Numbered from the whole stretch's first letter, positions 1-61,644 are shown. The stretch is 61,644 nucleotides of DNA, filler included, from Dimargaris cristalligena (GCA_003614675.1; 11 parts of 11 records of this genome joined end to end with filler, not necessarily neighbours in it), one strand, 5' to 3'. The notes: generated by a model not told the origin, from the letters alone. Translations and numbers: made by a program.

Positions 1-26
1 ACCCCCTTTCTCGCTTAACACTCTAG

Positions 27-667
27 CGGGCACGGCAATTTTCTCTAAGGTCAAACCTCTATCGGTGAGCTACGGCCTCAAGCCTACCAAACTTGATGAA
101 GAAGGACGAGCCATCACCCTCGAGTTCGACGATTTCTTCCTAGTCGCCTGCTACGTCCCCAACGCCGGCGATAAGCTGGTTCGCCTGGACTTCCGGCAGG
201 AGTGGGACCGGGCAATGAACGAGTACCTGACCAAACTAGAGGAAACGAAGCCGATTGTCTGGACCGGGGATCTGAACGTCGCCCACCAGCGCTGGGATTT
301 ATCGCGACCCGATACCAACGAACGGAGCGCGGGATTTACCATCGAAGAACGCAACGGGTTCAGCGCCATCCTCAACGCCGATCCGCCGCGCATCGATACG
401 TTCCGCCATTTATATCCGGAGGAGAAATCGGCCAAGTCTTTCACCTTCTTTTCCTACCGGTTTCAGTGCCGGGAGAAACGGCTGGGGTGGCGCCTGGACT
501 ATTTTGTCGTGAGCCAGCAGCTGCTGCCCCAGGTTGTGGATGTAACCGTGCGCTCAGAGTGCTACGGGGCCAGTGACCATGTTCCGGTGGTGATGTGGCT
601 CAAGCGACCCGTGACGGCCCCGCTTGAATCCCCAGATGATTCAACTTCACCTCAGGATTCGGAGTAG
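27..667 (+). CDS. Exonuclease III-family AP endonuclease (APE1/ExoA type), last exon; 5' part lies off the contig
   Basis: Branch point and acceptor (GCTTAAC...CTCTAG) end at 26. The frame reads GTAIFSK..., GRAITLEF, YVPNAG, WTGDLNVAH, SAGFTIEER, GWRLDYFVVS, SDHVPV, which are EEP/ExoIII catalytic motifs. Confidence 0.92.
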
Positions 668-1196
668 CGGAGCTGATCCCGATGTTAGTTTTAATGTTGG
701 CCAAGTTTCAAAATAGTACGGTTGTTTTTCTGATGTTGCAGCACACAGGTTGAGAGGGGATTGGCCTTAACTATAAACAAAGGCCGCCGGTTTTAATTAT
801 TGGGGGGTACACTGCTTACAAAAGGGAACTGGGACGCAAAGGGCCACAAACTAAAATAATAATAGCTGAAGTAGCATATTAGGTATTCTGGCTAGTATGG
901 CACGTTGGGGGGCTAAATGTCCTTTTGGGCACTGGGTTCCGTTACCATTATGAGAAGCTGCAATAATCTGCCTAGCCATTGCATACTCTATATTGGCTGG
1001 ACCAGATTGAGTCAATGTCTACCCAATAAAAATGTTCCGAGTGACAATATATGGCTGTCCGCGGTTTAAATAGCGCTGGTAGCTATTGATTAAAAGATAT
1101 CTATTAAGTGATACATAAGCGTAGTAATCTAATTTTATTGTATATAATATTAGTGCTATCAACCTTACTTTGAATCGGATATAAACGTAGGCATGA

Positions 1197-1793
1197 TTAG
1201 GCCTTGGTTGGCTTTGGCGCCGATGTTTCCAGCTGGAGCCCGTGCATACCGGATATTTCATCCTTTAATATTTCGTTGACCTTGCGATGCTGACGAACCA
1301 AGTTAAGGCCCTGGAATTTCGGCGAACATACGGAGATTCGGTACATGGAGCCACAGCCACCTGGGTTTAGGAACGGGGAGGGAGGGGGGGTTACAGATAG
1401 GGCAAGTTAGGGGTTAATGTCCATTAAAACTGGATTCTGGGGACTAACCCTTTGGGCCAAACGATAGTTATATCGATAATCCGCTGGGATCAATAGCACC
1501 GGCCCCAATTAATGCCAAAGACCATGGCTAATAATGAAGATAGCCACAGTTTGGCCATGAGTAGTATGCCAGAACAGTAGATATACGCACTAGTTTAGGG
1601 TAAGTTAATGGGAAGACTCAGGCCGCTTACCTGAAATGTCAGCCACGGTTAGGGTGGTGGGTTCTAGTGCCTGTGTCAGCTTTTCGTAAATCTGACGCTC
1701 ACCCTGGTTGGCGAAGGTGGGAGTCGAGTAAAAGCGAAGCGCGGTGGTAAGGCGGGTGCCCGCCCAAAGGGTCTGGCTAAAGCGGAACGACAT
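1197..1793 (-). CDS. BOL3: Mitochondrial BolA-like protein (Bol3/Aim1 type), 2 exons (1793-1631, 1360-1197)
   Basis: Arg/Ser/Thr-rich presequence. Splicing GTAAGC (1630) to CAG (1361) gives DISGGCGSMYRISVCSPKFQGLNLVRQHRKVNEILKDEISGMHGLQL, the BolA3 signature. Confidence 0.9.
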
Positions 1794-2248
1794 GGGGACA
1801 CTACAAGGAAGAGCGGGGATGAAAGGAAGGGGAAAACGCTAATATTAAGCAAGCAATGCAAAGACTAAAAAGAAATGGAGAAAGAGAGTGGCAGCTGAAT
1901 CGGTTGAAAAATCAAGATTCCTTGGAGGTGGTAGAGATAGAGATACCTTTGGGCCACTAGGAGCCACCCAACCCAGTGTATAGCCCAAGGCCACTCGCCT
2001 TAAACAGTCCTCGAAAGGCATACGAGCTAAACCTAAATAATAGGGGAGCTTCGAAGCTCATGGGGAAGTAGCGCTCTCTCTACTACCTGGGACCGTTGAC
2101 CGATTTCCTTACCTTCTGGCTGTCTAAATAGGGAAACCCGCCTAAGTCGACTCTACCCCCCCTCTGCTATCCCCTGCTTCGAACCCCCAGCCCACATACG
2201 CCTAACTCATTAGGAGGCCCTGATCCTTCTCCGTCGATTCAATCAGCC

Positions 2249-3475
2249 ATGTGGGGTCAGGCTCGAATCCTTATTCCTAGGCCCGGCCAGGTGTTCCAAA
2301 CTCCTTCCACCCGGTGTATTACCTTCGGCTCCCCCGCCTCCCGCCGCTGGACCTCGTCAACTCAAGCGGGACCCGAGGGGAAACCCCTCACCACTCTACC
2401 GTCGCTGGAAGACCCCGCCGCTCGCATTTTCTCGGGCATCCAACCCACAGGCTCCTTGCATTTGGGCAACTACCTCGGGTCGATCCGCAATTGGCTGAAT
2501 CTCCAACAGGCCGCCACCGCCGCCCAGCTGGACTCCGTCCAGGCGCAACGAAAGCTGATCTTCTCCATTGTCGATTTCCACGCCCTGACCCAGCCCCAGG
2601 ATCCTACCCAGCTCCGGTCCGACATTCGACAAATGGCGGCCACGATCCTGGCCAGCGGCCTGGACCCCGAGCGCTGCATTCTCTTCCGCCAGTCCCATGT
2701 GGCGGAACACACGCAGCTGGCCTGGCCCCTCCAGTGCCTGACCCCCATGGGCTGGCTCAACCGCATGACCCAGTGGAAGTCCAAACTGCAGACCAAGCGG
2801 GGTTTGACCGACCGCCAGCTCCAGAACTTCGACATTGCCCAGTCCGGCCTCTGCCAGGGTCTATTTGCCTACCCGGTGTTGCAGGCCGCCGACATTTTAC
2901 TCTACCGCGCCAATTTGGTACCCGTCGGCGAAGATCAGCTGCAACACATTGAGCTAGCGCGGGATATCGCTGCCTTGGCCAACAAGACTGTACAGCAGAT
3001 GTTTTTTCCCCTGCCGCGGGCGGTACTCACCCCCACGAAACGGCTCATGTCGCTGCGGGACCCCGCCCGCAAGATGTCCAAGTCGGACCCCCAGCCGCTG
3101 AGCCGGATCAGTTTAACCGATACCCCCGAAGAGATCCACGCGAAAATCCGACGGGCCGTCACCGACTCGATATCCCAACCCACGTTTGATCCCGAACTGC
3201 GACCAGGGGTGAGCAACCTGCTCGAAATCTATAGCGGCATGACTGACCTAAGTGTGGCCGAAATTACCCAATTGCACGCCCAGAGCAACACCCAGCAGTT
3301 TAAGGAGGCCCTGGCCGAAGTCGTAGTCGCTAAAATTAACCCCATTCGGACGGAATTAGTCCGGCTGCAGACTGACCCGGAATACCTGGACTCCGTCCTA
3401 GCCCAAGGTGCTGATCGGGCCCGGGAGATCGCTTCCGTCAACTATCGCCAGTTCGGTGAGTTGATGGGCTTATAA
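2249..3475 (+). CDS. MSW1: Mitochondrial tryptophanyl-tRNA synthetase, intronless
   Basis: FSGIQPTGSLHLGNYLG (HIGH), YPVLQAADILLY, VPVGEDQLQH, KMSKS and an N-terminal targeting peptide. Confidence 0.96.
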   Translation: MWGQARILIPRPGQVFQTPSTRCITFGSPASRRWTSSTQAGPEGKPLTTLPSLEDPAARIFSGIQPTGSLHLGNYLGSIRNWLNLQQAATAAQLDSVQAQRKLIFSIVDFHALTQPQDPTQLRSDIRQMAATILASGLDPERCILFRQSHVAEHTQLAWPLQCLTPMGWLNRMTQWKSKLQTKRGLTDRQLQNFDIAQSGLCQGLFAYPVLQAADILLYRANLVPVGEDQLQHIELARDIAALANKTVQQMFFPLPRAVLTPTKRLMSLRDPARKMSKSDPQPLSRISLTDTPEEIHAKIRRAVTDSISQPTFDPELRPGVSNLLEIYSGMTDLSVAEITQLHAQSNTQQFKEALAEVVVAKINPIRTELVRLQTDPEYLDSVLAQGADRAREIASVNYRQFGELMGL

Positions 3476-5541
3476 TGGAGTTCGTTGAGTGTATATCTAT
3501 ACGCCAAGACATCGCTGATTAGACTAGATTTGCGTGGCCTATCCATGGCGCCCATCACAGGTGCTCCTACATAAACATGGCCGGCTTTTTTGTTAGCGAG
3601 ATATATAGAGCAAAAAACATATAGGCGAAATACAGTACAGCTGAATAAGAATTGCAATGAAATATAGATCATTAAATATGGAGGATTTGTTTTTTACAAG
3701 TCAAATTGGCTCGCCAAGCGGCATTGTTGTTTATAGTAGAACCGAGTCTGGCTCGTGCATCTAAAAATAGGGAACCACTACTGAGTACTTTTTCATGAGC
3801 ACACTCCGGCCACAATATTCGTAAAAAGGGGTCGCTGGTTGGAGTAGCCATAAACATCATACAAATGCTATAAAGGTATTAAATGCGACAAAAAATTCCT
3901 GTTGTATCAGAAAGTGGATAATAAAGTGCTCACTTGAGTTCCGGTAACGGTTAATGTTCCCCGTATCAACATTTCATTAAGATTAATACAAATTGTATGC
4001 AGCCTAGAAAATCCCAAAAATACCTCATTTTCTGGAGTATACTATTCAACCTAGTATTAAAGACATTAGGGTAGCCACTTCAACCAGCTAATTCGATAAT
4101 TGCAATCAATACTAACAAAGGGCATCTTCCTAAGGCATTATGTTCTTCGTGTAGCTGCTATGGCATTATAATTTCTCTTTATCCTATTCTACATCTGAAA
4201 AATGCATGTACTCATCTACTTGTCACTAATTCATCGAACAAAACGGCTAATATAAATAGGAGTTATTCCCACATCAGAAAAACAACTTTAAACACAATTT
4301 TATTATATTTACAAAATTTGAGATATGCATTTAACCTGCTCATCGGCAGGCACCACCTTGTTTAGATTATGGAGTGGCTGGTACAATAGGCAAGCCCCTA
4401 TCTGCATCAGAAAGGGGCTTGTCCCGCTCGGAGGTTGGGTAATCCCTCCCCAGGACAAGGGAGGGATTACCCATAACTCCCCCTTGGGGGTAAATATATG
4501 ATTTTAATACCTACATTAATGCAGGGAGCGACGTGTATAATATTGTGCAGGTTGCTCGATGGGGGAAGTAGGGCCTTAGTACGGCCATTGGGAGGGGAGG
4601 GGGGAGAAGTAAAAAGAAATGGGAAAAGAAGAGGGTAGGTGACAGATGTGTGGTGAGGAGTAAGGGATGGTTGCATTATTGAAACATCCGAGTAATTAAG
4701 AAATGATGAGTGTATATTTGGGCAGGACTTCGGTCTGCTTTTTATACAGAACTTGAGCTAAGGTTTTATTAATCAAGTGCTGGATAGGGCGGCCCCACTA
4801 CCCCCATCAAAGTAAAATATGATTCTAGTTCCATTCCATAGATTTATTTAGGGAGACAATGGCCTAGTTGCTGATGGGTATTAGCAATGGAATGAGGGTT
4901 TGTATTCATGCCCACCTATTCCCTTTGTTGCCTATTTGGATTATAACATGGAAGCCAACAATACACCACTCGATATTAAAACTAAGCACTGGAGTATAAT
5001 CAGGCACAATGTATCGATACTATGACTTAATCCCCTACTTATGTCACCCGATCATGGGATATACCCATAGCCGGGGGTTTCTTGGCTGGCGCTCTTTTCT
5101 ACAATACTTCCTATTTTCGATGAATATTCCATGAAGCACCCCACAATGCCAGGTCTATTTTTTACACTAAGATAATCCACCCGGTGAAGAACATTAGGTC
5201 TTATATTGGAAAAGGCTGTGTGCCTTATGTGGGGAGATCCATCCCCGTCAGTCACTACAATGTAACGGCGATGGATCCAGTTGTACTTCCCTTGACTAAC
5301 TGGTTCGCCGATTAAATGGGCACAGTCTAGCTATAACATGGACAATGCGCAATGCCGTGTTCCTAATAGGAGGGGTGAGGCCTTCCGGCCTTCGGTAATG
5401 TATTCTAGCCGTAGATGGTCTGTGAATTGCTGATAATCGCCCTAGTGCGATTGTGGTAGATTGATTTACTATTATTTATTTATTTGGGTTTTGGCACCTG
5501 TGGTAGCTGGGGTGGGGTGTGATGAACCAGAATGGTGCACG

Positions 5542-5641
5542 NNNNNNNNNNNNNNNNNNNNNNNNNNNNNNNNNNNNNNNNNNNNTTAATTAATTAANNN
5601 NNNNNNNNNNNNNNNNNNNNNNNNNNNNNNNNNNNNNNNNN
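5542..5641. other. Artificial contig spacer N44-TTAATTAATTAA-N44 (also at 11183-11282, 16817-16916, 22434-22533, 28046-28145, 33653-33752, 39257-39356, 44858-44957, 50459-50558, 56053-56152)
   Basis: Identical 100-bp linker with stops in all six frames; the pieces between linkers never increase in length. Confidence 0.99.
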
Positions 5642-6877
5642 TAGAATCTGAATCAAATGCGAACGAAAAGAGAGTCGGTAATTATATTCTTACCGGCAAC
5701 ACCTGTCTCATCCAACGTGATAATTTGCTATTCATCTGGATAGAACCTCCCACCTAATAATCACCTGAATTCGCGGCTCGGCTGATAAAGCTGATGGCCC
5801 AGGTTAATCAAACGACCGCATCATAGGCGATGAGGAGTGTTGGTTAAAGTGGTAAACATACCAACAGACCTAACCGATGATGGGGAGCCGATAACTCAGT
5901 GCTTTAGCCTTTATGGCATGGTTATCAATTTTTCAGAGTCATAAACATCTTGTATTACTTTTGAGAATGGCAAGAGGGTAGCTGATGAGGAATTTATACA
6001 TTCGGGTGCTGCCAAAAACACCGGGATTTGTGCCCTACTTGCCCTTGGAATTCCGGACAACACCGGTATAGCATATGGCACCTACACTCCACTTCCACCT
6101 GCACAACACGGTTTATTAACGCCGTGGATTTGTTCCACTGATCTTGATATTTATAGCCACATACAGCTATCTCCGGACATTGTGCAATACTATTAAAGGG
6201 CCGTATTCTGCATGGCTACATTTGTATTGCTCAATTTAAGTACTAGCCATAATGCCTAATAACAAGTAAAGGAAATTAGCCCGTCTAGTCACCATCCCTC
6301 TGTTGTTTCATTGGGGCACTCCCCCTTCTGACTGTTAAAGCTGTACCTGCGTCACCTTTCTTCTATGTGCAAATGGTTTCTTCTTTCACTTGTAGCACCA
6401 TACCAGCTAGCTAGAATCCCTTAGGCACCATTGAGCTTTCCAATAAGCTTTCCTTGTTGGTCTACGAGGCTAAAGGCGAGTCCCTGATTTGCAATATTGG
6501 GGGCGATGGCAATACATGTAGTAATTCATGTATAGGGTTTTATAAAAATATTGAAGTGGGGTATCACTATTCCTTGATACGGGTATTTTAATAAGGTTTA
6601 TTATAATAAAACAGGCCGCGTGAGGGGGGAAATTGGCACGAAAAAATACAAACCAGAGCAGACGGAAGTGAAGAAAGAGAGAAAACCGGAAATCGGCGAC
6701 AGTTGGAGCCTTGCGTTCATTCATGTGAGTGAAGTATAAGATCTAGTCAGCTACCTCCCATTTGCCCAAATATTCCATGATGAAAATAATAATCGGTAAA
6801 CTAGAGAGGTTCGGTTGCGCGTAAACAGAGGCCAATCGGCGAGGGAAAGGGGAGAAGGGAAAAGATCAAGGGGCCAT

Positions 6878-7667
6878 TTACAAATCAATGACACGAATGC
6901 CATCCTTATCGACGACCTTGGCTACGAACCGGGGCATATTAATGATAAAACGACGGTGGAGTTCCTCGAGGCATTGGCGAATAAGGCCCATGGCTTCGTC
7001 CAGGCTTATATCGGGGTGGTAGTGCCGGTCCATCAGCGAAATACAGTAGTAGGCACAGTAGCCGTGGGCGGCAAAGGGCACCTGGGCGAGGGCAGAAAGG
7101 TGGTCGATCCAGTACAGACAGGGCCCCTTCTTGTGGTCGTACCCGCTCACCAACAGGTTGACCTGGTAGGCGGACTATTGGTCGATCAGAGTAAAACATC
7201 AAAGTGAGGTGTGTGGGGGGGGGAGAGAGTAAATATGATGAAATCAATGGAATTACTTAGCAAGTAGGACTACAGCGGGGAATATTCGCTTAATTACGAG
7301 GACCACGGCATGGTGGTCTATTTGTCAAGGTATGAAATCCGGTATTGAACTATGTAAACAGGTAATCCTAAAAATGACTTACTCGAGTGCGCAGAGAGTC
7401 GGCCAGCTCGCGGCGGACGAAATTGGCGGTGGCCCCGGGGGTTAGCTCAATGTTGTTGCGGATGCCGTACAATTTGACGTTCTTCTGGACGTATTCGGCG
7501 AAGTTGGTGGTATCGCCGGCCTCCCCGCAGTAGGAGATGAGGGTGTGTGGGTTTAATTCCCGGGTCTTATCCTCATCGTGCTTTAGCACAGTGATGGATC
7601 GAATCGCCATCGTGTCCGTCACGGTAATGACGAAGTCCTTACCAACGAGTCCCATCAGGCATTCCAT
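6878..7667 (-). CDS. PRE1: 20S proteasome subunit beta-4 (PSMB2), 2 exons (7667-7383, 7174-6878)
   Basis: MECLMGLVGKDFVI...GEAGDTTNFAEYVQKNVKLY...NFVRRELADSLRTR | SAYQVNLLVSGYD...AAHGY; intron GTAAGT...AATAG at 7382-7175. Confidence 0.95.
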
Positions 7668-8397
7668 GGCTGTAATAAGTAGTAAGGGGGGAGGTTGGAA
7701 ATGGGAAGGGTGGGGTGTGGGGGGGGGGTTGAACAAGAAGATAAAGGTGGAAATGGACAGTAGGGAGTACAAGGGGTCGCAGCGATAGTTGAATGGTTTC
7801 GAGGGAGAAGGTCAAATACAGGAGTCGGAAGATGAAAAATGCGAAGCCGGGGTTCAAAACGGACAATGAATGGCAAGGGAAGCTGCTGGGGTGAGGGCTG
7901 TCGGAAGACAAGGTGATCTAGTTCAGCCCATCAACTGAAGTGGTTGGATTTAGTTGGCTTGGTGAGGCTTAACCTAGGGCCTACTCTCCCTATCTACCCA
8001 GTTTCCAGGACTTGCTTGGGTAGCCTGTCTATACAGCCCAGCTAGGTGGTAGCCTACTCAGCCTCGGCCGATGACTAATAGGCAGCGCGCATCTATAACC
8101 CTTTATAACATAATCAGTCTCGTGCACCTCCAACCGTCGCCCTATTAAAGGATACTACTAGTGTCTCCATAAGTCACGTGAACTTTAATTCCCAATCGCA
8201 TGGCGTCATTGTAAGTAATATTTTCCTCCACAGCTATTTACACCCTCACTTTAACGGTATCTGATGTTGCCGCTTTATTCAAGTTATAAAATTCAAAAGT
8301 TAACACATGGAAGAGAGTTAGATAATTGCTGCACGCGATCTTATTGAAGGGCGGTGGGCATAACACGTCTCCGCGACGATGGTTTGGTCCCTTTAAT

Positions 8398-9569
8398 CTA
8401 TTCGTCGTCACCGTCCCCACCATCCTCCCGGGGTTCCTTCGGCTCTAGATCCTCACCGTACTGGATAGCCGTATCAATGCTCGACATCACGTAATCTATC
8501 GAATCCTCATTCGTGATGTCCAGCGGGATAAATGACACCACGCTGAAGTCATCAATCAGCCGCGCGATGGCCCGGTTCAGGTTGTAGAACTTGGGCCGCG
8601 TGGCGCTGTTGGCATCTTCCACCAAGAGCAGTGGGTCCGGATCAAAATACTGCTCCAACTCTTCCATGGTGGCCCGCTTGAGCACAATGTCCATTTTACT
8701 CATCACGTTAATGTGCGGGATTTCAAGGTTGATCATGGCGGAGGTCGCCGTCATGACCCCGGAGAAGTACTTGGCCGTATCTTGGACAAACTGGCTGTCG
8801 AGAATGTAGACTCCACACACCATAAAATTCCAGCGCTGGAGGGTTTCGCAGACCCTCCGCATGATCGGGAAGTGGGTATACAGTTCGATTTGTCCTAGGT
8901 AGCCAATAATCAGGGTGGTTAAAAAGGGCGAAGTTAGTGGACAGGTACCAATGTTACTACTGGTTAGGAAAGTCAGTCCTTAGAGTTTAGAGAATATTTG
9001 GATTGTCAATATGATTTAGTACGATTGTAATCTATAAATGCCCGTATGACGACCACCAGACAGGTCTTGGTTGTAATACATATGGGAGTAGTTCAACAAG
9101 GCTGTATAACGAAAAGTCCATTTGATGAGGCAAGTACTACTGGTTGAAAATAAGCATCCCACCAATTTTCCCATACACATATCGGTTAAAACCTAATACA
9201 ACCAAGCTGAACTTCACCCATATATATCTATATATAATTATGAGCCTTACCTGGGCAGTCAAAGATGAGATAGTCGTCTTCGAAGTCGCCGAGCTCTTCC
9301 TCGAGCCAGTCGATATTGTTGAGTAAGAACTCCATGCAGTAAATAAGTCCACCGTTGGGCCCGTAGTCCAGCTCCTCCATGACATCCTCCAGCGTTATAA
9401 GCTCGCGGATATCAATGGAGGGGGGGTATTCGAAGTGTTCGGCAGCGGGGTCCAGGTTGACCAAATGGACAGCTCGACCGGTGTTCTGGCAGTGGGTCAT
9501 CATGGTGGCACAGTAGGTGGATTTGCCGCTGCCGGCGGGACCCATTACCATTTGGCAGTGTCGGCCCAT
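8398..9569 (-). CDS. GPN3: GPN-loop GTPase 3, 2 exons (9569-9251, 8894-8398)
   Basis: [13 protein letters not shown] (P-loop), [43 protein letters not shown]. Confidence 0.95.
9084..9219 (+). mobile_element. 136-bp MITE (family M) inside the GPN3 intron
   Basis: Imperfect TIR of about 26-30 bp (GGGAGTAGTTCA...TGAACTTCACCC), ATAT on both sides, and homologous copies elsewhere in the window. Confidence 0.85.
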
Positions 9570-9594
9570 GGTGTTTGAGATATAGTAAACGAAA

Positions 9595-9645
9595 AAGAGA
9601 GAGTGTGTGTGTGTGTGGGTGGGTGGGTGGGTGGGCGTGGGTGAG
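9595..9645. repeat. Compound microsatellite (GA)n(GT)n(GGGT)n in the GPN3/RRP42 divergent intergenic region
   Basis: agagagagtgtgtgtgtgtgtgggtgggtgggtgggtggg. Confidence 0.8.
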
Positions 9646-10174
9646 AGGAGAGGGGGTACGGGGGAGTTACAATTCTAGAGAATCAAGGCTAACCCGTAAT
9701 ATAATGGAATTGCTGTGGTTGGGGGACAGACGCGTTGGGTAGAAGCTAGATAGTAAACTAAAGGAAAGGAAAGGGATAGAATGGAATGGGCCGTAGTGAA
9801 AAAGGGCTAAACAGGACCATTCAATGGTAGTTGGTAGAGTCACGTTAGTCGAGCTGGAGTAGTAAGCCTAAATTCAATATTGTGTGTGGTTTAGCTTTGA
9901 AAATGGGACATTTGTAGTAGAGGAAGAAAAAAAAGGGACGAAGAAGGGAGCGGGTTTGCGCATGCCCAGCGATGCTCAATCAGCTGTGCTTGCAAAAACG
10001 ATTCCTTGACTAAAAAGTCTTTATCCTACCTATTTTATTATACTACCTCACTTGGGCTGCTCCAACCTGTCCTCTTTCGATTCGATTCAATTTGATAACG
10101 ACAGCGCAAAAATTACTCCCTTCCCATTTTTTTAAAAAATATATATTACACCACCGCCCTTTCTTACTCACACC

Positions 10175-11118
10175 ATGGCCACCACGGGTCTCATTTCCCC
10201 CGCCGAAATCAACTACATCCGGGAGGGTTTCGCCGTTGGCATCCGGGCCGACGGCCGGGCTCTCCGGCAATACCGTGAGTACCTCCTGGGCCTCGATGTC
10301 ATTTCCCATTCCAGCGGCAGCGCCCGTTGTCGCATCGGCTTCGGCACCGATGTTTTGGTGGGGGTCAAAGTCGAAGTGAGCAACATTGAACCAGGCGAAG
10401 TGCCCAACCGCGGCAAAGTGGTGTGCAATGTGGAGTGCTCCCCCAGTACTACGCAAAACTGGGACAGTCGGGCGGCCGACGAGCTGAATAACGAACTCAC
10501 CCAGTTTTTGCACCGCTGTTTAAACGACTACGACGGCATTGATTTGGAAAAACTGTGCATTATCCCCAACCAGTCCTGCTGGATTCTTTACGTTGACGCG
10601 CTGGTAAGTTGTGGTGATCTCAGCCGGGATTTTTAATTATTATTTTTTTGGATGAATGGTTGTCCTTGATCCATAGAGTCTCCACCCTATTATAACGCAC
10701 GCTGCACCTACTAATCATCTATACGAGATCTCACCATCCCCACCCCCATGGTTATAATTAGGTTCTGGACTTCGGTGGCAACCTATACGATACGCTCCTC
10801 ATGGCCGTTCGGGCCGCCCTCTTCAATACCCGGATACCTAAAGTCCACATTGAAGAAACCGGTGATGACGGCGAAAAAGAATTCGATGTCATTGACGACC
10901 CGGAAGAGGCCGAACCGGTCCCCGGTTGGGCAGACGTCCCCCTGGCCGTCACGCTGAACTGGGCCAACCAGACCTACTTTGTCGACGCCAGTGAAATGGA
11001 AGAGCACTGCACCGACGCTAAACTGACCGTCACCGTGAATAAAAACGGTCACATTTGTGCCATCCAGAAATCCGGCCTTGGCGCCATTCCGCAAAAGGTC
11101 TATCCGGAAATGTTGACG
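10175..11118 (+). CDS. RRP42: Exosome complex RNase PH-like subunit Rrp42 (EXOSC7); exons 10175-10603 and 10762-11118; 3' end lies off the contig
   Basis: ISPAEINYIREG...RADGR, GSARC, TDVLVGVKVEV, IDLEKLCIIP..CWILYVDAL|VLDFGGNLYD..AALFNTRIPKV; GT-AG introns. Confidence 0.92.
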
Positions 11119-11282
11119 GTAAGAATTAGACAAGAATGGGGCGTTCCGTTGGCGCTGTGGCCTTGACCCTTTGAGTTGTAACNNNNNNNNNNNNNNNNNN
11201 NNNNNNNNNNNNNNNNNNNNNNNNNNTTAATTAATTAANNNNNNNNNNNNNNNNNNNNNNNNNNNNNNNNNNNNNNNNNNNN

Positions 11283-12461
11283 GGGAAAATCGGTGGGATG
11301 TTTATTTTCAACCAGTAGTATTTGCCTCATCAAATGGGAGAAATTCAAACTGGCTGTATAAGGTTTTACATAATACGTGTATGGGCGAATATATGTGAGA
11401 ATAACTTTTAACCAGTAATATTGGCCTTATCCAATGGATTTTTCATTATACAGCCTGAATGAACTTCTCCCAAATGGATTTTTCGTTCTAATCTCTTGAT
11501 TCGTCCTAGAAGGGCGAAATGCGTCAATCCACCAATAATACCAGGGCCTAGTCCCAGTCTCGTGGTCACCAAACACATGCATCGATTTTCCCACCACATG
11601 TAAAGTGTATTAAATAAATATAGGTATGTTGTTCTACCAATCCCGTCAAGATCGCAAAGGCCTGTTCTCCCTTACGCACAATGAAATGAAACGCTTTATT
11701 TTGTTAAAAAAGATCTGTATATATATATATTATTATGGATTTTGGGCCTAAATGGCTGTGCTATAATCAAGCGGGACCCACAAATCCCTTGAGAGGGGAC
11801 TGGGGCATAAGGTCAAGGTCGTATATATTGCCCAACCAGATCTTTTTGAGGGGCTCCAGTGGTTTCAGGGGGCAAATGCACGATGATTGTGATTCACCTC
11901 CCTTTCATATAATGCCTGCAATTCTATCCCACGAATCAGATGGACAATTTATACCGACCATTACCACATAAAACTGCCCTTTTCCCCTTCTTCCGCAAAT
12001 AACTCGTCTGGGGAAACCAAGATTCAGACAGCAGTCACGCCCGCTAACCATACACCGCCGGGTTGGATGAGTACCGCCAGGGAGAACTAAGTAGCTCTTT
12101 TTCTTGAACGTATCCTATCCCCGATACGCATACCCCTGTCCTTCGCTGGACCACGCTCCTTTTACATCCAAAGGGTTTCTTAACTTTAGGCATTTTAGCA
12201 GCGGCCCTGCTCTACGCAACCTTTTCCTTTGGAAAGACCAGAAAATCCCCCAAATCCTGAAATCCCTCCTCTAGCCTAACCCGAAATTGTTCCCCAACCC
12301 TGATATCTCCACCACTGCCATTCTGGTGCGGCCCTTCTCCTTCAATCGACAATTGATTAGCTTCGGGACATCGGATGTCCAACGGTTGAGAAAATGGCTA
12401 ATTAAGTCAATACATATGGGTGGGCGTGGGTGGGGAGGGTGTAAGTAAACAATATCCAAGG
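11283..12461. repeat. Left arm of an apparently perfect 1179-bp inverted repeat (partner 15638-16816)
   Basis: Reverse complement of the other contig end wherever compared; mirrored ORFs are identical (e.g. 11735-11971+ and 16128-16364-). Confidence 0.97.
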
Positions 12462-13091
12462 GTGTACATATCCCAATAAAGATGATTACGGGTAAAAATT
12501 ACGGCAGGATAGGCAATGTAAGAGGGTGGGACGGGAAGAAAAAAATGCAATGACAGGATGGTAAGGTAACAGTGCGACGCAGGCGTGAATGAGATGGAAT
12601 AGAGGGTTGGAATACAAATGAAGAGGTGCAAGTACAAATGGACGTGGACAATCAAAGAATACAGTGGGGCGCGGAGGAAAAGGGGGGGGGCACATACAAG
12701 AGAAGAAGGACGAAAGAACGGATGCAATGGAATGCAATAGGTGAGGTAGAAGAGCTAAACTATGCGAGCATGGATGAGTAGGAAGTACAGTATGGGGCTT
12801 TGCTGAAATGAAGAGTAGGGTAGGGTAGGGTTATACAGCCGTGGAAATACATGGGTGCCTAAATGTACGACCGAGGCGATACTAATAAGGAAATACACGG
12901 ACAGAAACGGGTATTGGTATTGGTACATACGAATTCCCGAAGGGTAGAGGGACCGGGGTGGTATTAGGCGCACTTCAACCGAGACCGATTAGACCTGTTC
13001 CAATAATTCAGAGTCGGGAAAGTCGGCCGGATCCGAGGTTAATCACGGGGAAGGTTGGGGTTGATGAGAAATGGCAAGACCCACTGGTTAT

Positions 13092-15602
13092 TTAAACCGA
13101 GATGTTCAGCTTGAACATATCGTGCTTAAGCTTCTGCATATCAGCCTCATACCATCCCTTCACCGTTTCATTGCCGTAGCGCCGCCAAATATCCACAAAC
13201 TCCTTCATCAGGGTCCGCAATCCGTAGAGGTAGCCAAAGTCAGGGCCGGGGCACTCGGATTGGTACGGACAGTAGGGTACATCGGCCTGGATCTCACTGT
13301 AGGGTGCCGCCCGCTCACGCTCCTTGTGTAAGGGGTGGTCGCAAACTGCAGGGCGCACTAGAGTTGGGCGAGCGGGCTCGTCGGGATCCGTCACAAAAGT
13401 GCAGTGGGTGAAATCGATAATGCGAATATCAATGGTGGACGTGGGCCGGGACCCGGGACCGGAAGTTGTGGAGGCACCGTTGGATCCAGCATGGCGCTTG
13501 GGGCCAGATGCTGAGGTCGATAAGGAAGGGCGGGGGCCGTTCGATCCCGACTTACCTGTCATCATCCCGGTCGGAGTCCGGCGGGATATAGTCGACGGGG
13601 AAATAACGTTGAGACCGTCGTACACAATCAGGAGACTGCTGGCGTAGAAGCGGAAGCCGTGGATGGACATGACCAATCGATAAAGATCAATCAATTTGCG
13701 GAGCAGCGTCGGAATGTGGTGAACTACGATTTCCTCCCCATTGTCCAGATATTCGAGCAGAGACCGCTTAAACGTCTTGTCGTTCAACGAGCGCCCGTAG
13801 TACTTGTCCTGAAACAGGAACCGGCTTTTCTGGGTTTTGTACACCTGCATCCCACACATGCGAACTCCGAGAGATTTGCTGGTCGTCATGGCGCACTTTT
13901 TGATCTTGTTACGCCGCTTGGCCTCGGTGGCATCGATGCCGTGCTGGCGGGTGCCCATTTTGAGATCTAGAATACAGGGCCGGCGCAGACCATTCGTAAG
14001 ATCTTCCAACAGGATAAACTGGTGGACATTGGGGTCTTCATTCGGGTGCTTCTGAGGGTCAGCGTTGGACTTGGCCTCAACGAACCGTCGGGTACATTGG
14101 CGGGCCCAGTCTTCCTGCGGAGTGCTTGTAGCAGTAGTGGAGACAGAGCGCCCAACCCGGGACCCCCCCACACTAGAAGGAGCCCGTGAACCCCCGAACC
14201 GGGGTGGGGTGGATGGGGGAGACAGGCCAGGGGTAATGGTCAGCGTCTCCTCCATAACGAAGGGGTCTTCTCCGGAACCGGCGGCGCTAGGCATGGGACT
14301 GCCGCTCAGGGAGGCCGCTGGGGGGGTCAAAGGGAGAGTGACAGATTTTCGGTCGTACAGCGATGACGTGGGTAACACGGGGGATAACCCAATGGCGGGA
14401 CCCAAGGCGGATCCGTTAGGGAAGACTGGGCCCCGGCGGCGATAAGCCAGGATGGCCTTGGGGGTCTCCAGGGTCAGGGTCTGGATAGACTCCACCCTGG
14501 CGCCCGGTCCGTCCGTTGGGGTACCCAGGTGCTTGTGGGAGATGGGGAGGGATAGCCGGGCTGGGGTAGTGGTGCTCAGGGTCCGGAATTGCCGGGTGAG
14601 TTCGGACTCGACAGGGTAGGCAGGGGAGTCGGAATTATCCAGGGCCGAGCCGGGGGTGGTGGCGGCATTGGTGGGGGAACCAGGCACGGAATCGTCGGAG
14701 TGGAGAATCAGGGATAGCTCATTGGCGGAAATGGCGCTGGTGCTAAAGGGCTGGGAGGAGCCGTAAGTCGGGTGGGCATCCCGAACATGCTGGGGTAGAA
14801 CCCTTTTGCCCAGTAGACCGCCATTCATGTCAGTCAAGGAGTGACGCCGCCGGTGACGGGGCCCGGTGGTCGCTTGGCGTTTTCGGCGGTACAAGGCATA
14901 GAGGGCCTTGGGCGAAAAGGCTTCCTGGAGCACCTGTTCCTGCTGGGCGCGCCACTCCTTAGTCAGGGTAATCTCCGGCTGCGGGTAAACGGAAGGGGAG
15001 GTTCGGGACGCGGCCCAGGGGAGGTGTTCCACGAGCCAGGGGGGAAGAAGGTGCATATTCTGCTCGAATACAATCTCCGGTTTAGGATCCGCGGCGTCAG
15101 CGGGACTCGTAGAGGAGTGGGGATCATCCGCTGAATTACGATTGGATGTTCCACCGTTGAAAAAGGTAACATTGACAATCCCCAGATAGCTCGGCAAAAA
15201 GCGGGAGAGGGCAGGCCGAATGGCATCAACGGACTCGTAGAACTGGCGTTCGCGTTCAACCAGGGGTTTACAGATAGCCTTGTCCGAGAAGCGTAGAATG
15301 GGCGAGTGACCACCGACCTGGTTGCGGTAGGGGAGCAGGGGTACCGTCGGGAGAGCGGCCGTCAGGGAGCGAACGACGGCCGACTGCGGAGGATCCTCGG
15401 TATCCCAGTCCCAGTCGTCGGGGTCACTGGGGTCGGAGTCGGAGAGGTGCCCGGGCAGGGCGGGCGGGACGTGCAGCGTGGGAACCGGGGACGCGTCGGT
15501 TAAGCGGTGGTGCAGCGAGTTAGACGCCCCCAAACTCCCCACAGCGAAGGGGGTATTATGTTGGTGGTGGTGGTTGTGGTGGTGGGACACCGGGGCGATC
15601 AT
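13092..15602 (-). CDS. KCS1: Inositol hexakisphosphate/polyphosphate kinase (Kcs1/IP6K), intronless; true start uncertain
   Basis: QVGGH...[22 protein letters not shown]...PCILDLKMG (PxxxDxKxG), [36 protein letters not shown]. Confidence 0.93.
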
Positions 15603-15637
15603 TGGAATCACAATGCCGTGCTTGGGGGTAAAGTAGT

Positions 15638-16816
15638 CCTTGGATATTGTTTACTTACACCCTCCCCACCCACGCCCACCCATATGTATTGACTTAATTA
15701 GCCATTTTCTCAACCGTTGGACATCCGATGTCCCGAAGCTAATCAATTGTCGATTGAAGGAGAAGGGCCGCACCAGAATGGCAGTGGTGGAGATATCAGG
15801 GTTGGGGAACAATTTCGGGTTAGGCTAGAGGAGGGATTTCAGGATTTGGGGGATTTTCTGGTCTTTCCAAAGGAAAAGGTTGCGTAGAGCAGGGCCGCTG
15901 CTAAAATGCCTAAAGTTAAGAAACCCTTTGGATGTAAAAGGAGCGTGGTCCAGCGAAGGACAGGGGTATGCGTATCGGGGATAGGATACGTTCAAGAAAA
16001 AGAGCTACTTAGTTCTCCCTGGCGGTACTCATCCAACCCGGCGGTGTATGGTTAGCGGGCGTGACTGCTGTCTGAATCTTGGTTTCCCCAGACGAGTTAT
16101 TTGCGGAAGAAGGGGAAAAGGGCAGTTTTATGTGGTAATGGTCGGTATAAATTGTCCATCTGATTCGTGGGATAGAATTGCAGGCATTATATGAAAGGGA
16201 GGTGAATCACAATCATCGTGCATTTGCCCCCTGAAACCACTGGAGCCCCTCAAAAAGATCTGGTTGGGCAATATATACGACCTTGACCTTATGCCCCAGT
16301 CCCCTCTCAAGGGATTTGTGGGTCCCGCTTGATTATAGCACAGCCATTTAGGCCCAAAATCCATAATAATATATATATATACAGATCTTTTTTAACAAAA
16401 TAAAGCGTTTCATTTCATTGTGCGTAAGGGAGAACAGGCCTTTGCGATCTTGACGGGATTGGTAGAACAACATACCTATATTTATTTAATACACTTTACA
16501 TGTGGTGGGAAAATCGATGCATGTGTTTGGTGACCACGAGACTGGGACTAGGCCCTGGTATTATTGGTGGATTGACGCATTTCGCCCTTCTAGGACGAAT
16601 CAAGAGATTAGAACGAAAAATCCATTTGGGAGAAGTTCATTCAGGCTGTATAATGAAAAATCCATTGGATAAGGCCAATATTACTGGTTAAAAGTTATTC
16701 TCACATATATTCGCCCATACACGTATTATGTAAAACCTTATACAGCCAGTTTGAATTTCTCCCATTTGATGAGGCAAATACTACTGGTTGAAAATAAACA
16801 TCCCACCGATTTTCCC
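15638..16816. repeat. Right arm of the 1179-bp inverted repeat
   Basis: Reverse complement of 11283-12461. Confidence 0.97.
16628..16763 (+). mobile_element. 136-bp MITE (family M) nested inside another M copy; mirrored at 11336-11471
   Basis: GGGAGAAGTTCA...TGAATTTCTCCC with ATTT duplicated on both sides; the flanks rejoin as M-internal AAATCCATTT|GATGAGGC. Confidence 0.85.
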
Positions 16817-16916
16817 NNNNNNNNNNNNNNNNNNNNNNNNNNNNNNNNNNNNNNNNNNNNTTAATTAATTAANNNNNNNNNNNNNNNNNNNNNNNNNNNN
16901 NNNNNNNNNNNNNNNN

Positions 16917-17029
16917 GGATATCAATGATGCTCGGCCTTATTAGGGCCGGGGGGTACAATATGGCGCTATATGGCCTAATATGACGGTGGTTATATCGGT
17001 TGGATTAGGACGGATTAGGGGGGGTGACA
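16917..17029 (-). mobile_element. LTR (family A) fragment at the contig start
   Basis: Ends GGATTAGGGGGGGTGACA like the copies ending at 20366 and 52603. Confidence 0.75.
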
Positions 17030-17159
17030 GATCCAACAGGGAAATTTAGTGGGGCATATATGCTGAATAGTTGGACTAAAGAAACTAAAACCAACGATGG
17101 AAACCTTACTGGTTATGGATCATAAAAACCTACAGTAGGGAAAAATTGATCCATCTGCT

Positions 17160-17607
17160 AAACTGTAATCGAGAATAGGTAACTGTAATATAATAATATT
17201 GGACAACTGGGAGACTGGAAGACTCGTAGAGTGGCGGTATTCCCAAGACTCCTAAACGCCGGATATCGATGGGATATAAAACACTCTGTGGTAAAAGATT
17301 AGTTGGTGTAATTCCGAAAATAAATCCACCAGACAGCTGGACATTTCCAAATTATAGTAAATAATAGGATGAATGATATACTAAAATGACACCTCATAGC
17401 AGGCGATGATTGTGAACAAAATCACCATCAACATCAACTACGACTGGTTAGTGCACCATCAAAATGTAACAAAAAATAATATAAAATAAAATAATTGGAA
17501 AGCGGAAGAAAAGGAAAAACAACTCATGCAAAGAGAACGAGAAAATGACATCCCTAATTACTTACAAGGAATGAACATACTAGTATCCGGCGACCTTGAA
17601 CTTGTCC
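17160..17607. repeat. Dispersed repeat of about 450 bp, inverted partner of 19059-19497
   Basis: Reverse complement aligns with 19059-19497 (e.g. ggacaagttcaaggtcgccggatactagtatgttcattccttgtaagtaa). Confidence 0.8.
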
Positions 17608-17751
17608 ATATATTGGTTATACTTTGATCTCCGACCGATGCCAACGCATATGTGATCAAGTTCCCACTGCCCATCGCAGTAAATTACCATCCATAGACCG
17701 GAGCCTGTACGTCGGGTCAAATTCCATTCGGATAAGGTCCTTTATAAAACA

Positions 17752-18743
17752 CTAGTTGACGCGCTGGGGAAATTGTATAAACACCTCATCGAGTGCTAAA
17801 TATTCCTGAGGATATCGTCGCAGATGTTTAATTGCCATCCCACCCCACGAGCTACCCATGCGCTCCAACGTCAAGAGCTTAGCATATTCCCAGTACTCGG
17901 GATAAAAACCGCTATACTCCCAGTTCAGGACGGCTTGGATCACCAGAGTGGTTGGGTCTATAATGATGTTGCGGGGGAAGAGATCGTTGTGGGTAAGGAC
18001 CACCTTATGGCTATTATCACCAAACATTCCCTGGAGCAAAGAATAGACGTCCGGTTTGCCAACGACATCAGAGATTCCTTTAGATAAATTATCATGAAAG
18101 CTAGCCAGTGACATACACTTGTCGGTAACAGGTAATGAGTTTCCAACGACGGGGCCAACCGCATTGTTAGGCGACACGCATGTTTGTAAACGATCCACGA
18201 TATCGCGTAACTGCATACCTATACGATCCAGTTCATCGCTGTTTAGAGATTCAAACACAGATTCGAGGGTAACCCCGGGCACATGGTCCATCTCTATGAC
18301 AAAACCATCGTCGGCTGATTCGTATGCTCGGATGACCCGCGGAACTGGGACACCCACCGAGCGAGCCATATCCATCATTTGGACCTCATGCTGTGTCACT
18401 CGGGAACCCTTCTTAATCACCACGCCGTCGTCGGATAATAGAACGGTCGCACCCGCCTGCTTGGCAAGTAAGATGGTATTATCCTACATGTTTAATGGGT
18501 ATTTAATGTAAATAGTAATAGATAATTCACAATGCCGGCGATATATTGTATACTTAATACCCCTAGCAGCAATAATGGAGCTCACCACCCTCTCGATTTA
18601 GTGGAGTCTATCAATGAACCAATTAGATGTAGTATTCTAAGGTGTGGCAGAGATAGACTTACAGAACCGGCCGCCTTGTTGAGAATGCGCTTAGCGTTTT
18701 CTGCCTCGATTTCGGAAGCAGAGAGGGGGAATGGGTTACCCAT
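17752..18743 (-). CDS. APH/choline-kinase-like phosphotransferase; first exon 18743-18663, main exon 18483-17752 (splicing inferred)
   Basis: VIKKG...EVQMM...VPVPRV, IEMDHVPGVTLE, VLTHNDLFPRNIII (Brenner motif), VLNWEYSGFYPEYWEY. Confidence 0.8.
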
Positions 18744-18917
18744 GCTGAATACAATTGGCCGTGTCGAAAGTGGAGTAAGCGCGTGTGGGGGGGTTGGAAA
18801 GCAGAGAAGGAGTCAGAGGTCGGTGTAATGCAATAACCTGGAAATGGAAGTTAGCCAACGGCAAAAAGAAATGGAGGCAGTTGGGTGGGAAAGTCAGAAG
18901 GCTTAATAAGATGATAT

Positions 18918-19054
18918 GTGCGAAATTCGACCCGCCTGTATAAGTCTTTAAAGTATATATGTATAGGAAAATAAGTGCGTGGATATATTTTTAAGTAGTA
19001 GTATTTACCACAACTAATCATTTTTTCACTATACAGCCCAACTAATCCTTTCCC
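18918..19054 (-). mobile_element. Diverged MITE (family M) upstream of the kinase-like gene
   Basis: Reverse complement aligns to the other M copies over 137 bp; ATAT on both sides. Confidence 0.7.
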
Positions 19055-19058
19055 ATAT

Positions 19059-19497
19059 GGACGAGTTCAAGGTCGCCGGGTACTAGTATATTCATTCCTT
19101 GTAAGTAATTTAGGGATGTATTTTTTATGTTCTCTTTTCATGGGCCGATTCTCCTTCTCTGCAGTTTCCAGTTCTTAAATTTTATTATATTTCTTGGTAC
19201 TATTCAATGGAGCTATAGTCAGTCGAAGTTGGTGGTAATATTGATTCGGGTTCACAATAATCGCCCATTTTAATGAGCTATTTTAGTATATCATTAATCC
19301 TCCTCTCTGCTATGTTTAGGAAATCCCCATCCGTCTTGTGGATTTCTTTTTGGAATTACCTTGACTAATCTTTTATTATGGATTATATAATATACCATTA
19401 ATGTCTAGTGTTTAGGAGCCTTAGGAATATTGCCATTATAAAAGCCTGCCATTCTTCCAATATTATTGTATTTCAATTACTTATTTATAATTATCAG
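19059..19497. repeat. Dispersed repeat of about 440 bp, inverted partner of 17160-17607
   Basis: Starts GGACGAGTTCA after ATAT; outer end runs into LTR-A sequence. Confidence 0.8.
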
Positions 19498-19499
19498 AC

Positions 19500-20631
19500 T
19501 AACCAATCCTTCTTAATCTAGACACCTAAGTATCTGCCTTTATTAGGCCTTATTAACCTTCCCATAGTTACCCTCAGTACTATGGGATTATCCTATATTA
19601 TATAGCCCCTCCCCTTTTGGACTCTGCCTCTTAGTACTAATCACTTAGGTACTGATCCAAAGACTCTTCTAGTTGCCACCAGAGTCTTCCAGATACTAGT
19701 GACTATCTTGTTAACTTATTTACTTATACCTTAGACTTAGTAGTATCCTACCCTGGGACCTCCTTCTGGAGTGATCCCTATATATATAAAACTGGACCCC
19801 AGTGTTACCCAAGTTAACCACTCTTAGTCTATCAAGAGTCTTGGGGATAGGCTTCTAATAATAGGCAGGGCTTTGGACATGGCCAAGTGGGCTACTAGCA
19901 TCAGGAGGGGCTGTACTAACTAAATAAAGCAAGTGCAAGTTCCGTATGTAGGGGTGTGTGCAACAATGCATACTTACTAGTCAGTATATGTGGTGAGCAT
20001 ATATAGGAGTTTATTGGGTAAACTAGGGGGTAAGAATAAGCTAAGGAACCTAACCAGTCCCAGTGGGGCCCAGTTATATATACATGGGGGACTACTCCAG
20101 AGGGAGGTCCCAAGGGGAGGTTACATAATTAAGTTAATAATAAGGAAAGACTGGGTGGTCCGTGTACAGGGAGGCTTCCATGGGAACTGGAAGAGACTTA
20201 GATCAACAAAGGAGTGATTAGTGCAAACTTTGAGGGGTCCAGTTGGTAAGGTAATATATAGTGTTTGATGCCCCAATAGGACCAGGGGTATCCATGGGGT
20301 GTTTAATATGGTACTATAAGGCCTGATATAGCAGTTGATCATTAGGTCAGATTGGGAGGGGTGACACCCATTAGGGCCAGTTAGATTCCTTAGCTTATTC
20401 TTACCCCCTGGTTTACCTCTAATAAACTTTATATATACCCACTCCCCTATACTGACTAGTAAGTGTACCCACTGCACATTCCTTATCTATACCTATACTT
20501 AACTTTTATTAGTTAGTACTATACATATACCTAACACTAGTAGCCTGCTTAGCTGAGACTAAGCCCTACCCACCATTAGAAGCCTATCCTCAGGATTCTT
20601 GATGGACTAAGAGTGATTCACTCTGGTAATA
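19500..20631 (+). mobile_element. Older LTR (family A), split by a nested LTR at 19803-20366
   Basis: 19500-19802 and 20367-20631 are consecutive parts of an LTR-A copy in the opposite orientation to the insert. Confidence 0.7.
19803..20366 (-). mobile_element. Solo LTR (family A), 564 bp
   Basis: TGTTACCC...GGGTGACA termini; near-TSD CCCAG/CCCAT; homologous to the LTR attached to the gypsy pol at 35544-36123. Confidence 0.88.
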
Positions 20632-21201
20632 ATAGGTAATTTCTAATAAGAAGTAGTTTTATGGTGTTATGTGCCAAATAAGAGTCAAAGGGGATAGAGT
20701 ATAATTAGCTTATTGAATAGTAATATTATATAAAGGAACCACACAGAACTATGGGGAGGGGGGTTGTTAGATTTATAAATAACCAATGGGGGCACATCTT
20801 CCTATTCTACTAGTTATTACACTAGTCCTTTTATTAGCCAGGCGAACCATTGCAGTATGATGAGTACTAGATGCCTAGGGATACTGTATATCTGATACAC
20901 CAGCACAACAATAGGATGTGCTAGTTAAATGCTTAGTCTTCTCACAATCGAGGTTTTTAAAATCTAATCTATCAAATGAGGTTGATGGCCTAGCAGCCAT
21001 GTAAATGGCGGGTGGGAGGTCTGCCCATTAAGACTCTAGGTAAATAGCCTCCCCACAATACCCACAAGGCTTAAGTTTTAAAAACTTTAAGGGAGATTTG
21101 AATAGAGCACTTTAATGTCAGTTGTATTTTCAGGGAATCTGTGAATCGGGAACTAGCATTGGCATTGGGTTCTGGGGCTAGCCTTTGATTATACATAATA
21201 T

Positions 21202-21337
21202 GAGAGTAGTTCAATAAGGCTGTATAATGAAATGTCCATTTGATGAGGCAAATACTACTGGTTGAAGCTTAACATCCCACCGATTTTCCCGTACACATAT
21301 CAGCTTAAACCTTGTACAGCCGAGCTGAACTTCACCC
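21202..21337 (+). mobile_element. 136-bp MITE (family M)
   Basis: GAGAGTAGTTCA...TGAACTTCACCC with ATAT TSD; close to the copy at 9084-9219. Confidence 0.85.
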
Positions 21338-23560
21338 ATATTGTCAATGATAATTATCACAAATGCAAACGGATAGAACATGTGAATGTATTTGAAATTT
21401 TGGAAATATAGCATGCCGGAAGAACATTATTGATAGAGGAAGAGACCAAACATGAGCTTGTAGAAGTACGAGGTTTGGAGCTAGTCGACAAGGACTAGAA
21501 TAGCCATACCAGAAAATTGTTTGATAACCCCATGGTCCTACGCCAATTGGCTGTGTACAGAGGTTCTAATAATACAGAGGGACTGCAACCAATCCTACTA
21601 ATGGCTATAATGTAACTAAGGGTGTCCTTTTTGGTGTCTACCGAAGGTGAGTCGGGGTCGACTGCAATTCCATTAGGGGAGAAGTAGAACACCTTACGAC
21701 CTGGGGAATAAAATCGAGATACTGTGGCTAATAAAAAGGCCCTGTAATATATAGATAGGTGTGTATATTGAGAGGAGTTTACATGTCTCGCAGCAAGAAT
21801 ATGGTTTACACTGGAATAGAATTAACTAAATAACCGGTCTGATAGCGGGCAGCAGCTTTAATATAGGCGTAGTTATTAAAAGTGGGGAATTAAGATTATA
21901 TTAAAAGTTGGGAGGAAAGCGAGAGGGAAGCTGACTCTATCTTGTGCCCTAGTGATCAGTGATAGAGGAAAAAAGGTCCCCTGGCCATCCGATAATAGTT
22001 TATAACCATAGTAGGAATTCACCGGAAAGCTATGCTTATGATATCAACAGCCTAATAGCTCTTTTTGCGCCAAGAGTCCCAAGATTTAGTTTCTTGCACT
22101 AGCGGAGGGGCATGTGGGGTCTGTACGCACATGAGTGGTAGGATTGGGGGATACTAAACAATATAACCAAGAAGTGATATGCGAGATATAGTTGTTGTGG
22201 CCGGGCCTGCTTAAACTCTAATAGCATATCCCGGCCAAACTATTTTTAGTTTAGAAAAGATGAAGAACATCGCCAAATATCAGTCTTCATCTTTTCCCAC
22301 CCAGCTATAAGCCATTCGATGGCTAGGCCGTTTTTCCATATTCAATATTCAATATTCAGTATTCATAGTTCTTACTCATAACTCGAGGATCATTTAGTTA
22401 TAGGAGTCTGGGGAATATCCCCAGACTTAGTACNNNNNNNNNNNNNNNNNNNNNNNNNNNNNNNNNNNNNNNNNNNNTTAATTAATTAANNNNNNNNNNN
22501 NNNNNNNNNNNNNNNNNNNNNNNNNNNNNNNNNATGGCCCCCTTATATGGATTTTACCCTATATAGTCGGGTTGAACTTTACCCATATGAACGTATCCCA
22601 AGTGCCCACCTCGCATGGTGTACGTATCCACTATAATTGGTGTAGTGTTTTTGGCTGTGTTACAGCAGGTTGCCATTCCAAAAAAAAAAAAACGAACAGA
22701 CAATAGATAAGGGTGCAATACCCCCTTAGCTAACCATTTTCCCCTTTCTGACATTCCACAGGGCACTGGTCTGGGCCAAAGAATGAAAAGTCAAGTTCCG
22801 CTGTGGCACACCTCACAGTCGGGTTATTCATCCGAGTGTTATATATGAGTCCATAGAATAGTTCCACAGAAGAGCGCGGCGTCCGCCAATCGGATTTATG
22901 ATAGAAGGGAAGGGTAAAATGAGAGGGGTGGTACTAGATATATAGAAGCGCACTAATATGGGGTATTGGCAAGGGGCGGGGAAATAATGATGATATATGT
23001 ATATAATGAACATAAGCTATAGGTTCCCAGGGGGACGACAGTAGAGTACTAATATGGACCCTAATAAATGTCCCAAAATTGGACACTTGCGCCACTCCCA
23101 GATGTAGAGCATTCTGGGGGCTGGCACTAAGCCGTTCATCACTATGGCCCACATTCCTACTAATAAACCCAGACTCCTGGACTTGCTAGTCCGATCCTTA
23201 TAGATACCTGCACAAACACACCACGTTTGCCGATTCCATTATGACAGGGGGTATATTTAGTGCTAGTGCACCTGTCTAATTATTGACCAACCCAGTCAAC
23301 TAGATAATACCTCTCTATCATCATTGGCCTAATTTAACGAAATACGAAGGTTGGGTAGCGCCGCCATTTACGTTATCGAAATGGCCTGATGCACCGAATC
23401 TTCACCACCATAGGACTGGGCACTAGCTATTCAGTTGTGTTCATTATATTAAATTATTTCATAGCGAAAGTCCACGTCTTTACAGAAATCATAGATAGCA
23501 CAAATCTCAACACAATGTCGTTAGGGTATTCAATTGATTAGTATATTACAATAAGTTGAC

Positions 23561-25990
23561 CTAAACCTCTTTACCCACATCTTCGGTTGGGTCATCCACC
23601 CAGGTCACGTTCAAGTCAGCCGCATGCCTCCGTAGCCATCCGATGATATTGTTATTGAAGGGATAGTAAATGGCATGAACGCGCAGAAAATCCAAAATCA
23701 CTTTAAGAAGAATCCGGGCCTTCTGAGCCCGGGTGGACGGTGGATTGGAGGGGATCTCTTCTTCGGGCAAGAAAGGAGGATGGTGCGCAGGAACGGGGAT
23801 GGGTGAAACAGGTGAATCGTCCTTTTCTATTTCGACGAGGCATACCATGCCGGTCAAGTAAAGACACCCGGCCACCGATAAATTGTGACAGGGCATGGGG
23901 ACAAATTTGGCACGGTGTATTAAGGCACCGACCGCCCACGCGGTGATCCAGCAAATATCCCGACATTCGGTTCGGGTTTTTTTATCTAGCCTAGCAGTAG
24001 CCTCGGCACTGGCACTAATACTGGCCATTCGTTCGGATTTCTCCATGGCTTTTTCCTCACCTACGTTGTCGAACCCGGGGGACAGTAGGCCGCTCGTATC
24101 ATTGAGGCGGATACGGATGGTATAAATCTCGGTGAAGCGCATGAGTAGAGCACCTTTTAAAACATGTTCTTCGCGGGCCTGGGGACGGGATAGACCAGGG
24201 AAATATTCCGCATACTTCTGGTGGTTAAAATTCAGTAACCAGTTATCCAGCTGGTGGTTGAGGTAGGGTCGTTTATGGATCCACTGCTCCCAATTGCCCA
24301 GCTTTCGCTGTTGTATTAGCTCACAAGTTGTATAGAGGGCATTTAGAACGACCCGGTCGTCCGGGAGCCACTGGTACATGTCGGTGTATTCCGGGAGAAT
24401 AGACGGGAGGTAGTGTAGTGCGGCCGGGGCGCTATGCGTAGCCCTCGGCACGGAAAAGCTGGTATGGGTGTGATCGCGAGGGGGCGGGGCTGTGTAGTCA
24501 GTCTGGGAAAGCAACTGGCGGTTATATTCAACCAGCCGGATACGCTGGTTCGGGAGTTTCACCCGGCACTCGACTGGATTAACGGTGGGGCTGGTACCTA
24601 GAATTAGGGAAGCGCCAAGCTGGAACATATAGACTATCCACCAGACCACACGCTTGGACTCTTGGTAGGTATCCTCATCAATACCCGCCAAAATCGGGAC
24701 ATTGCCGTTTAGACCGATGGGGCGCACGGGGCCGGGTGCGTCCGTTAGATGGAGACCAAGGCGTTGGCCTAGGCGTAGGGCCGCCGAAAAGTAAAAGTCA
24801 CCGGCATCCCAATTACCAAAGGCCATTTCATTGTCACCCATTAGGAAGAGGGTGAATACATCATCCAGGGAGGACCCCTCCAAATTTTCCAGGACGGACA
24901 CCCGGGCCCGCTGCTGATAGATGAGGCCAGTAGCATAGGCCGGGTCACTATACACCACGGGGTGATCCGAGTAGGCCGCCTCGTACGCCATCAGAGCACA
25001 CACCAAGCTGGCGGGGACGGCGTTGCGTTCGTAGCGGTCAATTAGGCGGCGGTAGTACAGGGAGCCCAAGACAGGGTAGATGCGCTGGCAGTAGCGATGG
25101 AGCAATTCACAAACAATCGTAGAGTGGAATAGCAAATCGACTTGGGGTACGGGGGGGGTGACGAAAAGGGGGTAGTTAATGGAAATGTTGGGGGGAGCTC
25201 GGTGTGGTACAGCGGCCGGGGGCCGTGGGATATGGGATCCCACGCTAGTGCCAAGGAGAAGCCACGGCGTCTCGATTGATACCGCCTGAAGGGTCGAAGG
25301 ATTAGGATACACCCATATGGGGCGGTGACGCTCGGTCCTTAGTAACGGGGCGTAGCTCCGGATAATGGGTGACAAGGCGATGGAATCATCAGTCAATGAT
25401 AGTGCGGGTTCCTCGATGTCCTTTAGGATGTCGGGGGAGAAGGGTCCGGTCGACACAGCTGAGCCGTTGGAGGAAAACAATACCACGTTCGACTCCGAAG
25501 GCACCACTGGTTCGTCTTGAAACCCCCTTTCTTCGGGATCGGGGGTCGGTCGATTGAGAAACTGAAGGAGGGTGTCCGCCGCAACCCCGGCGTTGGCACA
25601 CAGTTCCTTGAACATCCATTCGGGGAGGGTGACTTGGCCACCCGATACCGTAAGGGAATCGTTCAACTGGTAGGCCGGTGACGTTAGGCCGCTGGAGGGG
25701 GTCGACGAAGAGCGGGACAGCGGTGGCACCGAGTCCGCGGGGAGACGTTCGGCAACGAATGTAGTTTTGAAGGCGGCCTGGGCATCGCTTTCTTTAGGTT
25801 TCCGGGGCTTCGGGCGGGGCCGCTGGAAGTTACTAAAGGTGCATGGTGGGGTGTCGGGGCGTCGGCGTTGACGTTGGCGGCAGTTCCCACACGGTTGTCC
25901 GCCTTTGCAGGCGATTTTGCGGATGCGGCAATAGTCACAGGCCTTGTGCGTGCGAATGGGTTGGAGTAGTAAAGGCGAATTAGGTTCCAT
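23561..25990 (-). CDS. Zn(II)2Cys6 fungal transcription factor with middle-homology (Fungal_trans) domain, intronless
   Basis: KACDYCRIRKIACKGGQPCGNCRQR...PCTF; AALRLGQRLGLH...ESKRVVWWIVY...VKLP; first ATG at 25990 (frame open to 26047). Confidence 0.92.
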   Translation of the reverse strand: MEPNSPLLLQPIRTHKACDYCRIRKIACKGGQPCGNCRQRQRRRPDTPPCTFSNFQRPRPKPRKPKESDAQAAFKTTFVAERLPADSVPPLSRSSSTPSSGLTSPAYQLNDSLTVSGGQVTLPEWMFKELCANAGVAADTLLQFLNRPTPDPEERGFQDEPVVPSESNVVLFSSNGSAVSTGPFSPDILKDIEEPALSLTDDSIALSPIIRSYAPLLRTERHRPIWVYPNPSTLQAVSIETPWLLLGTSVGSHIPRPPAAVPHRAPPNISINYPLFVTPPVPQVDLLFHSTIVCELLHRYCQRIYPVLGSLYYRRLIDRYERNAVPASLVCALMAYEAAYSDHPVVYSDPAYATGLIYQQRARVSVLENLEGSSLDDVFTLFLMGDNEMAFGNWDAGDFYFSAALRLGQRLGLHLTDAPGPVRPIGLNGNVPILAGIDEDTYQESKRVVWWIVYMFQLGASLILGTSPTVNPVECRVKLPNQRIRLVEYNRQLLSQTDYTAPPPRDHTHTSFSVPRATHSAPAALHYLPSILPEYTDMYQWLPDDRVVLNALYTTCELIQQRKLGNWEQWIHKRPYLNHQLDNWLLNFNHQKYAEYFPGLSRPQAREEHVLKGALLMRFTEIYTIRIRLNDTSGLLSPGFDNVGEEKAMEKSERMASISASAEATARLDKKTRTECRDICWITAWAVGALIHRAKFVPMPCHNLSVAGCLYLTGMVCLVEIEKDDSPVSPIPVPAHHPPFLPEEEIPSNPPSTRAQKARILLKVILDFLRVHAIYYPFNNNIIGWLRRHAADLNVTWVDDPTEDVGKEV

Positions 25991-27994
25991 AGTTACAGTC
26001 GACTCAGTAGGGATAATGAGGGGACATGGTGAGGTCCCCTCAAGCAAGGTGAAATAAAATAAAATCGGGGTGGTAATTGAGGGGAAGAAGCGGGAAACTG
26101 GTTTGTGAATGTGGGCTGGTGGTCAGCCTACCGAGATATAACCATGAAGAAACTGTACAAGTCGGAATGATGGATGAAATGTAAAGTCATGTGTAAGTGG
26201 ACCAAAAGCGACCACAGGAAGCGCGTCAATTTATAGAGCAGGAGGAATGGGGGGAGCTAGTACACCTTCCGTGGGACCAGCGTCGCAAAAAAAATCGCTA
26301 GAAATTGGCGGTTGAATATTGTTGCTTTGGATCACCCTCGTTACCCGCTGACTCTCGGTTTTGTAACAACGATTAGAATGGCCCCGGGCCTAATGTACGG
26401 GAATCATTCAGGTATAGTCAATAGTCACATGGCGCTTCTTGCTAGTGTGCAACAGACCTTATCTTGGGGGCGTGGGGGTTTTTCTAACTATAAACAGTGC
26501 AGTGAGTAAAATTAGACGGGCAGCAACGCACAGGCATCACTCAGTAGAAATGCTTGCCCGCCAGCACCTCGAGATACTGTGTCAAGCCAAAACTAAGAAT
26601 TGGGGCCTTGTTATCTATCTCATTTCGTTCATTTTCGAACCAATCATCATAAAGACCGATTATCCTCAGTTGCGTGATACCAAGATACAGCCGTTGATCC
26701 GAAACTTACATCGGCGGAATGAAATAAAAGCATCCCGTGGTGTGAACTATTTATTGACGCCCCCAACTTGCCAACTACTCGCACGGGTATAAATCCACCA
26801 AGAGTAAACCGTCCCCAGTCTATACAAAACGAAATGGCACTGTACCAAAACTGGATATATACTTCGGCCGAAGTCCCTTTTTGTGATCTTGTCTTAACCA
26901 AATCAGCCCCATTCAGTAGCTATACTTTGTAAATGTCGACAAAATAATATGTATTACCCTGGGAACTTCACTCGCAGGTACTGTTGGAAATATAAATACA
27001 ATGGTAAACGCAAGTACCTTCAATTGTAACTATAAAGATTTAAAGAAGAGAGAATGAACCGCAAGGGGCAAAGTTAGATGCCTGCGGCTGGTTTTATTGT
27101 ATTGGAAATAGCAGTAATGATGATAAAAACGTTGTTCCGAGTATGGGGTGATATAATCATAGATAGAGAATAGTCCCGGGTATAGGACGGACCAATCAGA
27201 GTGATGGAAATGGTTGGGCGGGAAAATGAATTTCCAACAAGTACAATACAGTGGGGAAGGGGGGGGGGTCACGGTCCCCCAGTCTAAAACATTACTTTCG
27301 CTTGCTTGGTATATTTCAAATCCCCAAATTTATTTTCCAGCTACATACATGCTATGTAAACTTTGTAGCCATTTCTATTTTCACCAAGGTATGGTATGGG
27401 TTAGTCGAACGGCAAATATGGTTTCAAATAGATCCAGACCGTGTAGGATCAGGATAGTCGCCAGCAATAAATGGAAGCCCACATCCCTTAATGAATGATT
27501 GTGCAATTGTTTCACATTCACAGGATGGTGTGGGCAACTTACTTGGCTAGAACCACCCCCATAACATGTGGTGCCCCTTATTTGTATTTTTTACATTTTT
27601 ACTAATTGGCTTACCACTCAGCACACCACGCCTGCTTGAGGCTGCTCTTGATTGTTTTCCAAGTTTTTGGTGGGAGTCTTCCACGGTTCCAGCGAGCCCC
27701 CGTAGTGTAAAGTCTTGCTTACCGACACAAATATTCCCCAACACCAAAATATGAATAAGTCGAGGCACACCATTGTAGCACCATTCCCACCTTTAGACCC
27801 GCCCTCATCAACCTATTAAAATCACAATCAAAGTGACGACCACCTAATAAACGGTAAGACTAAATCAGGCCATGCCCTTACTTAGCCGGTCTCCCCAACA
27901 ACTCCCGTTGGCGGCATGAGCAACAGGACACGATGATTTGCATCTCTAACGGAAGGTCATGCCATGAATGAGTCAACGGACTCCTTGTTGATAT

Positions 27995-28045
27995 GGGTGA
28001 ACTTCAACCCAACTGTATAAGATTTTACACAATATGTGTATGGGA
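27995..28045 (-). mobile_element. MITE (family M) terminus at the contig end; another terminus at 22534-22584
   Basis: ATAT-GGGTGAACTTCA...CTGTATAAGATTTTACAC matches the M terminal sequence. Confidence 0.65.
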
Positions 28046-29557
28046 NNNNNNNNNNNNNNNNNNNNNNNNNNNNNNNNNNNNNNNNNNNNTTAATTAATTA
28101 ANNNNNNNNNNNNNNNNNNNNNNNNNNNNNNNNNNNNNNNNNNNNCACAGAGCTATGCACCAACTTCAAACCCTCATATCTCCACCAATAATGATCCAAA
28201 TCCAACAAATGAAAATATTCCAGAAACCTCTTGACAAGGAGGACAGCTCAGCAAGATTCTGGATTATGACACAATCACCTCTGCGTGCCCTCGTCCCAAT
28301 AGTCAACTGTTGACCATCAATCCACCAGTCAGCAACCATCCATCGTTTCTTCCACTCCGCAGGAACCACCAGCATTGGCGTCCAAATCATCACTCATATC
28401 TGATAACCCAGCGCCGGCAGTGGTTCCCCACGTGAGAAGGCAACAAAAGTCCTAGGTGGGGAGGAAGTGGCAAGCCACACGCGTAGGGGAGCAGCTGGAA
28501 GTGAGGACGCCGCGATGGGAGGTGCATGGTGTTAGGGAAAGTTTGATGGCGATGGCTGGCGCAGGGCAATTCAATTGTCTTGTGGTGACAGCAAGGGGGG
28601 AGGCAGCTGGTCCCATGCAAAGAGAGCGGGATTGCAAGGGTGGCAACAGAGACAGGATGGAGGGAGGAGCAGTACTAGGTCATGCAAATGATACGGCTTT
28701 TCTGGGAAAACGTCAAAAAAAAGGATGAGGGGACCCAGGCAGGCAAGGGAAGGAGGCAACAGGACTGGAAAGGAGCCAACAAGGGAGAGAAAAGGATCAA
28801 GCCTAGGAAAGAGAGGAGGTGAAAACAAAGGACACATCAAGGAAGACGAGGGGAGGACTTGTCCCGGGGCAGGAGGTCTAAGAAAAATGGACCAACAACG
28901 AGGTTAAGGAGGCCAAGAGAAGGGAGGATGAGGTGAACATTTGGTGCGATGTAAAGAACAGACCTGTATCGGCTCTCTATGACTGTGAGGAGAATGTGAA
29001 CGGAAAGTGCGAAGTTCTAGAGGACGCAAGAAATAGCGACATGACCTTTGCCTTGTAGTCAGTGATTAAGACTTGCAGAGAGCTGACCTGGGACTATACC
29101 CTGGGGTCGAAGAGGTCTGCCAAGGTCTGCTCGGTCCATCCCGAGCTTGTCGGTACTAGGATAATTGGTGAGTAGAAGAAGTCCACAAAGCAGAGGCAGC
29201 AGTTCCACAGCTCGCCATGGGGTCCAAGGGATACTGCCATTGGGAAGGCGTCGAACCCGATCACCCTCCAGCGTGTTTGCAGAGCCATGAGAGTGTGGAG
29301 GAAGCTGTAGGGTTGCTGAGGGTCCTTGAAGGTTGGCAGTTCAGGCAGCTGGTTGTGTACTACTTGATCGCCACAAGCATTGACGACCAATAGTAATCGG
29401 TGACAAGATTCTTGATGGTCTTTATCTGACCCTGGTGCTTCTATTCAGCAATTTGGTCGTGGTATTGTTCCATGCTTGATCTGCATATGAGTTCTGGTAC
29501 ATAGAGTCGCGTCATAGTAGAGGATGTCGCTATCGAATTTGTACTGAGCCAGGGCGC

Positions 29558-30182
29558 TGTCATGATCCTGAGCGATGGTACAAGTACTGACCTGGAGCCA
29601 CAGTACAGGTTATGATCCAGAGGCATGGTACAAGTCCTGACCCGAAGCCACAGTACAGGTCATGATCCAGAGCCATGTAGAAGTCCAGACTCAGCGACCA
29701 GGTACAGGTAATGATCCAGAGGAATGGCACTTGGATACCTTCTAGCACAGCCCCAATGCCCCATGATTCTGGATATCTTCTAGCAAAGCCACAATCCATG
29801 CCACAGCCCCAACTCTCAGCACAGCCCCAAGCTTCCCCTCTATATAGACCCTTGTATCCCTTCCATTATAAACCATCCTGATCAACACCAGTCGTGGGCA
29901 ATACAATCTAGTCCTGCCTCCAAGTCCCCTTCATGTCTAGTCCCCTCCTGCTCCTCTCATCTCCCTGACTCCTGTTGCATGCACCTAGGCAACCCCCCTC
30001 TCCAAGTCGTTTCATTAAGTCCACACTCCCAACATCCCACCACTCAAGACTGCTGCCCCTGACAGGCGCTGAGCTTGGAGGTCTTCTTCGAGGCAATGGC
30101 AAGTAGGGTTTTGATGTCGAGCGAGTGGTCATTGGTTGACATATGGTGAAACCACGCTCCCCCTTCCTCAGGGCTGGTGACA
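29558..30182. mobile_element. LTR-like segment (TGTCA...TGACA, 625 bp) next to a decayed gypsy element
   Basis: Inverted 5-bp termini, internal tandem repeats, TATA-like motifs at about 29840-29870; no TSD. Confidence 0.45.
29562..29730. repeat. Tandem repeat, unit about 50 bp, about 3.3 copies
   Basis: ATGATCC starts at 29562, 29612, 29662 and 29711; unit approximately atgatccagaggcatggtacaagtcctgacccgaagccacagtacaggt. Confidence 0.9.
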
Positions 30183-30189
30183 TCGCCTG

Positions 30190-32440
30190 CTAATATGTCA
30201 ACTGGAAGCAAGCTTATTTCAGAAATGAGCAGAGTTCTTATGAGGACTTCGATTCGTTTTTAGCGTTGCATATTTCAGAGCATACTGGGACATGCCCAAG
30301 AGGAGGTCAGCTCCTGTGTTTATCCGGTACTCAATGGAGAAGTTGTACAAAGTTCTTCAGTCTAACCTGCTTGTCGCTAGCTGAGCTTTGCCTGCTGAGC
30401 TGCGGATTGCCGGGACTTCTTTCATGGGCCGCTTATGTTCTTTGTCCGTCTTTGACTAGATTAAGATGTTGTTGAGGGGGGACACAAAGAACTTTTTGTA
30501 CAGGTGACCGTGGATGGAGTTCATAAAGGGCTGAGAGCACGCAGGGGTGTTCAACAGCATGACAAAGAATTTGAAGTGACACTAACGGGTCCGGATCGCT
30601 GTCTTCATGGTGCTGTCCGCTGCAACCAGTACACTACGGTGAGCATCTTTGAAGTTCACAAGGGTCAAGTACTTGGCATAGGCTGATTGATCACGCATCC
30701 CAAGGAGACTTGGTAGCAGTTTTAGATCTCGCTTGGTGACAGGGTTGAGACCTTGAAATTTGAGGCATGGACATAGACAGCGGTCTACCTTCTTAGCAAA
30801 GGCAATGGATGCTCCCCGCTCTGATTGAGAGTGTCGTATTCATCCATTCTCGAGGTAGCTGTTGATCTGCTTTCTTAGCTTGTAAAGTTCGTCCTGAGTT
30901 AGTAGTTGAAGGGGGTGAAACTCTCGTTGCGCGCCTTTCTAGAAACTGGATCAAAAAGTTGGGCTTGCCCAGATCATGTGGAAGGCTGATGTTTGGCTGG
31001 AAAAGGGTGGTTTTGTCGCATTTTTGATTAGTTCTTTGAGGAAATTGTCCTGTCTATTCCTGGCTGAGTCGACTGACGGCATCACGTTGATTGGGTAGAG
31101 GAGCTCCTCCAGGGTGGCGATCTGTGTGAGGTTGATGTCTACGACATCAGGGTTGTTGGGGCTGTGCACCGGCATGCACTGGATGACATAGTCAAACATC
31201 CTGCAGCGCCACGTCTTGAGGAACGAGCTGGACTTCATCTGCATGGAACCAGTGATGGGGAAGGATTGTGGAGGTTTGGGCCCTTCGAGTTTGTCCTTGT
31301 TGCCCACGTTGACTGTGAATACTTGCGGCCAAGGGCAGTGCTTTGGTAGTTTCGGGAGAAGGGCAGTCTCCAATTTGTGGAGGATTGGTTGCAATGGGAC
31401 ACTGAAGCGCTGTTCCTGATTCTTGAACTCAACAGCCGGTCATGAGGCGCAGTCAGGCCAAGTGGTTGTGAATCCTTTATAGTAATTGGCCAGCGGAAGA
31501 CCAAGGATGGCGTTATATCGGATATAGGTGATCACCAACGGCAGGGCCTTGAGCTCTGATATACTTTTAGTGGCCAGGTTGTGCATGCTGATGTCGGCCT
31601 GAGTCATGTGGAGATATCGAGAGGACTTGCCGCGAGCCTCAAGATTGATTTGGAGGCGCCAAGAGGATCTGACATTGCGGAAGCGGTGTTTGGCGTGGAA
31701 GCAATCAGAGACAACAAATGTGTTGCAGCCGGAGTTCATGAGGATTCTGGTGAACTGGCGGTTGAGGCCGGCATGAATGACAGGCTGGTTAACGATGATA
31801 GGTTGGATGGGGTCTTCATTGAAGGAAAAGAGGGTGGCTTCCTTAACTCTATCTTACTTGTGGTGGTCGCCCATTCCCTTCTTATGCACCAGCGAAGTAG
31901 GGCTTTCTGCTGGCGCCTTCAATAATCTGGGCCCTCCGAGAATGGGTCCCATGACGAGTCCTATGACTCTTCTGCTTGTGTTGGCGGGTCCTCAATAGTC
32001 GCCACAGAGGTCTGGGCTCCCACTAGGGCCTGGGCAATACAAACAGCGAACTCTGGGTGCACTACCCCTAAGTTAGGGCTGATTTCCAGGTTGTCGATTT
32101 CGAACTTGTGGACCGATGTGCCGTGGCCCTGGGAGCTGGCGTCCTAGGGGTTGCTTCTGTTCCGCTTTGAAGGAGTGAGCAGCTCTGTACTGGGTACTAC
32201 CTCCGTGTCTGCATCTTCTGCGGCTAGCAGCGCCTCCTCGAGCGCCTCCTCGAGAGATTCCGCCTCCATGGCTCCAGCCACCTCTTTCATACGAGTTGCC
32301 TGGGTCTCTGGACTTGGAGCTCCATGCAAATCGACAATGCTATGGACACTCAAAAGTTGTCTGAGCAACAGCGCCGACAGGTGTTCCTTCTCATTGACAA
32401 GGATGATCATAAGCACCAACTCTGCGGAGGACGCATGACC
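30190..32440 (-). pseudogene. Degenerate, internally deleted Ty3/gypsy gag-pol (gag-like, protease, RT N-half, RNase H tail)
   Basis: The minus strand at 30915-30480 reads ELYKLRKQINSYLENG*IRHSQS..ASIAFAKKVD...FQGLNPVTKRD..LP...AKYLTLVNFKDAH...KTAIRTR*CHFKFFVM (RT). NSGC protease-like motif at about 31735; CxxC at about 32040. Confidence 0.8.
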
Positions 32441-33752
32441 ACACAGTACACACGCAAGCCTGGCCCTATGTTGTTATTTCCATGAGGGTGGATGAAAAAG
32501 GAATAGATGTTATCAATCACTTAGTACATGAGGGAGGAGAAAGTTTGAACTTTCATCTCTCATGCTTGGGGCAATAAGGATCCCAAGCTCGCCTTCTTGT
32601 GACTCAATGCTGTTTGTAGAATCTCATGGGGAGTCTGGATCTTAGTTGTGGGTGGTACATCTTGAGCACGCCTTATCTGTTGAGTCTTTGAGTCCCCCTT
32701 GACAAGTTGACAGAGAGGTACTTCCAGGAGCTGCGTGAGTCACGGTGCCATGGCGGGCAACCCCTGCCTCATCTCGTCCTTCAGGCTGAAGTAAGACTAC
32801 TCTCATCTAGCAACACTGGCCAACCGTGCGGAGAGCCATGAGTCCCCACGATGATCACAGCCCAAAAAAGGCCAACACCCCCTCCCAATCCCAGTCCCTA
32901 ACAAGCAACCCCTTTCATCAACCAAGAATGAAGCCCACCATAACGAAGAGTCTCCCCTCAATTGGGTTCTGAACATTGCCGGGCCCACAAAACAATCAAT
33001 CTTGTTCCAAATAAGCAGCTCGCTGGCAGATTCCGTCCTCCTGGCTGGCCCCCATCCTCCAGCCTGCACCCCGTTGACCCCACCACCCTCCTTCCCAAAA
33101 AAGAAAAACGGAATAAACGGGAGGCCGACTGAGGGTTGCTACGGTGGCAGAGGGACACGGAGGGGCACTGTGAAAGGGGAGAGCTAGGAAGGACTGGTGG
33201 GAAATCGTCGGGGCACGATAGGTGCCCCTTGTCGCTTCCCCTCCTTCCTCCCCTCCCTCGGCGTCACCCGTGCCCGGAGAACAGCAATCCTCTGAACGGC
33301 TCATCTGGACGTTGTTCGGAAAAGTACGCAGGGGGTCGTCCGCTTTCCGCAGGAGGTGAAAGCCGCTTTAGACTGTCCCCCTTTCCCGCGCGGCGCGTTT
33401 AGTTTATACGCGTCGGTCGACCCTGCAAAGGTGGATTCATAACACAAGGTCCACTAAATGCTTGCTTGGATGGCTTTCGTCGCGGTTCGCCGCCGCCCTG
33501 GGACTTTGGGTGCTGCCGCCGTAAGGAATCACCTTGGCGACACAGAGTCTTCGACATCGGCTTCCTCCTCGCGACAGCCTCCCATGTCCTTCAGGCTCTT
33601 GAAAGGCGGCGTTCGTCTCGTCACAAGGGAGCTGAGAAACTGCCTGGCTCTGNNNNNNNNNNNNNNNNNNNNNNNNNNNNNNNNNNNNNNNNNNNNTTAA
33701 TTAATTAANNNNNNNNNNNNNNNNNNNNNNNNNNNNNNNNNNNNNNNNNNNN

Positions 33753-33972
33753 GGTTGGGGGAAGCAGGGGTGGGAGCACCCTTGCAAGGGCCGCTCTGGC
33801 AACCGAATCCGCAGTGGGCGTCGGTTGAACCGCAGGAGCCAAAACCGCTACAGCAGGTGCCGTTGGCGCATGGCTTGGAAACGCTACAAGTACCATCCCA
33901 ATGCTGGGGCATGGCTGAAACAGCGATGGCCGAGAGAGTGGAGAGGAGAGCGACGGTGATAAACTTGACCAT
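33753..33972 (-). CDS. Secreted chitin-binding protein with CBM18/hevein domain; 3' truncated by the contig end
   Basis: Signal peptide MVKFITVALLSTLSAIAVSA followed by the 8-Cys hevein pattern CSVSKPCANGTCCSGFGSCGSTDAHCGFGCQSGPC and a Pro/Thr linker. Confidence 0.88.
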
Positions 33973-36900
33973 GGTGAGGGTGGGAAGCGAGGAGTGGTTG
34001 GGGCAAAGGCTAGTTGCGAGTGTAGTGACTGGAGGGCAAGTGGTGAGGGGGATGATAACTTCGTGTGCGTGAGTGGAACAGAGTGGAGTATGCGGTCGGT
34101 GTTGTTATAGAATGTAGGAATGATATTGATTCATAAGGTGGGCGTGTTTGGCTTTTATATTCCTGAGATAACTGGATAATGGAGAATCGGGACACGTTAC
34201 CTTGTAACTAGGAATTTGGTTCCCAGTCGATGCAGTACACGGACTGTAGGGACTTGGGCATGTCTGCGGTGACCCGGTGTACTCTGGTATTATCAGTGAA
34301 GTTCACAGATATGCACAATCAAGAAATACACAATACCCGGATGGTCTATTATTCCCATTGCCTTTTGATATTGGGTATGGAACAATAGCAGTACCGCCTA
34401 TCCCATTAGTTTCTGGACCGGGAAGTCATAATTGAGGCCTTTTGCTTTAAGCACAATAGTCACCAAATGATTCACACCACCTGTTATCCTGATATTCTAA
34501 GATTCTATATACTACGTCTCCACCGCGGGTACCAGGGATAATGTTGGGGGTGTCACTAGATGACTGGTTCACCACAGCAACGGTTAAATACTTGCGGACA
34601 ACCAGTATGTTAAAAATCCGCTAATTGAATTGTGAATTTAACAATGGGCATATAACGACAATCGAGGGTAATGAGTAACAAGTATTAAATACTCGCTCCA
34701 TCCCGTCATTATAGTCAAACGTTACTCACGCCAATGGTGTGTATTGTCCCAAAGTGGATATCGACTATCCAAAACCGGATCCATCCAATTTGGACACTTG
34801 TCTATTGTGTTCGTTTGTTGTTGCTGGAGGCATACCTGACGGTGGCCCTGGGTTAGCCCTACCTTACTTTTATCCATTGGGATATGTCACGGGTCGAATT
34901 GGCTTAGTAAACCTCCAAATGGTATCTCGTTCGTCCATTCTAAACACATGTACAATACCTGTAAAAAGTGACACGCAGTTATCTGTGGGGGGTATATCCG
35001 TCTACTATGGCTGGATATTGCCCTATATTACCACAATGTGTCAGAAAGTAGACTCGAAAAATGATGGAACTAGCGTCACCAATAGTGAGTTTCAAGTTTC
35101 AGAGTGTGGTCATAGACTGTTTAAGTAATCGTTATAGAGTGACCTTGCCGGTACGACAGGGAACACACCATGAGTTGCGGCGTAGATTATTATGTTGCGA
35201 CTTTTGTTTCAACTAAGGCAGAGCCCGCTCTGATTAGATCACCAGGCTGCATCAGTGGGTTGCACACCCAGCAATAGGCTACACCAATAAGCCAATATGC
35301 TAAGACGGCATATCAAATTACGTTTTGCGCAAATTCATGATCGTGGATAATTGCCATCACTCTCATGCAAGGTCTTTCATCAGCGAGATCTCACGTTAAT
35401 AGGATCTAAAATTTGTTGGAAATGCTAATGGAGTATCAATAAGGCTATATAGAAAGGAGAAAAGCAGATAGAGGTGACATGTGCCTCTGGATGGCTAGTT
35501 TTATTGAATGGTATAGTTGGTGGGGGGCATTTTGAATGGTTGATATCACCCGGGTTAACTACTCTTAGTCCATCAAGAGTCCTGAGGATAGGCTTCTAAT
35601 GGTAGGCAGGGCTTAGACTTGGCTAATTGGGCTACTAGTGCTAGGACAGGGGTGTAGTACTAACCAATAAAGGATAATGCAGGTATATGCAAGGGACGTG
35701 CAGCAGGCACACTTACTAGTTGGTACAAGGGGGGTAAGTGTATATAGAGTTTATTGAGGTAACTAAGGGGTAGAGATAAGCTAAGGAATTGAACCAGTCC
35801 TGGTAGGGCCTGGTTATATGTATGCAGGGACAGCTCCAGAGGGAGGTCCTAAGGGAAATACTACTAAGACTAAGGTATGGAAGTAAAGAATCTGACTAGA
35901 TGACTTCACATTGGGAAGACTCTCATGGGAACTTGAAGAGTCTGGGATCAGTAAGTTGAGTGTTTGGAGTGCAAAGCATTGGGGTTAAATGAGCAGGGTT
36001 ACATAATAAAGGATGACCCCATAGTACCAGGGGTGACTATGGGAGGGTCAATATGGCACTATAAGGCAAGAATAGGATGGGTGATTATTAGGTCTGGATC
36101 AAGTTAGATTAGAAGGGCCAATATCACCCTCTCCTACTGGAGCCTCTTCCTTGAGGCCTTCAATAAATGTAATAATCTGGTCACCGGAGACTCATTCCTG
36201 TGGGTGGTATTTGTCATGGACCACTGGGGTAATGGTATAGGTGTTACCACTATGGGTAGCTTTAATAGAGACAGGTCCCTTGAAGGGGGCCTGTAAGGTT
36301 AATATGCCATGTGGGACTCAGATGAGGACATGGTCACCAATATGATATTGTGTGGGGTTAGTTGGCTTGGGTCCCGGTTTGTGATAGACATATTGGTAGG
36401 CTTCATGGAGCTGATTACATAGCTTGTCAACATAGGCAGAACCAGTGGAGGCTCGTAAGGCCTTGGGTTTGGTGTTCAGTGTAATGTCGACTGGCATGTG
36501 GGAGTCACATCCATACATCAGAAAGAAGGGCTTATTGGCAATTATGCGGACATGAGCCATGTGGTAGGTAAATAAGTGGAGGGTAAGGTGTTGGTCCCAT
36601 TGGGGGTCATCACCAGAGGAATATTTGGTGATCATGTGCTTGAGGGTCCCATTGAGATGCTCTACCACCCCATTATTCTGGGGGTGGTAGTGAACAGCCA
36701 TCTGGTGGTCCACCCCTAAGAGTTGTAGGGTCTGCCAGAGAAGGCTAGCAGTAAATTGTTTGCCACAGTCAGAGATGAGGATCCAGGGGCATCTATGCAT
36801 GCTGATAATGTCTTTGATGAGGAACTAAATGATGGCTTGGGTAGTAATGTGGGGCATGGCATGCACAAAGTGCCAGCAGGTGAAGTAGTCAACAGCAACA

Positions 36901-37389
36901 ATGACAAACTTATTGCCATTCTTCATTGTATTAAAGGGACTAATAATATTAATTCCAAGATGGTCCAAGGGTCCAGTAAGAGGGGTGACAAGCTGAGCTG
37001 GGGGCAGTGGGGTCTGTTGGTGGCATTGGCAGGTCCCACATCCTCAGACATGTTCCTTAATATCTAGATCCATGGATGACCAATAAATGATTTGGTGGAG
37101 GCAATGGAGGACCATTTCAGCTCCTAGGTGACCTGCACCAGGTCTGCCATGGGTGGCCTCGATAGCGGCAGCTTGGTGGGCCTTGGGTAACACTAGATGG
37201 TTCTGTCTGCTGGGTCCCTATTGGTAGAGGAGCTGCTCATTAACCACAAAGGCCTGGTTTTTTCTATGGAATTGGCAAAACATCCAGCCTTCTATTCAGT
37301 CATGTAGGTTTCTGATATCAGGGTCTGCCAATTGATCCTGGAGAATTTGGGCAGGGGGGACAGTGACAGTAAAGATGGTGGGTTGGGCA

Positions 37390-38050
37390 TCTGTAGAATC
37401 AAAGCCAGAGGGGCCATGTTTAGTTTTGACCAGGGTGGTGGTTTTGAACAGGAAATGGGCCTCGTATTATTGAAAGGTTAGCTGGGTAATGCACTCTCCT
37501 GGCTGAAAGTGAAGTACTTCATGTCCAATATGGGAAATCTACTACCCACCAATAAGAGCAACATAGATCACTGTAGATCATTGTAGATCTTTCCCAGTCA
37601 TGGCAGGCCAATTATAAGGCTGCTATACTACTCATGTGAGTTATTACTACATAAAAATTTTTTATTCCTCTTAGATGAATGGAGTAGTCAATCCAATATT
37701 CACATATATAAACTAAATAAAGTTCTCCTCTGGGGAACAGTAGATCCTCTGAATATCAACAATTTTGACACTTCAGAGGTAAGGTTATGCATGAGCACTT
37801 GGATTTCTCCATGGAAGTCAGTGTCTATGACTCTGCCTCTGATGGTAATGTGACACAGACCTAGGGAACTGCATTCTCAGATGAGGGCTACCATGGGGGG
37901 CTCCATTTGGAGGGCTCAGCCTGTGGCTACTTTTGTGCATTGATGGGGTGCCAGATCAAACTCAGTGATGCATGTGAATTCATAGCCTGTGGAACTGGGG
38001 GTGGCCTGCATAGGCAGGATGGCCTTCAGGTGGTAACATTTGATGGCAAA
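37390..38050 (-). pseudogene. Trimeric dUTPase domain of the gypsy pol, interrupted by a solo LTR
   Basis: All five motifs in one frame after removing the insert: STGYEF, ECSSL, GRVIDTDFHGEIQVLMHN, PGECITQL, TKHGPSGFDST. Confidence 0.85.
37522..37770 (+). mobile_element. Solo LTR (family B), 249 bp, inserted in the dUTPase
   Basis: TGTCCAATA...ATTTTGACA termini, perfect 5-bp TSD CTTCA, internal TATA-like and AATAAA motifs. Confidence 0.85.
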
Positions 38051-38984
38051 CTCAGGGGGTTTAGTCCCAGGCCCAATGTAGCTGATTAGCTGTTCATCCA
38101 GTAAATTCACTACTTACAGTGTGGCTAGCTGGGATAGTCCATTGGTGTTACTGTGCACTCGGCCGGGGCAGTGGCAGACTGTGAAATTGTATTCCTGTAG
38201 GGTCAGGTACCAGTGTTTGAGGCAGCCTGATTGGGGGGTGGTGGAATGGAGCCATTGTAATGGTGCATGGTCCATTTTTATGGTGAAGTGTTGCCCATAC
38301 AAGTGTAGTGCCATCCGGAGGTCAGCACTTATCCCCGGACTATGGATAGCCAGTCCTCATTGTCAGAGGGCGGAACATACTATGACATGCAATGGCAGTA
38401 TCACTCCCTCCATTTACCCACAAAAAAAATATATAAATATGTACCGCCTACACTGTGGCATATACAAAAAACCAACAAAATATTATTCATTTCTTTATAC
38501 TCACAGTTTGCATTAAAAAGCCTGCCGTTTTCTTCCTTGTATTTAAAAGTCTGACCTGTTTTTCAGTGGATTCCTTATCATTCCATTTTATTCTATTCTT
38601 GACCTTCCTTTTACGTCCCTTCTCTTGTATCCAGTGGCCCCTAAGGCCCACAGGATGGCTGCATAAGTAGCCAGCAAATTCCCACTCATTTAAGAGAAGA
38701 ATCATCACTCGTATCATTTTGAAACTCATAACTCTACCACCCCTTAAGCCCAGTCCTGAATTTTTTATTAATCATTTTCATATCATTTACCACTACCATC
38801 TCTATTCATTTTATTTATTCTCAATAAAACCTTCATACCACTTGTCATATCCTGCCCCCCACATCCTCTGTCTGCTCCACCAACTACTCACCTCCTCCAA
38901 AACCCCACTATGTCAATATCCAATTCTACCCCAGTCTCCTCCCACTCCGTGAACCTCCCATCTTCTGCTGCCAGGGAACCAGTA

Positions 38985-39095
38985 TCACAGTATGGTGGTG
39001 TTAAGCCACTAAAATGAATAACAAAAATATATCAAAAGGGCAGGGTGGCTTCTCCAGGTGAACTGGTTTATCACTCAAATAAAAATATTAATAAA
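38985..39095. repeat. Dispersed repeat, inverted copy at about 50590-50690
   Basis: aagccactaaaatgaataac...gggcagggtggcttctccaggtgaactgg shared between two contigs. Confidence 0.75.
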
Positions 39096-39356
39096 ACCAA
39101 CTTTATAAAGTTTTTAACTAAAGTAATCCAATATGAAAAATACTTGTTTGGAAGCTCAAAAGGTCAGTCCTTGGCAACCATAACTTGAAGTATAAAATCC
39201 CAATAACTAGTGTAGTAATAAAGATAGGTATTATTATAAAAGAAAAGATACCCAAANNNNNNNNNNNNNNNNNNNNNNNNNNNNNNNNNNNNNNNNNNNN
39301 TTAATTAATTAANNNNNNNNNNNNNNNNNNNNNNNNNNNNNNNNNNNNNNNNNNNN

Positions 39357-41430
39357 TAATCAGATAGCCGTTATAGACAAATAGATCGGGGCGTTCGTAG
39401 GACGAGTGGTCAATGTTGATGTTGAAATAGCCCATTTTGCCAGCATTGGCCTTGAGCGAGGTTGTGGACAGCCAGACATCGGGTGTTTTCTTATTGGTGA
39501 TGGGTGGAATGGCCAAGGTCTGGGTATTATCGAATCCAGACACACTCTGGGCGTTAGTCGACTGTAGTTTGTAGGTCCAGGCGCTATCACCCGTGTTATT
39601 ATAGCTGAAAAACATGTCAAAGTCACGCCAATCGGAATCGGGGAAGGTGCCGTTAATACTAGTGACATTGAAGATGATCTGGGAGGTGGTAGCACCAAAG
39701 CCGTTGATAATACCGGCCCCTTGCTGAATTACTGGGAAGTAAGTTAGGCTGGCGGCATCAATTTGAGGGCGGGCAGTATTAACAATGGCGGCCAGAGTTC
39801 CATTGCCGGCGTTGCTTTTACCGTATTCAATGGCCAGCGCAGACACACCAGCGACATAGGGGGTGGACATTGAGGTTCCGGATACGATACCATACGATCC
39901 AAACTGAACGGGAAAGGGGGCGTAGATGTTAGAGCCAGGCCCGAGGAGCTCAGGCTTGACATCAGACTCGGGACCAGGACCCCACGATGAAAAGGCAGAA
40001 GGCGCACGCGGAGTAAACGAATCGAAAATCACACTATCTGCTCCTGCCGAGACCGTGACAATGACGGCAACGTTTATCTTATTGATCAAGTAGACCGCAT
40101 CGGCTCTGTAGATGGCCACTGCGGGGAGGTACAATGGGCGGTCGTATGCAACAGTGGAGGGGTCACTGCTGTCGCTCTGGTAGACAACCATCAAAATACC
40201 ACCGGCATTTTGGACATTCAGGCCCTTGGTATACATAGTACAGCCACCGTTTTGCACAAGAACCACTTTGCCGGTAACGGTAGGTAATGCGTTGCACCCA
40301 TAATCGTCGGTGGTGCTTCCGGCAGCCAATCCGCGGACAATTTGAACTTGGTTTAGATTGAGAGCGGGTAGGTAGTTCTGAGACATGGTACGGCGAATTC
40401 CCACTAGCTCGTCGGATGTCACGTTGAAATACTGGCTGTAGTGGAAGGCCATTTCAGCAGAGCCCACTGAAACAACCGAATTACGAACCGATGGTCCGTC
40501 AATCGACCACATTCCGTCTTTGCCACGGTTACCGGCGGCCGATACCACGAAGACGCCTAACTGAGCCAGCGTTGCTGAGGCATCACCTGAAGCAGAGGCC
40601 CCCCAGGCACCGGGGAATCCGATAGACATGGTGACAATATTCATGCCGTCCAAATAAGCTTGTTCCAGTGCCTTGACCACGATACTCTCAGTGACAATAT
40701 TGTAGCAACCCATTACACGGTACACGCCGATGGTAGCATCGGGGGCCACGCCCTTGAAGTCACCATCGTTACCTGCAAGAATTCCGGTCACATGAGTCCC
40801 GTGGTACTGGCAGGGATCAAAAGGGTCACTATCGGGAACCGCATTTTTACCCGAAAAAAAGTCGCCCACGAAATCATACCCGTACTGGAGACGGCAACCG
40901 GAGGTTTTGAAGCAGCTGCCAAACGCGGGGTGGTTATAGTCGATACCCGAATCGAGCACCCCAATCTTGACGTTGCGACCGGTGACGTTCAACACGTTCT
41001 GGACATTGTTGACTCCGGTGTAGTTGTGGGCCAGCATGGGTTTGGGCGACTGAGTAGGGAAATACGGGGATGATGTAGCTGAAATAGTCGTCGCATCCAG
41101 ACTACTAATACCCAAGGGCCACACGATTTGGACACCTGGTAAGGAGGCCATGGCATCGTTATATTGATCGTCGACTTCGAGACTCACCCCGTTCAGCAAT
41201 ACCGAATAATTAGCCGTAATGGTATAGGGAATACCCAGAGCAGCCATCTGGGCAAAGAACGAAACGGACCCTGACGGATCGCCGGGATCCCCGTTGAACT
41301 TGACAATGTAGTTGTGGGGGATGGTGTTGAAGGCAACGCTACTTGGACCTCCGATCAATTGGCCCGTGGTCGAGGGCAAATCGCCCAGGAGGGCCGTGGC
41401 TAGAACCGCCCATAACGAATAGGTACGCAT
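39357..41430 (-). CDS. Secreted subtilisin-like serine protease (S8, with I9-like prodomain and PA domain); 3' truncated
   Basis: Signal peptide; triad VLDSGIDY, HGTHVTGI, SGTSMSTPYVAG; AAGN oxyanion motif; PA insert GKVVLVQNGGCTMYTK; QQGAG. Confidence 0.94.
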
Positions 41431-44265
41431 GGTCAATGACCGAGCCCGACGGGTTGGAGCGACTGAATACTAAATAAAGCAGGTGTCCCACGTAAAGGAT
41501 ACGTATATAGAGAAAACTGAGTAATGGCAGATCGACTACTTCTAAAAAACGAACCAATTAGTTATGTTGTTCACCAAGACTATTATTACGGGTACTAAGT
41601 TAGATTTCGAAAGCTGTAAGGCGAGCCGACTCTTTATATACGAGACTTTGGTAGTCCTCCGAGAATTTTCAGCCGAGCGGCTTCAAATACAATTCCATAT
41701 AATTTACTGTACATACTTCATATTATTCTTATACACTAACTTTACTATTTAACCAAGTAGTTTAAAATGCGTTTATCCGGATGTCTTATAATTAACTAAT
41801 GGCGGTATGTGGATTTGGAAACTACCCACCTTTACAGTGCCATTTCTCTTGACCATATCATACCCATGCATCCCTTGCCTCACACTAATTAGGAATTACA
41901 GGGCAATCACTTGGCCATCCATTCCTGTCTCTCGCCAAAAGTACAGGCTTGCTTGCCATGCTATGGACCATTCGTAGTGGTTAAACGTGGTTTCTATACA
42001 CAACCATGCGCTCATTATACTCCCAGGTCGTGAGAAATATACGAATTCCAGAATTCGATTTTCACATAATGACCACGCTTTAATGGTGCTCCTCAAGTAG
42101 GTCACTGAGTAGAAGTAGTGGTAGACTTAATGCCCTTTAGGTCTACCTCTATATATAGAAATTTAAGTTTATTCAAATAGCAATAGCAGGTTCTCACACG
42201 TGAAGGGTCACCCTCAAAAATTGCAGGGATTCTTCCTCCTCCACATAGGACAGAAATGACTTCTATGCCTGTTAATGATGCAGAGAGAAATAGCTCATCA
42301 CCGAGGTAAACCCCCTCCCAATCCACAGATGAGAGAAATAGTTCGAAAGCTCCCTCTTTCGGATCAAAATTCATCTTGGCAGTATACCATATGCGCTTGC
42401 CATTCATTTTCAAGTCAGACCTTACAACTGACTCCCTTGTCCACACTATGTAACTTCTATATCTTGGTTGATATATACCGAGTAGAGATAGCACGTGTTA
42501 GGTGAACTGCTTTCCAAATTAATTCATTACTATTCCATATTCGGCTGCGTCAGTTGACCAAATCAGCTTAACACCCCTGGTGTATGTTTATTTTTGCAAA
42601 TCCAGTGACTGACCTGTAATTCCACTCTAAACAATTAGCCGGAAATCATCCTCAAAATCCCCTATTGACCCTATGATGAGATCATCCGCATTGGTAGAAT
42701 TACAGCATCACATTAGTATGGGCGACATGTAAAGTATATGGAAATGATTAACAACTATTGGAAGTAAACAGTATCTCCTGGATTTACAAGGACCACCGGA
42801 GCCAACCATGGGCCAGCTCTTCTGAAACAATGGAATCTGGCTCTGGAATAGCGTAGAATGCCTTATATTCCAGCATTTATAGCATGAGAAAAATCTTAAC
42901 CACCCGAGTAGCCATAGTCGCTGTATACAATAAGAGGATCGTCGCGTCCTTGATATAGCTTCGTGTCTTAATAAATCATTATCACTATATGTGTTGTGCT
43001 TTACAGTACTAATACAGCCTGGTTTCGCTCCCTCCCCCCATAGTATATATTACAATGCATATGGTATATATATGGGAAGTGAAAAAAAAAGGAATAAATA
43101 ACGAATGCGAATTACAAGAAGCAGCGAGGGCCAATCAGTCACCCCCGAGTGAGGGACGACATCATGTGCAGCCACGCAGTCGTGGCTGTTGACCAGCCCA
43201 ATACCATATTAGAGACCAGACAGGAAGGCTACGAAACCATATAGTGATAAGAGTTCCCAGGGATGACTTATCAACAGTGAAGTGCAATGGGGATTTCAAT
43301 ACATGGGCATGATAAAATGATGAATAGATAAGGGTTGACTGGTGTACGCGATATAGAAACCGGCCATGGATCATTAGATTTTAACTTGACAGTGTATATA
43401 TATAGTGGGCCACCACCAGAAGACTATATAGGTTAACAAATTGATGTTTCTAAAAAGTATTTACTAATATCTGGGGGGCACTGATAGGAACTAATATAGT
43501 CCTGGAATTAACGTGGAAAGTGGAGTGAGGAGGTCCGTTGTATGCTAGCTAGCTTGGGTGGTTGATTGGTTCAGCTCCGGGTGTTGTCAAAATAGAATGT
43601 ACTCATGTGGCCGATCATACGTGCATAGATTTGGACGTATGAGCGCGGGATATCCTGTACAGCAAAATCAAAGCTCTTTATATAAGTCCGGTGAATTATA
43701 AATAGCATCTTCATGTATTAAATATACTGGGCCATATCCTAGAAGGAATCTGCTAAGGTATTCGGCACTAACCCGGTCGGCATTATATCGACTACCATCC
43801 AAAAGTTGATTGGTATGCTTGTTTCTAGCAAAGTCTACTTGATGACGAATTAACAGTATTAATTGGACATACCATTACATTTATTAACTATATAATTTTC
43901 TTCGCCAATGTATTTTACCAAGTTATACTACTTGCGACTATGTATATGTCTACTTAAAAATATTAGCCACATTGCTGCATCTAGGTTTGTAAAATAAAAA
44001 TGCTGTAACCTTGAAGAGGGAAGAACGGAGCGGACTATTCAAAGAATAATCAATTTTATAAAATGCTGAGCTCTACTAAGCATTGAAAACATTCCGATGC
44101 CATTCATTTTCCCGTTCCTATATCCATGCCTAACATTATACATGAGTTACAGTGCCGACAAATACAGTCACTCCACTACCTTGCAAATCCCTTAACTGAA
44201 GGTTTAGGGATCTGCCACGCTGATGCTAAGACGTCCTGGGAAGGGTGCCAAGCTTATATCCCGAG

Positions 44266-44560
44266 TGTAACGGGGTCGCGGGGGACCGTGGGTTTACCTA
44301 TTGTGCTTCGATCCGAGGGGGGATAGGTGGAATCCGAGTGATTCCAGCAAGGCAAATTAATTATAGTGTAAAATTAGTTATTTTATTAAAACACGAATTT
44401 TTCCCGATTCCCGGGTCGGTCTAATTATTTTATACTCTCGGTTCGGTCGTGGTTTCTGCAGCGACGGCTATTGTGCTCGCTTCGCTCGGCGTGGGCTCGG
44501 ATATAATTTGGTCACGTGATAGCGGGGGTTGTCGAGACGGGGATTCGTCGCGCGGTTGCA
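44266..44560. mobile_element. CpG-rich 295-bp insertion, probably a young solo LTR (family C)
   Basis: TGTAAC...GTTGCA termini with 4-bp TSD CGAG. Confidence 0.7.
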
Positions 44561-45024
44561 CGAGTTTCCTACATCCAGCTTCTCAATGGTGGTGCCAATC
44601 CGCTTTGAATAGGCAGCAATACATCAATTTTAACAATGTCCCAAAATATGAAAATTGTTACGGTCATATTGACCATCCTCAGTAGGCTCTAGGCTATCTA
44701 GTGGTAGATCCTTCTATATATGGGATACACTGTATCGGCCAATAGGAATAGCATTGGGGTAACTATAATATTTGGCCTAGGACTGGTAATGGACTTATAT
44801 AACACCCCCCACTCCCCTCCATGGATCTAGGAGGTTCCCTTCTTACTTGCAATTATCNNNNNNNNNNNNNNNNNNNNNNNNNNNNNNNNNNNNNNNNNNN
44901 NTTAATTAATTAANNNNNNNNNNNNNNNNNNNNNNNNNNNNNNNNNNNNNNNNNNNNGGGGCGTACTTCCGATAAGTGCGAAAAATAGATAAAAAATAAA
45001 AGTAGGTAAAAAATGTGGTAAGTT

Positions 45025-45365
45025 CACCACACCTTAGTCTTAGTAGTATTCCCTCTTAGAACCTCTCTGTGGAGCTATCTCCATATATATATAATAGGGC
45101 CCTATTAGGACTAGTTAGATTCCTTAGCTTATTCTTACCTCTAGTTTACTCATTAAACCCTATATATACTCATTCCCCTCATATTAAATAGTAAGTGTAC
45201 TTCCTATACATCCCTTACATATACACTACTATTAGCCTTTATTAATTAGTAATATACCTCTGTACCTGATGCTAATAGCCACTGAGCCTAGCCTAAGCCC
45301 CACCTACTATTAGAAGCCCATCCTTAGGACTCTTGATAAACTAAGAATAGTTAACCCAGGCAATA
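45025..45365 (+). mobile_element. Partial LTR (family A)
   Basis: Reverse-complement match to the first part of 52021-52603 (ttccttagcttattctta..., ctaagaatagttaaccc). Confidence 0.8.
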
Positions 45366-46945
45366 TAACCCACAACTAAGTTACAACACCAAACTACTAA
45401 TTCTGCCAGTGGACAGAATAGTATAGTGACTAGCTATAGGTTAATTTAAATGTCAGCAGCTATTTTTATAAAAATATAATAGCCATTGCAAAATTCCCCA
45501 TACCTTCAGAAAGTATCAATATTAGCTAATGTTGTATAAAACTGCATATTATGGTAACTATATACTGTATATTTTTAATTGTGTAGTGGGATTTGGTATA
45601 TAAGAATTAGTTACTTTGTACCCATTGTTCAAGGTGCCCTCCTTGTGAGAACTAATGGTGTTCTATTCATTACTATTGAATTCTTCTGATTATGTTCACT
45701 ACTCCTATGCTATACCCCAGTGATGCTTCTTCTAATATGGCCAATGGTACTACCTCCATTAACCAAAATACCCCCCCCCCCTTCAACAGCAGGTCATCTT
45801 GAAAATGAACTGTTTCCCCCCAGTTACATCTCTAATCCTAGCACTGTAAGACCAGAAACCAATGGTAATACATTGTTCCTATTGTCAAGTAACAGGCGGG
45901 ATATTTCATTCTCCTCAGTGTTGTATTCTTAGAAGGTCCACTTTTGTGGATTCAGCTATGCCATTAGGATGGCTAACTACTGTAATAGCCAGGGAGGGGT
46001 AAACATTATGGTGTGCTGTTCCATTAATGGTCCTGTAAACTTAAAAATGCGGAGTCGAATTGGAGAAGGCCTAGTATAGGGTCAACTGTGGATGAGGTGT
46101 GGGCCTCACGGTGCTGCTTTCCACGTAGGGTGGGCTATATCGAGGTCCACTCGGGAGTTAGATGAGGTCAAAATCATTCCCTCTATTTTTGTTCGGGTTT
46201 CGTTAACCTATTATACACATTGTGTGTTTATAGCACGAAGAGCGAAACAGCTGGAGTTGTATTGGCTGAGTGGTGGATAGTAGAAAAGTGTACACCGGAA
46301 ACGCTTACTAATTTCCCCTCCCATTAGCTTATTATTCCCAGACCAAGAATTCCCGAACAGCCCCTAAGCCTCTTTTGAGAAAAGAGTTCGTAGGGGGAAA
46401 ATTCAATACAACAGTATAAAAATTATAGCGAAAAGCAGATAGGGGAATGGATGGGAGAATCATATTGAGCCTGTAAAGCCCCCATTTTATCCTATGGATC
46501 TTTTGCTGTAAACCTCCCTTGAACTTTTCTTATATGGAGGATGTTGCACAGTGGTTTTCCAACTACCATGTTACAGGGCCCCTCGTATAAAATGTAACCT
46601 CGAAGACAATGGTGGCGTTCGACTCTGGCTTCGAGGTTACATTTAATGTCACTTTAGCTTTTCATCCATGGCCACTCGCCTGCCATCTCTACCCCTCTGT
46701 AAATTATGGGACAAATCGGCTTAACTCTGGTCTGGAATACCTACAAATGTGCCAATGCGTCGCCTCAGCTAATATTAAAGGCATTTATATATAAGGATAC
46801 TCCACGCCCACCATATCCCACATCACCCATCCTAATATACTGGTACTCTTTCCTCAATCTTAACTGCCCTTGTTCAATACAGTGGGTTTTTCTTAGTCGG
46901 CCAATATTTCCTTCTGTCTACATTATATATCCTTACCCATCTAGT

Positions 46946-48524
46946 ATGCAACTGCCTCCCGTAGTGTGGTTGTTAATGGGTGTTGCCCCAACCCGTCTCT
47001 GTGCTACATCCGATTTTAACCTGCCTCCCCTGAATAATTTACCTGCAGAAATCGAGAGTTTGATCCTCAACGGGTGCGATGCGACAAGCGAGTATAGACT
47101 CAGCGGAACTTGTCAAATGAGACAAAGTAAATATCTATCATCGAGAGTCGAGAAAATGTGGACGGTAAGAGATGGGTTGTATTTTTAAAGTGTATTATCA
47201 ATTATAGCACGTCTTGTTATTTTCCATGCACTTCTTCGGCCATAATAATAACCCATCTTAGTTTGGCCAGCACTCTAAAATGATGATATGGACTGTCAAA
47301 CCTACCACTCCACCCATTAGCTCTTTTACAGTTCAATGTTTCTTGTGGGGATGTTTTCGGCCCTAATTGAGTCTAAGGGGTGCCACTAGCCGTCTCATTC
47401 AAAATAACAATACCATTTTTCTTAAATTATAATATTCGCCAACTTTACCACCGCTGCAACTATTTATTCATTTCCGTTGAAATTATACACAATACTACCA
47501 TTAGGAGATAACCCGATTATTAAGCCAGCCAATTTCTACAAATTGGTGGGTCCGCATTCCCCAAGAAGAATTCAGCACCCTATATTCTCTGCTGGAATCT
47601 GACATTCGCGTCAATTTCTATCAGCGCCGCATCTGGGATGGCCTAAAGACATCGGGTCATTCCCCCGACGGTAGTTGGCAAGGCAATGCGAAATTGGCCA
47701 TTCGATACCCCCACAGCCATGCTTTGGTAAAGGAACTGGCCCCGAGGTTAGCCCAAATAGCCGCCCGGGGAGGTCTACCCAATGCCCCGCTCCATGAAAT
47801 CCGGCCGGGCAAGCTGTTCACGACGACTCCGCTGTATTGGGCCATCCAAGAGGGAAAAACAGCCATAGTGGATAGTATCATGGACCGGATCATGATAGGC
47901 CGCCAATCCCAATCATTGGGCGCGGCCATTGCCAGCCACTTAGACGGCGAAATGGTGTATTTGGCGGGTGTCTTAGCCCTCCCCCAAACCGTTCAACAGC
48001 AAGTTCGCCAGGAGGTGAATTACGGCGGTGATTACAGGGATGTCACTGACCCCCAGCTTATCCCCGATTATTGGCAGAAAACTATTCTAAAGAACTGGGG
48101 CGATTCCTTCCTATTCGACTTGTTGTGTTCGATGGCCGTACAGTACATTGTTCAAGGGAATTCTGAGGGTTTGGGTAAACTCAAGGCATGGGCGGCCCAA
48201 ATGTCAAATGAAATGAAAACCTGGTTAAAGCAGTTGGTTTTGGCGGTGGCGGCCGAAACGGGCCATCTGGTCCTGTTGGATGACCCCCGGGTGATGCCCT
48301 TGTTCGAAAACTTCCAGCCGGCACTTCCCCATTTTATGCTGGGCTGTATGGAGGCCAATGGCTGGATGAAGGCAGTCAAACATTTTAAACAAGAGTGGAA
48401 TGTCAGCAAAACGACTCGTTTTGAAACTACTTACAAATGTCAGGACCAGATGCCCAACACGGCACCCCTCAGCTTGAATTCCCAGGGTGTCTTAACATTA
48501 ACCTACTTTCCTAAGGCTGCTTAG
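46946..48524 (+). CDS. Putative secreted protein (412 aa) with an F-box-like motif and an ankyrin-like repeat; exons 46946-47164 and 47505-48524
   Basis: TATA at about 46785. Hydrophobic N-terminus MQLPPVVWLLMGVAPTRLCA, then LNNLPAEIESLIL...RLSGTCQ. A phase-0 GTAAGA...CATTAG intron joins it to an open frame containing TPLYWAIQEGKTAIVDSIM. Confidence 0.72.
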
Positions 48525-50176
48525 TCAAGGCTAACAGTCCAATATTGCCGAGACACCACGAATATCCATTGTGGCCAGTATTTTAGGGCAGTGTGCGTAA
48601 AATTCGATTGCATATATAGTGTCATCAATTTGCCTAGTAGGAAGGTTTGAAAGTCGGCCACCGGTTCAGTCAACGAAAGATATAGCTTATTCAATGATTA
48701 TTGATTATTTCGGATGATTGTGGCTGATTTTGAAAATATACTGACCATTTGAAATACGTAAAAATAAAACGGCATATAAGCCATTACTTTACAACCCTTG
48801 TTTCGTGGAACCTACTACGAGACAGACTTTAGTGCTCTATTTATTACTTTACACTCCTTCTATTACTTTATGCTTCACTAAAAAAATGATCATGATAATA
48901 AATAGTTCATTCGAAGAAAGTGCCATATTCTCCTCATTGTTTCTTAAACTCTTCGGCTATATTAAGTACGCCTATGGTCAACCATGGTCTTTATAATCCA
49001 ATATGGCAGACTTCACCCTCTTTGCCAAACAAGAGAACCTCACATTGACAATATGGCGCCCTGGATGGGGGACCCTGCAGCTCCCAGTCACAACCCCAGA
49101 CCTAGTGCCATAAAACTAGACCCCAGTGACCACACATAATAACCATCTAAACCATGTTAATTTCGGTTTACTAATCTGAAGACTCTGGAAAATAATAAAA
49201 CAGGTTAAACTAGCTAAACCTCTGTAAAAAAAAGGGACCACATGAGTTGAAAAGTAAGTAAGAAAGTGTGTGATTAGAAGGTTAGCCAAGTGACTGGAAA
49301 TAGGGCAATAGTCCAGGTGGAGTCTGTGTTAGATATACTACCCAGGTAGTGTCTCCCCTTTGTAGCAGATAATACTTCTGTGACATCCTCTCACTTTCCC
49401 TTTGACTAATAAATTAGCAATACATTATCCTTATATCAAGTTTTTCTAATGAATGTAAGTTTTCGAGAATTTGATTTTAGTCCTTTACATTAAGTACCTG
49501 AACTTGTTGGTGGAATTATAAGTTTCAGCATATTATTACTTAGTTCCATTTTTATGGGATTTCTGTATTTTTCAATGACAAAGCCATGTACATCCCTAGG
49601 TGTTGACAAGTATCTGATAGAACTATGTTGATTTGTGTCTTCAGACATCCATCAGGTAACTCTAACCCCTGCACCCTTTTACTTCTTTAATACTGCAGTC
49701 AGGTTAACTGTAATCTATATAAAAGCCATCAGGCAGTACACTTCAGAACCAACTTATTATGTATGTATACTTGGTCCCAGCTAGTGCCCTAAGATTAGGC
49801 TATCACTTCTTTTATTAAATGCCTCCCCCCTCACTATTAGTGCCACAACTAATAGACATCCCTTGTCTAGTAGCAACTTGTCCAGCAACCTCGAATGATT
49901 GACCATTAAACTATGTAGAAAGGGTATATACTTATAGTATATGGATAAATAGGGTGAGAATGCCATTACTATATAAGAGTGTAAGCAAAAGTAGAAGTAA
50001 AGAAATGAAAATACAGTGATGCCACAAGTGGAGCTGATTCTGCTAGTTTCGAGCATACCAAAATAATGATATTGCTGACACTGCTAGAATTCTTTTTCTA
50101 GTCACAAAAAAAACTATACGAAATCCAATAATTGAGGCGTAGACAATGAATGAAAATTTCGCAAAGATCAAAAATG

Positions 50177-50259
50177 TGAGCAGAGTGGGATTCGAACCCA
50201 CGCCTACAAAGTAGACTGCGACCTGAACGCAGCGCCTTAGACCGCTCGGCCATCTGCCC
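50177..50259 (-). tRNA. tRNA-Leu(CAG), intronless
   Basis: GGGCAGA/TCTGCTC acceptor stem, TGGCCGAGCGG A box, CTGCG-TTCAGGT-CGCAG anticodon arm, long variable arm, GGTTCGAATCC B box, A73 discriminator, downstream T5. Confidence 0.96.
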
Positions 50260-50689
50260 AATGCATCTGTGTTGTGGTAGGACCTGAGACTACTTAGTCA
50301 ATCGTAGTATTCCTTTTTTCAATCACATTCTATTTTTATATCCTTTTATCAACGAAGTCATGATTTATTATTTTATAGCCTTACAATATCATAGCAAGCG
50401 AGAGATATCATCATCAGCCAGATATATTCGTAAACTCCTCATTATTTATCAATTCAAGNNNNNNNNNNNNNNNNNNNNNNNNNNNNNNNNNNNNNNNNNN
50501 NNTTAATTAATTAANNNNNNNNNNNNNNNNNNNNNNNNNNNNNNNNNNNNNNNNNNNNTTTATTATAAAAAGTATTATATTTTTAAAGAATTTCATAGAG
50601 TGACTAACCAGTTCACCTGGAGAAGCCACCCTGCCCTTTTTGATATACTTTGTTATTCATTTTAGTGGCTTGATACCACCACAGTGACA

Positions 50690-51002
50690 CCGGTCCCCAT
50701 GGGGGGCCTGGTTATATATACGTGGGGGACTACTCCAAGGGAGGTCCCGAGGGGAAACTACATAACTAAGATAATGATAGGGGGGGGTGGGTGGTCCTCG
50801 TACAAGCGGAGGCTTCCATGGGAACTGGAAGACAGTAAGATCACCTAGGAGTGAGTAGTGTGAACTCTGGGGGGGTCTGGCCAGTGAGATGATATATATG
50901 ATGTCCAGCCCCATTAGGACTGGGGGTACAATATGGTGCTATATGGTCTGCTATGATGGTAATCATTAGCAGATGGATTAGGTCAGATTAGGAGGGGCAA
51001 CA
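50690..51002 (-). mobile_element. Partial LTR (family A)
   Basis: ggggcctggttatatatacgtgggggactactcc...gattaggaggggcaaca matches LTR-A. Confidence 0.8.
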
Positions 51003-51149
51003 TTCTAAAGTAGCCACCTATAATAGCTGGTACCTACTGTACACTGGAAAATTGATATTTTTATAACTAGACCTCCATCCCAGTAGTCACCAGGTTAGAC
51101 CTAATTATGCCTTACCACACCTACCAATATACCTCAGTTAAATGAACAT

Positions 51150-51285
51150 AGGAGAGGTTCATTTAGGCTGTATAACAAAAAATCCATTAGATGAGGCCAA
51201 TATTACTGGTTAAAAGATATCCTCACATATATTCGTCCATACACATATTATGTAAAACCTTATACAGCTGGTTTGAATTTCACCC
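51150..51285 (+). mobile_element. 136-bp MITE (family M)
   Basis: TIRs as in the other copies; ACAT duplicated on both sides. Confidence 0.85.
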
Positions 51286-52020
51286 ACATTGTTTTCAGGC
51301 AAATTATCTGACTATACTCCAAGGACTGGCTCTTAGAGTTCTTTATGTCAGTTCCGCCAACATCTGCATTTATTGGGACAGTGAATCTTATTAATAATTC
51401 ACCTCTCCCTTCCTGCTGATTCTTTTGTTAGAAAACCATCTCATCCCAAGTGTGGAATACTCTTCCTGATGCAGCACATGCTCACTAGCCTCCTATTGGT
51501 CAGATTTTTTCTAATAAAAACTACTGCGGAGAGTTTAATCATCTCCTTGCGGTTCTTTACTATTCTTATCTATTTTTGATATAAGCTTTATTATCAATCT
51601 TGGATTGTCATCTATGAGAGAACTTGAGGTTATTCCAACATCTTTATCTTTAGTTACGCCATCCCATACTTGGGGCATTATTTCTACCTTGATTATATCT
51701 TTCATCTACCTCAGTAGACCCAGCCACAGGAGTCTGGGAATGCTAATTATGGTTCTTTCTCTCTTCCAATATTCTATTAAGTTGCATTAGAAAGTGCTTG
51801 TGTTTACCCTTTGATTTGTCATTCCAATAGTTCCTACATTTTATACCTATCCCATCATAGTTCCTGGTTAATTGGTATCCCTGGTCTGGTAGGGTTCTAG
51901 GCTCTGAATTCCTGTATGGCACATAAGTAGATATACATTGTACTCAGCTCATCTAGTTTAGTAATCCACAATTTGGGTATAACCTCCCAGTTGATGTATA
52001 ATAATTTAAAATAATAATCA

Positions 52021-52603
52021 TGTTGCCCAAGTTAACTACTCTTAGTCCATCAAGAGTCCCGAGGATAGGCTTCTAACAGTAGGTGGGGCTTAGGCTTAGC
52101 CAAACAGGCTACTAGTATTAGGGTGGGTGTAGTACTAACCAATAAAGGATAGGTGCAGACAAATGCAAGGGACATGCAGCAGGCACACTTACTAGTTAGT
52201 ACATGGGGGGGTGAGTATATATAGAGTTTATTAAGGTAAACTAGGGGATATGAATAAGCTAAGGAATTGAATCAGTCCCAGTGGGGCCTGGTTATATATA
52301 TATGGGGACAGCTCCAGAGAGAGGTACGAAGAGAAATACTACTATGACTATGGTGTGGATAAGTAAAGAATCTGACTGGATGGCTTCACATCAGGAAGAC
52401 TCTTATGGGAACTGGAAGAGTCTTGAATCAGTGAGCTGAGTATTTTGAGTATAAAGCATTGGGGTCAAATGAGTGGGGTTACATAATAAGGGATGACCCC
52501 ATAGTACCGGGGGTGACTATGGGAAGGTTAATATGGCACTATAAGGCCTAATAAGGACAGACAATTGTTAAGTCCAGATTAAGTCAGATTAGGAGGGCTG
52601 ACA
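52021..52603 (-). mobile_element. Solo LTR (family A), 583 bp
   Basis: TG...CA termini and perfect 5-bp TSD AATCA. Confidence 0.92.
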
Positions 52604-54292
52604 AATCAGATGTGGCTGCCAAAAACACAGGGTAGGAAATGTAAATAATAATTAGAGAACTACTAAAAGGCTAGAGCAATGTCACATTGAAGCTAGAAGG
52701 TATTCTTTTTATTGGATTTTGCCATGGGTTGGCACCTAGGTTGTAAATTTAAGGCACAAACTCAGAAGTGCAAGGGCATTAGTTGCTTACTCCTTTTTTT
52801 GGATAGTTTTTAAGAGAGAAGTTTCCAAATTATTTTCATGTATGTGATACAGAAGATGTATGTTTTTATTGTCTGGGTCACCACTTTTAAGGGCAGCTAA
52901 TTTTACGCTCTCTGTTAGGGGTAATACCACTGACAGTTAGAGAGCATTTATAACCGGCTGAATTTCACCAAAGGAGTAAAATTATGTTTCAATAACTCAG
53001 GAATTCTGTTCATTTTTCAGCCAACTTTACAAGATACTCACCATTGGGCTAAATAAACGTACCCTATAGCCAAGGTGTAGGGAAATTCTTTGGACTAAAG
53101 TCGGCTTACCCTAGTGCTTTATTGCATGACTAACATTCATTATTATTACATTACAACTAAAACTACTTATGGGCTGAAGAACTCTTTTTAACACAATATC
53201 AGTATCGTCAAAATGGTGTGGGGGGAGGGGGAGATTTGCTGAAATGAGTTGTCAGCCTCTAGGGCTTTGCTATTTTTAAGTGCAGCTGGAGTCGACGGAT
53301 GGGTTAGAGAGAGGGTAAAATTAAAAAGAGGGCCAACTTGGATTAATCTCCATGTAATCTTTATTGCTAGTCCAGTGGAATAACGGTGAATCAACCAGTA
53401 TTAAGTTAAATTAAACGGATGATCCCCATGTTTCATTTAGTTGATCAAAGGAATGGTGTTTATAGTGGTTTCCAAGCCATATACAAGAGCTTCGACGGGT
53501 TCAATATGAAAGGAAGGGAGGGAGAAATAGAGGTGGGTGGTGGGGGGTAATCAATCCACTGGAGGGAACAAAGGGAAACGAAGGAGAGGGGGGAAACCAT
53601 CAACATAGGGGTCCGCTGATCTCTCTTTGAGGTACCCCTGTACAAAGAATACTCCGCCAACGATATGGCCCCAGTCGCGAATTCTAAATCCTATTATGCT
53701 ACAGAAATCAATATATACTCGGTAGTTAATCATATCGACAATTTGGATTTATAGCCTGAGAGAGGCGAAATATGCTGCCCATCCGCAAGGTAGCTTGGCT
53801 GGAAACAAGATGTGGATACGGGATCAGGAAGATGGGGCAGGCGGGGCATTGGTGCCCCCTTGACTATGAAAAGCAAAGAGTTAGCCGTGGATGATCGTAG
53901 TATCTATCCCTTTGTAATATCCCACGGGCTGGTGCAGTAAGGAGGGGAAGGATATGCGGATAACTTTTAAGCTATCATTTACCTATGATTTTATGGGAGG
54001 AGTCCCCTGAAATCTTTAGTATGATGACAAGTAGTAGGAAATGTGTAATGAAGCAAGTAGACAGGCAGGTGCTTACAGAATCTGGCCTGACATCCGGATG
54101 GTGGGTAATTATATAAATACCCCAAATTACCCTCCCCCCCCCCCAACCCTAACCAATACCAATATCCCGTCCACTCTGCCTCATCCTACTTTACTGACAC
54201 TACCATTATCATACATTACCTCTGCCCCTCTACCTTACAGCTAGATTGTATTTCAGCTCTTTAATCACTCCCTCCCCCCAGTCATCTCCACC

Positions 54293-54679
54293 ATGATTAA
54301 GGGCAACCGGCTGCTAAACTACATTGTTCTAATAAGTGCCCTTTTTGCTGCGGCCTTGCCCTTGCCCTTGCCCTTACCACAACCCAATCCTGCTATCAGG
54401 AAGTCTACTAAAACTGCAGCCAGTCACGCCCTCACCGCTACCAAGAACATGGGCAGTAGAATTAAAACTGCTATTAAGAACACAAGCAGTCGACTCACGA
54501 CCTCTGCAAAGAAAAATGAAAAGTCCTCAACTATTGGGGTAAACAAGACCGATACAACCCTTAAACACAAAATGACAGTCCAAAGAAAATACAACAGTCC
54601 CAAAGACATTAAGTGGTCTGACCACTATACTGTATTAACAAATGCAAAGGCAGACTGGGAAAAGAAATCCAGTCGTTGA
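54293..54679 (+). CDS. Small secreted basic protein (128 aa) with an X-Pro repeat propeptide
   Basis: TATA at about 54111, CT-rich leader, CCACCATG context, signal peptide, LPLPLPLPQPNP, Lys/Thr/Ser-rich body with no Cys. Confidence 0.7.
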   Translation: MIKGNRLLNYIVLISALFAAALPLPLPLPQPNPAIRKSTKTAASHALTATKNMGSRIKTAIKNTSSRLTTSAKKNEKSSTIGVNKTDTTLKHKMTVQRKYNSPKDIKWSDHYTVLTNAKADWEKKSSR

Positions 54680-54937
54680 ATCCTAATGGGGCTTTTGACA
54701 CTAACACATGTATACACCATGCTCCCATCCTGGGTTTATCCCACCCTACACTTAAAGAAGCCACCCCATTATCATACTTTCAAACACACCCATTCTATCC
54801 CACATATCTATTTATTTTTACAAATCAGTGGTTCATCACTAAAGTTTTTGAAGTATGCATAACCTTCTTTGTCCAGTAATTATTGTGTCAATAAATAAAA
54901 TTTCCTACATTGAATGGTGCCAAACCTCTAAGGCATT

Positions 54938-55489
54938 TGTCACCCAGGTTAACCACTCTTAGTCCATCAAGAGTCCTGAGGATAGGCTTCTAATGGTAAG
55001 TGGGGCTTAGGCTCAGCCAAGTGGGCTACTAGCATTAGGGAGGGATCAGTACTAACCAATAAAGGATGAGTGCAGGCTAATGCAAGGGACGTGCAGCAGG
55101 CATACTTACTGGCTAATACAATGGGTGAGTATATAATGAGTTTATTGGGGTAAACTATGGGGGTAAGAAATAAGCTAAGGAACTGAACCAGTCCCAGAGG
55201 GGCCTGGTTATATATATATGGGGACTGCTCATAATGAGGGGTCCTTAAGAGCAATGGGATGACTAAAGAAGAGGCAAGGGTTGGGGCCTTGGCCGGGGGG
55301 GCTTGCATCCAGAAGACTCCACTAAGATAGGGAGGAATATTGGATCAGCTGGTGGAGTATTGTGTGAGAAGCATTGGGGCCCAGTTATAGTGGGTTATAT
55401 AGCAAGGGAAGAGTAATATGGTGCAGTAAGGCAAGATTGGACAGTATGATTAGTATTCTTGTATTTAGGGAGGATTAGGCAAGCTGATA
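54938..55489 (-). mobile_element. Solo LTR (family A), 552 bp
   Basis: TGTCACCC...CTGATA termini and perfect 5-bp TSD GCATT. Confidence 0.9.
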
Positions 55490-55736
55490 GCATTGTATTT
55501 AATTATATAGGGTATAGATGTTTAGATATTATGGTATAGACCCTCTTTTTTTTCTTCTTTAATAGCAGTATTTACCCCCATTTCTTATTCTCGCTGTGTA
55601 GGAATTTGGCATCCCCTTCCCTTGGGATCCTTCTAACTGAGTTGGTAGACCAGGGCTTTAAAGTGGATAATATACCCCCACCCTTTTTGGTGTGGCCTAA
55701 ATTTGATGAGGTTGGCAGCCTACTCATAAAAGATAT

Positions 55737-55848
55737 GGCAGAAATTCATCCAGGCTATATAATAAATAATCCATTTGATGAGGTAAATATTACTGGTCAA
55801 AAGTTATTCTCCCACATATTATCCCATATGTATATTGTGTAAAATCTT
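55737..55848 (+). mobile_element. MITE (family M) truncated by an LTR insertion
   Basis: ATAT-GGCAGAAATTCA...; the M sequence breaks off at TGTCACCCC (55849). Confidence 0.75.
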
Positions 55849-56052
55849 TGTCACCCCTCTAAATCTAACATAATCTGTCTGCTAAATGATTTCCGTCATA
55901 GCAGACCGTATAGTGCCATATTGTACTCCCAGTCCTAATGGGGCCGGACATCATATATATCATCTTACTGGCCGGACCCCCCCCGGAGTTCGCACTACTC
56001 ACTCCTAGGTGATCTTAGTGTCTTCCAGTTCCCATGGAAGCCTCCAGTTGGG
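55849..56052 (+). mobile_element. LTR (family A) 5' part, running off the contig
   Basis: TGTCACCCCTCTAAATCT... is the reverse complement of the LTR-A end; close to 50800-51002. Confidence 0.82.
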
Positions 56053-56696
56053 NNNNNNNNNNNNNNNNNNNNNNNNNNNNNNNNNNNNNNNNNNNNTTAA
56101 TTAATTAANNNNNNNNNNNNNNNNNNNNNNNNNNNNNNNNNNNNNNNNNNNNCCCTGATAAGGTTATCAGGCTATATTACCCTGTGGTATTAATTGTGAC
56201 CACAACAACCTGAAGTGGGTTGCTTTATCTCATTCGAGTACGGATAGAGCCCCCATAAGACCCCGAGGCCTACTGGTTCGTTTTTAGACCCACCTTGCCA
56301 ACTTACAGCTCCCTAATAAATATAAATTATGTCGAAATAAGTTCGCATAGATAGTTCTCTCTTATATTGGTTAAAGGTTACATTCTACATCTTAAAAAAA
56401 TATGTGACAAAGTAGCCGTTATTTACAGCCCAGATTAAGTCAATGTAAAATATCTCCGTGGTATTCGTATTTCCAAGGGTAAATGGGGATCTGTCAAGAC
56501 TATCGCCCGAATCTTGTCGACTCGCAAAACTAATATTTAATGGTTTATTAACCTAATAATCTGGCCTAATAATAAGGGTTCAAGTTGATCATACTTTCAA
56601 TAAATATACAATGGCGGGGTCTTAACATGGGTTTTTGAAGTAAAATGAACTATTAGGAAATGTTGGCCGGGATACAAATACCTACACTAAATTAAG

Positions 56697-59600
56697 TTAA
56701 GATATCATGCTCGCCAAAAGAAAACTTTGTGACGAAGATTCTGGTTGATTAAAGTCGAACAGCGAATCTACGCTAAGTTCTGGGGGTGACAGGGATGCCA
56801 GTCGGTGCTTTTGGATAATCTTTTTTATCTCCTTTTTACGGGCCGCGAACGGAAGTCCAAAGCTAGGCATTCGAGCCTGGTAGATCTGTTGCTGGGCATG
56901 GATGGCCGTGGCTCGAACGAGCTGGCCCAGTGACTGGTATCTCGCCAGCATCCCGTCCATGAGGGGGCCGAAGTTGGGAACCTGGTCAGTAATGGCAATC
57001 GGGATTTGAGAAATAGCTGTTAGTAATTGGTGTGCAGTGGCCATGTCACTAAGTAAACACACCATATTAAAAAGGTGACGGCGAGATGAACCACAAAATA
57101 CCCTTTCCAAAGCGGCACATAACCAAACCAATTTACCTTCTTGTCTTTATAGATCCGTATGCCGCACAGTCTTTCGTTGAGGGGGTTAATGACAATCTGG
57201 ACGTTGCCGAAGTCGCCCGATATGGTACCGGGTATAAAGTCCATATTATTTTCATTCCATACAATGTGGATATGGTCGTTTCCAACGTGTCGTTTCTATT
57301 ACATGATGGGCAATTCAGTATCCGATTTTGGCAAAGTGTCCGGAAAGGTTAGGTTAGACAGGTCGAAGCCGAAGGCAGCGCCCAGTAAAGTACCCCCCCC
57401 CCCCCACTTCAGTCAGGGCATGAATATATGAAAAGTTACTTTGCAACCCGGGGAGTAACACTTACCTTGCGAATCAATTGATTGTCGTTGGGGTCACTGG
57501 GAATACGAGTGGCGTCGTGGAAGATCATTTCTATCAGGGAGTTGCAGAAGTAAATGGCAGTATCCCCGTCATTACCATTGCGCTGAAGGCGGCCCGTGTA
57601 TCCAGTGTGGGTGCGTAGGTTAACCTCCCAGCCTAAGGTCTTGAGGAATGTATTGTAGGCAGGGCTACCACCATGGTTGCCGAGAATAGAGGTTTCGTCA
57701 ATCTGCTGTGATCCAACGTAGAGAACCGCGGCTTTGAAACACTCCCGTCTATATGGGAAATCCAATAATCCCGAGGCACATTCAGAAAATAAAGATTAGT
57801 AACCATATATGTAATTATTTCCAATGCAATGTCTAGAAAAGTGACATCAAGCGATGGTGTGGATTAAGGCTCGGGTGAAAATGATCATCTAAATAAATCT
57901 AAAACAGGCCAAAGAGGGCCACAGGAAACACACTATAATATACAGCTAATATATGATTATAAGGGGCAAGAGGTTGACTTACGGGTTAATGGTATCCAAG
58001 TGACGCAGGTCTCGGTACAGCTGCTTCGATTTCTTCATAATCGTCCACCCCTTATTAGGTCCGGTTGTTATTCCACCGCTGCGTGCGGATTGGTCAAATG
58101 GGCCACCGCCATTATTAGTTTGCGCTGCACCCGTATTAGGTTTCGAAGGCGCGTCCTCTTCGGGTGGTACGATGCGCTTATGTTGGTCCTCGTCAAGGGC
58201 AAAGAAGCTTTCCCTATTCGGCGGGCGCGGACAAACCGGGCGTGATTGGTCCCGGCTATTCTGACTCATGAGCTTGGATTCAAGCCGACTAAATTCCTGC
58301 ATATCCTTTTCTAAAGTGTCTCGCTCGCTGACGGATGGCGCAGGCGTGTTGATATCGGGCATCACGGGCCACGCAAACCCCGAGTTTTTACCCAGACTTA
58401 TGGGTCGGGGGGCTGTTCGACGGAAATCCAGTGAGACGGTGGACGGTCGCCTAGTGCAACACTGGGGATTTTGGCCTATGGTCGATGCCCGGCGGAGCGC
58501 CTTAACGTGACGCTCGGCTAGGTAGATGCGCTGTAGAAACTGGTATTTACCCGTGGAGTTGCGCACCAGTAGAAGCGGGTTGGATTCGTAAAGTTGGGTT
58601 CTGGAAAAGGTAACGACACTTTTGCTGTTAAGAGAGAGGAACGATAGCTCCTGGTCCTCGTCGCTATCGCCAGTCACTAGCGGCTCGGTGATTTCACTAA
58701 TAAAATACAAAAATACAGCCCATAATGAAATTCCAATGAATGGGTAACACACATTGTTCTCAAGTTGGATGTGGATAAGGAGTATGCCTAGCCCGTGGTG
58801 TTATAGAGGGCGGCTGCTATACAATATATAGTTAGATTCGAAAGGGTAGTAGGCTCGCAATTCTCTATTTACCTATAAATATAGTCAACCCCGCGAATTG
58901 GCGGGAAGTGATCGTAGTGATTAAGAAGATGATCAATGACCCCTTCGACGGTGTCCTACATATCCAGCGGGCAATATGGACGTAGGCGTTTGCACCATGC
59001 GGGAATCAAGACGAGTGTGGCAGATTGGAGGCGAGATAAAAGGTTAGTGGTCCGAAATATAGCATGTCTCTCTCCATGGTACCCATCGTAAATTCCACTC
59101 AAAACTGGTTTGTAGACCCCGCATCAAGAACGTTGCATTCAGCGGAGGGGGTAGGGGCGGCCTAGCCGGGGAACTGGGGTTTGGGACTTACCTGAATCGA
59201 GTCGCTCCATTTAGTGACCTGGCTCTGATCCGCGATAGCTTCGGGTGTTGCCCGGGTTGAAGCCGACTGGGCGAATTTTTCGATCGTTTTCAAAGTAGAC
59301 TTCTCGTTCTTCGTAATACTTTCATCAAACCTAATTTCGCTCACTAGGTGCTGGATCATGTGGTAGCTCTTGTGGGTCATGCGGACCATCGGCAAGCGCA
59401 CCGCGTTCAACTCCTTGTCCACCAGAAAAGCGCGCTCGAGCGTATCGAACACCATGGTTTTGGTGGCCACCTGGTACAAGGTATCCGCGGGAAACCGCAT
59501 CAGCGACTCCAACAAAGTCACCATTAGCCCGCATACCGAAACATGCCGGCCGGAGGTGGGTCGAATGACGAACCGATCGAGCTGGAGGTGAATGGCCCAT

Positions 59601-61644
59601 AGCAACAGGACGATATAGTCCCCCCGCATGGCCGGGTTGAGGTGCTGGATGGCCCCCGGGGTATTGATGATGACGAGGAGGGATTGGCGGGCCAATAGAG
59701 ATAACTCGTCATGGTCATCGCCCAAGTTAATAAGCAAGCGTATCAAGACGGCCCGGAGAATATCCTTTTTAACCTCGATATCGCCGGCCTGCATAACCGT
59801 AACCGTCATGAAACTGGACCCGTGGGTTAGTTCGCGGCCCACCGCCAGGATTTCTGAATCGGGAATATCCCCTCCTGGTATAACGGTCAAAACCGGGTGT
59901 AAGAGAATTTCCAGGATTTCTAGACGTAGGGTCATGCCATCCATCAGGTCCATGGGGGTGTCGTGAATACCCCCGAAGGTCAAATTGCCCTCCGGGCTCA
60001 GTTTAAGGGCCGGGCACTTGCGGTCCTGGTGAGCCTGAAGATGGACCAGCATACTAAATAGGATGCGGAAGGCCACCGTTCGTGAGACCAGGTTTAGACC
60101 TGAGTGGCGTTTCAGCATGGCTCGGATGCTGTAAAGGAAGGGGGTCACCAGCAGATCTACGTTGGGAAGTCCAGTGGAAAAAATGGGGTAGAGGTAAGAA
60201 TAGACGACATTGGCCATGGTCGGGTTGCGGGTGGCCAGAATATGAATGATCAAGTAATAGAAATGGGCGACGTAGTCTTCCGGAATCAATACCGGCTGGA
60301 CCCGGCACATGAGTCGACACAGGGCGGCCAAAGCCCACGGGTAGGCGTCACAGCTGGCTAGGGTAGATGTCGAATTAAGATGGCCACCCCTTCCGCCTAT
60401 CCCGTCCCGGCTGTAGTCCTGAGTGGCCCCTCGATGGATCGACGGTGGATCAGCAGCGGAAGGGATGGGACCTCGACCAAACTCATCGTTAATGCCAGCG
60501 GGGCCAGCGAGATAGTCCGACCCATTAATAAACTCCATGACCGGGGCCTGGGCGGGTGGGTGCTCACAGTTGACCCCCGGCGCAAAGTCCAGTTGGGGGG
60601 ACTCCCATTTGAAGCACACTTCCATCAACGACGGCGCCAGGGCCCAGGGCGAATAGAGAAGTAGAATCTGCCTCAGCCGGGTGAAGTTAGACCCTGCCGG
60701 GGTTTCCAACAAATACTGAATGGGAGGATAGCTGTGGACGACCGCGCGGGGTAAGGCCTCCAGACTGATACCCCGGCTATACAGGAGGCCGCTCACTGAG
60801 GAGAAGGTTTCGCAAACCCGGATAATCCCACGCACCATCTGCACCAGGAGGTGGGCATAGCGGATTTCGTTGGGATGGCCGATGGCGGTTAATAGTTGGG
60901 ACCACATGTAAGTGGCTTCACTTTCGTACCAGTTTATGCCCTCGATCAACTTTTCTAGATAAACCAGCGAACTGACCCCCGTTTCCAACCAGGGACAGGG
61001 TTTATCTAGGGTGCCCAGGACACACTTGCCCTGAACCAACCGGTTGGTGTATTTGGGGTGGGCGAATAGCTGGACGTCTTGGAGGAGATGCTCGCAGTAA
61101 CTATGCTCATTCCAGTCTTCCAGTGGGCCCTCTCCCCCGGCAATGCTACTAGCAGCGGTACTTCCGCCATTACCGCTGCCTCCTTCGCGCTCCTGTCCCG
61201 TTAAGAGAGTAGCGGCCAAGCTCGGGTCCAGGGTTCGAATGCCGTGGTGCTGGTTGGACTGGAACTGGTGGTGGGACAGTTCGCGACTCGCCGAGGCCCA
61301 GTAGGAGTGCACCGATGAACTCGACGACGAAGCCATGGTGTCCCCATCCGTTGGAATCCGTCCCAATCGGCCATCTATATCCTTATTAGTGCCGGGAAAG
61401 CTGGGGTTAAATAATTCTTCGTCGTTCACCAGGGTATTGGAAATCTGTAGCTGGCGCCGGAAGTATTTGGGGACGAGCCGCCGCTTATCCCGGTTGATGG
61501 CCGCCTTGAGATACGCTCCCCCGCGGGAGCGTAGTTTAGAGGGGACCTTGGGTGCGGATCGCTCTTGCTCGATTTCGTCCACTGGTACGACCGGGGGTTG
61601 AGGTACCGGTGGGGTCACGGCGGAATCCACCGCCAGGGGTGTTC
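56697..61644 (-). CDS. Ral GTPase-activating protein alpha subunit-like (C-terminal Rap-GAP domain), multi-exon, 5' truncated
   Basis: RECFKAAVLYVGSQQIDETSILGNHGGSPAYNTFLKTLGWEVNL...EMIFHDATRIP | KRHVGNDHIHIVWNE...GDFGNVQIVINPL | VPNFGPLMDGM...LVRATAIHA; upstream VRNSTGKY and an 822-codon exon. Confidence 0.85.

Follow-up and report, generated by a model that had tools for sequence, protein, structure and literature searches.

A decayed Ty3/gypsy-type element of Dimargaris cristalligena with a dUTPase between RNase H and integrase

Results

Domain order and reading frame

The locus described here is very probably a dead 3′ remnant of a Dimargaris cristalligena Ty3/gypsy (Metaviridae-type) element, from a family whose Pol has the order RNase H, dUTPase, integrase. 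It lies in a stretch of 61,644 nucleotides, filler included, made of 11 parts of the genome joined end to end (GCA_003614675.1; hereafter the window). On the minus strand, 36111–38356 opens with the end of RNase H, followed by the dUTPase, by the zinc finger and core of the integrase, and lastly by the 3′ LTR with a purine tract before it. The features are as follows.

38117..38356, minus strand: RNase H C-terminal end and the conserved tail after it (PF17917, Pol alignments)
38024..38116, minus strand: linker from RNase H tail to dUTPase, starting with a TAA stop at 38114–38116
37776..38023, minus strand: first two thirds of the dUTPase, motifs 1–3 (PF00692, PDB matches)
37517..37775, minus strand: secondary insertion including flanking repeats (repeat positions, sequence)
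37392..37520, minus strand: last third of the dUTPase, motifs 4–5 (P0012 alignment, tblastn)
37017..37187, minus strand: integrase zinc-binding (HHCC) domain (PF17921)
36681..36920, minus strand: integrase catalytic core (PF00665)
36201..36680, minus strand: integrase C-terminal region (tblastn; P0005 and P0006 alignments extend to 36201)
36127..36135, minus strand: putative polypurine-tract-like purine run just upstream of the 3′ LTR (by position only)
35541..36126, minus strand: 3′ LTR ("LTR-A"), ∼586 nt (TG..CA ends placed by eye)

Two parts were translated with stops written as X, 37776–38356 and 36111–37520 (both minus strand), and each is one continuous reading. They are offset by 254 nt (254 mod 3 = 2), which is fully cancelled by excising the insert and one copy of its target duplication. 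Along the Pol frame reconstructed in this way (36111–38356, minus strand) the translation contains zero frameshifts and 10 in-frame stops, three in the first stretch and seven in the second, as expected from the original prediction of a single minus-strand frame broken only by point stops and one removable insert. The Pfam scan that it had proposed matched RNase H (PF17917), the dUTPase (PF00692) and rve (PF00665) in the reconstruction; PF17917, PF17921 and PF00665 occur in that order on a single strand and in a single frame. Gypsy Pol proteins are the best full-length matches of the locus, and Pfam and PDB matches agree with the prediction of a Ty3/gypsy Pol with a dUTPase between RNase H and integrase. 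Both junctions are bridged, with 0–1 differences, by contigs from further public runs of this organism, so the arrangement is not an assembly chimera of one record alone. In the window, tblastn with both translations returned only the locus itself and no second internal copy; the dUTPase–integrase junction is directly visible only in this one decayed copy.

RNase H and the 5′ truncation

The predicted RNase H is present, but just the last ∼40 profile positions remain: PF17917 (RT_RNaseH) matches residues 18–56 of P0001 (38189–38305) over profile positions 67–105 of 105 (E 1.8e-7). The tail that follows can be aligned with Pol proteins up to residue 76 and also aligns to residues 447–478 of P0117, and the linker that comes next has alignable counterparts in P0012 and P0013, two proteins of the same species described below. 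Upstream of 38117–38356, tblastn with Pol proteins gave no match to RT or RNase H, and contigs of other runs end or diverge at 38304–38332. The 5′ truncation of the element lies inside RNase H, at about 38304–38356.

Integrase and 3′ LTR

On the other side of the dUTPase, PF17921 (Integrase_H2C2; E 6.7e-11) matches residues 112–168 of P0003 and PF00665 (rve; E 5.2e-8, 33.5 bits against a cut-off of 32.6) residues 201–280, while tblastn with Gypsy Pol proteins spans 36201–37394. After the integrase C-terminal region the frame enters the LTR ∼25 codons on. A chromodomain (PF00385) after the integrase gave no Pfam match at E ≤ 1, at a level of decay that could mask a weak one.

The 3′ LTR is the only LTR at the locus, the 5′ LTR having gone with the truncation. 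Its core with BLAST support is 35546–36118, and a large number of contigs have a loose end at the LTR-A edge (35544–35546). Seven further matching segments (families D2–D5, 71–84% identical) bring the count in the window to eight, in line with the predicted minimum of eight, and the LTR is very abundant in read-derived contigs, its summed contig depth in two runs being ∼60–265× that of unique flank. For the internal part the copy number is low, ∼1–6× unique depth in two runs. The description "successful family" therefore fits the LTR but not the internal part, whose low copy number suggests a family that was perhaps never highly active in its dUTPase-bearing form.

The dUTPase domain

The part of the dUTPase before the insert matches PF00692 over profile positions 3–84 of 129 (E 1.8e-9, 37.9 bits against a cut-off of 22) and contains TGA stops at 37916–37918 and 37877–37879. 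Together with the RNase H tail, it is identical to P0012 at 86 of 141 residues. A PDB search returned 18 matches at E ≤ 0.01, all of them dUTPase-family chains, with 3lqw best (E 1.5e-7) and the feline immunodeficiency virus (FIV) enzyme 1f7d at E 8.1e-5. Some of the 18 chains carry different names in the PDB (Pol polyprotein for 1f7d, Wsv112, uncharacterised protein). The last third corresponds to P0012 residues 143–185 (21/43 identical), is interrupted by a TAA stop at 37467–37469 and is too short for a Pfam score alone; tblastn with the P0012 domain recovers it at E 8e-7 (query residues 92–134).

The window copy has all five dUTPase blocks, in collinear order. The five predicted motifs are therefore found in order, and their equivalents in P0012 align fully to solved enzymes; the count of five for trimeric dUTPases follows passages of PMC4531489. 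Judged by these alignments the domain is a genuine trimeric-type dUTPase, with the trimer predicted. The window copy itself is broken by three stops, a 249-nt insertion and Arg-to-Cys/His changes in conserved blocks; read from this sequence it is not catalytically competent and would do nothing.

The insertion has a body of 249 nt (37522–37770) that starts with TG and ends with CA, flanked by a 5-nt direct repeat, TGAAG, at 37771–37775 and 37517–37521, and probably represents a solo LTR from a different element. The match of a 527-nt contig from a different run is confined to 37524–37766, so the insert is a discrete repeat unit also present elsewhere in the genome. P0012 reads through the site without it, leaving unaligned one residue, which falls at the codon spanning the insert; hence no dUTPase sequence was lost. 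The 5-nt duplication and the lack of any missing residue relative to P0012 identify the insert as a later addition.

Decay of the window copy

Observed/expected CpG is 0.09 in the element versus 0.73–0.89 in host DNA, with CpA at 1.55 and TpA/ApT at 0.86. Classical RIP was considered as the decay process and rejected, given this TpA/ApT value and the excess of CpA. At 12 positions where P0012 has arginine, the window copy keeps two, and nine are now Cys (four), His (two), Gln (two) or a stop (one). The deviations of the motifs from consensus had been attributed to CpG deamination, and the arginine fates together with the CpG value indicate that this is largely so. With its 5′ part lost, a solo-LTR-like insert, CpG-to-TpG/CpA transitions, 10 stops and most arginines gone, the window copy is dead. 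Heavy CpG-to-TpG/CpA decay is typical of methylated, silenced repeats.

Relatives within Dimargaris

P0012 (185 aa, "dUTPase-like protein, partial [Dimargaris cristalligena]") is 61% identical to the window copy and consists of the conserved post-RNase-H tail followed by a full-length dUTPase, ending at the last dUTPase motif. It matches PF00692 over profile positions 3–128 of 129 (E 1.3e-30, 106.3 bits), its five motif stretches read as expected, and it is collinear without loss with the active cellular enzymes 3so2 and 8hrv in every conserved block, the C-terminal one among them. Its predicted ESM Atlas model matches dUTPase clusters (TM 0.72–0.74 by query). P0013 (92 aa), under the same species name but from another accession series, is 65% identical and has the same RNase H–dUTPase junction. 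A diverged contig from two to three runs adds collinear matches to integrase pieces, to 37998–38050 (the dUTPase start) and to RNase H, which bears indirectly on the dUTPase–integrase junction.

Family copies without the domain would have spoken against the original prediction, and P0012 and P0013 both carry the junction. The RNase H–dUTPase junction is a feature of the family as these copies present it, not a one-off; at 61–65% protein identity, P0012 and P0013 are unlikely to represent the window locus as alleles or assembly variants. A third Dimargaris dUTPase fragment, P0026, is 49–52% identical and has idiosyncratic residues in common with the window family.

Position of the dUTPase in other elements

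A dUTPase match was present in 163 fetched proteins, and the domain lies after the integrase in 24 of them and before RT or RNase H in 25; the window family is the only one among the fetched Pol-linked dUTPases with the domain in the slot between RNase H and integrase. Nine unannotated Gypsy-type Pol proteins show the same two positions by Pfam (four after the integrase, five before RT/RNase H, none between), with PF00692 at E 1e-29 to 1e-45; examples are P0205, P0253, P0282 and P0300 after the integrase and P0207 and P0244 before RT. PF00692 also occurs in Copia-type proteins. The statement that dUTPase is rare in LTR retrotransposons thus holds for print but not for databases, which contain many unannotated Gypsy and Copia Pol carriers.

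Candidates for the same order were rejected. For P0142, phmmer suggested RNase H and a weak dUTPase, but Pfam finds no dUTPase. P0117 aligns past the RNase H tail, but what it has in common with P0012 is the tail alone, with no PF00692. P0052 (dUTPase, rve) and P0201 (Pol_BBD, dUTPase, rve), presumably Copia-type from their Pfam families, have the Copia order and not RNase H–dUTPase–integrase.

A word-index protein search with the decayed translations returned generic Gypsy Pol at 22–47% identity, with PF00692 in none of the matches (three and five). In a family-alignment scan of viral contigs, a Pol domain stood beside the dUTPase in 0 of 80 loci, all ordinary viral dUTPases. Metagenome contigs, in a scan that hinges on two short peptide patterns and so weighs little as to absence, gave the RNase H–dUTPase–integrase order in 0 of 80 loci and any Pol domain in one (L102, dUTPase before RT). 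Two ESM Atlas clusters, one combining dUTPase with Integrase_H2C2 and the other dUTPase with Integrase_H2C2 and RT_RNaseH, give a hint that the order also exists in other fungi. No description of it in a retrotransposon was found in the literature covered, which included few subscription journals and no supplements and gave this position for lentiviruses alone, and a dUTPase between RNase H and integrase seems unreported for Ty3/gypsy-type elements.

Comparison with known systems

Passages of PMC2864245 describe fungal Gypsy elements with a dUTPase, namely PosPlaTy3-3, -4 and -5 of Postia placenta, elements of Phanerochaete chrysosporium and Tmt1 of Tuber melanosporum, and place the domain at the N-terminus of Pol, between protease (PR) and RT, or at the C-terminus of Pol. 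For Tmt1, said in the original prediction to carry it near the protease, passages of two papers give a position between PR and RT. The window family resembles these elements in having a Ty3/gypsy Pol with an in-frame trimeric-type dUTPase, and differs in that its dUTPase sits between RNase H and integrase. The published fungal carriers are chromoviruses of Basidiomycota and Ascomycota, whereas the window element has no detected chromodomain and zoopagomycete relatives. The rotifer elements Juno, Vesta and TelKA and planarian Burro-like elements are likewise Ty3/gypsy-like with a dUTPase in Pol, but theirs lies between PR and RT and their hosts are animals (described in parts of PMC5408684 and PMC6431247).

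The order RT–RNase H–dUTPase–integrase is that of Pol in FIV and EIAV (passages of PMC2238898 and PMC5408684), and the former bears out the prediction that it is the order of non-primate lentiviruses. The window family has the same Pol slot, enzyme family and presumed role, but it occurs in a fungus, and the domains that flank its dUTPase, RNase H and integrase, match PF17917 and PF17921, both of Ty3/gypsy type. Bit scores for the P0012 dUTPase are 93.6 against 3so2, 84.6 against human 2hqu and 53.9 against FIV 1f7d (E 1.7e-13). With Gypsy-type flanking domains and a dUTPase nearer to cellular enzymes by score, the family is, on these matches, not a member of the lentiviruses; the flanks, the fungal host and the higher cellular-enzyme scores make the position common with lentiviruses convergent.

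Discussion

Origin of the domain

We tentatively suggest, at somewhat less than even probability, that an early-diverging fungal (Dimargaritales-like) Ty3/gypsy lineage independently captured a cellular-type dUTPase that became fixed in the RNase H–integrase linker. Independent capture, proposed originally, is plausible, no more, from the P0012 scores and from the lack of nesting among element-borne dUTPases. The dUTPase tree (136 columns, 144 rows, 56 of 123 inner branches unresolved, the host's own dUTPase not among the rows) pairs the window copy with P0012 at 97% SH-aLRT; no well-supported group joins the pair with other element-borne dUTPases, and Pol domains are absent from the rows closest to it.

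It is less likely, though a serious alternative, that the dUTPase was recombined into the linker from another Gypsy or Copia element and is not a fresh cellular capture. Element-borne dUTPases are abundant, as the 24 after integrase and 25 before RT/RNase H among the 163 fetched proteins attest, and Copia-type proteins carry them too; the idiosyncratic residues that P0026 (49–52% identical) has in common with the window family point the same way, and module sharing between retroelements is argued in passages of PMC5408684. The tree, which joins the window copy and P0012 to no element-borne group, argues weakly against such reshuffling.

That the dUTPase is a catalytically dead structural module even in intact copies is improbable. 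Bovine immunodeficiency virus is a reported precedent (PMC4261571), but P0012 matches essentially the whole PF00692 profile at E 1.3e-30 and aligns fully to the active cellular enzymes 3so2 and 8hrv, including the C-terminal block.

It is highly improbable that a fragment of host dut or of another element landed in a single copy and that the order is no family property: the low copy number of the internal region in read-derived contigs, the lack of a second copy in the window and the one other insertion that this copy took for certain would fit such an accident, but P0012 and P0013 (61–65%) have the same tail–linker–dUTPase junction in one frame, which largely refutes it, the frame is unbroken on both sides, and diverged copies would have an accidental insertion in common only if they multiplied after it.

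Proposed role and significance

The proposed role, the homotrimer and the five motifs of retroviral dUTPases are treated in passages of PMC4531489 and PMC2864245. For a family with RNase H–dUTPase–integrase in Pol, the dUTPase of intact copies would be translated within Pol and enter the virus-like particle alongside RT and integrase, where it may be either freed by the element's protease or kept fused to RT–RNase H. As a homotrimer it would convert dUTP to dUMP and pyrophosphate, and by analogy with non-primate lentiviruses the cDNA would contain less uracil in host cells with little dUTPase of their own, such as non-dividing ones.

Retroviruses and retrotransposons have gained dUTPase several times, at different places in the polyprotein, and these gains serve as taxonomic markers and as evidence of a recurrent problem of uracil in cDNA. 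Repeated independent acquisition has already been proposed (in passages of PMC2864245). No major concept is changed here, and the window copy is a fossil. The lentiviral order in a fungal Ty3/gypsy family is one more instance of convergence, in a phylum where mobile elements have received very little description. Taken with the numerous Gypsy and Copia carriers that lack annotation, the window family suggests that the picture in print (rare, in a few basidiomycetes and rotifers) understates both the frequency and the positional flexibility of dUTPase. If independent capture is true, the family would represent a fourth, so far unpublished, dUTPase position in Metaviridae-type elements, the RNase H–integrase linker would be a recurrently permissive site, and control of dUTP would have been selected repeatedly in reverse-transcribing elements.

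Domain order and reading frame

The element, a Ty3/gypsy Pol remnant, lies within 33753–39256, one of the 11 contigs of ~5.5 kb each that make up the window. When translated with stops as X, its minus strand gives two continuous readings, 38356–37776 and 37520–36111, whose Pfam domains confirm the order RNase H, dUTPase, integrase.

Features of the element
Minus strand: Gypsy-type RNase H (PF17917, E 1.8e-7, last 39 profile positions)
Minus strand, first reading: dUTPase (PF00692, E 1.8e-9; bit score 37.9, curated cut-off 22; profile positions 3–84 of 129)
37771–37775 and 37517–37521: 5-nt direct repeat TGAAG on both sides of the insert body
37522–37770: insert body, 249 nt, starting with TG and ending with CA
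Minus strand, after the interruption: integrase zinc-binding domain (PF17921, E 6.7e-11)
Minus strand, after the zinc-binding domain: integrase core (PF00665, E 5.2e-8)
36127–36135, minus strand: purine run at the end of the integrase reading
~35541–36126, minus strand: 3′ LTR (LTR-A; ends judged by eye, BLAST core 35546–36118)

The dUTPase profile match of the first reading is significant, and all 18 distinct solved-structure sequences matching the first reading at E ≤ 0.01 are dUTPase-family chains, the best being 3lqw (E 1.5e-7); they include the FIV enzyme 1f7d, deposited as “Pol polyprotein” (E 8.1e-5). The frame carries ten stop codons and no frameshift, and the 254-nt offset between the readings consists of the insert body plus one copy of the repeat, bearing out the single frame with point stops and one removable insert of the original prediction, whose wider interpretation is supported in part. 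Both domain junctions are bridged, with 0–1 differences, by contigs from other sequencing runs of the same organism (four contig records), indicating that the arrangement is real DNA and no chimera of the window's record.

The TG...CA ends and 5-nt direct repeat are the hallmarks of an LTR element inserted secondarily, and the insert is most simply read as a solo LTR. A read-derived contig from another run matches only the insert unit (37524–37766), which marks it as a repeat in its own right, and P0012, a related Dimargaris cristalligena protein fragment, aligns continuously across the insert site. Around ~38304–38356, other-run contigs part from the window sequence, and tblastn with Pol proteins found nothing more that resembles RNase H or RT 5′ of this point; the element is therefore cut off inside RNase H. 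No chromodomain was detectable in the element with Pfam.

The dUTPase as a feature of the family

The evidence on other copies comes from public protein sets and read-derived contigs. The reading that spans the RNase H tail and the dUTPase was compared exhaustively, by phmmer, with 1.84 billion representative proteins; 4098 matched at E ≤ 0.001 and only two at E ≤ 1e-30. These two are P0012, with 185 aa and 61% identity, and P0013, with 92 aa and 65% identity, both named Dimargaris cristalligena and from different accession series. Each starts with the conserved post-RNase-H tail of Gypsy Pol proteins, which aligns to residues 447–478 of the green-alga Pol P0117 (where the Pfam RNase H ends at 450), and continues through a linker common to the window copy into the dUTPase. 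This matching tail–linker–dUTPase arrangement speaks against a one-off insertion of a host dut fragment, the alternative considered in the original prediction. The P0012 dUTPase is complete (PF00692, E 1.3e-30, profile positions 3–128 of 129) and aligns to active enzymes of solved structure with nothing missing, C-terminal block included. P0026, a third Dimargaris fragment consisting of dUTPase alone, is 49–52% identical and has unusual residues in common with the element family. A diverged contig in two to three runs matches integrase pieces, then 37998–38050 (the dUTPase start), then RNase H, all collinear. These copies are too diverged to share an accidental insertion, so the dUTPase belonged to the element while it multiplied; the dUTPase–integrase junction is read directly only in the window copy.

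Position relative to known elements

The Postia placenta study (PMC2864245) places fungal Gypsy dUTPases at the Pol N-terminus, between PR and RT or at the Pol C-terminus, and cites dUTPase-bearing Gypsy elements reported earlier from Phanerochaete and Tuber; rotifer and planarian elements are described with dUTPase between PR and RT (PMC5408684; PMC6431247). In contrast to the elements described in these sources, the dUTPase here lies between RNase H and integrase, the slot it occupies in lentiviruses (PMC2238898), a likeness of position. We found no description of this placement in any retrotransposon in the literature searched, and as far as that search reached the order is unpublished.

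A phmmer domain map covered 301 proteins in a sample biased towards close matches (the 150 strongest of 4098 matches, the 120 strongest of 537, and cluster members). Among the 163 with a dUTPase match, it stood alone in 93, in tandem in 18, after integrase in 24, before RT or RNase H in 25, before the integrase core in one (P0052) and after RNase H in two (P0012 and P0013). Pfam on nine Pol proteins of the sample placed it after integrase in four, before RT/RNase H in five and between them in none. Family-alignment scans found a Pol domain beside the dUTPase at 0 of 80 loci in viral contigs and 1 of 80 in metagenome contigs, and the RNase H–dUTPase–integrase order in neither.

Two ESM Atlas clusters retrieved with P0012, with feature scores (0.89 and 0.81) under the Atlas bar, combine dUTPase (100% in both) with Integrase_H2C2: one of 135 members (311-aa representative; 54%) and one of 51 (447-aa representative; 94%, with RT_RNaseH in 55%). 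All recorded members of the latter are eukaryotes, with Basidiomycota given for the two that have a phylum. The short protein lengths suggest a dUTPase directly before the integrase zinc finger, and the order probably extends beyond this fungus.

P0052 and P0201, considered as further cases, were rejected because their Pfam domains fit the Copia order. PF00692 is also found in many Pol proteins of Copia type (with PF07727, PF13976 or PF25597), e.g. P0204, P0225, P0237 and P0260, and 28 rows of the dUTPase tree were labelled Copia-type; we came across no reference to a Copia dUTPase in the retroelement literature searched. The Gypsy Pol P0117 (named Tetrabaena socialis) has ~580 residues without a Pfam match between the end of RNase H (residue 450) and the start of the integrase zinc finger (residue 1030), with a PHD finger following integrase; it is a further case of extra material in this linker.

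Origin of the dUTPase

P0012 scores 93.6 bits against 3so2, 84.6 against human dUTPase and 53.9 against the FIV enzyme, placing it closer to cellular enzymes and arguing that the lentivirus likeness is one of position, not descent. A rapid maximum-likelihood analysis of 144 dUTPase domains (136 columns; tandem dUTPases and matches <100 residues, P0013 included, left out; group labels partly by hand from Pfam lists) groups the window copy with P0012 (SH-aLRT 97%), with P0026 as their nearest row. No supported set unites them with another element-borne group in this tree, which contains no host enzyme and in which 56 of the 123 inner branches are unresolved. The tree thus allows the independent capture proposed originally, short of demonstrating it.

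Decay and copy number

The element contains hardly any CpG (observed/expected 0.09, compared with 0.73 for the host flank and 0.89 for the next contig). It shows an excess of CpA (1.55) and none of TpA (TpA/ApT 0.86), the pattern of methyl-CpG deamination and not of classical RIP. The 12 Arg positions of P0012 appear in the window copy as four Cys, two His, two Gln, one stop, one Lys and two kept, in agreement with the predicted deamination origin of the motif deviations. The window copy is a fossil without function.

The description of a successful family holds for LTR-A, with eight segments in the window and a depth roughly 60–265× that of unique sequence (runs X2 and X5), but not for the internal part (~1–6× in the same runs). 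Two LTR-A copies (52031–52598 and 54940–55230) lie 2.9 kb apart in the same orientation, with no Pol similarity between them by tblastn; the pair may represent a non-autonomous derivative, and such a derivative would account for LTR-A being far commoner than the internal part.

The truncated element adjoins an AT-rich, highly repeated stretch (38331–39256), of which 38974–39076 recurs inverted at 50598–50698 (87.5%); read-derived contigs of other genomic copies show the outer end of LTR-A immediately next to position 39075. This stretch could be either a leader sequence belonging to the LTR-A family or a preferred site of insertion. In organism B (runs X6 and X7), the host flank (33827–35734) occurs at a few per cent divergence together with LTR-A-like pieces, and the internal part (36145–38330) is essentially uncovered; at this locus, that organism may lack the insertion. 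An RT remnant on the minus strand (30414–30938, contig 28146–33652) has Gypsy Pol matches at 27–33% identity (E down to 9e-22).

The 11 contigs are joined by N44, a 12-base all-frame stop linker and N44 (20 N runs), so neighbourhood arguments across joints are meaningless, including the adjacency of a subtilisin-like ORF (39301–41469). At the contig end beside the element, a small cysteine-rich ORF (33697–34104, minus strand) with a signal-peptide-like start resembles, by eye, a secreted chitin-binding-type protein.

Proposed role

Relatives retain a complete, conserved dUTPase in the Pol reading frame. By analogy with the retroviral dUTPase roles outlined in PMC4531489, the enzyme would be translated within Pol and packaged together with RT; acting as a homotrimer, it would remove dUTP and so lower the uracil content of cDNA where host dUTPase is in short supply. 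dUTPase-bearing LTR retrotransposons are already known; this element represents a new positional variant among them, in a poorly studied fungal lineage.

Follow-up and report, generated by a model that had tools for sequence, protein, structure and literature searches.

The closest known architecture to the one that we propose here, in which a secretory leader is followed by an F-box and a target-binding domain, is by analogy that of the SSGP-71 family of the Hessian fly Mayetiola destructor. In a review, SSGP-71 proteins are described as secreted F-box-LRR effectors that interact with host Skp proteins (PMC4617103). The likeness to the candidate effectors of the fungus Dimargaris cristalligena would extend to several properties. 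Each system belongs to a eukaryotic parasite and combines secretion, predicted in our case, with an N-terminal F-box (F-box-like in Dimargaris) placed ahead of a helical or solenoid, putatively target-binding region, and each forms a lineage-specific paralogous family in which some members possess a degenerate or missing F-box (PMC4617103). In contrast, the C-terminus of SSGP-71 is made of LRRs, typically 13, in a variable family (PMC4617103), whereas the Dimargaris family comprises four genes with an orphan, predicted all-alpha domain and no detectable repeat. In addition, host Skp binding is reported for SSGP-71 but Skp1 binding would be, for Dimargaris, a proposal by analogy, and the host of the Hessian fly is a plant whereas that of Dimargaris would be a fungus.

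In AnkB of Legionella pneumophila, a short helical region similarly comes after an N-terminal F-box, and the AnkB literature puts forward the same idea of host SCF receptor mimicry (PMC2790608, PMC2916131). Unlike the Dimargaris proteins, AnkB is bacterial, is delivered by the Dot/Icm type IV system, possesses no Sec-type leader and carries real ankyrin repeats. Likewise, the RipG/GALA proteins of Ralstonia fuse an N-terminal F-box to a target-binding domain, and both host SKP1-like interaction and F-box-dependent virulence are reported for them (PMC4617103). They differ, however, by their bacterial origin, their type III (injected) delivery and their LRR domain. Finally, ordinary fungal F-box receptors (PF00646, PF12937, PF13013 and PF15966) share with our candidates the N-terminal position of the motif, its LPxEI start, its hydrophobic pattern and the presence of a C-terminal protein-binding domain, but they lack a secretory leader, usually score above Pfam thresholds and bear known domains such as WD40 or LRR.

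A survey of Ascomycota states that a role of F-box proteins in the pathogenicity of eukaryotes lacks support (PMC8146833). We found no fungal precedent for leader-bearing F-box effectors in the part of the literature that was covered. The same literature yielded no published work on the leader-bearing family of D. cristalligena. The words "F-box" and "ubiquitin" are absent from the main text of the Dimargaris genome paper, as are "effector" and "secreted". In a mycoparasite effector comparison of 2026, "F-box" and "ubiquitin" are likewise absent, together with "Dimargaris", and a comparison of Kickxellomycotina describes neither this family nor fungal leader-bearing F-box effectors. Effectors of fungus-parasitising fungi are indeed almost unstudied in early-diverging lineages.

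The window that we analyzed is a stretch of 61,644 nt of D. cristalligena DNA (GCA_003614675.1), and all the features of the gene discussed below are located on its plus strand. The initial annotation had proposed that two ORF fragments are joined by a phase-0 intron into a protein of 412 aa, and both the coordinates and the arithmetic proved correct. Exon 1 (P0001, 46946..47164) starts with an ATG at 46946, is 219 nt long and encodes 73 aa, which contain the leader and the F-box-like module. This exon was defined by its translation, by its match to a paralogue and by a tblastn search of the paralogue P0004 against the window. It ends at the splice donor ACG/GTAAGA, and the intron (47165..47504, 340 nt, GTAAGA...TACTACCATTAG) ends at the acceptor CATTAG/G, with 47504 as its last base. 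Exon 2 (P0002, 47505..48524) was defined by translation, homology and an AF2 model; it encodes 339 aa and a stop codon that ends at 48524, which brings the full product to 73 + 339 = 412 aa. The GC content of the intron is 36.5%, compared with 47% (0.47) and 51% (0.513) for the two exons, and stop codons interrupt each of its frames (4-9 per frame).

The comparison with P0004 provides the main evidence for joining the two exons. Over residues 1-71 of P0004, exon 1 has 37 of 71 residues identical (52%, E 2e-22), and exon 2 matches residues 75-352 with 58% identity (E 1e-117). Three residues on each side bridge the exon junction and correspond one to one with zero gap. Judged by alignment, the pairing of the exons is beyond chance, and the two exons are predicted to encode a single P0004-like protein with the right phase and spacing. 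No second copy of the gene was found within the window, where the next-best tblastn match had an E-value of 0.32. This locus is very probably a genuine two-exon gene of 412 aa that belongs to a species-restricted family of four genes with the same succession of leader, F-box-like module and orphan alpha domain.

We searched for the other members of the family with an exhaustive HMMER profile search of 1,835,955,588 protein representatives (E<=0.001). Only three other family proteins were identified: P0004 (5e-228), P0005 (1.6e-5) and P0006 (2e-4). All three are D. cristalligena proteins, with lengths of 355, 421 and 312 aa, and the public accessions of the family beside the 412-aa product are RKP35166.1, RKP38508.1 and RKP38509.1. 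The relationship to P0005 is distant, with 24% identity to exon 2 over 316 aa in the pairwise alignment (E 3e-25). Word-indexed protein searches returned the window's own cluster and P0004 only, P0004 itself was the sole protein retrieved when its residues 24-72 served as the query, and a metagenome scan produced 338 pattern matches among which no relative was confirmed. On these similarity searches, the family comprises four genes and is known from a single species, D. cristalligena. P0005 has a near-identical twin with a different locus-tag prefix, and the locus tag of P0006 directly follows that of this twin. This suggests that P0006 and the twin of P0005 form a tandem pair.

The alignments also revealed a segment of 56 aa in exon 2 (residues 59-114 of P0002, 47679..47846) that is absent from the P0004 model, present in P0005/P0007 and found in part in P0006. 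We considered that this segment might be an unspliced intron and rejected this possibility: the segment is coding in the window because no GT..AG signals are found at its borders there and because it is conserved in P0005/P0007. In P0004, the segment was either lost or removed by mis-splicing during annotation.

The first 20 residues of the protein (MQLPPVVWLLMGVAPTRLCA, 46946..47005) resemble a signal peptide based on hydropathy, on the (-3,-1) rule and on the aligned leaders of all four family N-termini. The hydropathy and (-3,-1) analysis was conducted with a script for P0001 and P0004 and by eye for P0005 and P0006, and it should be read as a heuristic only. The window leader reaches a Kyte-Doolittle maximum of 2.5 (averaged over 9 residues) and presents candidate cleavage positions after residues 20-22, where the residues at -3 and -1 are small. 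By this heuristic, the tripartite n-h-c organization with small residues at -3 and -1 was found by script in P0001 and P0004 and by eye in P0005 and P0006. Indeed, each of the four known N-termini of the family consists of a Met, a hydrophobic run of 10-16 residues and a small-residue site (VMA/T, VIA/A, CHG/A or LCA/T). To the eye, the leaders of P0005 and P0006 are of textbook type, with Met, a hydrophobic core of 12-16 residues and then VMA/T or VIA/A; that of P0004 starts with MK, followed by a core of 11 residues and CHG/A. Among the four, the window leader is the weakest case: it possesses no basic n-region, has an Arg at -4, an h-region of 9-10 residues and LCA/TS as its candidate site. 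The leader residues are divergent among the members of the family and their hydrophobicity is retained. Functional signal peptides are known to evolve in this way, with residues that diverge and a hydrophobic character that stays. The short hydrophobic leader noted in the initial annotation is present in the sequence as claimed and has aligned counterparts in the four members, and it is in our judgement a real signal peptide with good probability.

The F-box-like motif follows at residues 30-63 (NLPAEIESLILNGCDATSEYRLSGTCQMRQSKYL, 47033..47134), starting 8-10 residues past the putative cleavage site, and the three-helix module that we propose covers approximately residues 28-68 of the 412-aa product. 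The string LNNLPAEIESLIL, which had been read as an F-box, occurs in the sequence as quoted. An F-box opens its first helix with Leu-Pro-x-Glu-Ile/Leu, which is followed by a hydrophobic pattern. This opening and pattern are found in the window (LPAEIESLIL) and in P0004 (LPVEIDDMVL...VCQKW). The opening is degenerate in the other two members, since the Leu-Pro is altered to KP in P0006 (KPTEVIHQIL) and lost in P0005, which has QS (QSTEVMFEIF). Two further positions depart from the usual pattern: the "..KxW" position is occupied by Arg in the window protein, compared with the usual Trp in P0004, and helix 1 ends in an invariant Cys where a hydrophobic residue is usual. The F-box-like region of the P0005/P0006 branch is only 15-19% identical to that of the window.

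Profile searches of Pfam pointed to the F-box clan with scores below the cut-offs. For whole sequences, P0001 (exon 1) matched F-box-like_2 with an E-value of 0.17 (12.3 bits, cut-off 21.6), and P0004 matched F-box-like (E 0.024) and F-box (E 0.041) with 14.8 and 14.3 bits against cut-offs of 24.3 and 20.5. Neither P0005 nor P0006 presented an F-box match as a whole protein at E<=10. We then used the four N-terminal fragments without their leaders, for which just four Pfam families were matched at E<=10, all of them F-box families: F-box in two of the four members (best E-value 0.0023), F-box-like in one (0.0016), F-box_4 in one (0.036) and F-box-like_2 in one (0.091). The window fragment matches F-box-like_2 alone (0.091), so that the distant P0005/P0006 branch must account for one or both of the two F-box matches. 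None of the F-box matches reached the gathering score of Pfam, since the whole proteins obtained 12-15 bits compared with 20.5-24.3. Two further Pfam matches, MACPF_1 in P0004 (E 0.054) and SnoaL_4 in P0005 (E 0.13), were rejected as chance.

Other sources of evidence were also considered. In a language-model Atlas, the ten named clusters nearest to residues 22-73 of exon 1 were all F-box clusters (top score 0.90), a result that we treat as a lead only, as the score is uncalibrated for protein parts. UniRef names both P0004 and P0006 "F-box domain-containing protein". A profile of the N-terminal region of the family compared with 177,635 PDB sequences retrieved no F-box protein; its two matches (E 1.7) were rejected as chance. 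The AF2 model of P0004 places helices at residues 34-43 and 47-78 with a pLDDT of 24-30 there, and it is uninformative for the N-terminal third of the protein (pLDDT <35). The module is about as well conserved relative to P0004 as the remainder of the protein (52% for exon 1 and 58% for exon 2). Taken by their sequences, these N-termini probably descend from an F-box, and it is likely that the module belongs to the F-box clan, with no curated Pfam threshold reached. The leader and F-box architecture of the initial annotation is strengthened insofar as it recurs in the four Dimargaris family members and the weak signals all belong to the F-box clan, but it is qualified by the fact that every Pfam match is below its cut-off.

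The ankyrin repeat that had been suggested for the C-terminal part of the protein is not supported. The string TPLYWAIQEGKTAIVDSIM on which this suggestion was based (residues 108-126 of P0002, 47826..47882) occurs in the sequence as quoted and overlaps the 56-aa segment that the P0004 model lacks. In the AF2 model it falls in a helix-turn-helix (helices 109-115 and 119-131), and the alignment indicates that only PL..A is common to the paralogues. None of the Ank models of Pfam (PF00023, PF12796, PF13606 and PF13637) matched any of the five family proteins searched (P0002, P0004, P0005, P0006 and P0008) at E<=10. Tandem units of about 33 residues were not detected either: the self-comparison of the profile with hhalign gave a single off-diagonal match (E 0.73, probability of ~0.1% or less). 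The resemblance to ankyrin is therefore limited to the string. This weakens the analogy with Legionella AnkB that had been drawn for this locus, because its ankyrin half is unsupported here. DARPins did appear in the PDB profile search at E-values of 0.69-1.1, which we regard as a weak lead, and Ank-bearing clusters appeared in the Atlas at 0.93-0.94 with a recognition of 1639, a value below most known families and with a family inconsistency flagged. These DARPin matches (E ~1), which were obtained with the profile of the whole family, and a match of this profile to the prion protein (E 0.22) were rejected as chance.

The AF2 model of exon 2 contains 17 helices and two short strands, which corresponds to an all-alpha arrangement with a short C-terminal hairpin (pLDDT 52.7, pTM 0.56); the full-length model of P0004 was unusable (pLDDT 40.7). 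The hairpin is conserved in the family and contains a Cys, and about three cysteines are conserved in total. Foldseek returned no match for the exon-2 model in the PDB at E<=0.001 (best E 0.67). A wide VIA-align search of 48,161 chains gave a best Z of 5.3, with six chains at Z>=5 and none at Z>=8, and these chains were all generic helical repeats, a class of result that is rated uninformative for helical proteins. We conclude that the C-terminal ~340 aa are an orphan domain whose predicted fold is all-alpha.

The cytosol and the nucleus are the normal locations of F-box proteins. Co-translational entry into the ER would keep a protein from meeting the cytosolic Skp1 of the cell that produces it, which leaves three options: the module acts in another cell, the module is a relic with another structural role or the leader is not a signal peptide. 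D. cristalligena lives on other fungi as a haustorial biotroph, and the Dimargaritales parasitise fungi by means of an appressorium and a haustorium (PMC9866270). Since D. cristalligena is a mycoparasite, the host would be another fungus. We propose that the cleavable-looking leader of ~20 aa would route the 412-aa protein into the secretory pathway of the mycoparasite, and that the mature protein, with the F-box-like module almost at its start, would enter the cytoplasm of the host fungus. The module would then dock on host Skp1, and the alpha domain would bring proteins of the host to its own SCF ubiquitin ligase. This chain from secretion to host entry and host SCF mimicry is the most likely specific mechanism, and we offer it as tentative, with secretion, entry and Skp1 binding all predicted from the features of the protein. 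We know of no mechanism of protein entry into host fungi for the Dimargaris group. That the family stands for a fungus-on-fungus F-box effector, in which a haustorial mycoparasite exports F-box proteins via its ordinary secretory pathway and plugs them into the SCF of a host fungus, appears rather unlikely at present. If true, it would constitute an independent eukaryotic reinvention of the strategy of Legionella, Ralstonia and the Hessian fly, with a substrate-binding alpha domain without known relatives. The orphan alpha domain would then represent a new substrate-recognition module, and a secreted F-box family would offer a testable handle on the host manipulation of a biotrophic mycoparasite, because the Skp1 of the host and that of the parasite are both easy to clone.

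Alternatively, the protein may be secreted or reside in the endomembrane system while the F-box-like stretch serves as a structural cap or persists as a relic that does not bind Skp1. The protein would then act through its orphan alpha domain at the interface between parasite and host, in the wall or, by a different route, in the host. We consider this alternative possible though somewhat doubtful. It would agree with the leader of all four paralogues and, within the module, with F-box similarity below every curated threshold, with the LP that is not conserved in the P0005/P0006 branch, with the invariant Cys where helix 1 usually ends in a hydrophobic residue and with the lack of an F-box match in the PDB profile search. 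However, the weak signals all converge on the F-box clan and on no other, and the conservation of the module is close to that of the remaining protein (52% compared with 58% to P0004), two observations that argue against a relic. The family is also unlike typical apoplastic proteins, with approximately three conserved cysteines, no repeats and no known extracellular domains, and no alternative function can be named for it.

Another alternative, which we judge distinctly improbable, is that the protein is an ordinary endogenous substrate receptor of the fungus's own SCF. The hydrophobic run could then serve as a short tether on the cytosolic side of a membrane, or it could belong to a longer N-terminus missed by gene prediction. 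This reading would agree with the usual cytosolic or nuclear location of F-box proteins, and every N-terminus of the family is a prediction. The start codon deserves caution in this regard: the frame upstream of 46946 is open for 81 codons, to 46703, and an in-frame ATG is located at 46706. No ATG was found between 46755 and 46946, and the string TATATATAA lies at 46786-46794. The upstream open frame is AT-rich and without homology, which argues against an extended protein, and the four paralogous loci share an aligned start Met, which for one locus is seen in two public records with different tags. Moreover, the leaders of P0005 and P0006 appear by eye to be of n-h-c type, with a site that resembles AxA, and their length is insufficient to span a membrane. 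Orphan, lineage-specific F-box families do exist in early-diverging fungi and would favor an endogenous receptor; for example, 31 orphan F-box genes are described in Choanephora (PMC5238444).

Public annotation presents this locus differently. Exon 2 is identical at 315 of 315 residues to the D. cristalligena protein RKP33699.1 (P0008), which is 324 aa long and begins with MLQGPSYKI. Based on the sequence of P0008, on the translation of 46568-46594 and on the AG at 47574-47575, the first exon of the public model (MLQGPSYK+I, 46568..46593) is followed by a GT and spliced to 47576, past this AG, through an intron of ~980 nt that bypasses exon 1. The public protein thereby lacks both the leader and the F-box-like motif, and it omits 24 residues of exon 2 that P0004 conserves. 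The two-exon model of 412 aa is better than the public model. A decaying or mis-modelled locus, in which exon 1 would not be expressed with exon 2 (as in RKP33699.1) or the gene would be silent, is highly improbable: the public link from 46568-46593 to 47576 without exon 1 and the 340-nt intron, which seems long for a fungal gene, can be cited in its favor, but the public model drops the 24 residues conserved in P0004 and requires the ~980-nt intron, exon 1 is unbroken and shares 52% identity with the N-terminus of a paralogue in the right phase and spacing, and the exons are free of stops with a composition clearly unlike that of the intron. Whatever the function of the protein, secretome and domain surveys that are based on the public proteome will miss the leader and the F-box-like motif of this locus because the public model omits the exon that encodes them.

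Finally, we examined the genomic setting of the gene, which the initial annotation had described as a transposon-rich accessory contig. Ten of the 22 ORFs of the window matched a Pfam family, and nearly all of these families are of core type: class-I tRNA synthetase, RNase PH, GPN-type ATP_bind_1, inositol polyphosphate kinase, APH-type kinase, a Zn2Cys6 factor, a subtilase with a PA domain, Rap-GAP on two ORFs and Exo_endo_phos at the left edge. No transposase, integrase or reverse-transcriptase family was found above its cut-off among the 22 ORFs; the ORF at the left edge presented an "endonuclease-reverse transcriptase" match below the cut-off (23.9 compared with 27.4 bits). With housekeeping families in the window and no transposon family above its cut-off, this description did not hold. 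No ORF recognizable by Pfam is found between 43.1 and 56.7 kb, a stretch of ~13.6 kb around the gene. The gene lies in a pocket of core DNA that is poor in genes and dotted with repeats, and short dispersed repeats do flank the gene, with copies of 100-600 nt on both sides of it (45053-45366, 50580-52598 and 54938-56050).

The public model of the two-exon gene, RKP33699.1 (324 aa), begins with a 9-codon exon at window positions 46568-46593, passes through an intron of about 980 nt and resumes at 47576. Since it leaves out both the conserved exon at 46946-47164 and, in exon 2, 24 conserved residues, RKP33699.1 looks like a mis-annotation of the locus.

A 56-aa segment (window 47679-47846) is conserved in the other family members and is absent from the model of P0004 (RKP35166.1), the closest paralogue of the gene product. 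This gap may correspond to an intron wrongly called in the public model or to a real deletion. Another family member, P0006 (RKP38509.1), ends early at 312 aa and lacks the conserved C-terminal hairpin, and may therefore be truncated or mis-modelled. The consecutive locus tags of P0006 and P0007 (RKP38508.1), both on one 38-kb contig, suggest that the two arose by tandem duplication.

Approximately 5.5 kb upstream of the gene in window coordinates, a subtilase with Peptidase_S8 and PA domains is encoded on the minus strand (39304-41469); relatively high numbers of subtilases have been reported in Dimargaritales (PMC9866270). A series of adjacent minus-strand ORFs occupies positions 56697-61642 and continues past the right-hand end of the window. 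Rap_GAP was hit by two of these ORFs (56700-57146 and 57439-57795, both on the minus strand), and no Pfam match was found for the 273-aa and 826-aa ORFs located beyond these two. All of these ORFs may be exons of a single large multi-exon Rap/Ran-GAP gene.

The ORF for an inositol polyphosphate kinase, on the minus strand at 13092-15650, is bracketed by a 1280-nt inverted repeat whose arms (11182-12461 and 15638-16917) are 100% complementary. This repeat stems either from an artefact of the assembly or from an inverted duplication that took place very recently. Finally, two families of short non-coding repeats are dispersed across the intergenic DNA of the window in both orientations, with 64-88% identity. 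The first was found at 19805-20089, 35546-36118, 45053-45366, 52021-52598 and 54938-55223, and the second at 9067-9223, 11334-11481, 16611-16767, 21185-21341, 51133-51289 and 55720-55876. Both families may be MITE-like or solo-LTR-like elements.
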